A stretch of 64,000 nt of DNA from Clostridia bacterium (GCA_045546695.1 JAZQDE010000015.1:1549-65548); one strand, 5' to 3'; shown: positions 1-64,000, numbered from the stretch's first letter. Made by a program: numbers and translations. The notes: a model not told the origin generated them from the letters alone.

Positions 1-333
1 AATAAACCATATGACCTCACAAACGCGATTGCAAACAAACTTTTCCCCGGATATTTCAAAACAGTATTTGGTATGAACAAGGACTTTCCGCGCAAACCTG
101 ATCCTGCTTCAACCCTTTATGTGGCCGGACTTCTTGGTGCTGAGCCCGCAAATTGCCTTTTTATAGGCGATTCCGAGGTTGACTACAAGACCGGAGTCAA
201 TGCCGGCATGCCCGTATTTTCAGCGACATGGGGCTTCAGAGACGAAGAAGAGCTAAGACAAGCCGGTGCAAAGATACTTATTCATAAGCCAATCGATATG
301 ATTGAAGCATTCAAAGAAAATTTCGAGGTGTAA
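1..333 (+). CDS. HAD-superfamily hydrolase (phosphoglycolate-phosphatase-like), C-terminal part; 5' end lies outside the window
   Basis: The frame is open from nt 1. HAD motif III/IV-like residues are present (KPDP ... FIGDSEVDYKTGVNAGMP), and a TAA stop sits at 331-333. Confidence 0.6.
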   Translation, partial: NKPYDLTNAIANKLFPGYFKTVFGMNKDFPRKPDPASTLYVAGLLGAEPANCLFIGDSEVDYKTGVNAGMPVFSATWGFRDEEELRQAGAKILIHKPIDMIEAFKENFEV

Positions 334-334
334 A

Positions 335-1318
335 ATGATTTATCCTGCCCTTTTGCGTGAAAATTCTTTAATTGGTGTTACTGCTCCAAGTTCAGGCGTT
401 GATATCAATAAAGATCCTACTTTTGATACATATAAGACGAATCTTGCTTCATTTGGCTTCAGGTCAATTGAGACTGCAAACGTCCGCACGGGACTTACGC
501 CAAGCTCGTCTGCCAAAACACGTGCCGACGAATTCAATAGTCTTGTGAAAAATCCTGACGTTGATATGATTTTGTGCGCCAAAGGCGGTGATTTGCTGTT
601 TGAAATGCTTGATAAAGTTGATTTTGACGCGCTTGTGGCGAACCCAAAGTGGGTTCAGGGATATTCAGATCCGACTTCCCTTCTGTATGCAATAACAACA
701 AAATATGATATTGCTACAGTTTATGGTAACGGAGCCGGTGCATACAGTATGAATCCAATGCATAAATCACTAATTGATTCAATGCATCTTCTTATGGGAA
801 AAATTGATACACAATTCAGCTTTGAACTGTATGAAAAAAACAAGGGTGACAGTAGTTTCGGTTACAATCTTGATACACCTGTTGAATGGAACGGCGAAGC
901 CTTTTTCACAGGTCGTCTTATCGGCGGTTGCGTTGACGTTCTTGAGCAATTGATAGGAACGCCATTCGACGGTACAAAAGAGTTTATAAACAAATATGCG
1001 CAGGATGGTATTATATGGTATTTTGACAATTTTGCATTGTCTTCGGAAAGATTGTATGGCTTTTTATGGCACCTGAAAAAATGCGGCTATTTTAAAAACG
1101 CCTCAGGCTTTATTTTCGGCCGAAATCTTTTTGAAAGCACATTTATTGATTTTGCGTATAGCGAAGCTATTTCACGTGCCCTGGGCGATTTAAACGTACC
1201 AATTATTACCAACGCAGATATAGGACACGTCTCCCCTCGTATTGCAATAGTAAACGGCGCCCTTGCTGCAGTAAAAGTTGAAAATAAAAAAGGAACTGTA
1301 AAACAGCTCCTTTTATAA
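335..1318 (+). CDS. LD-carboxypeptidase (peptidase S66, MccF/LdcA-like)
   Basis: N-terminal LIGVTAPSSG motif typical of S66 LD-carboxypeptidases. A GAGGTG RBS sits 6 nt upstream of the ATG at 335. The ORF-track start at 302 is a TTG inside the previous gene. Confidence 0.7.
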   Translation: MIYPALLRENSLIGVTAPSSGVDINKDPTFDTYKTNLASFGFRSIETANVRTGLTPSSSAKTRADEFNSLVKNPDVDMILCAKGGDLLFEMLDKVDFDALVANPKWVQGYSDPTSLLYAITTKYDIATVYGNGAGAYSMNPMHKSLIDSMHLLMGKIDTQFSFELYEKNKGDSSFGYNLDTPVEWNGEAFFTGRLIGGCVDVLEQLIGTPFDGTKEFINKYAQDGIIWYFDNFALSSERLYGFLWHLKKCGYFKNASGFIFGRNLFESTFIDFAYSEAISRALGDLNVPIITNADIGHVSPRIAIVNGALAAVKVENKKGTVKQLLL

Positions 1319-1438
1319 TCAATATGACAGAAACATTATAAACCACATTATCAGATACAGTAGGATTATGATTCCGATAACAACAAGCATCGGCACGAAC
1401 ATCATTTTTACTGCGCCCCAATATGTGTTCCACTTATC

Positions 1439-1468
1439 GCCAAAGCTCGACTTTGGCTTATTTTTTTT
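1439..1468 (+). terminator. Rho-independent terminator downstream of the LD-carboxypeptidase gene
   Basis: Hairpin GCCAAAG-ctcga-CTTTGGC followed by TTATTTTTTTT. Confidence 0.6.
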
Positions 1469-1585
1469 ATTGTGTGAGACAGAGGAAAACGCGCTACCGC
1501 GTACACCTGACATGTCAGCAATCGTCCTGCCGTCATCAACATATTTTACTTTTTGTTTTTTCTGTTTCTTGCTCATTTTGTTCGT

Positions 1586-2566
1586 TTATTGAATCAGATG
1601 ACATGCGGCAAAATGGCCGTTGCCATAATCTTTATACTCAGGTACTTCTTCTTTACAGATATCTGTGGCATATGGACATCTTGTGTGGAATCGACAGCCT
1701 TTTGGCGGGTTAGCCGGTGAAGGGATATCGCCGCTTAAGACGATTCTGTTCATTTTCACATCGGGATCCGGATATGGAATCGCTGAGAATAACGCCTTTG
1801 TATATGGATGGAGAGGATTTGCAAAAATCTCTGCTTTTGTACCAAATTCTACCATTGAACCGAGATACATTACACCAATCTTGTCTGAAATAAACTTTAC
1901 AACTGACAAATCATGGGAGATGAAGATATACGTCAGGTTCATTGACTCCTGAAGGCTCTTGAGCAGATTGATAATCTGCGCTTGGATTGACACGTCGAGA
2001 GCTGATACAGGCTCGTCACATACGACTAGTTCAGGATTAACTGCGAGGGCTCTTGCAATACATATTCTCTGACGTTGTCCGCCTGAAAACTCATGAGGAT
2101 AACGTTCATAATAATAATCACGAAGACCGCATTTATCCATAAGTTCGAGAACGTACTCTTTGACCTGACTCTTCGGAACGATATTATGCACCATAACAGG
2201 TTCAGAAAGAATACCACCTACAGTACTTCTCGGAGGAAGTGATGAGTATGGGTCCTGGAAAATAATCTGCATCTTTGTGCGGATGTCTCTCATCTGTGAT
2301 GAATTATATTTTGTAATATCTTCTCCCTTGAAAATAATCTGACCGCTTGTCGGCTGATGAAGTTTGAGAATTGCTCTACCCATAGTAGTTTTGCCGCAAC
2401 CTGACTCACCAACGATACCGAGTGTTTCGCCGGGCATCAATGTGAAAGAAACATCGTCAACTGCAACCAACTCTTTAGTAACTTTTCCCATAAGAGTTTT
2501 CTTCAGCGGAAAGCTTTTTCTAAGATTTTTCACTTCTAATATTGGCTCATTTTTAGACATTTTCAC
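1586..2566 (-). CDS. oppF: Oligopeptide ABC transporter ATP-binding protein OppF
   Basis: Walker A GESGCGKTT, an ABC signature LSGGQRQR, and a C-terminal oligopeptide-transporter extension. It is the last gene of an A-B-C-D-F order. Confidence 0.85.
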   Translation of the reverse strand: MKMSKNEPILEVKNLRKSFPLKKTLMGKVTKELVAVDDVSFTLMPGETLGIVGESGCGKTTMGRAILKLHQPTSGQIIFKGEDITKYNSSQMRDIRTKMQIIFQDPYSSLPPRSTVGGILSEPVMVHNIVPKSQVKEYVLELMDKCGLRDYYYERYPHEFSGGQRQRICIARALAVNPELVVCDEPVSALDVSIQAQIINLLKSLQESMNLTYIFISHDLSVVKFISDKIGVMYLGSMVEFGTKAEIFANPLHPYTKALFSAIPYPDPDVKMNRIVLSGDIPSPANPPKGCRFHTRCPYATDICKEEVPEYKDYGNGHFAACHLIQ

Positions 2567-3722
2567 TCACCTCTTCATATAAATGACATGCAACAAAATG
2601 AGTCGGACTCACTTGTATCATGCCCGGATAGTCGCCGGAACACTTGTTGACACACATAGAACATCTTTCCTTAAAATAGCAATGATCCGGCATATTGATC
2701 GGGTTCGGAACGTTGCCTGGGATATTGAATAAAGTGTCACTGTCAGAATCAAGAGTAGGTTTTGATTTCTGAAGACCAATCGTATACGGATGCATAGGAT
2801 TGTGGAAAATCTCAGAAACTGTTCCCTTTTCTATAACTCTTCCTGCGTACATCACAACAACGTAATCTGCCATTTCTGCAATAATACCAAGGTCGTGTGT
2901 GATAAGAAGAATCGAACCGTCAATTTTTGTTTTGAGGTCTCTTAGCAGGTCAAGAATCTGTGCCTGAATTGTAACGTCAAGAGCGGTGGTAGGCTCATCT
3001 GCGATAATAAGTCGCGGATTTGCAGCAAGCGCCATAGCAATCATTACTCTCTGTCTCATACCGCCTGACAATTCATGCGGGAACGCCTTGTACACTCTCT
3101 CGGGCATCGCAATACCAACGAGATTGAGCATTTCCATTGATTTATCTTTTGCCTGCTGTTTTGTTGCCTTTTTATCATTGATAAAAGTAACTTCATCAAG
3201 TTGCTGACCAATGGTGAAAACAGGATTAAGAGATGTCATCGGTTCCTGGAAAATCATAGCAATTTCCTTGCCGCGGATTCTGTAAATCTCACGTGAAGGC
3301 ATTTTAGCTATATCATACACCTTGTCATCGCCTGTCTTGAAACGTATCTCACCGGAGTAAATCTGTCCCTGCGGGCCCTGGAGCAGACGCATAACTGACA
3401 TACTCGTAACTGATTTACCACATCCTGACTCACCAACAATACCAACGGTTGCATTTTTAGGCACGTCAATTGAAACACCGTTTACAGCCTTAACAACACC
3501 TTGTTCTGTGAAAAAATATGTGTGCAAATCATCAATTTCGAGAATATTTGCAGGATTTTTCAGTTCTGAAACAAACTCTTCCTCGCCGGCTTTTCTGTTT
3601 TTATAAGCCTCAAGGCGTTTCATCTCTTTGCTGTTTGCTTTAGCAATAGCACGGATCTCCTTGCCGGTGAGATAATGTTTAGAAGCTGAAGTTTTATTTG
3701 TATTATTATCTTTATTTTCCAT
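2553..3722 (-). CDS. oppD: Oligopeptide ABC transporter ATP-binding protein OppD
   Basis: Walker A GESGCGKS, signature LSGGMRQR, Walker B LIIADEPTTALD. It overlaps oppF by 14 nt. The N-terminal ~60 aa are an extension, so the start is uncertain. Confidence 0.8.
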   Translation of the reverse strand: MENKDNNTNKTSASKHYLTGKEIRAIAKANSKEMKRLEAYKNRKAGEEEFVSELKNPANILEIDDLHTYFFTEQGVVKAVNGVSIDVPKNATVGIVGESGCGKSVTSMSVMRLLQGPQGQIYSGEIRFKTGDDKVYDIAKMPSREIYRIRGKEIAMIFQEPMTSLNPVFTIGQQLDEVTFINDKKATKQQAKDKSMEMLNLVGIAMPERVYKAFPHELSGGMRQRVMIAMALAANPRLIIADEPTTALDVTIQAQILDLLRDLKTKIDGSILLITHDLGIIAEMADYVVVMYAGRVIEKGTVSEIFHNPMHPYTIGLQKSKPTLDSDSDTLFNIPGNVPNPINMPDHCYFKERCSMCVNKCSGDYPGMIQVSPTHFVACHLYEEVSENV

Positions 3723-3724
3723 AA

Positions 3725-4765
3725 TTATCTCCTCGCTTTAGGATCGAGCGCGTCACGCAGACCGTCACCTACAAAGTTAAATCCAAGTACTGCAATTACG
3801 ATACAGATACCGGCAGGTACCCATACGTAAAGATGGTTCTGAAGTACGTCCTGGTTTGTTGAAATAATATTGATCATCGAACCCCATGCATCAACGTCGC
3901 CCTTTACACCGAGATTCAGATATGACAGCGTTGCTTCATAAAGAATCATACTACCAAGGCTCAAACTCATCTGAACGATAAGCTGCGGCATAACGTTTGG
4001 CACAAGGTGTTTGAAAATCTTTCTTGTGGTCGAATATCCCATTGCTTCTGCGGCAACCATAAATTCCTGCTCACGCAAAGAAAGAATCTGACCTCTTACA
4101 AGTCTTGCCGTACCCGGCCATGATATCATTGACAAGAATGCCATCAATATGTAAATACGATAGTTAGCATTTATGTCCGATGCGTCAAGCAAAGTACTTA
4201 CGATAAGCAGAATCGGCACACCGGGCAGACAGATGAGGACGTCACATATTCTCATGATAACAGTATCAATAACTCCCCCGAAATATCCTGAAATACCACC
4301 AAAGATGATACCCATAATCGTGACTACAAATACTGCAAGGAAGCTTACGAGCAGAGATATTCTGCCACCGAGCATCAGTGATGACAGTACGTCATAGCCT
4401 TCTTCATCTGTACCAATCAGATGCTCTGAGTCAGGAGATGAAAGGAAATTATCTTTTAATTCCTTTTCAGTCGTCTGACGAACAGTATATTCAACACCAT
4501 TTACTGTATAAGTTGTTTCTGAAAAAGCATATTCTACTTTTCCACTCTCATCTAAAACAACTTTTCCGTCGTCAATCCATTCAGTATACACGTAAGGACC
4601 GACAAAACAGAACAGGAACAAGCTTATGATCATAATAAGACCGATAATACTGAGTTTTGATTTGAAAAATCTTCTGAGCACCATCTGAGTCGGAGACATA
4701 AGCTTAATATTTTTATCAAGAGGGGTCTCCTGGTTTTCTACGTTTTTATTTTCATTTTCAGCCAT
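3725..4765 (-). CDS. oppC: Oligopeptide ABC transporter permease OppC
   Basis: Multi-TM BPD-transporter permease. The N-terminal extension is typical of OppC/DppC. It sits between oppB and oppD. Confidence 0.8.
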   Translation of the reverse strand: MAENENKNVENQETPLDKNIKLMSPTQMVLRRFFKSKLSIIGLIMIISLFLFCFVGPYVYTEWIDDGKVVLDESGKVEYAFSETTYTVNGVEYTVRQTTEKELKDNFLSSPDSEHLIGTDEEGYDVLSSLMLGGRISLLVSFLAVFVVTIMGIIFGGISGYFGGVIDTVIMRICDVLICLPGVPILLIVSTLLDASDINANYRIYILMAFLSMISWPGTARLVRGQILSLREQEFMVAAEAMGYSTTRKIFKHLVPNVMPQLIVQMSLSLGSMILYEATLSYLNLGVKGDVDAWGSMINIISTNQDVLQNHLYVWVPAGICIVIAVLGFNFVGDGLRDALDPKARR

Positions 4766-4776
4766 GGTCCCACCTC

Positions 4777-5766
4777 CTATTCAAGTTTAACTCTCGGGTC
4801 TACGACAGCATACATAATATCTGCCATCAGAATACCCAATACACTCAACACGGCCAGGAACATGTTGTATCCCATAATGAACGGGATATCGCCTCTGTTC
4901 ATGGCATCAAGTGCTATATTACCGATACCGGGAAGGTCAAATACCTGCTCGGTGATGATTGCTCCTGAGAAAAGTGACGGAAGCAGACCTGCCAAAGATG
5001 TTACAAGAGGAATCAATGTGTTTCTGAAAGCGTGCTTGTTTATAACAACTTTTTCACTAAGACCCTTCGCTCTTGCTGTACGTATGTAATCAGAATTGAG
5101 AACTTCAAGCATGTTCGTTCTTGTCATCCTCATTCTGGCACCAATGCTAAGAATAACAATTGTAAGTACAGGAACAAACATATGCCTTGCATAGTCCACA
5201 AGCAACGCAAAACCGGTGTACGACTGCGTGGCGTCGACCATTCCCGACGTCGGGAACCCCATAAATTCCGAGAAGAAGCTTTTCAGAACTTGTCCGAAGA
5301 AGAATGAAGGCAATGATATACCAATCATAACCAATACTGTTACAACGTAATCTCTGAGAGAATACTGGTGTGTAGCAGCAGTTATACCAAGCGGTATTGC
5401 AATCATAAACTCAAAAATTGTAGCTACAAGTGCAATAGCAAATGATATTCCCATGTGCTCAAAAATAACTTCAGCAACAGGTCTTGCGTACACAAAGCTT
5501 GTACCGAGGTCAAAGCGAAGAAGTGATGACAGCCAGCTGAAATAGCCTTTTAAGATCCCTAAAAAGCTATCATCCTTAAGACCGTACATCTCATACATGG
5601 CATCTACGGTCTCCTGGCTGACAGTCGCTCCCCCCTGGTTCATGGCGTCGATTTTATCCTGGATAAAATCAACGGGCATCAACCTGATAAGGAAATAAAT
5701 TATCATTGATACGCCAAGCAATATTACAAGTGCCAGGGCTAATCTTTTAATAATATACTTTAACAT
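4777..5766 (-). CDS. oppB: Oligopeptide ABC transporter permease OppB
   Basis: OppB/DppB-type permease with six TM segments, immediately downstream of the binding-protein gene. Confidence 0.85.
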   Translation of the reverse strand: MLKYIIKRLALALVILLGVSMIIYFLIRLMPVDFIQDKIDAMNQGGATVSQETVDAMYEMYGLKDDSFLGILKGYFSWLSSLLRFDLGTSFVYARPVAEVIFEHMGISFAIALVATIFEFMIAIPLGITAATHQYSLRDYVVTVLVMIGISLPSFFFGQVLKSFFSEFMGFPTSGMVDATQSYTGFALLVDYARHMFVPVLTIVILSIGARMRMTRTNMLEVLNSDYIRTARAKGLSEKVVINKHAFRNTLIPLVTSLAGLLPSLFSGAIITEQVFDLPGIGNIALDAMNRGDIPFIMGYNMFLAVLSVLGILMADIMYAVVDPRVKLE

Positions 5767-5788
5767 AATCTACTCCGATTCAAAATAA

Positions 5789-8365
5789 TCAGTTTGCGAA
5801 TTCAATTTTCCAGATTTCGTCAAGTGGTGATGAATAAGGATTCATTTCACTCTCAGCAGGCATACTGGAAGCCTTAATAACATTTGAGTTGTATGCATAG
5901 AGTACACTTCTCTGGTAAACAGGAAGCTCTATTGCAAGGTCAAGAATCTGTGTCATAGCATCTTTGTAAAGCTTTGCACGCTCTGTCTGGTCGTTAATTG
6001 ATCTTGCATCGTCGATTAATTCACTGAGTGAATCAAGAATAGCCATTTCTTCTGCTGTGCCGCTTGTCTTGAGGTAATTATAACCCCATGCAAGTGTACT
6101 TGTAGCAGATGAATCTTTGTGATATACCTGATACATATCAGGGTCGAGTGCTGAAGACCATGCAGCTGCCCATACTTCAAGGGAGCCTGTGTTGATCTTT
6201 GTAAGAGCCTGAGTATCACATACTACGTCAACTTCCCAACCGAGTTCATTAAGAAGAGTTGCAGCGTCTCTGAATACCTTGTATGTCGGGTGATCCTGGA
6301 GGCTGTTGCCGGCGATTGTGAAAGTAATATCCAATGAAGCATCGCCTGCACTTACGCCTGCAGCCTGCATATATTTTTCAATATTGGCAATTGCAATAGA
6401 TTCATTCCATTTGCCGAGCTGAGGATAATCGCAGTTGTTGTCAGTAGCATCATTGCCTGTAGGATAAGCCCAGCTTACCATTGACATCGGCCAGTAAATC
6501 TGTGATGCAGTACCTGCTCTGTAGTAGTCAAGAGCAAGAGATGTGTTCATAGCGCACATGATAGCTTTACGGATATTGATATCATTAATCTTCGCAGCGT
6601 TTACACCTACGTAACCATAACCGAGCTGATCTTCTACAATCTTTTCAATACCTTTTGATTTAAGATTTTCAAGCTTATCAAAGTTGTCAGTTGTAAGTGA
6701 TGGTGAAATGTAATGAACAGCGCCACTTTCAAGTGCAGCAATTGCGTTTGCAGAGCTTACAACCTGGTAACGGATCTTCTCTATTTTAGCATTTTCAATA
6801 GAAGAACCCGTTGTGTGGAAATTGTTATTTGCTTTGAAGTAAACAACGTTGTTCATATAGAAAGCTGATTCTGAAGGCTTGTCACTGTTGTTGCTGTCTG
6901 TAGCTTTATAAGCACCTGCACCCATAGGAAGCTTAATATTTCTTGTTGACTGAATAACGTTCTTCATAAAGTCAAAGCTTGCAAATTCAACGCCGAACTT
7001 GTTGTTGGCAATATCAACGTCAACTTTACTTCCTTCACCATAGTAATGCTGAGGTGCAACTGTTAATGCAAAGTTCCAGATTGCCTTAGGGTCAATACCA
7101 TCAATTGTAATCTGAAGAACATCATACTCATCAGCATTTGTAACAGTACCATCGCTGTTGTGACCTGAAGCAATCTTGTATTCTTTACCATTTACTGTAA
7201 TTGTTGTACCTGCAAGATCTGTATGACCAAGAGACTTGATGCCTGAGATGCTTGGAACGAGAAGGCCGTCGTCAGTTACGTTTTCATGAAGAATTACTTC
7301 TGTAGCTTTAGCTGTAAACTCGTTTGTAAGAGTTGTGGCTGTTGCCCAGTACTGAAGAATTATGTTAAGTTCGCGTGCAATCTTATCGTTGTATATATAC
7401 TGAATTGCATCTTCTTTTGTTTTGATTGATTCAGGATATCCTTTTGTAAGAGTAGCAATCTTTGTCTTGTCATCCTTACCATTTTCATCCTTTGCATATT
7501 CAATCTCAACGTAACCTTCTGAGAACATGAAGCAGAAAATCTCATCCTTGAATTCTTCGTGTGACTTGTAAGGCTCGTCTGTATATGATTCCTGAGCACT
7601 TACGTAGTCTGATTCGAGTTCTTCTTTGAAAAGTTCCAAAGCGCGCTCGTAGTCTTCAAGAAGATTCTGGTTTGTTACTTCTGAAGGATTGTTTGATATA
7701 GCTGCCTTGTAACCTGAACCAAGTGTATGAGCAAGAATCGCTGCTTTCATCGTAGCGTAATCAACTTCTCTTGTTGAAGAAGCTTTAAGCTGGTTGTTAA
7801 ACAGGTTGATAAGTTCATTGATTCTTGTTTTGGCTCTTGAAGCTGCCTGTGAAGAGATCAATGCATTACTGTCATCTGAAGCAGAACCAATTGTCTGTGT
7901 TCTATATTCAGATAAACCAATGATATCTGTTGAATATAATGTTGATGAACCTGTATAAACCGGATCAAGATATACGTAATAGTTGAAAAGTATATCTTCC
8001 ATGGTAAGAGGATGTCCATCTGAGAACAAAATACCATTTTTGATGATAAATGTATATGTTGTTGTGTCATCAGCATTTTCAACAACATCGTAGTCCTTTA
8101 CAACAACTGCTTCGTCGTCGCCGTAACCAACTACAACCTCACCGTTTTCATAATTTGATGTGAGCATTCCAATCTGTGTCATGGCAACAATAGTGCCGTC
8201 TGCAGCAGATGTTGAAAAGAAAGGATTGAACAGTCCGTCAGGTTGATCTGTCATGATAACGAAAGCATCAACATTTGTTTTTTCACTGTTACATCCTGAA
8301 AAAGTTCCAATAATACCGGCGCAAAGGCAAATGCACAGTACTAATGATAATATTCTTTTTCTCAT
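5789..8365 (-). CDS. oppA: Oligopeptide-binding lipoprotein OppA (family-5 solute-binding protein), unusually long at 858 aa
   Basis: Lipoprotein signal with lipobox (LCAGIIGTFSGC). The SBP_bac_5-like fold carries long insertions. GGAG RBS. It is the first gene of the opp operon. Confidence 0.75.
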   Translation of the reverse strand: MRKRILSLVLCICLCAGIIGTFSGCNSEKTNVDAFVIMTDQPDGLFNPFFSTSAADGTIVAMTQIGMLTSNYENGEVVVGYGDDEAVVVKDYDVVENADDTTTYTFIIKNGILFSDGHPLTMEDILFNYYVYLDPVYTGSSTLYSTDIIGLSEYRTQTIGSASDDSNALISSQAASRAKTRINELINLFNNQLKASSTREVDYATMKAAILAHTLGSGYKAAISNNPSEVTNQNLLEDYERALELFKEELESDYVSAQESYTDEPYKSHEEFKDEIFCFMFSEGYVEIEYAKDENGKDDKTKIATLTKGYPESIKTKEDAIQYIYNDKIARELNIILQYWATATTLTNEFTAKATEVILHENVTDDGLLVPSISGIKSLGHTDLAGTTITVNGKEYKIASGHNSDGTVTNADEYDVLQITIDGIDPKAIWNFALTVAPQHYYGEGSKVDVDIANNKFGVEFASFDFMKNVIQSTRNIKLPMGAGAYKATDSNNSDKPSESAFYMNNVVYFKANNNFHTTGSSIENAKIEKIRYQVVSSANAIAALESGAVHYISPSLTTDNFDKLENLKSKGIEKIVEDQLGYGYVGVNAAKINDINIRKAIMCAMNTSLALDYYRAGTASQIYWPMSMVSWAYPTGNDATDNNCDYPQLGKWNESIAIANIEKYMQAAGVSAGDASLDITFTIAGNSLQDHPTYKVFRDAATLLNELGWEVDVVCDTQALTKINTGSLEVWAAAWSSALDPDMYQVYHKDSSATSTLAWGYNYLKTSGTAEEMAILDSLSELIDDARSINDQTERAKLYKDAMTQILDLAIELPVYQRSVLYAYNSNVIKASSMPAESEMNPYSSPLDEIWKIEFAN

Positions 8366-8416
8366 TTTGCTTCTCCTTTACAATTTTATATAATATATCC
8401 AATAATTCTTATAAAA

Positions 8417-9739
8417 TTATGATATAACAACACTTACCTGATTTCCGGATATTTCTATCTGTACTTTTTCAGGATTCTCTCCACCGACAACACACGTGAT
8501 GTCAGAAAAATCAACTAAAGAATAATCACCAAGGCCACAAACAAGACCAATTGAGTAATCATCAACACCAAAGTAGCATTGAGAATCGATAATGATTGTA
8601 CCTTTTTCTATAGTAATATTTTCAACAGTAGCAGCCGATGAAATTGAGCCTGCAAGCAAGCCATAGTTTGTACCGACAACTCTCGTACCACCCTTTATTG
8701 TAAACGACACATTCTTAAATGCAACATCTTTAATTGAAGAACCGTCTGACAACTGTCCGAACAGACCACTGTTTGCCTTGGCATTATTTGTCTGTACGAA
8801 TGAAATATTACTGAAAACGTGTCCGTTTCCTTGAATTGAACCTGTGAAATTACCATGCATAAATGCTGTTGGCCAGATTTTGTCTGTGAAATCAAGGTCA
8901 GCCATTATAATGTAATTTCCTGAAATATTTGCATTTGAAATGAATTGTTCTGCTGTATGAATCTGATACCAGTCGCCTTCAATCCAGTCTATGTATACTT
9001 TCATTACTGTATTTGTTGCAGTACCTGTTGCCTCATCAAACACACCTGTATGAACAATCGTGTCACCTGTAATCTGATTTTCACAATTAAGGTCTGTATA
9101 TGCTCCGTCAAATGTAAAACCTGTCTTTTGAGGAATATCATCAGACGTAAGTTTTCCGGTCTTCTCGTCCCATTTGGGCATAGCAAATGAATTACCATCC
9201 ATCGGGTTGAAAGATGTTTCTTTTAACAACTCGCCTGTAGTCGAATCATAGAATTCGATTTCAAAAAGAGGAACCCAGGCTGCATACAATGTGACATATG
9301 GCTCACTTGCATTATATTCTTTGCTTGCATCAACTTCCAGAAGTTGGTTGTCAAAATCCCATTTGTCAGCATAAGTATAATAAACGTTACCGTCTGAATC
9401 AGTATTCTCTATCCTTTCCTGATACCAGCCGGCAAGGAAATAACCATTATTTGTGGCTTCAAAAGCATCAGTAGCCCTGGCCGGGTCATCGGGACGAAGA
9501 AGTGCAATTTCAGCGTTACCATTACTGTTTTTGTTTACGTTGTTTATGTTATATGAATCAACAATAACTGACGTATTCGTTGTGAAAAAGCCACCGTTAG
9601 CGTCATATTTAACGCTTACGGTATAACCTTTTTCATTATTTACATCATAAGGATTCTCGCTGGAATTACAGCCAACTAAAAGTCCAAGCAAAATCAAAAC
9701 AAAACAGAGTATAAATAATACTTTATTTCTTAAATTCAT
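8417..9739 (-). CDS. Surface lipoprotein with a Listeria-Bacteroides-type repeat and a GLUG motif
   Basis: Lipobox LLGLLVGC. YxVxYDANGG ... GWY repeat resembling Flg_new. GNFTGSIQGNGHVFSNISF ... GLFG resembling the GLUG motif. The start overlaps the protease stop (ATGA). Confidence 0.5.
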   Translation of the reverse strand: MNLRNKVLFILCFVLILLGLLVGCNSSENPYDVNNEKGYTVSVKYDANGGFFTTNTSVIVDSYNINNVNKNSNGNAEIALLRPDDPARATDAFEATNNGYFLAGWYQERIENTDSDGNVYYTYADKWDFDNQLLEVDASKEYNASEPYVTLYAAWVPLFEIEFYDSTTGELLKETSFNPMDGNSFAMPKWDEKTGKLTSDDIPQKTGFTFDGAYTDLNCENQITGDTIVHTGVFDEATGTATNTVMKVYIDWIEGDWYQIHTAEQFISNANISGNYIIMADLDFTDKIWPTAFMHGNFTGSIQGNGHVFSNISFVQTNNAKANSGLFGQLSDGSSIKDVAFKNVSFTIKGGTRVVGTNYGLLAGSISSAATVENITIEKGTIIIDSQCYFGVDDYSIGLVCGLGDYSLVDFSDITCVVGGENPEKVQIEISGNQVSVVIS

Positions 9740-19154: not shown

Positions 19155-19598
19155 TTACGCTGCTTTTGCAAGAGTAATTGTCATTTCATATGAACCATCG
19201 GCAAAGTAGAACTCTGTTTCTTCTCCACTGTAGTTGTAGCCATCAGGAAGTCTGAGGAAAGATACTTTATAATCTGCATCATCAACGTTAAAAGATGCAA
19301 CGCCGTTGGCATCTGTTTTAGCAGGATTACATGTCTCGTTGAGACAGAGCTGTACGAGAGCGTCAGCTATAGGATTGCCGTCTGTGTCAACAACAGTAAC
19401 TTTATATTTGCCGGCTGCAGGTGCATCTGTCGGATCAGTATCCGGTGCCGCTGTCGGTGCATCGGTAGTTGTAGCAGGAGCTTTTGTAGCTTCAGCTTCA
19501 CCATCGCCACCACATGCGGCAAAAATCATAACTGTTGACAATACTAATAACAATACAAATATTAAACTTGATTTTTTCATATTTAATCCCCTTTTCAT
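19155..19598 (-). CDS. Small lipoprotein with a CarbopepD_reg-like (transthyretin-like) beta-sandwich domain
   Basis: Lipobox IFAACGG, an Ala/Pro/Thr-rich linker, and YKVTVVDTDGNPIADALVQL ... SFNVDDADYKVSF. It is the last gene of the lipoprotein cluster. Confidence 0.55.
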   Translation of the reverse strand: MKRGLNMKKSSLIFVLLLVLSTVMIFAACGGDGEAEATKAPATTTDAPTAAPDTDPTDAPAAGKYKVTVVDTDGNPIADALVQLCLNETCNPAKTDANGVASFNVDDADYKVSFLRLPDGYNYSGEETEFYFADGSYEMTITLAKAA

Positions 19599-19603
19599 TT
19601 AAT

Positions 19604-22549
19604 TTATTTTATATAGCAAATTAAGAACATCCATGCAATTTCAAGATTTACATTTTCTTTTTCTGCAAACAGGAACATCGGTTCATCAGGATTGCACCAA
19701 CCTGTGTGATTCATATGATTTGTAATAATATACATTAAATCAGCATCAAGCGGATATACCTCTTTTGTCGGATCCATACTTTCAACATATTTCATAAGAC
19801 AATCTGTATAATCTTCCTTTTTAACAAAATTACCGTCTTTGTCATAGAAAAATGCTCTTGCCGGTGATGTTTCAATCATCTTTACATATGAAATGTATGG
19901 AGTATTTTCACCAAGAGATACTAAGGCAACAGGACCATCAGCAGTGCCGATATGGTAGTATCCGTCATTGTCATTAAATACCAGCTTGTAATCATCTGTC
20001 TTGCCTGTAATATCTACGTATGCAAGATTCGCACCTGAAGGAAGTGTATACTTAGGCGGATTCTTGGCAGGTTCGTATATGATATAGTCAATATCTGTTA
20101 TATCTGTCGGAGCTGCACCAATTCTGTTGATAGCGATGACACCGCCTTTATCACCCTGCGCTGCAATTATGTAAATAGCACCGAGGTTGTTTTCCTTGAC
20201 AGTCAATGTAAATGAATTGTTTGACATGTCGGTAGAAGATGTCATATCAGATATAAAGTGAAGGCTTGCACCCATAAAATGGAAGCTTGCATCTGTACTT
20301 GTAAGTGAAATATTGTATATTCCCGAAGCAACCGGCTCGAAAACAAAGTATGTCATCTCGTCACTGAGCTCAACAAACACAGAACCGATTGACAGCCTAA
20401 CAGCATCGCCAACGTAAAGCTCTTCTGTCTGGGTTGATGCTTTAGGAGCAAAGACTATAGTTGTGCTTGTTTTTGATGCAGAAAGTGTGCAGCTACTGCC
20501 TGTGTTATATAACAAATTGCTTCCGGAAACTGTCGGAACTACTGTATAATCGCCTGCTTCAAGAGTAAACTTTACGATACCGTTTGAATTGACATTTCCT
20601 GTATAAACAGTACTGCTGCCCTTCATAACCTTGATGCTTGCATCTGTAATAGCTTTGCCTGTAGCATCTTTGAGCGCAACAGTATATTCTTTGTCAACTT
20701 TCTCAATTACAATCTTTTTGATTTTAATTGTAATACTTGTCTTGTCCTCATCAAGCTCGTATGTCTTAGAATCTGTTACATATCCATCGGGCACCGTAAT
20801 CTTGAAAGTATATTCGCCTTCTTCGCACTCGATAGTAGCAATACCGTCTGCGCCTGTTGTAAGAGACTCAGTAGACTCGCTTGTTTTGAACGAAATTTTC
20901 ACACCTTTTACAGCCTTGCCGTCTTCGTCAGTGATTTTAATCTCATATTCAACAATGTCCGGAACTTCGATTATATCATCATCAACGTCACATTCTACAA
21001 ATGATGTGAGTGAAACAAAATCACACGCCGGATATTTGTTGCCATCATCCGGAAGAGCAGATATTGTAAGCTGAAGAGTGTCACCTACTTTTACAGGAAT
21101 TGTAAGTGTAGTGAGCCCTGTATTGCTGTCCACGACACCGTCATTTGACAATGTCTTATACACATATGAAGTCAGATTATATAACACGTAATCATATGAA
21201 ACGCCTGCTGTTGATGTTTTACATACAATTGTGAAAAATCCTTCTTTATCAGCCACATATGAATAATAAACACCCTGGTCTTTACCCTCCGGCAAAGAAG
21301 TTGAAAACTCACCTAAAATAAGGTCGTATGGATTTGCTGTTGTACCTTCTTCGTTAGCAAACTTTACAACATATTTTTTCTGCTCAGAGGAAGTATTTTT
21401 AAATTGAAGTAATACTGGTGTGAACGTATCTGATGAGAATACCTGTAAAGTAACAGCTCCGTTTTCAGGCTTGAGCGTATCACCGTTGTATACTAACTCA
21501 AAGCTTTCGCCTGTGACAGTCGTAATCATACCGGAAACTTTATAAAAGTTACAATAAATATGACCACCTGCAGGAACATCAATGCTATATTCCATTTCAC
21601 CGCCAAATTCATATGGATTTTGCTCTGTGCCTGATTCTACTTCAACAGTTACAATATCATCGACTTTGTCTACAACCTTCTGAACGTAAGAATCGCTTGT
21701 ATAATATGCAAATATGCCTTTGAAAACTTCATCATCAAGCTCATATCCTTCAAATGCCAGAGTGATCATTCCATAACGGTCAATAACAATTGTCTTTGGA
21801 TATGAATTAATATTGAAAAGTGTTTTCCACGCAGAGTCTCCTCTACCCATCGGGAAAGTAAGTCCGTTATCTTCTTTATACTTTGCAATATCAGATGCTG
21901 TACCATCAACAATATTGATAGCAAGAACCTCAACACTGTCAGAATACTCATTGTAGGCACTCTCAATCATTGGAAATTCCATTCTGCATGGATCACATTG
22001 GATATACCAGAAGTTAAGAATTACTGCTTTTTTATCTTTAAGAATATCTGAAATCTTATGTGTCTTATTGTCAGAATCTGTCAAAGTCAGATCGTAAACA
22101 ATGTCACCCTTACCAAGTATCACACCATCGATGCTGCCCTCAGGGAGCTTTGTTGACAATGTAATTGTTGTTTCATTATCCTTGATCGGATAAACATCAT
22201 CTACAACGTATCCTTTTACAGTATTCTTCAGTACAGCAACAGCATTGTCATCGATTGCGTCGCTGAATGTAATCATGCCGTTTTCATCTGTTCTCTCAAA
22301 TGCTACGAGTTCTTCTTGTGTGCTGTCCGTGTAAATATATACGTCAACGTTTGAAAGAGGCATGCCGCCTTCAGTCTTTACAGTTATCGTATAATCTTCA
22401 ACCTCCGGAACCGGAGTAGCCGTCGGAGCAGCAGTAGGCTTGCTACCTTCGGTGTCGTCATCGCCACATGAGACCATAAGCAGGCACAATGATGCAATTA
22501 TAAGAATCAAAAGAAAAAATACTGATTTTTTATTACGCATAATAATCAC
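19604..22549 (-). CDS. Large lipoprotein: CarbopepD_reg-like domain, TlpA-like thioredoxin domain (CDPC), conserved C-terminal module (981 aa)
   Basis: Lipobox LLMVSCG. KAVILNFWYIQCDPCRMEFP ... YPKTIVIDRYGMI redoxin fold with Cys185/Cys188. The C-terminal region is paralogous to the next two genes and ends WMFLICYIK. Confidence 0.65.
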   Translation of the reverse strand: MIIMRNKKSVFFLLILIIASLCLLMVSCGDDDTEGSKPTAAPTATPVPEVEDYTITVKTEGGMPLSNVDVYIYTDSTQEELVAFERTDENGMITFSDAIDDNAVAVLKNTVKGYVVDDVYPIKDNETTITLSTKLPEGSIDGVILGKGDIVYDLTLTDSDNKTHKISDILKDKKAVILNFWYIQCDPCRMEFPMIESAYNEYSDSVEVLAINIVDGTASDIAKYKEDNGLTFPMGRGDSAWKTLFNINSYPKTIVIDRYGMITLAFEGYELDDEVFKGIFAYYTSDSYVQKVVDKVDDIVTVEVESGTEQNPYEFGGEMEYSIDVPAGGHIYCNFYKVSGMITTVTGESFELVYNGDTLKPENGAVTLQVFSSDTFTPVLLQFKNTSSEQKKYVVKFANEEGTTANPYDLILGEFSTSLPEGKDQGVYYSYVADKEGFFTIVCKTSTAGVSYDYVLYNLTSYVYKTLSNDGVVDSNTGLTTLTIPVKVGDTLQLTISALPDDGNKYPACDFVSLTSFVECDVDDDIIEVPDIVEYEIKITDEDGKAVKGVKISFKTSESTESLTTGADGIATIECEEGEYTFKITVPDGYVTDSKTYELDEDKTSITIKIKKIVIEKVDKEYTVALKDATGKAITDASIKVMKGSSTVYTGNVNSNGIVKFTLEAGDYTVVPTVSGSNLLYNTGSSCTLSASKTSTTIVFAPKASTQTEELYVGDAVRLSIGSVFVELSDEMTYFVFEPVASGIYNISLTSTDASFHFMGASLHFISDMTSSTDMSNNSFTLTVKENNLGAIYIIAAQGDKGGVIAINRIGAAPTDITDIDYIIYEPAKNPPKYTLPSGANLAYVDITGKTDDYKLVFNDNDGYYHIGTADGPVALVSLGENTPYISYVKMIETSPARAFFYDKDGNFVKKEDYTDCLMKYVESMDPTKEVYPLDADLMYIITNHMNHTGWCNPDEPMFLFAEKENVNLEIAWMFLICYIK

Positions 22550-22552
22550 CTA

Positions 22553-23845
22553 TTATTTAATATAGCAGCACATAAATAACCATGAAATGTCATTATTTAT
22601 GCCCGGAATATTGCTTTCGTTTGAATCTTTGAAAAGGTACATTGAATGGTTTGGATCAAACCAGCCACTTGCATCTCCTCTGTTCTGGATAATATACATA
22701 AGGTCGTTTGTAAGCGGATAAACTCCTTCTTTTTCATCAACATTTTCAATGTATTTAAGGAGACATTCACTGTAATCTTCTTTTTTAACAAACTCGCCAT
22801 TTTCATCAAAGAAATATTTTACTACACCTGATGATTCAAGAATCGTCTTGAAAGATGCGAGATATTTGGAATCCTTTGCCAAACGAACAAGTACAAGCGG
22901 ACCATCAGCGCTGTTTAAATGGTAAAATCCGTCATTTTCATTGTAGACAAGCTTGTATGTGTCAGAAGATGCTTTGAGGTCAAAATCAGCCAATGCAGAG
23001 CCTGCAGGAAGAGTATACTTGCCTAATGTAACTGTAGGCTTGTAAATATCCCACGGAACATTTTCATATGAAAATTCAGGTTCACCGACACGTTCTACTG
23101 TGATAATACAATTTTCAATTGCAGTAGCTGAATCGATTCCGACAACAAGTGTCAGAGGTGACGTTGGATCAGGACTAATCATTGAATTATAAACGTTGAT
23201 TGAGAATGATTTTTCGTCCTGAATATCAGCGACATTTGTATCCTGAATGAAATGCGGAGCGCCGTAATAACCGATTTTTGCGTCATCTTTATGGACTGTC
23301 AGCTTGTACAGACCTTCTACAGAAGGCTGGAAAACAAAGTAATTTCTTGTGTTTTCTGTTATCTTTGTGCACAAAGAGCCAATCTGCATAACAGGAGCTA
23401 CGTATTCAGTTTCACCCTTGTAAAGTATTACTGAGTTGCCCGTCAGATTATAAGCAACTGCTACTTCAAGACTTGTAACGTCTGCAGACAATGTAAGATT
23501 GTCTTTTTCATAATAGTAAAGCGTCTCGTCACCTGTAAATTTAAGTGCTACTGTATAATCACCTTTATCAAGATTTTTAATAGCCTTGCCCTCTTCATTT
23601 ACAACCTGCATAGCAATCTGCTCGCCGTCTTTTAAGTAGCTGACAACAACACCATCTGTGAAAGGCTTACCAAGGTAATCTGTAACAGTTACTGTGTAAT
23701 CAGCTGTAGTTTCAATCTCCTGTGTCGGTGCCGGAGTCGAATCAGTTGACGATTCATCTCCGCCGCATGAACACAAAACTGCTGCGCAGCATATAAGCAG
23801 CGCAGCAATAAGCATAATTTTACCAATAAAATTATTATTTTTCAT
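22553..23845 (-). CDS. Lipoprotein paralog (430 aa) with CarbopepD_reg-like domain and the shared C-terminal module; no thioredoxin domain
   Basis: Lipobox VLCSCGG. The C-terminal ~150 aa align with the 981-aa protein (FYHLNSADGPLVLV ... KKEDYSECLLKYIEN ... WLFMCCYIK). Confidence 0.6.
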   Translation of the reverse strand: MKNNNFIGKIMLIAALLICCAAVLCSCGGDESSTDSTPAPTQEIETTADYTVTVTDYLGKPFTDGVVVSYLKDGEQIAMQVVNEEGKAIKNLDKGDYTVALKFTGDETLYYYEKDNLTLSADVTSLEVAVAYNLTGNSVILYKGETEYVAPVMQIGSLCTKITENTRNYFVFQPSVEGLYKLTVHKDDAKIGYYGAPHFIQDTNVADIQDEKSFSINVYNSMISPDPTSPLTLVVGIDSATAIENCIITVERVGEPEFSYENVPWDIYKPTVTLGKYTLPAGSALADFDLKASSDTYKLVYNENDGFYHLNSADGPLVLVRLAKDSKYLASFKTILESSGVVKYFFDENGEFVKKEDYSECLLKYIENVDEKEGVYPLTNDLMYIIQNRGDASGWFDPNHSMYLFKDSNESNIPGINNDISWLFMCCYIK

Positions 23846-23862
23846 TTATATCTCCTTCATTT

Positions 23863-26682
23863 TCACTGGCCAAGATAATCGTAGTAGTAACATAACTTGA
23901 GCCATCCGAATTCAACACTGTAATCCATCGGGTTTACATATTTATCAGCAAGAAGCTGGAGAATCTCAGCAAGTTGCTCATCTACCGCAACGCAGCCATT
24001 GATTTCTTTGTCGGATCCGTCAATAATCTTATTTACATATGATTTGATTATATCTGTATAATCCTTGCCTTTACCATGATACTGACCGTTCAATACTTCT
24101 TCAAGTTTATACTCTTCAGCGTAAATCTCATACAATTCACCCCAGAGGTCTTTTAAGTATTGGATTGTCTTATCCTTATCTCTGCCATTCTTTTCAAAAT
24201 ATGAAATGATTACCTGATCGTAATCCGTCTTGCTGAAATCAAATCCACCCATATCAATGATACCCTTGATATCACCTTGTGTGACAAACGGTACATTCAT
24301 TACTGTAACACCTGTAAAGTCAGCATAAATCTTGCTTCCGTAAATCTGCTTGCCGTTGCTGTCTTTACCAAGATCGTGATAATAGTAACCATCATCGCCA
24401 AGTACAACGTCAATACCGCCGCTGATTGTATCATACATGTGCTCACCTGTAGCATCTGTATCGTATGTGTAATATCCGGGAGAAGCTACTCTGAAGTAAT
24501 CAAACTCGCTGCCAAGATATTCAATATCAAACGGAATATAACCTACTCTATAAACGTCCCAGAAAGCAATGTTGATGTAGTACGGTGTGCCTGCCTCCAT
24601 GTAATATACGATAGATACGTTATTTGCATCGCCATACAATCTCTCACAATACTCATAAGTCATAAGTATCTCATGATTATCATTAAAGAGCCATGCCTCA
24701 ACGCCTTCTGGCGCTGTTGAGTTTGAAGTAATTCTATAAACGCCTGACTTCTTCGGAACGAACTTTCTGAGTGTACCTCTTGGAATAATTACTCTGTCGT
24801 AGTAGAAGTAATTCTCTTCAAGTCCCTTACCTTCAAATACTTCGGGAGCTGAGAATGGAGTAAGTCCCTGAATCGGGTCAACGAGCTGTTTGTTTCCATC
24901 CGGACCATATACTTCATAATAACGACAAATCTTGAGCCATTCATCTGGTGTGTTATCGAAACCGAATACACCGGCTACTTTTTTGAGAATCTCTGCGAGC
25001 TCTTCGTTAACTGTACATACACCATTCAATGATGAGTTTGATGCGAAGTTGAGATATTTAAGAATCTCATCATAAAGATCTTTGCCATCAACAACAACAT
25101 TTTCACCATAAAGCAATGTGTAAATTGACTTTTCATCGTTGAAAATAGTCAGGTTCATCAGATTAGCAAGAAGGAGCGGGCCATTTTCTGAGCCGACGTG
25201 GTAATAACCATCTTTGTTGTTGAAATAAATATCTATATAATCAAATGAACCATCAGCATTTTCAGTTGCAGGAAGTCTTGGAATATATGATTCTACGTCG
25301 ATATCTTTTGCGTCAACAACTCTCATGTTTGAAATATAAACCGTATCGTCACCATTGTTTGTTGAATCGTCTTTAGAATATACTAAAGCAAGTTCATACG
25401 TACCATCTTCTATAGCTACCCATGGATAACAAGAAGACCATCCGTCGCTTCCTGACGAGCCTGAAACCTGATAAATGTCTTCTCTTTGAACAACTACAAA
25501 AAGAACGTCATTTATTTCTTCTGTTGAAACGATGTAATCAAAAGCGATTGCCTGTCCTGCTTTGAGTTCGATATCGGCGTAAATTGCTGAATACGAAGCT
25601 TCTATACCCTTATTTGATGAGTAAATACATTTTCTGCCATCCTTTTCACCGATAATGAATGGCCAGGCATATTCTGCGTTTGCACTCTCTGTCTCAGGTC
25701 TGTAAGTTACGTTGATAGAGCCTGAGTTAATTGCATTACCGATATTTTCAGATGTGTCCATTGTCTTGTCAGGCTTCTGAAGTGTCACAAATTCGCTGAT
25801 ACTGGAAGCAATCTTCTGCTTATAATCGTCTGCTGTGAAATAATCAAACAGACATGTGAAAGGTCTGAGGCTTGTAATTGCACCAACTTCTACGAGACAG
25901 ATAACGCCATATCGGTCAATCATCACAGATGTCGGATATGAGTTTACTGAGAACGCCTGAGCAAGTGTATATTGACAAGGAGCCATCTTGAATGTAAGAC
26001 CTCTTTGCTGCTGATAATTTTTAACTGCAGCCGCTGTATCCATAGGTGATACAGCAATTATCTCAATATCATCTTGGTACATCTCATATGCTTGTTGCAT
26101 ATAAGGGAATTCAAGCTCACAAGCAGAACAACCATCATACCAGAAGTTAAGCAGAACAGCTTTTTTTGTTTTGAGGACCTCTGAAAGTGTAACCTGCGCT
26201 CCGTCTGATGTTGTTACTGTTAAATCATACATAACGTCTCCGGCTTTGAGAGAAACAGAACCTGAAAGATCTTCTTTAACAACAGAAGATGATAATGTAA
26301 TCAGTGCAGTGTTGCCGGTGAAAGAATAATATGGCTCAACGTCATATCCTTTTGGAAGACCTCTGACTTCAACAGCGTATGAGTTACTTACAGGAAGTTC
26401 AAAACTTACAAAACCAAGTTCGTTTGTCTTGCCATACTGTTTGAGGTCTGAGAGTGTATTGTCGGCGTATACGTAAACGTCTACGTCAGCAAATACTCTG
26501 CCGGCAAATGATTTGATGCTAACGTCGTATGCTGCTTTTTCTCCGTTATTATCCGTAGTACCTTGCGTAGGTGCAGCCGTAGCATCTGTCTTATCCGATG
26601 AATTATCGCCACAGCCAACAAACACTGCCGCAATCAGACACACGGATAGAATAATTGCGATTGTTTTCTTTAAAATAGTCAT
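23863..26682 (-). CDS. Large lipoprotein: CarbopepD_reg-like domain, TlpA-like thioredoxin domain (CSAC), two copies of the conserved C-terminal module (939 aa)
   Basis: Lipobox VFVGCG. KAVLLNFWYDGCSACELEFP ... YPTSVMIDRYGVI. An internal module ends WLKICRYYEVYG and the C-terminal module ends WLKLCYYYDYLGQ. AAAGGTGAGGAA RBS. Confidence 0.65.
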   Translation of the reverse strand: MTILKKTIAIILSVCLIAAVFVGCGDNSSDKTDATAAPTQGTTDNNGEKAAYDVSIKSFAGRVFADVDVYVYADNTLSDLKQYGKTNELGFVSFELPVSNSYAVEVRGLPKGYDVEPYYSFTGNTALITLSSSVVKEDLSGSVSLKAGDVMYDLTVTTSDGAQVTLSEVLKTKKAVLLNFWYDGCSACELEFPYMQQAYEMYQDDIEIIAVSPMDTAAAVKNYQQQRGLTFKMAPCQYTLAQAFSVNSYPTSVMIDRYGVICLVEVGAITSLRPFTCLFDYFTADDYKQKIASSISEFVTLQKPDKTMDTSENIGNAINSGSINVTYRPETESANAEYAWPFIIGEKDGRKCIYSSNKGIEASYSAIYADIELKAGQAIAFDYIVSTEEINDVLFVVVQREDIYQVSGSSGSDGWSSCYPWVAIEDGTYELALVYSKDDSTNNGDDTVYISNMRVVDAKDIDVESYIPRLPATENADGSFDYIDIYFNNKDGYYHVGSENGPLLLANLMNLTIFNDEKSIYTLLYGENVVVDGKDLYDEILKYLNFASNSSLNGVCTVNEELAEILKKVAGVFGFDNTPDEWLKICRYYEVYGPDGNKQLVDPIQGLTPFSAPEVFEGKGLEENYFYYDRVIIPRGTLRKFVPKKSGVYRITSNSTAPEGVEAWLFNDNHEILMTYEYCERLYGDANNVSIVYYMEAGTPYYINIAFWDVYRVGYIPFDIEYLGSEFDYFRVASPGYYTYDTDATGEHMYDTISGGIDVVLGDDGYYYHDLGKDSNGKQIYGSKIYADFTGVTVMNVPFVTQGDIKGIIDMGGFDFSKTDYDQVIISYFEKNGRDKDKTIQYLKDLWGELYEIYAEEYKLEEVLNGQYHGKGKDYTDIIKSYVNKIIDGSDKEINGCVAVDEQLAEILQLLADKYVNPMDYSVEFGWLKLCYYYDYLGQ

Positions 26683-26720
26683 AAATTCCTCACCTTTAGA
26701 ATATTTCCCTCATCCGATGA

Positions 26721-26749
26721 ATCGTATCATATTATTGCTTTATCGTCAA
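26721..26749 (-). promoter_or_regulatory. Putative sigma-A promoter for the lipoprotein cluster
   Basis: Minus strand: TTGACG, 17-nt spacer, TACGAT, in the 73-nt gap after hemW. Confidence 0.35.
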
Positions 26750-26755
26750 TCAGAA

Positions 26756-27889
26756 TTAAACAAATTCACGGAATATTTCATTAGCAAAATCAAGCCCTTT
26801 AAGCGTAAGAACATAGCGTTTCCCCTTCTTTTCAATCAGCTTTTTTTCAGACAAATATCTTAATTCATCAGAAAAAACATCTATATATTCTTTACCGAAT
26901 CTATGCCTGAAATCCTCGGGTGACGGGCCTTCAATCATCCTGAAACCAAGCATCATAAATTCGTTCATCTTATCTTCTTCAGATAAAACAGCCGTCTCCT
27001 CCGGGTCGGCATATTTCCCAAGTAGATATTGTGAAAAGTCTTCTGTATTTTTGTATCTTACACCATCAACGTATGACGCACTGCACAGGCCAACTCCATA
27101 ATACTCGTCACATTTCCAATATCTGACATTGTGTCGCGATTCATAACCAGCCTTTGAAAAGTTAGATATTTCATATTGTCCAAAGCCATTTTCTTCCAGC
27201 TTTGCCTTGCAATAATAAAACATCTCACGGTCAATTGTATCGTCAATATAACTACTTCCCCATTTATAGACGTTTGTACCCTCTTCGATTATCAGCGAGT
27301 ACGCTGAAATATGAGTTACTCCGAGCGTGCACGCAATGTCAACCGTGTCACGCCATTGCTCAATCGTCTGCTCACTATATTTACCAATTGCAGGAATGCC
27401 ATACATAAGGTCAATGTTTATATTATCAAAGCCTGCCTCCGACGCCATTTTTACTGCCTCAATTGCACTTTCTTTTGAATGAAGCCGGCCAAGCGACTTT
27501 AGTATTTCCGGTGAAAAGCTCTGTACGCCTATACTGATGCGGTTAATCCCTGCCGAGACATAATCTGTCAGTTTTGCGGGGTCAACAGTAGCAGGATTTG
27601 CCTCAATCGTTACTTCGCATGATTCGCAGAGTCTGTCTGATATCATTGACATTATTTCACAGATATATTTTGAGTCAACAGACGAAGGCGTGCCGCCACC
27701 AATATATACCGTGTCAAAACAGATATCTTCTTTTGATGCCAAAAGACTGTTTATTTCATTTTTTAATTGTGAACAATAAGAATCCACATCGCCGTATTTG
27801 TCTGAAAATGACACAAAATCACAATAATTACATTTTCTGAGACAAAACGGTATGTGGATATATAAGCCAATTTTTTTCATATCAAACAT
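26756..27889 (-). CDS. hemW: Radical-SAM heme chaperone HemW (HemN-like, oxygen-independent coproporphyrinogen-III-oxidase-like)
   Basis: CLRKCNYCDF (CxxxCxxC radical-SAM motif). It lies immediately downstream of lepA, as in Bacillus lepA-hemN. Its ATG overlaps the lepA stop (TGATG). Confidence 0.8.
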   Translation of the reverse strand: MFDMKKIGLYIHIPFCLRKCNYCDFVSFSDKYGDVDSYCSQLKNEINSLLASKEDICFDTVYIGGGTPSSVDSKYICEIMSMISDRLCESCEVTIEANPATVDPAKLTDYVSAGINRISIGVQSFSPEILKSLGRLHSKESAIEAVKMASEAGFDNINIDLMYGIPAIGKYSEQTIEQWRDTVDIACTLGVTHISAYSLIIEEGTNVYKWGSSYIDDTIDREMFYYCKAKLEENGFGQYEISNFSKAGYESRHNVRYWKCDEYYGVGLCSASYVDGVRYKNTEDFSQYLLGKYADPEETAVLSEEDKMNEFMMLGFRMIEGPSPEDFRHRFGKEYIDVFSDELRYLSEKKLIEKKGKRYVLTLKGLDFANEIFREFV

Positions 27890-29685
27890 CAGTCATCAAG
27901 CTTAAGAACGCTTAAAAATGCTTCTTGCGGTACTTCTACGCTACCAAATTCACGCATACGTTTTTTACCTTCTTTTTGCTTTTCAAGAAGCTTCTTTTTA
28001 CGGGTAATATCGCCGCCGTAACATTTTGCAAGAACGTCTTTTCTATATGCCTTGACAGTCTCTCTTGCAATAATTTTGCTGCCGATACAAGCCTGAATCG
28101 GAATCTCAAACTGCTGACGCGGGATAGATTCTTTAAGTTTAGCAGCAATCTTACGACCACGAGTGTATGCCTTGTCAGTATGAACAATAAACGACAGTGC
28201 ATCAATCAACTCGTTGTTAAGCAAGATATCAAGCTTTACGAGATTTGAAGGTTTATAGCCAAGAAGTTCGTAATTCAATGATGCGTATCCACGTGTTCTT
28301 GATTTGAGTGAATCAAAGAAGTCGTAAATAACCTCATTCAAAGGCAGCTCGTACGTCATAATAACACGTGTTTCTTCAAGATAATCCATGTTGATGAACG
28401 TACCCCTGCGCTCTGTTGTAAGCTCCATAATATTTCCTACGTATTCAGTAGGCGTCATAATCGAAGCTTTAACAATAGGTTCTTCGATTTTCATTATATC
28501 AGTCGGATTAGGCATGTTTGTAGGATTGTCAAGCATTTCCATCGTGCCGTCTGTCTTGTATACATGATAAATAACACTCGGTGTCGTCGTGATAAGCTCA
28601 ATATTGTACTCTCTTGATATTCTTTCCTGAATAATCTCAAGATGAAGCAGACCTAAAAATCCACATCTGAAGCCAAAGCCGAGAGCCTGTGACGTTTCTG
28701 GTTCAAAGATAAGGGCTGCATCATTGAGCTGAAGTTTAAAAAGCGCGTCTCTTAAATTTTCGTAATCAGAACCATCAATAGGATAAAAACCACAATATAC
28801 CATTGATTGTACTTCTTTATAACCGGGAAGCGGCTCTGTTGCCGGATTGCTTGCGAGTGTAATAGTGTCGCCTACAGTCGCGTCTGTTATATTCTTGATA
28901 GCCGCAGCAATATAACCAACCTCGCCTGCGGATATCTGCTGAGACTGTACAGTCGCACCGGGTTTGAACCAGCCCACCTCAGTAACAAGATATTCCTTGC
29001 CGCTTTGCATAAAGCGGATTGTGTCGCCCTTTTTAATGCTGCCGTCCATTACTCTGCAATATACGATTACACCTTTATACGTATCGTAAAAAGAGTCAAA
29101 AACGAGTGCTCTGCAAGGACTACCCTCCACTGAAACGGGCGCAGGAATTTTTGCTACGATAGCTTCAAGTACGTCATGAATACCAAGGCCGACTTTAGCT
29201 GATACGAGCGGTGCATCGTCACATGGAATACCGATAACGTCTTCTATTTCTTTCTTAACCTCATCAGGTCTTGCCGAAGGCAGATCAATCTTATTGATAA
29301 CAGGAACAATCTCAAGATTATTATCGATTGCCTGGTAGACGTTTGCAAGAGTCTGAGCCTCAACGCCCTGAGAACTGTCAACAACGAGCAAAGCGCCTTC
29401 ACACGCAGCCAGAGTACGTGATACTTCATAGTTGAAGTCAACGTGTCCGGGTGTGTCAATCAGGTTAAAAACGTACTCATTGCCATCGTCAGCTTTGTAA
29501 TTAAGTCTTACTGACTGTGCTTTGATTGTAATGCCACGTTCCCTTTCAAGGTCCATATTGTCAAGAACCTGCTCTTCCATCTCACGCTCGGTGAGAACGC
29601 CTGTTTCCTGCAGGATTCTGTCGGCAAGAGTTGACTTGCCGTGATCTATATGTGCAATAATACAAAAATTTCTGATGTTATCCAT
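27889..29685 (-). CDS. lepA: Elongation factor 4 (LepA)
   Basis: [24 protein letters not shown]1 motif. Its length of 598 aa fits EF4, and it has the EF4-specific C-terminal domain. Confidence 0.95.
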
Positions 29686-30706
29686 ATATTTCCCCTAATA
29701 CTTCAGCAAGAAGCCTTGCGGTTGCTTCTGCCTGCGAAGTCAAATTACCATCAAATCCAATCTCTACCAGCAATGAGTTCGGTGCCACATTCTGGTTATA
29801 TGGATTTCTTCTTAAACTTATATTTTCTACTATGCCCGGCACCTTGTCATTCATCTTTTTAGCAACAAGCATAGTAAGCTTCATATTTTCGCGCCAAAAC
29901 GGATTGACACTCTCATCTCTGTCACCTTCGTAAGGCCAGTTCATTCCGAGTAAAAAAGATATCGGTGCATACTCAACGTCGTTATACTTAATCACAGGAC
30001 CATATTTTTCCTTTGTAACGTCAATTGCATTCCTGTGAACGTCAACAATCAGACCGACATTTCCATATTCTTCCATTACCTGGTTAAGCATGGGAATCGC
30101 ACTAAGATAAGTGGCATCCGAGCCTCCTGTTCTGTCAAAAACAGTAGCATTTCTGATAACGTTTATAGAATAATTGTTCTGAAGAACATCCTTCATAACG
30201 TCACCGACATAAACAACGTTGTTTTCGCTTCCCGGAATCTCATTAACATCAAGTCTGAACTTGTCCTCTTCTGTAGCGCAATAGCCTTCAAGTGCATGAA
30301 CGTGATATATCAGAATACTCTGATTGCGCTTTATAACAAGCGGTTGCTGAAAAACTTCGTCGATTGATATATCGACAGGCACGTAATTATTTACAACGTC
30401 AAGAAAACCAAATTTTGTTGTTGATTTTGCTTTTGAAATATATGACTTTGTCAAATAATTGAACTTAAGCCCGCTGAGCTTTTCACCCGTATCGTATCCC
30501 GCAATAATAGAATATCCATTATCTGTAAAAGAAAATCTGAAAGTCCTATCTTCACCGGTGTCCGGACCTGCTGTAATATCCTGTAATAAAATATCCTGAT
30601 TATCTTTGCTGTCATCAGAATGCTTTGCATCCTTCCACACTATAGCAGCAAGAAGAGCAACAATTATTACTACAAGAACTATCGGAAGAAGATATGACTT
30701 TTTCAT
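29678..30706 (-). CDS. spoIIP: Stage II sporulation protein P (SpoIIP family)
   Basis: N-terminal TM anchor. SpoIIP-like region with [11 protein letters not shown] and VDVHRNA. It sits directly upstream of lepA, the conserved spoIIP-lepA arrangement of endospore formers. Start trimmed to the ATG at 30706, 6 nt after a GGAGG. The ORF track starts at a TTG at 30727. Confidence 0.6.
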
Positions 30707-30707
30707 T

Positions 30708-33700
30708 TTATTCCTCCATGTTATCAAAAGCAGCAGACATCATCAGCCTTATTCTGTTGAGCTGGTTTACCTCACTCGCACCCGGGTCATAGTCAACCGC
30801 AACAATATTTGCCTTAGGATATTGACGTCTTAATTCTTTGATCATACCTTTACCCGTTACGTGATTCGGCAGACACGCAAACGGCTGCATGCACACGATA
30901 TTCGATGCTCCGCTATGAATCAACTCAATCATTTCGGCTGTAAGGAACCAGCCTTCACCCGTATTGTTTGAAAGTGACAATACTTCCTTTGCCATATCAG
31001 CCAACTCATAAATTGATGATGGTGGTGAAAAGCGTTTGCTTCTGCTTAAATATTTACGTATAGGTTTGCGGTAATGTTCCAGGTAAGAAATGACAATTTT
31101 AGCAATCTTATCTGCTTTCCACGTGCCTTTGAGTCTCTTTCTCTTTTCAATCGGAACGTACGCACAATAGAAGAAGAAATCAAGCAAATCCGGCATAACT
31201 GCTTCTGCGCCTTCAGCTTCTACTATATCAACAACGTTATTATTAGCGGTAGGATGGAATTTAACGAGAATCTCACCTACAAGACCAACTTTGGGCTTCT
31301 TGATATCACGAAGCGGAAGATTGTCAAAGTCTTCAACAATACCTTTTACTGTCTTGTCGTATACTGATGCTGACGAGCTGAGAAGCGCTGTTTTACATTT
31401 TTCATTCCATTCTTCGTAAAGCTTGTTTGCAGAACCCGGCTCAAGTTCGTACGGTCTTGTTCTGTAAAGAACACGCATAAACAAATCACCGTATGCAAGA
31501 GCTTTTATCGCTGAATTAACCATTGGCAAAGTAGGTTTGAAGCCCGGATTGCTCTCAAGGCCGGATACACTAAGAGATATTACAGGAATATGTCCGAGTC
31601 CCATGTCTTTAAGTGCTTTTCTGATAAATGCTATGTAGTTTGTCGCTCTGCAGCCACCACCTGTCTGTGTAATCATCAAAGCGACTTTGTTCAGGTCATA
31701 GTTGCCTGTTTTGAGTGCTTCTACGAATTGTCCGACTACGATTATTGACGGATAACATGCATCGTTGTTAACGTATTTCAGACCCCAGTCAATAGCTTTT
31801 CTGTCATTTGAAGGAAGAACTTCCATATTGTAGCCATGCTGTCTGAAAACGTGCTGAACGAGATCAAAATGTATCGGTGACATCTGAGGAGCAAGAATCG
31901 TATACTCTTTTCTCATTTCTTCAGTAAATGCAATTTTCGGGAAGCTGTACGGCTTCTTTTCACCGATAATACTCTTCTTGTTGTCTCTGTTTTCAAGAGC
32001 TGCTTTAAGAGAACGTACTCTGATTCTTATCGCTCCGAGGTTGCTTCCTTCGTCAATCTTGAAACACGTGTAAATTCTGTTTGAAGACTTTAATATCTCC
32101 TCTACCTGGTCTGTTGTAACGGCGTCAAGACCGCAACCAAATGAGTTGAGCTGAATCATGTCAATGCATGGGTCAACTTTGATATAATCTGCGGCTCTGT
32201 AAAGTCTTGAATGGTATGCCCACTGGTTTACAACACGGATAGGTGTCTCAAGATTGCCGAGATGTGATATTGAATCTTCTGTAAGTACTGCAAAATCATA
32301 TTTTGTAAGAAGCTCCGGTATACCATGGTTGATTTCCGGATCAAGATGGTAAGGTCTGCCTGCAAGACAAATGATATGATAGTTGTTTTCCTTCGAGAAT
32401 TTTATAATCTTCTGAGCTTCAGCTCTGATATCTTCCTTGAAAAATTCATTTTCTTCATATGCCGCTTTAAGAGCTTCGCGCAATTCTGCCTTCGGTATAT
32501 CAGTAAATTCTTCGACAACACGTTTAAACATTGCCTTCTGATCATAAAGTGGCAGGAACGGATGCATGAAATTGATATTTTCTTCTTTTATTCTGTCTAC
32601 GTTTACACTGATAACTTCAGGATAGGAAGTAACGATTGGACAGTTGTAATGATTGTCTGCTTTGTCGTCTTCTTTGATCTCATACGGAATTGAAGGATAG
32701 AATATAGTCTTTACACCCTTGTTGAGCAGATCAATTATATGACCATGAACGAGCTTTCCGGGGTAACAAACTGATTCACTTGGTATAGTTTCGATACCGA
32801 GGTTGTAAATATCCTTGGAGCTCTGGCTTGAGAGCACAACTTTATAACCAAGCTTCGTGAAAAATGTAAACCAGAACGGATAATTCTCATACATGTTAAG
32901 TACTCTCGGTATACCGATTGTTCCCCTGTATGCTTTTTCATCATCAAGTGGCTCATAATGGTCGAAAAGTCTTGAATATTTATATTTGAACAAGTTCAGA
33001 TCTGACAAATCTTTAATGCTGTCAGAATCCTTGAGTGAACCTCTTTCGCATCTGTTACCTGTTATAAATCTTGCGCCATTTGAGAAATAGTTGATTGTAA
33101 GCAGGCAGTTGTTTGTACATTTTCCGCATCTTACACGCTTGATATCACAAGATATCTTGTCTGTATCCTCGCGACCGAGAAGAGTTGACTCGTGTTCGGG
33201 ATTTTCCATAAACTTCTTGCGTGCTATAAGTGAACAACCGTATGCACCCATGAGACCTGCGATATCAGGTCTTACAGCTTCGCGTTCTGAAACGATTTCA
33301 AAGCATCTGAGTACAGCATCATTTAAGAATGTACCGCCCTGAACGATAAGCTTCTCGCCCATTTCTTCGGGAGATTTAATCTTTATAACCTTTGTAAGAG
33401 CATTTTTAATAACTGAGAAAGAAAGGCCGGCTGAAATATCAGCAACGCTTGCGCCTTCTTTCTGAGCCTGTTTTACGCGTGAATTCATGAAAACTGTACA
33501 TCTTGAGCCAAGATCGACAGGGCTCTTTGACTTCATCGCTTCACCTGCAAACGTTGATACGTCAAGGCTTAATGAAGTTGCAAATGCCTCGATAAATGAA
33601 CCACAACCTGATGAACATGCTTCGTTGAGCATGATGCTCTGGATAACGCCATCTTTAATCTTAAGACACTTCATGTCCTGGCCACCGATGTCAAGAATAA

Positions 33701-34973
33701 AGTCAACACCGGGCAGGAATTTTTCAGCAGCTGTGTAATGGGCAATCGTCTCAATCTCACCAAAGTCAACACCAAGCGCTGTCTTGATAAGGCCTTCACC
33801 GTAACCTGTTACGCATGAATAAACAATCTTTGCATCTTCCGGGAGTATAGAATAAATATCTCTTAAAATCTTTGCTGCAGATTCAAACGGATTACCAAAG
33901 TTGCTGCCGTACCATGAGTAAAGGATCTCATCATTTTCTCCCGTAACAGTAGCCTTGGTCGTTGTCGAACCGGCATCAATACCGAGATAACAATTGCCTT
34001 TATACGTTTTAAGGTCGCCTCTTGCAGCTTTAGCCTTCAGATGACGTGCTTTGAACTCCTTGTACTGCTCATCATTGTCAAATAATGGAGTAAGTCTGCC
34101 AACTTCTGTATCATGCTGCTCAAACACTTTTCCGAGACTGGCAATAACGTCAGCGATTTTATAGACTTTTACTTCAGATTCATATCCCTTTCTGCCCTGT
34201 GAAACAAATGCCGCACCGAGAGCCACAAACAAATGTGAGTTTTTAGGGAAAATCAACGTCTCATCAGTTAGTCCGAGTGTTTCAATAAATCTTGCTCTGA
34301 GTTCTGACAAGTAATTGAGCGGTCCGCCCAGGAGCGCTACTTTACCTGTAATTCTTCTTCCGCATGCAAGGCCGCTGATTGTCTGGTTTACAACTGACTG
34401 GAAAACAGAAGCAGCGATATCTTCTTTTGATGCACCTTCGTTGAGCAAAGGCTGAATATCAGTCTTCGCAAATACGCCACATCTTGCAGCAATAGGATAT
34501 ATAATCTTATGACTCTGTGCATAATCATTAAGTCCCTGGGCATCTGTCTTGAGCAAAATCGCCATCTGGTCGATAAATGCACCTGTACCGCCTGCGCAAG
34601 TACCGTTCATTCGCTGCTCAACAGGATTTGTGAAAAATGTGATTTTTGCATCCTCGCCACCGAGCTCAATTGCAACGTCTGTATCGGGAATCAGTTTTGT
34701 AACCGCATGTGTAGAAGCCACTACCTCCTGAACAAAAGGAAGGTCGAGCCACTCTGAAACAAGCATACCGCCCGAACCTGTAATTGTGAAAGTAGCTTCT
34801 TCGTCTTTGAATTTTTCAAGAGCCTCATTCATAACATCAAAAATTGTCTTTCTGATATCTGAATAATGCCTTTGATATTTGTTATATAAAATATTACCTT
34901 CTTTATCGATAATAACAACCTTTACAGTTGTGGAACCTACGTCAAGGCCTACTGCCAGCGTACCTTTATGCAT
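30708..34973 (-). CDS. Fusion protein: tandem BadF/BadG/BcrA/BcrD (HgdC-type) ATPase activase domains plus a 2-hydroxyacyl-CoA-dehydratase D-component-like domain (about 1420 aa)
   Basis: Two acetate/sugar-kinase-fold ATPase domains (GLDVGSTTVKVVI and GIDAGSTTTKATV). The C-terminal half is HgdB/DUF2229-like with Cys clusters. ATG at 34973 with a GGAAGGGA RBS. Confidence 0.75.
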   Translation of the reverse strand: MHKGTLAVGLDVGSTTVKVVIIDKEGNILYNKYQRHYSDIRKTIFDVMNEALEKFKDEEATFTITGSGGMLVSEWLDLPFVQEVVASTHAVTKLIPDTDVAIELGGEDAKITFFTNPVEQRMNGTCAGGTGAFIDQMAILLKTDAQGLNDYAQSHKIIYPIAARCGVFAKTDIQPLLNEGASKEDIAASVFQSVVNQTISGLACGRRITGKVALLGGPLNYLSELRARFIETLGLTDETLIFPKNSHLFVALGAAFVSQGRKGYESEVKVYKIADVIASLGKVFEQHDTEVGRLTPLFDNDEQYKEFKARHLKAKAARGDLKTYKGNCYLGIDAGSTTTKATVTGENDEILYSWYGSNFGNPFESAAKILRDIYSILPEDAKIVYSCVTGYGEGLIKTALGVDFGEIETIAHYTAAEKFLPGVDFILDIGGQDMKCLKIKDGVIQSIMLNEACSSGCGSFIEAFATSLSLDVSTFAGEAMKSKSPVDLGSRCTVFMNSRVKQAQKEGASVADISAGLSFSVIKNALTKVIKIKSPEEMGEKLIVQGGTFLNDAVLRCFEIVSEREAVRPDIAGLMGAYGCSLIARKKFMENPEHESTLLGREDTDKISCDIKRVRCGKCTNNCLLTINYFSNGARFITGNRCERGSLKDSDSIKDLSDLNLFKYKYSRLFDHYEPLDDEKAYRGTIGIPRVLNMYENYPFWFTFFTKLGYKVVLSSQSSKDIYNLGIETIPSESVCYPGKLVHGHIIDLLNKGVKTIFYPSIPYEIKEDDKADNHYNCPIVTSYPEVISVNVDRIKEENINFMHPFLPLYDQKAMFKRVVEEFTDIPKAELREALKAAYEENEFFKEDIRAEAQKIIKFSKENNYHIICLAGRPYHLDPEINHGIPELLTKYDFAVLTEDSISHLGNLETPIRVVNQWAYHSRLYRAADYIKVDPCIDMIQLNSFGCGLDAVTTDQVEEILKSSNRIYTCFKIDEGSNLGAIRIRVRSLKAALENRDNKKSIIGEKKPYSFPKIAFTEEMRKEYTILAPQMSPIHFDLVQHVFRQHGYNMEVLPSNDRKAIDWGLKYVNNDACYPSIIVVGQFVEALKTGNYDLNKVALMITQTGGGCRATNYIAFIRKALKDMGLGHIPVISLSVSGLESNPGFKPTLPMVNSAIKALAYGDLFMRVLYRTRPYELEPGSANKLYEEWNEKCKTALLSSSASVYDKTVKGIVEDFDNLPLRDIKKPKVGLVGEILVKFHPTANNNVVDIVEAEGAEAVMPDLLDFFFYCAYVPIEKRKRLKGTWKADKIAKIVISYLEHYRKPIRKYLSRSKRFSPPSSIYELADMAKEVLSLSNNTGEGWFLTAEMIELIHSGASNIVCMQPFACLPNHVTGKGMIKELRRQYPKANIVAVDYDPGASEVNQLNRIRLMMSAAFDNMEE

Positions 34974-34996
34974 CAAATCTTCCCTTCCTGGTTAAT

Positions 34997-36796
34997 TTAT
35001 TCGGAGTCTGTAACGTCCTCTTTGTTGATTGAAATATGTAAATCTTTTACCTGGATATCATCAACAAAGTCAGGTGCACCTGACATGAGACATGATGCAT
35101 TCTGTACCTTCGGGAAAGCAATTGTGTCTCTGATATTTGTAGCACCTGCCATAAGCATACAGAGTCTGTCAAGACCGTATGCCATACCACCATGAGGTGG
35201 TGTGCCGTATTTGAATGCTTCAATAAGGAATCCAAAACGCTCTGCAACGTCTTCATCTGAAAGACCGAGAGCTTTGAACATTCTGCTCTGAAGTTCGCTG
35301 TCGTGGATTCTTATGCTGCCGCCGCCAAGTTCGTAACCATTGAGTACGATGTCGTATGCTTTGGCACGTACTTCGCCCGGAGCTGATTCAATCTTGTCAA
35401 TATCCTGTTCCATCGGAGATGTGAAAGGATGGTGAACAGCAACGTATCTGTTCTCTTCTTCTGAAAATTCAAATTGTGGGAATTCTGTAATCCATAAAAA
35501 GGCAAATTCGTCTTGAGGAATCAAGCCGAGTTTGTCTGCAAGTTCGCATCTTAAAGCGCCCAGAACGGTGTAAACAACGCTTGTCTTGCCTGAAACGATA
35601 CAAATAAGGTCGCCTGCCTTTGCCTGGCATTTAGCGATCACAGCGTTAATTTCGTCCTGTGTCAGAACTTTACCCAATGAAGATCTGATTTCATTATTTT
35701 CACCGACAACTATCCATGCAAGACCGCTGCCGCCGTGAGTCTTGACAAACTCGCCCAACTTGTCAATTTCTTTTCTTGAATAGTGACCTGCCGGGAAGCA
35801 TACAGCCTTAACCGCGCCGCCGTTTGCAATAGAATCGCTGAACACCTTAAATCCACATCCTGCAAGAGTATCAGCAAGGTCGATAAGCTCATAGCCGAAT
35901 CTTACGTCAGGCTTGTCAGAACCATATTTTTCCATTGCATCAAAATATGACATGCGCATAAACGGAGCTTTGAGCTCTACGCCAAGTACTTCTTTGAAAA
36001 CTCTTACCATAAAGCCTTCGTTGATTGCGATAACGTCATCAATATCAACGAAAGACATTTCAAGGTCTATCTGTGTAAATTCAGGCTGTCTGTCAGCTCG
36101 CAGGTCTTCATCGCGGAAGCACTTTGCAATCTGCATATATCTGTCAAAACCTGCCACCATGAGAAGCTGTTTGAAAATCTGTGGTGACTGTGGAAGTGCA
36201 TAGAATTTTGAAGGATGTACGCGACTTGGAACAAGATAGTCTCTTGCGCCTTCAGGCGTGCTCTTTGTAAGAATCGGTGTCTCAACTTCAATAAAGCCAT
36301 TTTCATCGTAATAGTCTCTTGCAATCTTTGCAATCTTGTGACGCATGAGAATAACGTTCTGCATTGACGGACGTCTTAAATCAAGATATCTGTACTTAAG
36401 ACGATTTACATCACTGATATTTGCTTTGTCTTCAATGTGAAAAGGTGGAAGTTTTGCTTCGTTGAGTACAACAACTTTTGTAACTTTAACTTCTATCTCA
36501 CCTGTTTTCATATCTTTGTTTATATCAGCTTCATTTCTTGCGCAAACGAGGCCTTCAACAGCCAGTACGTATTCATTTTTTACATTTGCTGCAAGTTCGA
36601 AGAGCTCTTTATCTGTCTCTTCGTTGAAGAAAAGCTGGATGCGTCCCGTTCTGTCGCGGAGCCATATAAACATAAGTCCACCGAGGTTACGTACTTTTGC
36701 AACCCAACCTGTAAGTACTACGGTCTGTCCTGCGTTTTCTTTCGTAACTTCGCCGCAGTAATTTGTTCTTTTTATACCATTCATGAACTGTGCCAT
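34997..36796 (-). CDS. aspS: Aspartate--tRNA ligase
   Basis: N-terminal anticodon-binding OB fold, class II motifs, 599 aa. GGAAGG RBS 7 nt before the ATG at 36796. Confidence 0.95.
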   Translation of the reverse strand: MAQFMNGIKRTNYCGEVTKENAGQTVVLTGWVAKVRNLGGLMFIWLRDRTGRIQLFFNEETDKELFELAANVKNEYVLAVEGLVCARNEADINKDMKTGEIEVKVTKVVVLNEAKLPPFHIEDKANISDVNRLKYRYLDLRRPSMQNVILMRHKIAKIARDYYDENGFIEVETPILTKSTPEGARDYLVPSRVHPSKFYALPQSPQIFKQLLMVAGFDRYMQIAKCFRDEDLRADRQPEFTQIDLEMSFVDIDDVIAINEGFMVRVFKEVLGVELKAPFMRMSYFDAMEKYGSDKPDVRFGYELIDLADTLAGCGFKVFSDSIANGGAVKAVCFPAGHYSRKEIDKLGEFVKTHGGSGLAWIVVGENNEIRSSLGKVLTQDEINAVIAKCQAKAGDLICIVSGKTSVVYTVLGALRCELADKLGLIPQDEFAFLWITEFPQFEFSEEENRYVAVHHPFTSPMEQDIDKIESAPGEVRAKAYDIVLNGYELGGGSIRIHDSELQSRMFKALGLSDEDVAERFGFLIEAFKYGTPPHGGMAYGLDRLCMLMAGATNIRDTIAFPKVQNASCLMSGAPDFVDDIQVKDLHISINKEDVTDSE

Positions 36797-36830
36797 GATT
36801 TACACCTTCCTTGTTGAATTTAACCTATAT

Positions 36831-36859
36831 ATTTTAAGGCAGAAGGCGATTTATGTCAA
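36831..36859 (-). promoter_or_regulatory. Putative sigma-A promoter for aspS
   Basis: Minus strand: TTGACA, 17-nt spacer, TAAAAT, about 30 nt upstream of the aspS RBS. The leader is too short for a T-box. Confidence 0.45.
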
Positions 36860-36910
36860 TTTATTTGGTGAAAAGATAAGTAATTATTACGTCGATTCCA
36901 GCAAAAAAAA

Positions 36911-36933
36911 GAACCGTGAATTAATCACGGTTT
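36911..36933 (-). terminator. Rho-independent terminator after the 1607-aa gene
   Basis: Stem AACCGTGA / TCACGGTT with loop ATTAA. An A8 run lies on the plus side (a U-tract on the minus strand) and TTTTCTTTT on the other side. It sits 14 nt past the stop. Confidence 0.65.
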
Positions 36934-36946
36934 TCTTTTAGTTTGT

Positions 36947-39900
36947 TTAACCAAGCATATTCGGAAGAACATAGCTTATCGTATATGCATTACCTTGTTT
37001 CGTATAGATTGTTACGGATAACTGAGCAACACCCGACCCGGTAAGTTCAACAGTACATTCACCTGCTACGTTGTCAATAATTTTAACTACATTAACATTG
37101 CTTGATGACCATGTACAATAATCTATTTCTTCACCATAAGAAGTATTAACAGTAACCGGAACAATCTGGCCAACACTCCAGTTGTCTTCATCAACTAAGA
37201 TATTACCAATATAAACACGTGACTCAGACTGATCATCTTCTGATTTTTCAATACGATATGCATGTGATCCAGACTTTATAATATTATCAACATAGAAGTA
37301 ACCGGCAAATTCATCATCCACGAAATAACCAACATACTCATTTATTTCGCCTTTGTTTGTGATTATAATGATCTTATCCTCAGAAATAAAGTATAAGTTT
37401 TTATCGTTATCAACCGCATACAATGAGTCGTAATCCAAAGAGGTCATCTCGGAATAGATTGGTTCATTCTCCTCGTTTACATCTAATTTTAATACAACAA
37501 TTTTACCATCTTTTATATTAATAATAAAATCATCACCATCAACAAATACCTGTTCGCCATCTGAATCATACACAATATTGCCATCATCGTCTGCTTTAAC
37601 AAGATGCTTATCAGATAAATCTAATTTATACAGTGCTGAATATATCTTGTTTTCTTCATTTACCTCAAGAATAAAGAACAATTGATTACCGTCAGAACCA
37701 TATTTGTTATACTGTTTTTGAGTCAATTCAACAAAAAACTTAACTGTATCGCCAACTATATGTTCAGATTTATCGTCATCCATAATAATTTCAGCTGATT
37801 CGATCTTATCATAAATTGTTAACTTCTTTTCAACTTTAAGGACAACACCATTTTTTGTAAGTACAATAGCATTAATTGTCGCTTCTCCTGTTTCACCGGA
37901 TGTATGCATAATTGAAGATGCAAAATCAACACTGTTTGTAACATTCAGAATTTCAGAGCCTAATGGTAAAGTATGAAGAATCGTGTTATATTCTGTTACT
38001 TCTTTCAGCCCGTACTTTTTCAATTGTTCATTAATGCTGTCTATTAATGATTGTGCATACTCCTTGGTAGCGGTCACACCTGATTCAGATGAAAGAATCG
38101 ATTCTATTTCTGCAATTATCTCTTTTAATTTCGCAAAAGTATCCTCTTCACCTTCTTCGGGTACAACGTCAATACCTTCGATTGTCTTTGCATTGTTAAC
38201 AGCGGTTGTCAACACTATTCTTTGATCTTCTGTCATAGCCTCTATCTGGGCAGATTCAACAGCCTTACCACCGCAAGCAACGATATTATTGTTCAGCTTT
38301 TCAAGAAGTACCTGTGCACTTTTTTGTGAGAGGTCTTCTATGGTTGTTGAGTTTGCTTCAGAAACAACAGCTTTAATAGCATCTAAATTCTCAACTGGCA
38401 AGGCGGCTTCCTCACCGGCAGCTTCATTTTCAGCAATAATTGCCTCAGCTCTGTTGATAGCCATATTTAATAACTCAATCTGATCATCTGTTATTGCTTT
38501 GTATTCAATTAAAGCAATCTCGTCCATGTCATAAGCTACCAATTGTTCATTTATCGATGAGAATAATTCATACGCTTCGATTATCTTGAACTGTTCATCA
38601 TTTCTTGCCACGTAGTTAGTTGCTTCACCAAGAAGGTCAGCAAGTTCAGCAAATTCTTCGTTTTCATTTGAATATCCTTCAATTTCTGTTGCTTTATGAA
38701 TTGCAGCAAGAAGTAATGATCTCATTTCGTCATTTGTTAAAGCCAAAGCCTCCAATTGCTTATTTGCATTGTCAATTACAGCTTCCAGTCTGGTAATCTC
38801 TGCGATAGCTTCTTCTCTTGTTGGTGTTTCAAGAATATTGTCTGTTCCTTTTTCAAGTAACTCAACAGCGGATGCATACTGTTCAGGATCTACGCCCAGC
38901 TCTTTTGCAATGTCAATCATTTGAGCAAGGTAGATTTTCTGTTTGCTGTCAATTGATAAAACTAACTTCGTTCCTGAGTTCCAGTGAACAGCCAATATTT
39001 CTTCTGTTTTCAAAGACGCATAAATTTCGCTCTTAAGCTTGACAACAGGAGAAATAATACTTGAAATATTTTCAATAAATTCATCTTGTTCAATATATGC
39101 AATTTCAGCAGGTTTTGCTTTTGCATCCAATTCAAGAATTCTTAAATCGGAAATAACCTTTTTAAAGCTCTCATCATACCACTTTCCGTATGTATCTTCT
39201 TCGTTGCTGATTGCAAAATAATATAACGCACCTTCGTAATCATATGGCAAATAGAAAACATTACGTTCGAGTGCTTTATACGCAAGATCCAGAGCAGTAA
39301 GAGCATTATTTACTCTTTCAAAATTTGCAACAGAATCAAACTCAACCAATGATTCTGCATCGTATAATGCAGCGGCAAGATTAGACCAACTTTCATTCGT
39401 ATAAACTACAGATTTAACACCGTTGCCCTCATCTTTAAGATTTTTTTCATAATTAACTCTGAAAATAGTTGCAACGTTTTTATCTTTGTTTTCCTCAGTA
39501 TATTCACTCAATGATTTTATGGATCCAGACTCTTCGTCATATATAACATAACGTGCTATATCATCTGAAGTTCCCATAAATTCACGCATTTGTGCAACAG
39601 CATTCTGAAGGGCTTCAATTGATATTTCTTCTAATGCCTGTGCCGTAGCAACAAGCTGTTTATTTGCAATGTAAACCTGAGTACTATTAACTGTAATCTC
39701 TTCAGATTCAACGATTGATTTAGCATACTCATAGGCCTCAGCAAATGCAGTCCATGATACAGTAGTATACATCTTCTGACCATTATCATATGTTTCTTTA
39801 TTAGTTTCGACAGCTTGATTTAAACCGCTGATATCTGTCGAAAGATATTGTAATGCATTGTTATCTGCAGGAATAAGATCTGCACTGCTTGCAAACTGTA

Positions 39901-41770
39901 AATTGAGTGTGCCGTTTAAAGAAGTTTCAGATTCGGCAGATACCATTGTGTTGTCTACCACGTCACCGTCAAGCCATACGAGGACGGTAATAGCTTTTGC
40001 AACATTCTGGTCCAAAGAAACAATCTTATTGTCAAATTTGCGACGCTCACCCATTATCATAGCGCCTTTATCCTCTTCTTCTTCACTGATTTCATAATCG
40101 TAAATATATAAAGGAGCCTTGATTGTCTTGCTGCCTACAACTCTGTTACTCATATTTAATTTCGCAACACATAATATATTTCCCTGGTCATCAATAAATG
40201 CAACTCTCAATGCATCCATAAGCTTTGTAGCTTGTTCAAGAGAATAATCAGCATTAGCTCTGGAAAATTCCATAAAACTACCACCACCAAGTGTAGTTGG
40301 CGAAGCTGAATCTTCGTATATTCTTTGCATTGCATCAGTCTGTAATAATAAATCGGAAATAGGTGCATTACATCTGAAAGCCAGGTCAATGGCATAACCA
40401 TAAGTTGATGAAATATTGTAATCTCTTCCGGCAGAATCCTCTGAAACTGACAATTTATCTATTTTATCACTGATAACACTTAAATAGTTCGGATTCACCT
40501 GAGAAAGCGTTCTTATGGTTATATCCATAATTCCAAACTTAATATTGGAAGAGTAATCACCTGTAAAATCAGAAATGTCGGCCAGAACACCGGAGCCGGA
40601 ACTCAAAGTTACTTCAATAAAATCTGAATTCATCAATCCGGCAATATCTTCCGAAGTCATCTGATTGTATTTAACATCGCCTATAAAAATCTGATCCATG
40701 TTGATTAAAATATCCAATGCAGAGCGCAACTCAGACCATGTATATTCTCCACCGGTCAATAATTTCAACTGATTGTTTGCCTGATTAAGGTCATTCTGCA
40801 ACTCAGTAAATGTGTTAATCCATGTCATATCAAAATCATCCGGCATTGAAATTTCAAGAGATTTTAAAATACCATCAATATTCTTGTCTGAATCTGAAAT
40901 CAGATTTCTTAAAGCTATAAAGTCACTTTCGCTTTCCGAAACAGAAGCACAGTAAGCAATAAGTGTTTGTCTCATCGCAAGATCTATATAATCAACTGAA
41001 ACCTGCAAATCAGATATCATAGATTCCAGCACCTGGATATCCGAATCACTATATATGTCGTTTCCGGACGAAGTGGCATGTTTAATTAATAAATTAAACA
41101 AATCTGAACCGTGTCGTTGTAAAATAGCGCTTGTATTGCTGTTTGCATTATTTGAATATGTTTTAATATTGCTTTTTGCCAACGCAATAGCACTGTCACG
41201 TACACTGATTGTATCAGCTGTTCCTATTGCTCTTACCCCATAATCCTGAATATTTGAATATGAGAATGTGGAATTTTTATAGATAGCTGAAAAAGTATTA
41301 TCTGTCAGATCAATAATACGGCCATCATATCCATATGTTGGAACTGAAAGCATACCTGTGTTTACGCTATATCCTCCACCTGTCTTTTTAACAGAATTTA
41401 ATCTCGAGGGAAGCAAAACAATATTATTTAATCCGTAGCTCTCATCTGTAAGATCAATGAGATTTCCCCATGTATTATTTGCGGCAGTTACTTTATTTGC
41501 CAGAGACTGTCCTATCGCAGTTTTAATCTGGCTTAAGTCCTGTCTGGTCTTCGTATTCAACAATGCTATCTCCAAGCTACCATTTGAACCAATATTGGTA
41601 TTAATACCTGTTACTTCAGGAGCAATTGACATTGTCAGCCACGCATAACCGGCAACAACTACAAGAATCAGGGAAATTAATAGCATTGCAAACGCAGCTA
41701 ATAATTTGCTTTTTACTTTTTTATGAGATTCTTGTTTTTTTTCCGTTTTTTTCATAACAAATACCCTCAC
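36947..41770 (-). CDS. Giant secreted protein (1607 aa) with a SipW-cognate-like N-terminal signal region, alpha-helical/coiled-coil segments, FIVAR-like repeats and a beta-rich C-terminus
   Basis: N-terminus KKVKSKLLAAFAMLLISLILVVVAGYAWLTMSIAPEVTGINTNIGSNGSLEIALLN resembles TasA/CalY-type signals (GGTWAAFND ... GTLDL). Residues 1-640 are paralogous to the upstream 612-aa protein. YTTVSWTAFAEAY ... NSTQVYIANKQLVATAQAL matches FIVAR-type repeats. Confidence 0.5.
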   Translation of the reverse strand: MRVFVMKKTEKKQESHKKVKSKLLAAFAMLLISLILVVVAGYAWLTMSIAPEVTGINTNIGSNGSLEIALLNTKTRQDLSQIKTAIGQSLANKVTAANNTWGNLIDLTDESYGLNNIVLLPSRLNSVKKTGGGYSVNTGMLSVPTYGYDGRIIDLTDNTFSAIYKNSTFSYSNIQDYGVRAIGTADTISVRDSAIALAKSNIKTYSNNANSNTSAILQRHGSDLFNLLIKHATSSGNDIYSDSDIQVLESMISDLQVSVDYIDLAMRQTLIAYCASVSESESDFIALRNLISDSDKNIDGILKSLEISMPDDFDMTWINTFTELQNDLNQANNQLKLLTGGEYTWSELRSALDILINMDQIFIGDVKYNQMTSEDIAGLMNSDFIEVTLSSGSGVLADISDFTGDYSSNIKFGIMDITIRTLSQVNPNYLSVISDKIDKLSVSEDSAGRDYNISSTYGYAIDLAFRCNAPISDLLLQTDAMQRIYEDSASPTTLGGGSFMEFSRANADYSLEQATKLMDALRVAFIDDQGNILCVAKLNMSNRVVGSKTIKAPLYIYDYEISEEEEDKGAMIMGERRKFDNKIVSLDQNVAKAITVLVWLDGDVVDNTMVSAESETSLNGTLNLQFASSADLIPADNNALQYLSTDISGLNQAVETNKETYDNGQKMYTTVSWTAFAEAYEYAKSIVESEEITVNSTQVYIANKQLVATAQALEEISIEALQNAVAQMREFMGTSDDIARYVIYDEESGSIKSLSEYTEENKDKNVATIFRVNYEKNLKDEGNGVKSVVYTNESWSNLAAALYDAESLVEFDSVANFERVNNALTALDLAYKALERNVFYLPYDYEGALYYFAISNEEDTYGKWYDESFKKVISDLRILELDAKAKPAEIAYIEQDEFIENISSIISPVVKLKSEIYASLKTEEILAVHWNSGTKLVLSIDSKQKIYLAQMIDIAKELGVDPEQYASAVELLEKGTDNILETPTREEAIAEITRLEAVIDNANKQLEALALTNDEMRSLLLAAIHKATEIEGYSNENEEFAELADLLGEATNYVARNDEQFKIIEAYELFSSINEQLVAYDMDEIALIEYKAITDDQIELLNMAINRAEAIIAENEAAGEEAALPVENLDAIKAVVSEANSTTIEDLSQKSAQVLLEKLNNNIVACGGKAVESAQIEAMTEDQRIVLTTAVNNAKTIEGIDVVPEEGEEDTFAKLKEIIAEIESILSSESGVTATKEYAQSLIDSINEQLKKYGLKEVTEYNTILHTLPLGSEILNVTNSVDFASSIMHTSGETGEATINAIVLTKNGVVLKVEKKLTIYDKIESAEIIMDDDKSEHIVGDTVKFFVELTQKQYNKYGSDGNQLFFILEVNEENKIYSALYKLDLSDKHLVKADDDGNIVYDSDGEQVFVDGDDFIINIKDGKIVVLKLDVNEENEPIYSEMTSLDYDSLYAVDNDKNLYFISEDKIIIITNKGEINEYVGYFVDDEFAGYFYVDNIIKSGSHAYRIEKSEDDQSESRVYIGNILVDEDNWSVGQIVPVTVNTSYGEEIDYCTWSSSNVNVVKIIDNVAGECTVELTGSGVAQLSVTIYTKQGNAYTISYVLPNMLG

Positions 41771-41784
41771 TATCCATGTAAAAA

Positions 41785-43623
41785 TTAATTGTCTATAATT
41801 GGTATATCCGCAGGTTTAAGACTTGCGTCAGTTGAAAATTGTAGATTTAATGATCCGGTTAAGCTGTTAAGGCTTGTTGCCGCCAATGAATTATCAACGT
41901 GATCTCCATCAAGCCAGACAACAACAGACAAAACGGATACAGTGTTCTTTGTAAGTTCTGTAATAATTCTATCCTCCGATAACCTTTCACCTATCGAAAT
42001 GCTACCATCTATTGATACTTTAAAATCATATAGATACAAAGGAGCTTTAACCTCAGAATCATCTATATAATAATTACTTACGTTCAACTTTGCAATACAA
42101 AGTAAATCATTATGGTCATTAATGAATCCAATTCTGAATGCATCCATCATCGTCACAATTTGCTCCTGATTCAGCTGTTCCGATGAAAAACTCATGTTAC
42201 TACCGTGACCTTCTATAATACTGTCAGTGGAATTATCAACTCTTACATCCGGCATAGTCTGCAACAGTAAATTGCAGCCAATGTTGGATCTGAAAGCCAA
42301 ATCAACAACATAACCAAATAAATCGTTAATTTCATATGTTGTATTTTCACTGTCTTCTTCAATTTCCATGCCATCTAATGCTTTGGCAATTATTTCGAGA
42401 TGTCCCGGGGAATTTTTTGATAATGTCACAAGTTCGATGCTAATATCTGTCGTATAATCAAAGAAAATATTATAATTACCACTATAATCTGCAATAAGAG
42501 CTAAAGACGCTGCCTCAGATGTCAAAGTCATAAGAGTATCCTCAGTAAGCGATTCTTCAGAAGTGGCAGAAAGCTTCGTCTCATTTATAAAAACTTCACC
42601 AGAAGGAATAATAAGATTAAGTAGATGTAAAATCTCTGTTCCGGAATAATTGTTTCCCGACATTAGATTACAAGCAGAAATTACTTGTTGTAAATTTCTT
42701 TTCTCATTATCTACCTTTGAAACCATATCTTTGATATTGCCCGGAATTGTCGCAGGCATGTAATCAAGAATCTGCGTTAATGGAATCATAGTATTTCCCA
42801 AGGTGTCACATAACTGATTGAATATATCTACATCGCCGATGCTTGTTGCACTATATCCTATTATTGCCTGTCGTAACGCAAGATCCAGGTAACTTACTGC
42901 ACCAAGTAATCTGGTTGTAGTATCCTGAATAGTGGCAACATCTTTATTATCAAACATATTCTGACTATCTGACAGTGCATCGAAATAAATAGCAAACAAA
43001 TCAGCAAAATTAGACTTTACCATTGATTCAACAGCTCTTATTGATGAAGTACGATATGATCTGATTGCTGATTTACTATTTGCAAGGGCAGCTTTTTGAG
43101 GCGAAACGTCGGATGCCCGTCCAATGCACCTGACACCATATTTTTGATTACCTGTATTATAAATAAATTTACCATCCGAAAAAATCGTAGTAACAGTATC
43201 TGAGTTCAAATTAACAAATCTTCCGTCTGTATCATATTCCGGATACGAGAGCAAACTATTTCCTATACTGTTTGTTCCATCAATATTTGGGCGAACATTC
43301 AATCGCGACGGCTTAAGAGTAATTTTATGTAACCCATACTCTTCCGGGCTTAAATCAATCAGATTACCCCATGTAATATTTGAAACAGTAATGTTGTTTG
43401 CCTCCATAGAAGAGCCGATATGATTTTTAATAAGAGATGGATCAATATATGTTTTTTCATTTAAAAGTGCAATTTCGAGGTTACCATTTGAGCCAATATT
43501 AGTATTAATTCCTGTTACTTCAGGCGCTAATGACATCGTTAACCATGCGTATGTAGCCGAAAGCAACAAACACAAGCAGGAAACAAGCATTATAACAACC
43601 AAAAATATTTTTCTTTTATACAT
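41785..43623 (-). CDS. Secreted protein (612 aa), paralog of the N-terminal 640 aa of the downstream giant protein, with a SipW-cognate-like signal region
   Basis: LLSATYAWLTMSLAPEVTGINTNIGSNGNLEIALLN. The central and C-terminal blocks are shared (VKAPLYLYDF ... VVWLDGDHVDNS ... SLNLQFS). A 14-nt gap to the next gene suggests co-transcription. Confidence 0.5.
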   Translation of the reverse strand: MYKRKIFLVVIMLVSCLCLLLSATYAWLTMSLAPEVTGINTNIGSNGNLEIALLNEKTYIDPSLIKNHIGSSMEANNITVSNITWGNLIDLSPEEYGLHKITLKPSRLNVRPNIDGTNSIGNSLLSYPEYDTDGRFVNLNSDTVTTIFSDGKFIYNTGNQKYGVRCIGRASDVSPQKAALANSKSAIRSYRTSSIRAVESMVKSNFADLFAIYFDALSDSQNMFDNKDVATIQDTTTRLLGAVSYLDLALRQAIIGYSATSIGDVDIFNQLCDTLGNTMIPLTQILDYMPATIPGNIKDMVSKVDNEKRNLQQVISACNLMSGNNYSGTEILHLLNLIIPSGEVFINETKLSATSEESLTEDTLMTLTSEAASLALIADYSGNYNIFFDYTTDISIELVTLSKNSPGHLEIIAKALDGMEIEEDSENTTYEINDLFGYVVDLAFRSNIGCNLLLQTMPDVRVDNSTDSIIEGHGSNMSFSSEQLNQEQIVTMMDAFRIGFINDHNDLLCIAKLNVSNYYIDDSEVKAPLYLYDFKVSIDGSISIGERLSEDRIITELTKNTVSVLSVVVWLDGDHVDNSLAATSLNSLTGSLNLQFSTDASLKPADIPIIDN

Positions 43624-43684
43624 ATATTACCTCAGAACCACACAAAAACAGGCATATACATTTTTTTCACACGAAATCTTTAAC

Positions 43685-43713
43685 ATTCTATTACAAAAAA
43701 GCAAACAAATCAA
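43685..43713 (-). promoter_or_regulatory. Putative sigma-A promoter for the tandem secreted-protein genes
   Basis: Minus strand: TTGATT, 17-nt spacer, TAGAAT, in the malQ-to-612aa gap. Confidence 0.35.
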
Positions 43714-43721
43714 GATGCATA

Positions 43722-45161
43722 TTAATTATTGAATCTCCAATATACCTCATTGAGCTTTCTGAAATATCCTTTATCAATCGAATCAAGTTGCTCTTTTGTA
43801 ATTCTGTATGCCCAGTTGCCTTCTGCCCTGCCCGGCGTGTTTACACGGGTATCGCTGCCGTAACCGAGCAAATCCTGAATGGGCATAACTACCAGCGATG
43901 CATTGCTTGCAAACATGCATCGTATGATACTCTTAAGACCATCTTTCCAGTCACCGACATGACCGCAATAATCAAGCATTCTCATTCTGGTTGCATCATC
44001 AAGTTCCCATAAATAGCCAAGAAGCGTGTTATTGTCATGTGTGCCGGTATATGCAACGCAGTTTTCACAATAATTGTGTGGAAGATGCGTACTGTTATCA
44101 TTCGAAATAAAGCCAAACTGGAAAACACGCATTCCCGGGAAACCGCTTTTCTTTACGAGTTCGAATACTTCGGGCGTAATATCGCCAAGGTCTTCGGCGA
44201 TAATCTGAGTCTTTTTACCGGCAGCCTTTTTGATTGCCTTAACAAGATTCATACCGGGGCCTTTGATCCATTTTCCTTCTTTTGCAGTTTTGGATTCTGC
44301 GGGTATTGACCAATATGATTCTATACCTCTGAAATGGTCAATTCTCACAGCATCAAAAAGCTCAGCCATGTGCTTTATCCTGTCGGACCACCATTTATAA
44401 CCATCTTTTTCCATTTCATCCCAGTCATATAATGGATTGCCCCAGAGCTGACCATCTTCGCAGAAGTAGTCAGGTGAAACACCCGCTACGTTAAGAGGGT
44501 ATCCTTTATTGTCAAGCTGGAACATCTTTTTGTTGCTCCATACGTCAGCGCTGTCTGTTGAAACATAAATCGGAATATCACCAATTATTTTTATTCCTTT
44601 ACTGTTGGCATAATCCTTTATGCTTTTCCACTGAGTGTAGAATTCATATTCTATAAATTGCCATGTGAAAAGAATGTCATCATTCCGCTTATTTACAGTC
44701 CACTCCTGCCACGGCATGCCAGAATTTGCCTCTTTTAATGCCATAAAATGACAAAAACTATTAACGTACGGCATAGACTCTATGTACTTCACAACCGGCT
44801 TTCTGTCAGACACACGCATTGCCGCTTTTTTAAGAAGAGAAAAACGTTCTGTCGACAACCGGTCAAATTCACAAAGATATGGCGACTCTTGTTTTGCACC
44901 GGCAAGCTCCGCCTCTGTCAGCAAGCCCTTTTTGAATAATATATCGAGATCGACAAAATATGGATTGCCACTGAATGCCGAATAAGATTTATACGGAGAG
45001 TTATGTTCATCAATTACACAGAATGGAAGAACCTGCCAATAAGAAAACCCACATTCTGAGAGAAAGTCTATAAAATATATTGCATTATCTCCGAATGAGC
45101 CTGACTGATAATCGCCAAACAGCGAAGAAACATGCATTAAAACACCACTTTTACGTTCCAT
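43722..45161 (-). CDS. malQ: 4-alpha-glucanotransferase (amylomaltase, GH77)
   Basis: GVLMHVSSL ... WQVLPF ... SPYKSYSAFSGNPYFVDLD N-terminal signature and DIPIYVSTDSADVW catalytic region. Confidence 0.85.
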   Translation of the reverse strand: MERKSGVLMHVSSLFGDYQSGSFGDNAIYFIDFLSECGFSYWQVLPFCVIDEHNSPYKSYSAFSGNPYFVDLDILFKKGLLTEAELAGAKQESPYLCEFDRLSTERFSLLKKAAMRVSDRKPVVKYIESMPYVNSFCHFMALKEANSGMPWQEWTVNKRNDDILFTWQFIEYEFYTQWKSIKDYANSKGIKIIGDIPIYVSTDSADVWSNKKMFQLDNKGYPLNVAGVSPDYFCEDGQLWGNPLYDWDEMEKDGYKWWSDRIKHMAELFDAVRIDHFRGIESYWSIPAESKTAKEGKWIKGPGMNLVKAIKKAAGKKTQIIAEDLGDITPEVFELVKKSGFPGMRVFQFGFISNDNSTHLPHNYCENCVAYTGTHDNNTLLGYLWELDDATRMRMLDYCGHVGDWKDGLKSIIRCMFASNASLVVMPIQDLLGYGSDTRVNTPGRAEGNWAYRITKEQLDSIDKGYFRKLNEVYWRFNN

Positions 45162-45174
45162 CAGATTACCTCAT

Positions 45175-46761
45175 TTATTTATTCAATGAAATATATTCAT
45201 CGTACGTCATCTGTTTGTCTGCAAATTTACCGGGAGTCAGGTCAATGATTCTGTCAGCAATTGTCTGTACAAACTGATGGTCTGCCGATGTGAAAAGAAC
45301 TGATCCTTCGAATCTGATCAGGGCTTCATTGAGTTCCTCAATTGACTCTAAGTCAAGATGGTTTGTAGGCTCGTCGAGTAATATAACGTTTGCTCCTGAC
45401 AACATACCACGGCAGAGCATACATCTTACCTTTTCACCACCGGACAAGACACTGACCTTCTTGTTAACCTCGTCACCCGAGAATAACATTCTGCCAAGAA
45501 TTCCTCTGATATCCGACTCATAAATCAGGTTTGAATGACGTCGTATCCATTCTACCAATGTATCCGGACAACCATCAAAGAATTCTGAATTATCGGCCGG
45601 TATATATGACCTTGAAGTAGTCACGCCCCATTTGAAGCTACCACTGTCGGGTTCTTCAATCTCCATCAGAATATTCATAAGCGTTGTTATTGCAATCGGG
45701 TCGTTACCGACAAATGCCACTTTATCACCCGGGTGAAGAGTGAAGCTGACGCCATCGAGTATTTTACGTCCATCATATGATTTTGTGAGATTTTCGACAG
45801 TAAGAAGTTCGTTACCGATTGCTCTGTCCGGCTTAAATGCAACGTAAGGGAACTTTCTGGAAGAAACAGGCATTTCTTCGATGTTAATATTTTCCAGAAT
45901 CTTTTTGCGGCTTGTTGCCTGTTTTGACTTTGAAGCATTGGCACTGAATCTTGAAATAAACTCCTGCATTTCTCTGATTTTCTGCTCAGCCTTTTTATTC
46001 TGCTCTTTGATTTGTCTCTGACGAAGCTGTGTGTATGAATACCAGAAATCGTAGTTGCCGCTTAGCATCGTAATCTTACCAAAATCAACGTCTACGGTAT
46101 ATGTACAAATCTTATTCAGGAAATATCTGTCATGTGAAACAACGAGTACAATTGAATCAAGATTGATAATATACTCTTCAAGCCAGCTGATTGTCTCTAA
46201 ATCAAGGTTGTTTGTCGGCTCGTCCATAAGAAGAATATCAGGATTGCCAAAAAGTGCCTGTGCAAGAAGAACTTTGACTTTCATACTACCGGGTATATCT
46301 TTCATAAGCATTTCATGATATTCACCTGTAATGCCAAGGTCATTCAAAAGAATCTCTGCGTTGCTCTCTGCACTCCAGCCATCAAGTTCCATAAAGCGAT
46401 CTTCTAATTCGCACAGATGAATACCTTCTTCGTCTGACATGTTTTCCTTTGCGTAAAGGACTTCTTTTTCATCCATGATGTCACAGAGTTCCTGATTGCC
46501 CATCAGTACGCATCTGATAACAGTAACGTCATCGTATGCGTAGTGATCCTGCTTGAGTACTGACATTCTGTCTGTATCTGACTTAACAACGCGGCCTGAC
46601 GTAGCTTCGACGTCGCCTGACAATATCTTCAGAAACGTAGATTTGCCGGCGCCATTTGCACCGATTATTCCATAGCAGTTACCTGACGTGAATTTCAAAT
46701 CAGCATGCTTAAATAACGTTCTGCCACCAAATTGCAGCTCCAGATCAATTGTTTCTAACAT
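45175..46761 (-). CDS. ABC-F family ATPase (two ABC domains, no TM domain)
   Basis: Two Walker A motifs (GANGAGKST and an NBD2 equivalent), two LSGG signatures, and a roughly 60-aa interdomain linker. 528 aa. Confidence 0.8.
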   Translation of the reverse strand: MLETIDLELQFGGRTLFKHADLKFTSGNCYGIIGANGAGKSTFLKILSGDVEATSGRVVKSDTDRMSVLKQDHYAYDDVTVIRCVLMGNQELCDIMDEKEVLYAKENMSDEEGIHLCELEDRFMELDGWSAESNAEILLNDLGITGEYHEMLMKDIPGSMKVKVLLAQALFGNPDILLMDEPTNNLDLETISWLEEYIINLDSIVLVVSHDRYFLNKICTYTVDVDFGKITMLSGNYDFWYSYTQLRQRQIKEQNKKAEQKIREMQEFISRFSANASKSKQATSRKKILENINIEEMPVSSRKFPYVAFKPDRAIGNELLTVENLTKSYDGRKILDGVSFTLHPGDKVAFVGNDPIAITTLMNILMEIEEPDSGSFKWGVTTSRSYIPADNSEFFDGCPDTLVEWIRRHSNLIYESDIRGILGRMLFSGDEVNKKVSVLSGGEKVRCMLCRGMLSGANVILLDEPTNHLDLESIEELNEALIRFEGSVLFTSADHQFVQTIADRIIDLTPGKFADKQMTYDEYISLNK

Positions 46762-46783
46762 TTTCTCCTCCTGAATGCATCTT

Positions 46784-49150
46784 TTATCTTAATTGAACAA
46801 CGGTAACACCGGCATCTCCCTCACCGTACTCGCCGATTCTGAAAGATTTGATTGTTTTGTTACCCGATAAATATTTGTGTATGCCTTTTCTGAGTGCGCC
46901 CGTTCCTTTTCCGTGAATGATTGTGAAACGGTCCTGATGTGCCAGATGTGCGTCACTCAGGTGTCTTTCGATCATTGCGATTGCTTCTTCGACAGTTGTT
47001 CCCCTCACATCGAGTTCTGATTTAATATTCATCGCTCTCATGTTTGTATTATTTTTGCCCTGAGCCATCGCCTGCTTTTCAGCGGGTTCATCCTGAACAA
47101 GTCGCAGATCAGTAAGTGGCAGATAGACCTTCATAATGCCTGCCTGAACGTAGCACTCACCATTTTTGTTTGGTTCTTTAAGAATCGTGCCATTCGCACC
47201 GATGCTTATTATGCGTACTGTCTGCCCTTCTTTAAGTGTCTTCGGGACAGGAAGTGAAGCAAACTTGTCATCTCCAATTTTAATAGAACCACTGATTGAA
47301 TCAGTTTCCTGCATAAATTCAGCTTTTGCATTCTGAGCATCCTTTAAAGCCGCCTGACTATTTTGTGCTTTTCGTATTTCAGAGAGCATCTTGTCGGCAC
47401 TCTGCTTTGCTTTGTTGACAATGCGCTGTGCATCTTCGCGTGCCTTTAACATAATCTCTTCTTTTTTGCTGTTGATCTTATCCATTTCTTTGCGGATAGT
47501 CTCAGTCATCTGCTGTGACTCAATCTTAAGGCGTGCAGCTTCAGAGCGAGCATTTTCAATCTCGAGACGATTCTTTTCGATATCCTGAAGCATATCCTCA
47601 AATCTTAAGTCCTCGCCTGTCAAGAACTCCTTGGCTCTGCTGATTATCTGCGGATCAAGTCCCAGTTTCTGTGAAATAGCAAAAGCGTTACTCTTGCCTG
47701 GCACGCCGATGAGAAGTCTGTACGTCGGTGCAAGCTTTTCTACGTCGAATTCACAACAGCTGTTTATGAAGCCGGGCGTAGTCGATGCATAGACTTTAAG
47801 CTCGCTATAGTGCGTTGTAGCGATTACTGTCGCGCCCATTTGATGTGCACACTCAAGTATTGAAATCGCAAGGCATGAGCCTTCAGTCGGGTCTGTACCT
47901 GCTCCCAATTCGTCAAAAAGCACGAGACTTCTGTGGTCACATTCAGAGAGAATCTCAACAATGTTTTTCATGTGTGATGAAAAAGTACTGAGACTCTGCG
48001 CTATACTCTGTTCATCGCCAATATCGGCAAAAATGCCTGTATAAATGGAAAGTTCTGACTTTTCATCAGCAGGCACAAGTAATCCTGCCTGCATCATGCA
48101 CGTAAGCAATCCTACTGTCTTGAGCGTAACAGTCTTGCCACCCGTATTAGGACCGGTAATAACCATACAATTGCCACTATCCAGGTAAAAAGTAGTCGGA
48201 ACGACTTTATTCTTATCGATGAGAGGGTGTCTTGCGTTCATCAGATTGATTCTGCCCTCTTCATTAATAACAGGCTTTGCACCTTTTATTTCCAGTGCAT
48301 ATCTTGCTTTTGCGAAAAGAAAATCAAGATATGACAAAGTCTCGCAGTCACAAATCAAAGCATCTTCCCTGTCCGCAGTCATAGCTGACAGCTCAGACAG
48401 AATCCTTTCAATCTCAGCTGCCTCATCGCCTCTTAACTGACGTATTTTGTTATTTGCTTCAACAACAAAAGCCGGCTCGATGAAAACAGTCTGCCCCGAT
48501 GACGACGTGTCATGTACAAGACCGTCAAAAGTCGATTTGTGTTCAGCCTTTACCGGTATACAATATCTGTCAGCACGTACAGTGATGATATTATCCTGTA
48601 TCGCCTTTGAATAACGCTCAGAGCGTATCATCTCATTCAATTTTTCTTTAATAGCATTCTGAGTATGAGCAATTTGCTTTCTGATACTGAAAAGAAGTGG
48701 GCTTGCGTCATCTGCAATCTCGTCTTCAGATAAAATGCACCTTGTAATCTCACCCATCAGATACCTGTCTTCGACGAGTCTGTAGATATATGCTGAGACA
48801 CTGTTTTCGATATCCTGCGCAGCACTGTTGCAATAGTCTATCGTTCTGCTTGCAGCTTTAAGTACCGAGGCAACGTTCAAAAGCTCTTTAGGCGACAAAA
48901 CACTACCGCTTGCAGCCCTCTTTACTGAGTATCTGATATCTTTTATACCAGCAAGAGGCGGCATTCCTTTTCTTGACAAAATAACACAGGCATCGTCGCA
49001 CTCGCAAAGAAGCCTGTCTATTTCAAGTCTGTCAAACAGCGGCACGCAATCAAGGGCATAGCCCTTTGCAATCTCACACGTAGTCAGGGCCGCTATTTTT
49101 TCAATAATTTTATCAAATTCTAATATTTTTAACGTTTTTTCTAACAACAC
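46784..49150 (-). CDS. mutS2: Endonuclease MutS2 (MutS domains plus C-terminal Smr)
   Basis: N-terminus LKILEFDKI, Walker A GPNTGGKT, and a C-terminal Smr domain ([11 protein letters not shown] ... HGKGTGALR). I placed the start at the GTG at 49150 (789 aa, GGAGG upstream). The ORF track extends to a TTG at 49210. Confidence 0.85.
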
Positions 49151-49746
49151 GCTATCAAGTCTCCTCCCATACATTCGCAACAACAGTCTGCACATATGAG
49201 AGATTGACAACAGTTACAAGCTTGGTCGGCTTCTCTGTATCCACGGCCGTCAGATTGGGTTCTGTATGCCCTGGCGTTCATATTCAGTGAATTATAGGCC
49301 TGTCTGTAAGCCTGGTTACCCGGATCCATATTAATCGCTGTCTGAAAATACTGTCTTGCCTGGTCATACCAGCCTTTCCTCTTTGCGATCTCACCCATAA
49401 GATAGTACCAATATGCTGTTCTCTTTTCTCCCGGCATTTTCTCCAATGCCATCTGCGCTTCATCAAGTCTGCCTGCTCTTATCAGGCTGACAATTGATGA
49501 AAAATCTGCCTGATTAGTTGAATCGGTATATGTATACGAACCACCGTTTTTGCCGGAAGCACGATTTTTGGTAATGGTATCATAAGCCAGGTTAACCTCT
49601 TTGAGTTTTTCGGCTGCAAGTTCAGAAAGCGGATTGTTGCCGTACTGATCCGGATGATACTTTTTTACCAATTCACGGTAAGCTTTTTTTATTTCTTCGT
49701 CGGTGCTGTTTTCAGACACACCGAGAACCTCATATGGGTCTTTCAC
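49141..49746 (-). CDS. J-domain protein with TPR-like helical region and a Cys-rich C-terminal tail
   Basis: DPYEVLGV ... [15 protein letters not shown]-domain (HPD motif). The tail [25 protein letters not shown] has 10 Cys in 25 residues. Confidence 0.65.
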
Positions 49747-50608
49747 TATTTTGTCCTCCTGTTACCTTTTCGGAAACGTTACGCATACCAAGATATACCA
49801 AATTGTCAATTATTGCAAATAAATCTCTGTTTATGCCTGTATTTTTGTTTTTAAAACCGTTTTTTATATTTTCCCATGCGTTTGCAGCGTTTGCAAGGCA
49901 CATATCAATGGTGAAAATAACGCTGTCGCTGATTCCGGCTTTTTCCTGATTATAGTAATTTTCATTATTGAGCAACACGTTGTATTGCTTCTTTTTCTTG
50001 TCCTCTTCTATGTCTGACACGGCATCAACAATATAAATCCATTTTCCGAGATTATAACCAAATGTGCTCAGATTATCACTCATTGTCGGATTATTGTCGA
50101 AAAACTCATCGTCTTTCCACATAAAAATCTCAGAAAGCATTTTAGCTGTCGGTTCTGCCGCTTCATCAAGAATACTACAGTTGTTCTTTTCAAGCTTCAG
50201 CTGATCCTGCATATAGATTTCAATAAAATCGCATAGTATCGGACAGAAGCGTCTTGCTTTTCTGTAAGCACGTCTGATTGCCCTTGCTCCGGACTTTGAG
50301 AGAATGCTCTTGTTATCATAGTATGAATCCATCAGTTTATGATATTCAAGAAGTACGTTTACGCATGCGGCATATGTTATAGCCTTTGCGCCACTTGCCT
50401 GAGGACGTTTTTTTATCGGATGTGCGATACATTTTCCGGGTTTAATAACAACATCTTTATCCTGTGATGCGCAGACTGTCAGAATAACAGCAAGTGATGC
50501 AGCTTCATTAATCAACCCGAACCTCGGAAGCTGACCGAAGTTTTTGCCGATACTTTTGCAGACACCACAGTAAAAAGCCCTGTAAACGTCATACTCGCGG
50601 ATTTTCAA
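49730..50608 (-). CDS. Hypothetical protein, possibly DUF5685-like; paired with the J-domain protein
   Basis: N-terminal [17 protein letters not shown] motif. Overlaps the J-domain gene by 17 nt. TTG start with a weak RBS. Confidence 0.45.
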
Positions 50609-50656
50609 TTCCGGTTTTAGAGGTGTTACGTAACCGAATATTTTAATCAGGCTCCT

Positions 50657-51625
50657 TTACAGTGACAGAATCCTACTTGTTTCTATCATCTTATCATCAA
50701 TCGTTTTTACCATGTCAAGTGCTTCGTCAATATCGTAAGCAACATATTCATCGTGCTTTACAGCAACTACCTTATTCTTTTCACCGTTGGCAAGAAGTTC
50801 AGTTGCCTTTACAGCCATCAAAGATGCTGCAACACGGTCTCTTACAGTCGGGCTACCGCCTCTTTGGAGGTGACCGAGAATCGTGGCAGTTGTGGTAATT
50901 CCTGTAATATCTTTAATCTGCTTTGCGATATCCATCGTGCCGCCGATACCTTCTGCAATGATAACAACGTAGTGGTGTTTACCTCTGTTTCGGCAACCAA
51001 TAATTGGTTTAATGATATCTGTGTCGATATTAAATTCTTTTTCCGGAAGAATACACGCTTCCGCACCGTCTGCTATCGCACAGTTGAGCGCAATATAACC
51101 GGCTTCCCTGCCCATAACTTCAACAACGCTGCATCTTTCATGTGAATAAGCTGTATCTTTGATGCGGTCAATTGCATCTATTACTGTATTGAGCGCAGTA
51201 TCAAAACCAATTGTATATTCAGTACTTGAAACATCATTGTCGATTGTAGCAGGGATGCATATTACGTTTACGCCTTCTTTTGACAACGCTCTTGCTCCTC
51301 TGAAAGAGCCATCGCCACCGATAACAACTATTGCATCAAGCTTGAAAACATTTACCATACGGGCAGCTCTTTTAACACCTTCATCAGTAGTAAATTCTTT
51401 ACTTCTTGCAGTCTGGAGGATTGTGCCGCCTCTGCTGATAATATCCGAAACAGAACGAAGATTCATTTCAAACATATCGCCGGCCAGAAGTCCTTCGTAT
51501 CCTTTTCTGATTCCATAAACCTCAAATCCTCTATAAATTCCCGAACGCACAACAGCTCTAATCGCTGCATTCATTCCCGGCGCGTCACCGCCTGACGTAA
51601 GAACTCCGATTCTCTTGATTGACAT
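50657..51625 (-). CDS. pfkA: ATP-dependent 6-phosphofructokinase
   Basis: KRIGVLTSGGDAPGMNAAIRAVV, VVIGGDGS and MGREAG motifs. Start trimmed to the ATG at 51625 with a GGAGGA RBS (322 aa). The ORF track adds a spurious 67-aa extension. Confidence 0.9.
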   Translation of the reverse strand: MSIKRIGVLTSGGDAPGMNAAIRAVVRSGIYRGFEVYGIRKGYEGLLAGDMFEMNLRSVSDIISRGGTILQTARSKEFTTDEGVKRAARMVNVFKLDAIVVIGGDGSFRGARALSKEGVNVICIPATIDNDVSSTEYTIGFDTALNTVIDAIDRIKDTAYSHERCSVVEVMGREAGYIALNCAIADGAEACILPEKEFNIDTDIIKPIIGCRNRGKHHYVVIIAEGIGGTMDIAKQIKDITGITTTATILGHLQRGGSPTVRDRVAASLMAVKATELLANGEKNKVVAVKHDEYVAYDIDEALDMVKTIDDKMIETSRILSL

Positions 51626-51644
51626 ATACTCATCCTCCTTAACA

Positions 51645-53192
51645 TTAATTCTTTTTGACCCAGAGGCCATACCTATAATTATCGTGAATATCGTCAGCTT
51701 CACATACAAATTCATAATTTTCCTGAAGAATATCATGTTTGTATTCAGAAGCAACGTGTTTTTGTGTCGTTCTTGTAACAACAAAGTCAACTTTCTGGTT
51801 TTTAAGCATACTGTTCTGCTCATCATACATTTCAGGCAACGCTTCTTTCGGAATGTTGACTCTGCAGAAATACTTGTTTATTGGTCTGATATCAGCCGCA
51901 AGATAAAAGCCCTGGTCAATAAATCCGTAATTCAGTAACGTTGGGTCATCTATATTGTTACTTTCACAAATCTCGTCAATCTTGTTTGCAAATTTAATCT
52001 GTGCATATTCAGTATCCGCCTTGCCAAGATATGGAAAACAATTGCTGAATAATACAGTCGCGCACATTACACACACCAGAATAACAGCTGCAACTGCAAT
52101 CCTGAATTTTTTTAAAAGCACACCGACTTTATTAAAGTCAAGCAGAAAACCTATTATTGCTATCACTCCAAATACTGCAAACGGAGCAAGCACGAGCAAG
52201 TAATAATCATACCACACGCCACCCCAGTAAATCAGAACGTATGCAATCAGGAAGCATACAAGAACTGACAATCTTTTTGCCAATTTTTTCACATACTTAT
52301 TATTTGCGAAAAATCCGACAATACCACAGAAGAATACAATCAGAAGCACCTTGTTTTCGTCGAAATTCCTGCCGACTGATTCGATAATCTTTATAACTCT
52401 GTCCCAGACAGACAGTTCCTTTGCGTATAGGAAAACGTTACAATAAATGTAAGTATAAAGAAAATCAATTACGTTTCCTTTAATCAGATGGTAAATAAAT
52501 ACGGGTGCAGTCAGTGCACCGAAGCCAATCAGGAACATTCCCACACTCTTGAAAAATCTTTTCCATTCTTTGTTAATAAGCATCGGAATATACGTAACAA
52601 GTGCCCATCCGATCCAGAATCCAAGAAGTGTAAACTTATACCATAAAGTAAACGCCACAAAAGCACCATTGAGAATAAGTGTTTTGTTGCCTGGTATATC
52701 CTCTTTGAGCATGTAATACAAGGTAATAACGAGGAAAACATACACAAATTCCTCATTGTTATTGCCTCTTAAGAAACATCTCGTTGTCGATGTCAGTGCA
52801 GCTGTAATGACCGCCACCAGAACAGACGGCAGTGGTTTTAAGTACAGATTTGCGATCTTGTACAGGAATAAAATGTAAACGAACATAAATATCAGCTCGA
52901 TAAAGAATATTCCTATCATCGATTCTGTCGAAAAAACAGCAGCAAGCTCGTGCATCAGGTACGTGTAAGTGCCCTTGTGGTCGAACAAGTCTGTATAAAC
53001 GTCTTTACCCTCAAGCATTTCCCTGCCGATTGTGAAAAAAATGTTCTGATCTACTCTGTTATGAAGCGGAAAAAGAAAAGAACACATTGAGCAGAAAGTC
53101 GTTATAAAAAATGCCATTGCGCCAAAAAACGCATAGCGTATTACGTCAATTCTGTTATCTGAAATCTTATTTTTTATCTGACACAAACGCAA
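51645..53192 (-). CDS. GT-C-fold integral membrane glycosyltransferase (PMT_2/ArnT-like, family-39-like)
   Basis: About 12 TM helices. N-terminal loop DQNIFFTIGREMLEGKDVYTDLFDHKG resembles the GT-C DE/DD loop. Probable TTG start at 53192 after AGGAGA. The ORF track starts at 53228, overlapping dnaE. Confidence 0.5.
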   Translation of the reverse strand: MRLCQIKNKISDNRIDVIRYAFFGAMAFFITTFCSMCSFLFPLHNRVDQNIFFTIGREMLEGKDVYTDLFDHKGTYTYLMHELAAVFSTESMIGIFFIELIFMFVYILFLYKIANLYLKPLPSVLVAVITAALTSTTRCFLRGNNNEEFVYVFLVITLYYMLKEDIPGNKTLILNGAFVAFTLWYKFTLLGFWIGWALVTYIPMLINKEWKRFFKSVGMFLIGFGALTAPVFIYHLIKGNVIDFLYTYIYCNVFLYAKELSVWDRVIKIIESVGRNFDENKVLLIVFFCGIVGFFANNKYVKKLAKRLSVLVCFLIAYVLIYWGGVWYDYYLLVLAPFAVFGVIAIIGFLLDFNKVGVLLKKFRIAVAAVILVCVMCATVLFSNCFPYLGKADTEYAQIKFANKIDEICESNNIDDPTLLNYGFIDQGFYLAADIRPINKYFCRVNIPKEALPEMYDEQNSMLKNQKVDFVVTRTTQKHVASEYKHDILQENYEFVCEADDIHDNYRYGLWVKKN

Positions 53193-56100
53193 GATTGTAC
53201 ATCTCCTTAATAACATCATCCTGTGCATCTATTGTGCCGGTGAAAAGTAATTCACCCGAAATATCGTCATATACATTTATCTTGTCTGATCCCTCAAAGT
53301 ACCGTATAAACGAAATTAACCTGTTTAAGGCACAACCTTTGCATTGTACATTAATTGAGTTGCTTTTTACAATACTTTTTTTAATTATATCAATGCCCAT
53401 AACGTATTGCTCTACCGGCATAAGTTCTTCAGGAATAATTTTAGGACTCTCGTCTTCTCTGATGCTTAGTCTGCCACGAAGGCCTATCAGACCATCCTGT
53501 ACAAGAAGATGGCTGTATTTTTCAAGTGTCTTCGGAAAAACAATCAACTCAATTGAACCGTACATGTCTTCAAGAGTAACAAACGCCATCATAGAATTGT
53601 TTTTAGTGATTTTTTTCTTGATAGCCACGATAACACCTGCAATATTGACAGTCATATTATCCTTGATATCACTTTGTGAATCATGTTCAAAATCATTGTT
53701 TTCTTCGCTTGTCTGTACAATATCAGACGTTCTGATTGTAGATATTCTACTTATATCAGCAGCATATTTTTCAAGCGGATGACCTGAAAAATAAATACCT
53801 ATGACATCTTTTTCCATTTTAAGAAGCTGCTGTGGCTCAAATTCAGGAATATCAGGATAATCGAATGACTTTTGTGCTGCAAGATCGTCATCCTCACCAA
53901 ACATATCGAATATATTAAGCTGGCCCTCCATACGATGTTTGCTGTCTGATACGGCAGATTCAAATAAATATTCAAAACAAGAAAGCAGCGACGCCCTGGT
54001 TTTTCCGAATTCATCAAAACAGCCTGCCATTATAAAATGTTCTGTATGTCTCTTGTTAACCTGCGTGGTTGCCATTCTGTTGCAAAAATCTTCAAGAGAT
54101 CTGAATCTTCCGTTTTCAGCGCGTTCTCTTGTAATTGCATCTACAACCTGCAGACCTATATTCTTTATACCACCGAGTCCAAAATAAATTTTGCCCTCAT
54201 TTACTGTAAATTTACCATAGCCTTTGTTGATATCCGGCGGAAGCACCTGAATATCCATTTGTTTACACTCTGTAATATACTGGGCAACTTTTCCGGGGTT
54301 GTCTATATTGCTGTTCATAAGAGCGCACATATATTCAACAGGATAATACGTTTTGAGCCATGCAGTCTCGTAACCTACTACTGCATAACACGCTGCATGT
54401 GCCTTGTTGAAGGCATAGCTGGCAAAATCTGTCATCTGGTCGAAAATCTTATTGGAAATCTCTTCGCTCACACCATTTTTAAGGCCGCCCTCTACGAAAT
54501 TCACGCGTTCTTTTGCCATTACATCATGCTTCTTTTTTGCCATGGCACGACGTACAAGGTCAGATTGTCCCATCGTATAACCTGCAAGGTCGCGTACTAT
54601 CTGCATTACCTGTTCCTGGTAAACCATACAGCCATACGTAACGTCAAGAATCGGCTTTAATTTTGGATGGAGATATTTTACATTCTGAGGGTTCTTTTTA
54701 TTTTCGATATACGTCGGTATCTGGTCCATCGGACCGGGCCTGTAGAGGGCAATTCCGGCGATAATATCTTCTAATGATGATGGTTCAAGCTCCATCATAA
54801 AACGCGTCATTCCGGCACTTTCAAGCTGAAAAATACCGGATGTCTTGCCGTCTGATATTGTTTTGAAAACTGCCGGGTCGTTCATAACCATATTATCAAA
54901 ATCTACAGTTACGTTGTGTTGACTTTTCACGAGTTCAAGTGCGTCCTGAATAACAGTAAGAGTCTTCAGACCGAGAAAGTCTACCTTGAGCAAGCCGAGC
55001 TTTTCAAGTGTTGTCATCGGAAACTGCGTCACACTGCTGTCGCCCGTCTTATGAACAGGAACGTAATCTGTAACAGGATTCTTTGTAAGCACAACGCCGG
55101 CTGCATGAGTCGATACATTTCGCGGCATACCTTCAAGCTGCATTGCAGTATCAAGTAAATCACGCATAACAGCATCAGATTCATATTTTGCCTTAAGTTC
55201 GGGAATGGTCTCTATCGCACCTTGTATTGTTGATGCTTTTCCGGGCACCATAGGTACCATTTTAGCGATTGTATCTACGTCAGCATACGGAATGTCAAGT
55301 ACTCTGCCAACGTCTCTTATTGAGCCTCTGGCGGCCATTGTACCGAACGTAACAATCTGTGCTACCATGTCAGCACCGTATTTGCTAATAACGTATTCGA
55401 TAACTTCTTTACGTCTCTCATCACTGAAGTCAACGTCAAAGTCAGGCATGCTGATTCTTTCCGGATTCAGGAAACGCTCAAAAGCAAGATTATATTTCAA
55501 TGAGTCAATATTTGTTATTTTAAGGCAATACGCAACGAGACTTCCGGCGCCTGAGCCTCTGCCCGGACCTACCGTAATTCCATGGTCTTTTGCGTATTTT
55601 ATAAAGTCCCACACGATGAGATAGTACTCTGCATATCCCATTTTGATTATAACGCCAAGTTCGTATTCCAACCGCTGCATTGCAACTTCAGGAATACCTT
55701 GCGGGTATCTTACTTGCGCGCCTTCCATACACAGTTTTCTTAAATATTCAGCAGGCGTAAGACCTCCCGGAATATCAAACTGTGGCAGAACGCTTCGTCC
55801 GAATTCAATCTCAACGTTACACATGTCTGCTATTTTCACAGTATTTTCCAGTGCTTCGGGATAATCGGTGAAAAGTTCAGACATTTCCTGTGGTGATTTA
55901 AGATAAACCTGATCAGTTTCAAAACGCATTCTGTCAGTATCGGTATATTTTTTACCTGTCTGGATGCACATCAATATATCCTGCGCGCGTGCGTCTTCTT
56001 TTCTGATGAAATGCACGTCGTTTGTGGCAATCAGCGGAATACCTGTCTCTTTATGGATATTGATAAGTCCCCTGTTTACTATCATCTGCTCTTCAATATC

Positions 56101-56631
56101 ATTGCTCTGAAGTTCAAGATAATAATTGCCTTCACCGAAAATCTCAAGAAATTCGAGTGCCGTTTTCTTTGCGCCTTCAAGGTCACCTGCGAGTATTTTC
56201 TGCGGCACATCGCCACCGATACATGCCGAAGCACAGATGATACCTTCTGAAAATTCACGTAAAAGATTCATATCGACTCTTGGCTTGTAATAATAGCCCT
56301 CTGTAAAGGCTTTAGAGACGATTTTCACCAGATTATGGTATCCTGTATTGTTTTTCGCAAGAAGCAGAAGATGCCCGTAATTGTTGTCAATTCCGGGCGC
56401 CTTATCAAAACGTGTACGTGGACTTGTATACACTTCACAGCCTAATATCGGCTTGATACCATTCTTTTTACATTCTTCGTAAAAATCAATTACGCCATAC
56501 ATTACACCATGGTCAGTGATGGCAAGACTGTGCATACCAAGCTCCGATGCAGCCTTTGCTATTTCTTTAATGCGGCATGCACCGTCGAGCAAACTGTATT
56601 CGGTATGAACGTGAAGATGTACAAAATCCAT
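53167..56631 (-). CDS. dnaE: DNA polymerase III alpha subunit (DnaE-type)
   Basis: PHP domain MDFVHLHVHTEYSLLDG, a polymerase core, and a C-terminal OB fold. 1154 aa. Confidence 0.95.
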   Translation of the reverse strand: MDFVHLHVHTEYSLLDGACRIKEIAKAASELGMHSLAITDHGVMYGVIDFYEECKKNGIKPILGCEVYTSPRTRFDKAPGIDNNYGHLLLLAKNNTGYHNLVKIVSKAFTEGYYYKPRVDMNLLREFSEGIICASACIGGDVPQKILAGDLEGAKKTALEFLEIFGEGNYYLELQSNDIEEQMIVNRGLINIHKETGIPLIATNDVHFIRKEDARAQDILMCIQTGKKYTDTDRMRFETDQVYLKSPQEMSELFTDYPEALENTVKIADMCNVEIEFGRSVLPQFDIPGGLTPAEYLRKLCMEGAQVRYPQGIPEVAMQRLEYELGVIIKMGYAEYYLIVWDFIKYAKDHGITVGPGRGSGAGSLVAYCLKITNIDSLKYNLAFERFLNPERISMPDFDVDFSDERRKEVIEYVISKYGADMVAQIVTFGTMAARGSIRDVGRVLDIPYADVDTIAKMVPMVPGKASTIQGAIETIPELKAKYESDAVMRDLLDTAMQLEGMPRNVSTHAAGVVLTKNPVTDYVPVHKTGDSSVTQFPMTTLEKLGLLKVDFLGLKTLTVIQDALELVKSQHNVTVDFDNMVMNDPAVFKTISDGKTSGIFQLESAGMTRFMMELEPSSLEDIIAGIALYRPGPMDQIPTYIENKKNPQNVKYLHPKLKPILDVTYGCMVYQEQVMQIVRDLAGYTMGQSDLVRRAMAKKKHDVMAKERVNFVEGGLKNGVSEEISNKIFDQMTDFASYAFNKAHAACYAVVGYETAWLKTYYPVEYMCALMNSNIDNPGKVAQYITECKQMDIQVLPPDINKGYGKFTVNEGKIYFGLGGIKNIGLQVVDAITRERAENGRFRSLEDFCNRMATTQVNKRHTEHFIMAGCFDEFGKTRASLLSCFEYLFESAVSDSKHRMEGQLNIFDMFGEDDDLAAQKSFDYPDIPEFEPQQLLKMEKDVIGIYFSGHPLEKYAADISRISTIRTSDIVQTSEENNDFEHDSQSDIKDNMTVNIAGVIVAIKKKITKNNSMMAFVTLEDMYGSIELIVFPKTLEKYSHLLVQDGLIGLRGRLSIREDESPKIIPEELMPVEQYVMGIDIIKKSIVKSNSINVQCKGCALNRLISFIRYFEGSDKINVYDDISGELLFTGTIDAQDDVIKEMYNLAFVSDKK

Positions 56632-56633
56632 TA

Positions 56634-58343
56634 TTATTCTTTGTCTTTTACTATATCAAGAATAGCTGCGGCAACTTTATCTTTAAGTTGAATTGTGTTG
56701 TTGTAGGCAGCCATTTTGCTGTCGCCTTTGCCGCCGAAGTAAATCTTTACCTTCGGCTCTGTACCTGAAGGACGAACCATAAAATATCCATTATCAAAGC
56801 TTGCGCTTACCATGTCACACTTTGGAATCTCATTGCCGTCTGCGAGCATATCTGCATAAGAAACAGGAGCAGTATCGATAATATTGCATTTTTTATCTCT
56901 CAATGTAGCCATAAGTTCTTTTGTCTTGATAAGGCCTGACTCGCCCTTGAGTACCAATGACACCTGAATCTCATGCTGGAAGCCATATTTTTCATAGATG
57001 CTGTCAAGAGCCTCAACAAGTGTCATGCCCTTTGCTTTATAGTAGCTTGCAGCTTCTGCCAGGTATACACATGCGCCGATAGCGTCTTTATCCTTGGCAT
57101 AATTGCCGAATAAATAGCCACAGCTCTCTTCAAAGCCGAAAATAAACTTCTTGCCCTCGTTTTCTTCAAGATTGCTTGCAAGGTCACCGATATATCTGAA
57201 ACCAACCGGCACGTCACGATACATGATACCATTTGCTTCGCACATAGCTTTTGCCACTCTTGTTGAAACGATTGATGATATTACGAGTGCATTTTCAATT
57301 GATTTTTTAGCAGATACTCTTGCTGTGATTGCTCTGTCAAGCAGGATAATACCAATCTGGTTGCCTGTCAGCATCACGTAATTGCCATCCTTATCCTTTG
57401 CAACAACACCTGCACGGTCACTGTCAGGATCTGTCGCAATCGCAATATCAGCATTCTTTTCTTTTGCCAGCGCTGTAGCAAGCTCAAGAGCTTCAGCATT
57501 TTCAGGATTTGGAACTTTTACTGTTGAAAAGTTGCCATCAGGAACCATCTGGCTGTCTACAGTATATACATTTGTGATGCCACATGCTTTAAGACACTCA
57601 GGTACCCATTTTGCGCCGCAACCATGAAGTGGTGTGTATACAACTGAAATATTCTTTGCATTTTCAAGGAATTCTTTTTTGTTTACGATTGTCTGAAGAA
57701 GTGCATTTGAAAATGCTTTTTTAATCTGATTATCAAGAATCTTAATCTTGTTGCCCTGCTTTAAGTAGTCAAAGCTGAATGTTGCAAGCTTTGAATAATC
57801 TTCAAAACCATTCATAATATCAGAGATTGCTTTGCATGCGTCAGGACCGAGCTGCGCGCCGTCACTGCCGTATACCTTGTATCCGTTGTACTGCTTCGGA
57901 TTGTGGCTGGCTGTAATCATAACACCTGCTGCGCACTTGAACTTTGTAATTGAATATGAGAGCACCGGTACCGGGCAAATCTCAGGATGCATAAGTGTCT
58001 TTATCTCATAACCTGCGAAGATTGACGCTGCCTCCATTGCGAATTCTTTTGAAAAATTCCTGCTGTCATATCCGATAACAATACCTGCCTGGCGTGCCTG
58101 CGCGCCAAGATTTGAAATATATGTTGCAACTGCATGGCTTACTTTTCTGACTACGTATAAATTGATTCTGTTAGTACCGGCTCCGATTACACCTCTGATG
58201 CCGGCTGTACCAAAGTCAAGTTCTCTGTAGAATCTGTCTCTGATAGCTTCCGGATCGTTTTCTATAGCCGTGAGCTCATCCCTTGTTTTTTTATCAAAAT
58301 AATAACCTGTCTTCCATTGTTTGTAAGTAGCCATTATATCCAT
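56634..58343 (-). CDS. Phosphoglucomutase / phosphomannomutase-family phospho-sugar mutase
   Basis: TAGIRG, TASHNP (active-site Ser) and FEESCG motifs. AAAAGGAGAG RBS. Confidence 0.85.
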   Translation of the reverse strand: MDIMATYKQWKTGYYFDKKTRDELTAIENDPEAIRDRFYRELDFGTAGIRGVIGAGTNRINLYVVRKVSHAVATYISNLGAQARQAGIVIGYDSRNFSKEFAMEAASIFAGYEIKTLMHPEICPVPVLSYSITKFKCAAGVMITASHNPKQYNGYKVYGSDGAQLGPDACKAISDIMNGFEDYSKLATFSFDYLKQGNKIKILDNQIKKAFSNALLQTIVNKKEFLENAKNISVVYTPLHGCGAKWVPECLKACGITNVYTVDSQMVPDGNFSTVKVPNPENAEALELATALAKEKNADIAIATDPDSDRAGVVAKDKDGNYVMLTGNQIGIILLDRAITARVSAKKSIENALVISSIVSTRVAKAMCEANGIMYRDVPVGFRYIGDLASNLEENEGKKFIFGFEESCGYLFGNYAKDKDAIGACVYLAEAASYYKAKGMTLVEALDSIYEKYGFQHEIQVSLVLKGESGLIKTKELMATLRDKKCNIIDTAPVSYADMLADGNEIPKCDMVSASFDNGYFMVRPSGTEPKVKIYFGGKGDSKMAAYNNTIQLKDKVAAAILDIVKDKE

Positions 58344-58378
58344 GCAATATCTCTCCTTTTGTTTTTCTCTGATTTTTT

Positions 58379-58407
58379 ATTATACGATATTTTCACTGTA
58401 AAATCAA
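58379..58407 (-). promoter_or_regulatory. Putative strong sigma-A promoter for the phosphoglucomutase and dnaE genes
   Basis: Minus strand: TTGATT (inside the rimI 3' end), 17-nt spacer, TATAAT, about 30 nt upstream of the mutase ATG. Confidence 0.5.
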
Positions 58408-58836
58408 ACGCATATTAACGGCATCCGTATATGTTCCGTCAGGATGTTTATAATATTTTTCGCGTATGTTCAGTGTATCAAAACCTGCTTTTTTATATAG
58501 TTCTATAGCCGGTACGTTGTTTATGTCAACCTCAAGCAAAATCTCCTGCGCTGTCACGAGATTATTTTTCATCTCATCAATAAGCTTCATGCCAAGGCCT
58601 TTTTTTCTGTATTCCGGCATAACTGCAATCCTGAGAATCTCTGCAGATTCAAATAATTCTCTGTAGCTGATATAGCCTGCAGTTTCTTTTTCATCATATA
58701 TGATATACACATGTGAAAAGTTATTTGAGTATTCAAACTCAAGCATTTGTATGCCCCACGCATCGTCAAAACACGTTTTTTCTATCTTTTCAATATATTC
58801 AAGTTCGTTTTTGTCTGATACTTTCTTGATTGTCAT
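58393..58836 (-). CDS. rimI: Ribosomal-protein-alanine N-acetyltransferase (GNAT)
   Basis: GNAT fold (acetyl-CoA binding RKKGLG). The tsaE-tsaB-rimI context is conserved. Confidence 0.7.
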   Translation of the reverse strand: MTIKKVSDKNELEYIEKIEKTCFDDAWGIQMLEFEYSNNFSHVYIIYDEKETAGYISYRELFESAEILRIAVMPEYRKKGLGMKLIDEMKNNLVTAQEILLEVDINNVPAIELYKKAGFDTLNIREKYYKHPDGTYTDAVNMRLILQ

Positions 58837-59537
58837 ATTTCTGAATTGTATTTTTTCATGTAATTTACGCCGAGAGCTTCACCTGTGAAAAGTGTCTTAT
58901 CTTCAGCATTGTTGTACAAATTCTGTGCAATCTTAGCAACGCAAAGAGCGTCCGGATATATAGAATCTTTATAATCAATACTAAAATCTTTCAGCTTTTC
59001 GTTAATAATGGCTTTGTTTGCATCCGTTACTCCGTCTCCGGTGAAAAGAAGGCGGCTGTTTTCCGGAAATTCTGCCAGGATATGGTCGCAAAGTTCGTCT
59101 GTTGATAATGCTGTATGTGTGAAAATAAGCTCCCCGTTTTTGTAGCAAGCGGCATATACGCGTGTGTTTCTTGCATCAATAAGAGGAATCACAATAGCGT
59201 CGTTGTTATCGGTACATGCAAATGCGAGCGCATCTAACGTATTTACTCCGACGAGCGGAATATCTGATACGTAAGCAAATGTTTTTGCAGTAACAACACC
59301 GATACGAAGCCCTGTATAAGAGCCGGGGCCGTTTGTAACTGCAATCATGTCAACGTCTTCGATCGTAGCGCCTGTTTCTGTAAATGATTTGTCTATAAGG
59401 GGCATAAGCTTTACAGAATGTGTTTTATTGTCACATTCTGTAAACTCTGACAATAAAGAATCACCTGAAACAAGGCCGCATGATGTGGTCTTGCACGAGG
59501 TATCTATTGTCATTATCAGGAATTTATCTTTGAACAA
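58833..59537 (-). CDS. tsaB: tRNA threonylcarbamoyladenosine biosynthesis protein TsaB
   Basis: Kae1/YeaZ-like fold, MTIDTS ... SCGLV N-terminus, between tsaE and rimI. The true start may be the ATG at 59513. Confidence 0.75.
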   Translation of the reverse strand: MFKDKFLIMTIDTSCKTTSCGLVSGDSLLSEFTECDNKTHSVKLMPLIDKSFTETGATIEDVDMIAVTNGPGSYTGLRIGVVTAKTFAYVSDIPLVGVNTLDALAFACTDNNDAIVIPLIDARNTRVYAACYKNGELIFTHTALSTDELCDHILAEFPENSRLLFTGDGVTDANKAIINEKLKDFSIDYKDSIYPDALCVAKIAQNLYNNAEDKTLFTGEALGVNYMKKYNSEI

Positions 59538-59984
59538 TTATAAGTCAACTCCGTCAATATTAATTACTCGCCTGGTCGGGCTGATGTCGTCACATCTGTG
59601 AATATTCACCCTGATTATTCTGGATGAATATATATCATGAAGCTCCGGAATATTCTCGCTCCATTCTATAACACTTATTGCATCCTGATCCATGTATTCG
59701 TCAAAACCAATATTTTCCAGGTCATCAAACGTTTCCAAACGATATAAATCAAAATGCAAAAGCAGAATGCTGTCTGATCTATACTCATTGACAATTGTAA
59801 AAGTTGGGCTGGTGATTACATCACCAATGCCCAACGCTTTTGCAATGCCTTTTGTGAAATGCGTCTTACCTGCGCCAAGATTACCATCGAGGCATATGAT
59901 ATCGCCGCTTTTCACGGATAAACCAAGCATCCTGCCATATTCTTCTGTCTGTAATTCAGAGTCAGAAACAAATTGCATATGCAA
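59538..59984 (-). CDS. tsaE: tRNA threonylcarbamoyladenosine biosynthesis ATPase TsaE
   Basis: P-loop GNLGAGKTHFTKG. 148 aa. TTG at 59984 or ATG at 59978. Confidence 0.8.
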   Translation of the reverse strand: MHMQFVSDSELQTEEYGRMLGLSVKSGDIICLDGNLGAGKTHFTKGIAKALGIGDVITSPTFTIVNEYRSDSILLLHFDLYRLETFDDLENIGFDEYMDQDAISVIEWSENIPELHDIYSSRIIRVNIHRCDDISPTRRVINIDGVDL

Positions 59985-60374
59985 TTATCTCTTGCTGAAC
60001 TGAGGAGCACGTCTGGCTTTTTTGAGACCGTATTTCTTTCTTTCTTTCATTCTCTGGTCTCTTGTGAGGTAGCCTGCCTGCTTTAATGCAGGACGGAGTG
60101 TCTCATCATATTCAATAAGTGCACGTGCGATACCATGTCTGATAGCGCCTGCCTGACCTGTGAATCCGCCACCTGATACATTGCAGATAACGTCAAACTT
60201 AGCTTCTGTGTTTGTAGCAGCAAAAGGCTGGTTTACAATAATCTTTAATGTCTCTAATCCAAAATATTCATCGATAGATCTGTCATTGATTGTAACAACG
60301 CCAGTACCTGCCATGATTCTTACTCTTGCAACTGACTTCTTTCTACGTCCTGTGCCGATATACTGTTCTGCCAT
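59985..60374 (-). CDS. rpsI: 30S ribosomal protein S9
   Basis: [18 protein letters not shown] ... C-terminal [12 protein letters not shown]. Confidence 0.95.
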
Positions 60375-60393
60375 AATCTGTACCTCCGGTCAA

Positions 60394-60831
60394 TCAAAAC
60401 TCATATACTTCAGGCTTCTGAGCTTGGTTAACGTGCTCGCTACCTGCGTATACTTTAAGTTTCTTAAACATTGCATCACCCAAAGCATTCTTTGGAAGCA
60501 TGCCTCTAACTGCTGCTTCTACAGGATATGTGGGATGCTTTACAAGCATGTTCTTGTAATTAACTTCTTTAAGTCCACCCGGATAACCTGTGTGATGACG
60601 ATATAATTTCTTATTGTATTTATTGCCTGTAAGTGCAACTTCTGCAGCATTAATAACAATTACGAAATCACCTGTGTCAAGGTTAGGTGTATATGTGGGC
60701 TTTCTCTTGCCCATAAGAAGCATAGCAACTTCTGTTGAAAGTCTGCCAAGTGTCTTACCTTTAGCATCGATTATATACCATTTTTTGTTTGAAGGATTGA
60801 TTGCTTCACCGTTTGGTACATATGTTTTCAT
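60394..60831 (-). CDS. rplM: 50S ribosomal protein L13
   Basis: [34 protein letters not shown] at 60831 with a GGAGG RBS. The ORF-track extension is spurious. Confidence 0.95.
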
Positions 60832-60879
60832 ATAAAAACCTCCGTAATTAATTCTTGTCGCCTTTTTGACGACTGGCGT

Positions 60880-60908
60880 ATTGTAACGCATCAAAAGTGT
60901 TATGTCAA
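60880..60908 (-). promoter_or_regulatory. Sigma-A promoter for rplM-rpsI
   Basis: Minus strand: TTGACA, 17-nt spacer, TACAAT, about 50 nt upstream of the rplM ATG. Confidence 0.55.
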
Positions 60909-61045
60909 CATCAAATTGCCGTATTTTAAGAATATATCACTCGTACGCTTTATTTCTCTCGTTTTTTCTCTTTTTCTCTCAATTTCTCGCATTTCATTTC
61001 ACTTTTTTTGTCATGATTTGTTATTGGCCATGTTTTTACAGCACA

Positions 61046-61073
61046 TTGAATAATTATCTGTTTATGGTATAAT
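61046..61073 (+). promoter_or_regulatory. Sigma-A promoter for the ROK kinase gene
   Basis: TTGAAT, 16-nt spacer, TGgTATAAT (extended -10), about 40 nt upstream of the ATG. Confidence 0.55.
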
Positions 61074-61114
61074 ATTTGCCAATAAATAACATATGTACAG
61101 GAGGAATTGTTGTT

Positions 61115-62056
61115 ATGTATAGAATTGGTATTGACATAGGCGGCACAAATCTTGCTTACGGTCTTGTAAGTGAAGACGGCACGCTTATTAAAAAGGTATC
61201 ATATCCCGTTGATTCTACAATGGATGACGTTTCAATTGCAAAATGTATGGCTGAAACAGCTGTAAGCTTTATTGCTGAGTGTGGCATTTCACAGGAGGAT
61301 GTTATTTCAATCGGACTTGGTGTTCCGGGTGTTTGCGACGATGCAAAAGGCGTAATTGTTTACACTGTAAATATGCCCTTCCGCAAGACAAATATTGGTA
61401 AGATTTTCAAGGAATATACTTCTATTCCGATCCATATGGCAAATGATGCAAATTGTGCTGCACTCGGTGAGGCTTTGTGCGGCGGCGCAAAAGGACACAA
61501 GACTTCTGTTACGATTACTTTAGGTACAGGCGTCGGCGGCGGTATTATTATTGATGGCAAAATTTATGTTGGTGGCAATGGTGCTGCCGGCGAGCTCGGA
61601 CATATGGTAATCCGTGCCAAGGGTGAAAAGTGTTCTTGCGGCAGACGCGGATGTATTGAGGCATATGCTTCTGCAACAGGTATTATCAGAGATACTAAAA
61701 AAATGGCTGAAAAGCATCCTGAATCTATTATCAACCAGTTGGTTGACGGAGACCTTTCAAAGGTTTCAGGCAAGACTGCTTTTGATGCTATGCGTGCCGG
61801 AGATAAATGGGGTAAAAAAGTTGTTGATGACTATATTAAATATCTTGGCGAAGGCGTTATCAACTATATCAATATTTTCCAGCCTGACATTATTCTTCTC
61901 GGCGGCGGTATTTCTAAAGAAGGAGATACTTTGCTCAAACCGCTTCGCAGATACGTATTCAGATATGCTTATGGAAGCAAATTCTTAAAGCGTGCGAAGA
62001 TTGAGTGTGCTACACTCGGAAATGATGCAGGTATTGTCGGAGCAGCAATGCTGTAA
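61115..62056 (+). CDS. ROK-family sugar kinase (glucokinase-like)
   Basis: IGIDIGGTN ATP-binding N-terminus. The CSCGRRGCIE zinc motif is ROK-specific. No HTH domain. ATG at 61115 after GGAGG. Confidence 0.8.
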   Translation: MYRIGIDIGGTNLAYGLVSEDGTLIKKVSYPVDSTMDDVSIAKCMAETAVSFIAECGISQEDVISIGLGVPGVCDDAKGVIVYTVNMPFRKTNIGKIFKEYTSIPIHMANDANCAALGEALCGGAKGHKTSVTITLGTGVGGGIIIDGKIYVGGNGAAGELGHMVIRAKGEKCSCGRRGCIEAYASATGIIRDTKKMAEKHPESIINQLVDGDLSKVSGKTAFDAMRAGDKWGKKVVDDYIKYLGEGVINYINIFQPDIILLGGGISKEGDTLLKPLRRYVFRYAYGSKFLKRAKIECATLGNDAGIVGAAML

Positions 62057-62064
62057 AAAACAAT

Positions 62065-62088
62065 CGGCGTTCAAAATAATGAACGCCG
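62065..62088 (-). terminator. Rho-independent terminator (U-tract on the minus strand)
   Basis: Stem CGGCGTTCA / TGAACGCCG with loop AAATAA. On the minus strand it is followed by ATTGTTTTTT. Serves the convergent minus-strand gene. Confidence 0.5.
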
Positions 62089-62118
62089 AAACAATTAATT
62101 AAAAAGTACATTTTTTTG

Positions 62119-62150
62119 ATACTGTTAAGAATACTTAACAGTATTTTTTT
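62119..62150 (+). terminator. Rho-independent terminator for the ROK kinase gene
   Basis: Stem ATACTGTTAAG / CTTAACAGTAT with loop AATA, followed by T7. Confidence 0.6.
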
Positions 62151-64000
62151 AGTTGAAATGTCTGATCTTATATACACCTACAAAAGATGCAAGAATCAGA
62201 ATTGAGAGAACCGTGAACATACCGGGGCAACAATCACTTGTGTCTGTATCGTCAATAACAGGCATTTCAACTTCAAAAACAACATCAACATAATGTATGT
62301 CACTATCTGTCGGGGGATCAATATATATCCAACCTATGGGATACAATATTTGTTTCTGGAATTGAACGCGAAGTGTGTATGTACCACCTGCCAGAGCAGA
62401 TGTGTCAATCTGACCTGCGTTTTCAGCAATCAAGCCATTAATGTTTGTGTCAAGTATTTCCCATGAAATGGCAGACCATTTTATATCGCCTTCGTTATTG
62501 AACGCCTGGGAGCTTTCTTCTGAATATGTTGTAAAAGAGATAATTGAATCTCTGTCATAACAAATTGTGCTGTCGATCCCTGTAACAGTATTTTCATCGG
62601 CGCTACCTTCCCAGTATGATGCTACAAGAAAAGCAGAATACTCTTCACCGGCTTCATCAATCAGTATAACATTGCCGTTTTTCATAAATGAAGCCGACCA
62701 CGCACCAAGGAAAATCATATCTTCTCCGGCATAAATACGCACGTCGCCATCGTAGATAATACCATCACTTACATAACAGAATTTATCATAATCCGGAACA
62801 GAAAAACAGTATGCGATATTTTCAAAAGAAGCACTTCCGTAATTTACAATAATTGCTTCGCTGCCGGACTCAATATATACAGCGCCACCACTGAAAAACA
62901 AAGAAGCTGTCTCCTGTGCTATAATGCCGCGACCGGAGGAAGAAATAAGTTGCGTATTACAGTCTACAAAACTAATCTCACCGCGGAAAACTTTAATCGC
63001 ATTGCCCTCAGTAGTAATCTTGATGGTAGATGATATCGCCTGAAGTCCGTATTCAGTAGACATCGTGACAAAGTCTTCGTCGTAAGAGCAGACAATTCCC
63101 TCCAGACCTGTAATATCAATCTGAGAATCTGTAAAATTAACAAGACCATTATTTACTGCAACAGCAAGCTCTTTTCCATATATACTAACTTTACAACCCG
63201 AAATATCAAGAGAGCCTTCTTCGGCAATTGCTATAGCATAATGATTCGAAACAAAATTGAGATACGAATTTTCACCTTCACCTGTAATAGTAATGTTTCC
63301 GTTATCCGTGTACAAACCATACTCGGATTTAGAGTAAATAGACAAATTCGAATTATCTTTAATAATTATATTTATATCGCCTTCTGAAAAAATGGCATCT
63401 TTCCATGTGTCAAGTACAACGCGACCTTCGATAACAATGGTGGATTTTTCCGGCAAAGAAATTGCTGTGTCATAAAACACCTTTGCATCAAGACCATCTT
63501 TAAGTGTCAAAGTTTTAGTCTCTGCATCCCATGCCCACAAATCATTTTCACCGGGAAGCGGAACTTCTTCATCTCTGAAATCAGGAAAAACTGTCTCTGT
63601 AGATACATCATAAGCATATATCACACATTCTGCAAACATGTCAGCATAATTGCAGAACAGCAGATAGTATTCACCCGGATCATTAAAATCGACAACGGGA
63701 GCATACCAGTATATCTCATAGCAACTCTGAACATGCTCGTACCCTGAGGGCGAATCAGGATTTGCTTTAAAAACATGAAGCATGCATTCCGTATCAAGCA
63801 TTTCAGTCATTGATGATGTAATTGAATACATATTTATAGCAATACCCATAGGAGCATCAACATTCAATTTATATACGCTACCGCAGTACTTGCCCATTTC
63901 AGGGATATCGTAATAGCCGGACGCAATGCCATCAACGTTAATTTTGTCATAAAAAGGTAATGAGGTCATCTCGTATACTTCACTCTCAGGCGGAATGACC
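62149..64000 (-). CDS. Surface protein with parallel beta-helix-like repeats and a C-terminal TM anchor; N-terminus outside the window
   Basis: Gly/Ser/Ile-rich beta-helix-type repeats (ISGCKVSIYG ... IKITTEGNAIKVF ...). C-terminal TVLSILILASFVGVYKIRHFN. No signal peptide is visible at the first in-window Met, so the gene probably starts beyond nt 64000. Confidence 0.45.
   Translation of the reverse strand, partial: VIPPESEVYEMTSLPFYDKINVDGIASGYYDIPEMGKYCGSVYKLNVDAPMGIAINMYSITSSMTEMLDTECMLHVFKANPDSPSGYEHVQSCYEIYWYAPVVDFNDPGEYYLLFCNYADMFAECVIYAYDVSTETVFPDFRDEEVPLPGENDLWAWDAETKTLTLKDGLDAKVFYDTAISLPEKSTIVIEGRVVLDTWKDAIFSEGDINIIIKDNSNLSIYSKSEYGLYTDNGNITITGEGENSYLNFVSNHYAIAIAEEGSLDISGCKVSIYGKELAVAVNNGLVNFTDSQIDITGLEGIVCSYDEDFVTMSTEYGLQAISSTIKITTEGNAIKVFRGEISFVDCNTQLISSSGRGIIAQETASLFFSGGAVYIESGSEAIIVNYGSASFENIAYCFSVPDYDKFCYVSDGIIYDGDVRIYAGEDMIFLGAWSASFMKNGNVILIDEAGEEYSAFLVASYWEGSADENTVTGIDSTICYDRDSIISFTTYSEESSQAFNNEGDIKWSAISWEILDTNINGLIAENAGQIDTSALAGGTYTLRVQFQKQILYPIGWIYIDPPTDSDIHYVDVVFEVEMPVIDDTDTSDCCPGMFTVLSILILASFVGVYKIRHFN

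Follow-up and report, generated by a model that had tools for sequence, protein, structure and literature searches.

Two tandem genes of a gut, Oscillospiraceae-like chromosome encode a short and a long paralog that are probably exported surface proteins, cleaved by a SipW-type signal peptidase at a cognate signal of a separate class and used as components of a fibre or an adhesin. This is the explanation that best fits the evidence below. A surface fibre or adhesin system is probable because relatives of the two proteins adjoin dedicated SipW-type signal peptidases. Both genes lie on the minus strand of the 64-kb stretch of DNA analysed here (the window), as do all other features whose coordinates are given. 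The short-paralog gene (41785..43623), identified as an open reading frame and by its translation, encodes 612 residues, and its product is identical to a protein in the public collection (P0001). The long-paralog gene (36947..41755) likely starts at the ATG at 41755 and encodes 1602 residues. The maximal frame, which begins with a GTG, reaches 41770 and corresponds to 1607 residues; the shorter product is favoured because a GAGGG is found 9 nt upstream of the ATG (MKKTEKK...) and because the called 1602-residue product on the same 119-kb contig (P0502) agrees with this start.

The two genes are co-directional and separated by 14–29 nt. The 98-bp gap behind malQ holds a promoter-like site (TTGATT-17 nt-TAGAAT, 43685..43713). 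This is just a consensus match, and such sites are no more frequent in the region than in shuffled sequence. A terminator-like hairpin followed by a T-run (36912..36932) is located 15 nt downstream of the stop codon of the long gene. With the promoter-like site upstream, the short gap and the terminator-like hairpin, the pair looks like one bicistronic unit. Tandem DNA repeats inside both genes are negligible.

The sequence-only reading had described the products as tandem paralogs, and the paralogy is borne out: both open reading frames are present, and residues 3–606 of the short protein align with residues 20–636 of the long one at 38% identity over 623 columns (BLASTP, E = 2e-121). Their N-termini are nearly identical. 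The stretch YAWLTMS(L/I)APEVTGINTNIGSNG(N/S)LEIALLN differs between the two at 2 of its 31 positions and is preceded in both by a basic n-region and a hydrophobic core of 16 residues. The family module of the long protein (residues 44–636, 39863..41641) is paralogous to the whole short protein and is recovered by the family profile with E = 4e-207 (hmmsearch). As to the tandem duplication that had been proposed, the genes are true tandem paralogs, but the event is old rather than recent, and the pair has been retained in many genomes (at least 15).

Residues 1–26 of the short protein (43546..43623) form its predicted signal peptide, with a KRK n-region, an h-region (I6–L21) and a SATYA c-region, and cleavage is predicted at A26|W27. 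The predicted signal peptide of the long protein (41642..41755) carries the same motif, and its cleavage would follow VVAGYA (A43|W44 in the 1607-residue numbering). In a sequence logo built from 93 distinct large family members, position −1 is Ala in 100%, position +1 is Trp in 100% and position −3 is Thr or Ser in 97%, while Pro at +7, Asn-Gly at +19/+20 and Leu and Glu at +22/+23 each reach 100%. Position +2 after the predicted cut is Phe or Leu, and the resulting site, T/S-Y-A|W-F/L, obeys the −3/−1 rule. Large and small members of the family alike have invariant residues at −3/−1 and an invariant Trp at +1. The segment that follows the predicted cut, W27–N55 (WLTMSLAPEVTGINTNIGSNGNLEIALLN, 43459..43545), is the predicted start of the mature short protein and the most conserved part of the family, with a mean top-residue frequency of 0.78 compared to 0.40–0.56 elsewhere in the protein. 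By analogy to known fibre subunits, it is a candidate donor or recognition strand. In the AlphaFold2 monomer, residues 21–40 have pLDDT values of just 66–67.

The relatives of the pair provide the link to SipW. There is no SipW-like gene among window ORFs of at least 70 residues, as a SipW-type HMM built in this analysis confirmed for the earlier observation, and most pairs of the window type have no such gene within 10 kb. SipW-like ORFs are present in 50 of the 81 sequences examined. In a sister branch, the family member is found inside a conserved operon of ~11 genes with two archaeal-type (SipW-type, S26B) signal peptidases, and this operon, family member included, occurs in most of the related gut and rumen Clostridia genomes. 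In one representative (L001), the peptidases score 85.7 and 79.6 bits against TIGR02228 (cutoff 51.85), and both also match the SipW model NF046067. Both peptidase groups retain the catalytic Ser, the His and the GDxN..D box. Each group is paired with a small paralog of the window family: in 45 of 45 loci a peptidase gene comes immediately after small paralog g4. For small paralog g8, a strict distance criterion gives 37 of 40, and in the remaining three the peptidase gene overlaps g8.

Small paralogs g4 and g8 carry the same N-terminal motif as the window proteins, and hhalign relates the small paralogs to the window family, through the first β-rich part of the latter, with a probability of 98.1% (E = 1e-13). 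Within one operon, at least four proteins that have otherwise diverged have the mature N-terminal motif in common, which reads (S/T)Y(A/T)|W(F/L)(T/S)(L/I)S..P.V with the predicted cut. Other genes of the operon encode a membrane-anchored AAA_5/McrB-like ATPase, a coiled-coil protein and an HD_5+EAL (HD-GYP/EAL) protein, the last of which suggests that the operon may be under c-di-GMP control.

The short and long pair adjoins the operon in three loci (L016, L018 and L020) and lies on a different contig in at least seven further assemblies; at least ten genomes hold both. Conserved synteny around the pair was considered and rejected: the genes that flank it in the window (MalQ, AspRS, ABC-F and MutS2) have no counterparts beside it in other genomes, and loci of the window type have only the pair in common. 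A literature search combining SipW with Oscillospiraceae, Ruminococcaceae or rumen found no relevant paper.

The family is large, unnamed and without a Pfam or NCBIfam match. None of the 346 matches of the family search carries a Pfam domain. Clustered at 50% identity, the family comprises 2237 clusters with a limit of E <= 1e-3 and 1301 with the stricter limit of E <= 1e-30, and its members occur in Oscillospiraceae of the gut and rumen as well as in other Clostridia. Scans of both window proteins and of their N-terminal fragments against Pfam and NCBIfam gave nothing significant. Searches of PDB sequences with the family and small-paralog profiles and with the C-terminal extension of the long protein returned only chance-level helical matches.

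The AlphaFold2 model of the 612-residue protein (pLDDT 84.9, pTM 0.84) shows two β-rich parts separated by a mainly helical insertion. The first β-rich part (residues 56–170, 43114..43458; assigned by DSSP on the model) contains the invariant WGN and DGR motifs and is the region homologous to the small operon paralogs. The insertion of ~250 residues (residues 171–425, 42349..43113) is built around helices 175–218, 226–261 and 295–320. It is missing from the small paralogs, which hhalign aligns only to the flanking N- and C-terminal parts. The second β-rich part (residues 426–600, 41824..42348) carries the motifs FGYxxDLAFR, WLDGDxVDN and LNLQF, has invariant columns at D441, R445, N447, D572, G573, N578 and N593–F596, and gives a weak colinear hhalign match to the end of a small paralog (WLEGQDVDC...IQF). 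The long protein continues beyond its family module with a C-terminal extension of ~970 residues (36950..39862), in which a helical, repeat-like region is followed by a β-rich end. Searched in three pieces, it has no significant Pfam or NCBIfam match and no PDB sequence match. In homologs, the equivalent extensions contain modules of the adhesin type: among 22 of them, FIVAR domains were found in five, BspA-type LRR_5 in three, Big_2 in three and DUF285 in two. We propose that the extension is a stalk or an adhesin part.

In layout, the family resembles the TasA/CalY proteins of the Bacillus tapA-sipW-tasA system. Each group combines a Sec-type signal, whose residues at −3/−1 are small and which is followed by aromatic residues immediately after the cut (P1′/P2′), with a G-x-L-(D/E)-(L/I) strand soon after it, a β-rich core and, at the C-terminus, an end resembling ...N/Q..G..L.LQF. 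Family members are encoded beside a dedicated archaeal-type peptidase in both (here in the sister branch), and the mature N-terminus is common to several proteins of the operon. hhalign places SYAWF of the family over GTWAAF of TasA, and GANGNLEIAL over AAGTLDL. The TasA/CalY-like N-terminal pattern put forward by the sequence-only reading thus stands in its signal anatomy and in the register of this alignment, but it finds no counterpart in TIGR04088 (cognate_SipW), a 34-position signal model with a cutoff of 19 bits. Full proteins, N-terminal fragments, the family consensus and the N-termini of the small paralogs all gave no match to TIGR04088 at E <= 10, although the positive controls TasA (38–41.6 bits) and CalY (53.6 bits) score above the cutoff. 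The window proteins do not match PF12389, NF046066, TIGR04087, TIGR04089 or TIGR04090 either. At the profile level, hhalign of the family against an alignment of 32 TasA-family sequences gave a probability of 9.5% (E = 0.0034, not significant), that of a small paralog against the TasA family 1.3%, and a comparison with one TasA sequence alone nothing. A search for the TasA-like jelly-roll core, suggested earlier as a check, gave no significant match: in Foldseek searches of PDB with the 612-residue model and a small paralog, all matches have E > 1e-3 and TM-scores <= 0.33, with TasA outside the top 50, and the 612-residue model matches no viral structure at E < 1e-3. Sequence profiles and models could not, then, show a relationship to TasA. 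In addition, the window proteins exceed TasA 2.3- to 6-fold in size and contain the helical insertion. Unlike tapA-sipW-tasA, the related operon encodes two peptidases together with the ATPase, coiled-coil and HD_5+EAL proteins, and the window pair is not beside a peptidase gene.

Two other systems deserve comparison. The sipW-bsaA-bsaB-bsaC operon of C. perfringens is likewise clostridial and encodes a SipW, which is believed to serve several different secreted proteins, including a large one, and BsaA (TIGR04090 family) polymerises by donor-strand exchange (bioRxiv 10.1101/2024.11.04.621531). The window proteins differ in that they have neither a TIGR04090 match nor a vWA domain (BsaC is a 70-kDa vWA protein). 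A BsaA-like Asn-Glu-Lys isopeptide triad was discounted, since the invariant columns of the family include no Lys that could complete it. The best weak Foldseek matches of the small paralog in PDB include two archaeal donor-strand filaments, the Sulfolobus thread (Saci_0406, PDB id: 7pnb, rank 2) and the Pyrobaculum bundling pilus (AbpA, PDB id: 7ueg, rank 3); AbpA is a TasA homolog (PMC9245690). Their subunits are β-sandwiches that are processed by signal peptidase I (in archaea, of the SipW type) and assemble by donation of an N-terminal strand. The matches are not significant (E = 0.04, TM-score <= 0.33), and the archaeal subunits, unlike the window proteins, are ~180–200 residues long, lack a helical insertion and are not matched by the 612-residue model.

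Taken together, the window proteins would be exported by the Sec pathway and cut at the A|W site by a dedicated SipW-type peptidase encoded elsewhere in the genome, and their signal would form a separate SipW-cognate class outside the reach of TIGR04088. With lower confidence, the conserved new N-terminus may act as a donor or docking strand, as it does in TasA and TapA, and this strand would join the window proteins to a fibre of operon subunits. The long paralog, again with lower confidence, would display its variable C-terminal extension as the stalk or adhesin. Polymerisation itself we only infer. In TasA fibres, the N-terminal strand freed by cleavage inserts into the next subunit, and TapA shares the N-terminal sequence of TasA (PMC9674648). 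A further-reaching version of this proposal, which we hold as a tentative possibility, is that the pair and the operon of its relatives form an undescribed filament system of gut and rumen Oscillospiraceae. In this system the dedicated peptidases would process subunits bearing a cognate signal of the new class, and the conserved N-terminal strand would link these subunits to one another. The pair would serve as an accessory adaptor and a tip-adhesin subunit, whose genes may lie apart from the core operon.

It is also conceivable, if doubtful, that the proteins are secreted and processed but do not polymerise, acting instead as monomers: adhesins of the surface or matrix, or binding proteins, with a new fold that has no relation to TasA. 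Recognition by the peptidase and folding into the protein's own β-sandwich would then be the sole roles of the conserved N-terminus. The lack of a significant profile or Foldseek link to TasA or other donor-strand filaments is in line with this, as are strands 36–45 and 50–53 of the model, which pack into the β structure of the protein itself. A self-packed monomer model is no argument against strand exchange, since monomeric TasA self-complements (PMC9674648). The sharing of one mature N-terminal motif by at least four diverged operon proteins, which has its parallel in TasA and TapA (PMC9674648), speaks against this reading.

Retention of the N-terminal helix is unlikely. In that case the helix would be an uncleaved signal anchor, the pair would be type II membrane proteins kept at the surface by this helix, and the operon peptidases would act solely on the small paralogs or on other substrates. 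Several positions of the hydrophobic core are conserved well past generic hydrophobicity (K−22 91%, M−15 86% and L−14 92% in the logo), which is unusual for a disposable signal peptide and would also fit a retained membrane anchor. The AlphaFold2 helix is continuous over residues 2–31, across the predicted cut site, and no sipW is found near the window pair. Against this, the invariant −3/−1 residues and Trp +1 in large and small members are hard to explain without processing or recognition at this point, and each of the two peptidase genes comes with a motif-bearing partner in 45 of 45 and about 40 of 40 loci. Besides, a conserved helix and later cleavage could be reconciled by the model proposed for BsaA, in which the signal peptide tethers the subunit to the membrane up to the time of assembly and is cleaved afterwards (bioRxiv 10.1101/2024.11.04.621531).

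It is improbable that the two proteins are ordinary Sec substrates of the housekeeping LepB-type signal peptidase I, with the SipW likeness and the distant operon irrelevant to them. The n-h-c layout, Ala at −1 and Thr or Ser at −3 do satisfy the general signal peptidase I rule as well, and the absence of a sipW from the window and of a TIGR04088 match is in line with this reading. However, the site motif is identical in members of the window and operon types, and the genomes that hold a window-type pair together with the SipW operon number at least ten. Moreover, according to PMC10269814, the Phe at P2′ makes TasA a poor LepB substrate and SipW cuts TasA; bulky aromatics at P1′/P2′ are the feature reported there to disfavour LepB in TasA. 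Finally, the readings as type IV pilin-like or sortase-anchored surface proteins are effectively refuted on sequence: a conserved hydrophobic helix at the N-terminus with a globular domain behind it is superficially pilin-like, but neither protein nor the family logo has a G|F/M-x-x-x-E prepilin site before the helix, the conserved operon encodes no prepilin peptidase or pilus ATPase, and neither protein, ending in ...KPADIPIIDN and ...ISYVLPNMLG, has an LPXTG motif or a C-terminal anchor.

Oscillospiraceae are abundant, mostly uncultured bacteria of the gut and rumen whose surface structures are almost unknown. The family described here comprises at least 1,300 sequence clusters missed by current domain libraries and is tied to dedicated archaeal-type signal peptidases. 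It defines a class of cognate signals that the existing SipW signal model misses, and annotation pipelines therefore call these proteins merely hypothetical. If the proteins are indeed components of fibres or adhesins, they would be candidates for mediating attachment to host tissue, feed particles or other cells, and TasA-like chaperone-free assembly would be extended to far larger, modular subunits.

The window is a chromosome segment of the Clostridia/Oscillospiraceae type with a G+C content of roughly 40%, carrying genes for SpoIIP, LepA, AspRS, MalQ, MutS2, DNA polymerase III alpha subunit, S9/L13 and TsaE/TsaB, almost all of which lie on the minus strand. The two large ORFs noted in the sequence-only reading are both present on this strand: a short gene (41785–43623), which encodes 612 aa from an ATG, and a long gene, the maximal ORF of which (36947–41770, 1607 aa) opens with a GTG five codons 5′ of a probable ATG (the stretch 41756–41770). 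Because the ATG at 41755 is preceded by GAGGG and the 119-kb public contig that includes this gene has a called product of 1602 aa, the long protein most likely starts there and has 1602 rather than 1607 aa. Residues 3–606 of the short protein and 20–636 of the long one are 38% identical (BLASTP, E = 2e-121), which upholds the paralogy of the entire 612-aa protein with the N-terminal part of its neighbor; in the stretch YAWLTMS(L/I)APEVTGINTNIGSNG(N/S)LEIALLN, only 2 of 31 residues differ between the two. Upstream of the short gene, the 98-bp gap contains a promoter-like site; 14–29 nt separate the two genes, and a hairpin with a T-run lies 15 nt past the second stop codon. These features, all on the minus strand, suggest a bicistronic unit. 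Within 36001–44000, the pair has a lower G+C content (0.356–0.367) than its flanks (0.41–0.43), and no related genome shows synteny with its neighbors in the window. Amino-acid composition could account for this, or the pair may have inserted into a housekeeping region.

Conservation in these proteins peaks near the N-terminus. In 155 distinct sequences anchored on Trp, the large proteins follow the consensus K-K-L-x-A-A-x-A-M-L-L-V-(A/S)-x-I-M-x-V-S-S-(T/S)-Y-A↓W-(F/L)-T-L-S-T-A-P-E-V-x-G-I-x-T-x-V-G-A-N-G-x-L-E-(I/M)-A-L (the arrow marks the predicted cut), with Ala at −1 and Trp at +1 in 100% and Thr/Ser at −3 in 97%. The small paralogs described below have Thr/Ala at −1, Ser/Thr at −3 and the same Trp at +1. 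Judged by its sequence, the N-terminus is a signal of canonical n-h-c layout whose c-region spans 5 residues; cleavage is predicted at A26↓W27 in the 612-aa protein and A38↓W39 in the 1602-aa protein. The segment that follows, W27–N55, is the best conserved of the family (0.78 versus 0.40–0.56 elsewhere). The SipW-cognate signal model TIGR04088 matched none of the N-terminal fragments searched alone, including the family consensus, at E ≤ 10, while the controls TasA (38–41.6 bits) and the CalY N-terminus (53.6 bits) passed its cutoff of 19. By this criterion, the first one named in the sequence-only reading, the signal therefore lies outside the described SipW-cognate class, which it had been said to resemble. 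A scan of the 64 kb with a purpose-built SipW HMM found no SipW-like ORF, in agreement with the sequence-only reading.

NCBIfam and Pfam scans of both window proteins gave no meaningful match, and the 346 scored relatives of the 612-aa protein (about 600–1000 aa, metagenomic almost throughout) contain essentially no Pfam domains. The few with a name are entered as “hypothetical protein” of Oscillospiraceae MAGs. An exhaustive profile search returned 2237 clusters (50% identity) at E ≤ 1e-3; tightening the limit to E ≤ 1e-30 left 1301. The AlphaFold2 model of the 612-aa protein (pLDDT 84.9, pTM 0.84, from a 46-sequence alignment) consists of an N-terminal helix (residues 2–31), short strands (residues 36–45 and 50–53), a first β-rich part (residues about 88–169), a largely helical insertion (residues about 175–420) and a second β-rich part (residues about 429–598). 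Near its C-terminal end (residues 568–596), it carries WL(D/E)G(D/Q)xVD(N/C) followed by G.LNLQF, a conserved motif of the large family that looks like an acidic loop and may bind Ca2+. On visual inspection, it is also similar to ...DDGKDQNIFQGDSLNLEWTF at the C-terminus of CalY. The C-terminal extension of the long window protein contains no domain recognizable in sequence and domain searches. In 22 homologs, the corresponding extensions include FIVAR (5), BspA-type LRR_5 (3), Big_2 (3) and DUF285 (2) domains, all common in bacterial surface proteins and adhesins.

A further large surface protein of the window is a secreted 2409-aa subtilase (9736–16965, minus strand) with Peptidase_S8, PA, Fn3-like and Big_2 domains and seven BspA-type LRR_5 stretches. 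It clustered with some long family paralogs, possibly via common LRR-type domains, and is followed by a lipoprotein-like 440-aa ORF (8417–9739, minus strand) with no clear domain. At 19155–26682 (minus strand), four ORFs in succession encode lipoprotein-like products of 939, 430, 981 and 147 aa; two have an NFWY..C..C thioredoxin-like motif, and three share a C-terminal region that closes with ...CYIK or a similar sequence. Divergent from them is a gene for a membrane protein with 4Fe-4S and Redoxin domains (17505–19037, plus strand), and together these genes (17505–26682) may form an extracytoplasmic redox module. A 606-aa ORF (62149–63969, minus strand), which has a single C-terminal hydrophobic anchor, no Pfam match and repetitive β-helix-like segments (...ITITGEG..., ...ISGCKVSIYG...), may lack part of its N-terminus because the ORF comes near the end of the window.

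A genomic scan in which each GTDB species was represented by one genome, and from which the best 80 of 168 matches were taken, gave at least 77 loci, those listed all from MAGs of gut/rumen Oscillospiraceae and other Clostridia, that fall into two groups. Group A (L004–L025; 34–59% identity to the window protein) comprises the window’s counterparts. In at least 15 of these loci, a short gene (about 615 aa) is directly followed by a long paralog (1077–1715 aa), so the proposed tandem duplication is borne out, but it is old and has been maintained as a pair. Group A loci have no common genes beyond the pair.

Group B members (26–31% identity) sit in a conserved operon with some 11 genes, which spans 6288–21968 in the reference locus L001 and has a matching layout in about 45 other loci (e.g. 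L027–L080). Its genes encode an SH3_3 protein (g0), an HD_5+EAL protein that passes both Pfam thresholds (g1), a 361-aa membrane, jelly-roll-like protein with the C-terminal end WLEGDDPDC... (g2), a family member (g3), a 330-aa small paralog with the N-terminus ...SYTWFSLSRTPRVSDM (g4), a first SipW-type signal peptidase (g5), a membrane-anchored AAA_5-like ATPase (g6; weak Pfam match, McrB-like motifs read by eye), a 600-aa coiled-coil protein (g7), a 440-aa paralog with the N-terminus ...SYAWLTISxNPVxTGIQVSIGGGNTI (g8), a second SipW-type signal peptidase (g9) and a protein of >620 aa (g10). Both L001 peptidases match TIGR02228 (archaeal-type signal peptidase I; 85.7 and 79.6 bits, cutoff 51.85) and the SipW model NF046067, and the catalytic Ser (SMxP), His (THR) and GDxN..D box are kept in both peptidase groups across loci. 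A peptidase starts a few tens of bases past g4 in 45 of the 45 loci with enough downstream sequence and, under a strict rule, likewise past g8 in 37 of 40, the called ORFs overlapping by 61–85 bases in the other three. The small paralog g4 is a true homolog of the window family over its first 110–150 residues (hhalign probability 98.1%, E = 1e-13). Weak colinear matches extend to its C-terminal WL(D/E)G..D...(L/I)QF end, which identifies the helical block as an insertion; the C-terminal motifs are also kept in g2 and g8. The operon’s HD_5+EAL gene suggests regulation by c-di-GMP, which is common in matrix and pilus systems. A window-type pair adjoins the operon just upstream in L016 and just downstream in L018 and L020. 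Pair and operon occur on separate contigs in at least seven further MAGs, a lower bound given the best 80 of 168 matches and incomplete MAGs.

For comparison with TasA, its sequence was verified against 8AUR/5OF1 and 32 members of the TasA/CalY family PF12389 were aligned. Hhalign sets the signal region over GTWA↓AFND...GTLDL, the register proposed earlier, but with a probability of 9.5% (E = 0.0034) for the window family; for the small paralog, the probability is 1.3%. Foldseek found no match to the 612-aa model in the PDB below E 1e-3, the best non-significant ones being a HopQ helical-bundle fusion, BoNT Hc and GH16 jelly rolls. The small-paralog model (pLDDT 78.7) has no significant match among 350,542 chains, of which the Sulfolobus thread subunit (7pnb, probability 0.75, E = 0.036) ranks second and AbpA, the subunit of the Pyrobaculum bundling pilus (7ueg, E = 0.041), third. 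PMC9245690 and PMC9715654 describe both as donor-strand filaments and AbpA as a recognized TasA homolog. In TasA/TapA, a strand freed by cleavage enters the next subunit, and its sequence is common to different operon proteins (PMC9674648); BsaA of C. perfringens has been proposed to exchange strands in a similar way (bioRxiv 10.1101/2024.11.04.621531).

The best-supported account is that the window proteins would be exported by Sec, as their signal anatomy implies, cut at A↓W by a dedicated peptidase of the SipW type, whose gene would lie in another part of the genome, and left with the conserved N-terminal strand exposed. The cut is proposed because the site is invariant and substrate and peptidase genes are tightly paired in the relatives. 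The strand-bearing segment W27–N55 has lowered confidence in both monomer models. Several h-region positions are conserved to an unusual degree, which leaves room for the N-terminal helix being an uncleaved signal anchor. Alternatively, the proteins may be cut by housekeeping SPase I. Against this speak the aromatic residues right after the predicted cut, a feature shared with TasA that reportedly makes TasA a poor substrate of LepB and dependent on SipW (abstract of PMC10269814). As a further alternative, the proteins may be secreted adhesins that do not polymerize. Type IV pilins and sortase substrates are ruled out by sequence. If export, cleavage and strand exposure proceed as proposed, the common N-terminus could, by analogy with TasA/TapA strand insertion and the BsaA exchange model, dock the proteins onto a fiber of operon subunits or extend it, and the long paralog would turn its C-terminal extension outward.

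Literature searches found no paper on the family. SipW-dependent secreted matrix or fiber proteins are a kind already known. What appears new here is a proposed cognate-signal class overlooked by the curated model, putative subunits of 600–1700 aa that combine a helical insertion with modular tails, a two-peptidase operon with extra components such as the ATPase and the coiled-coil protein, and a detached, conserved pair of a short and a long protein.
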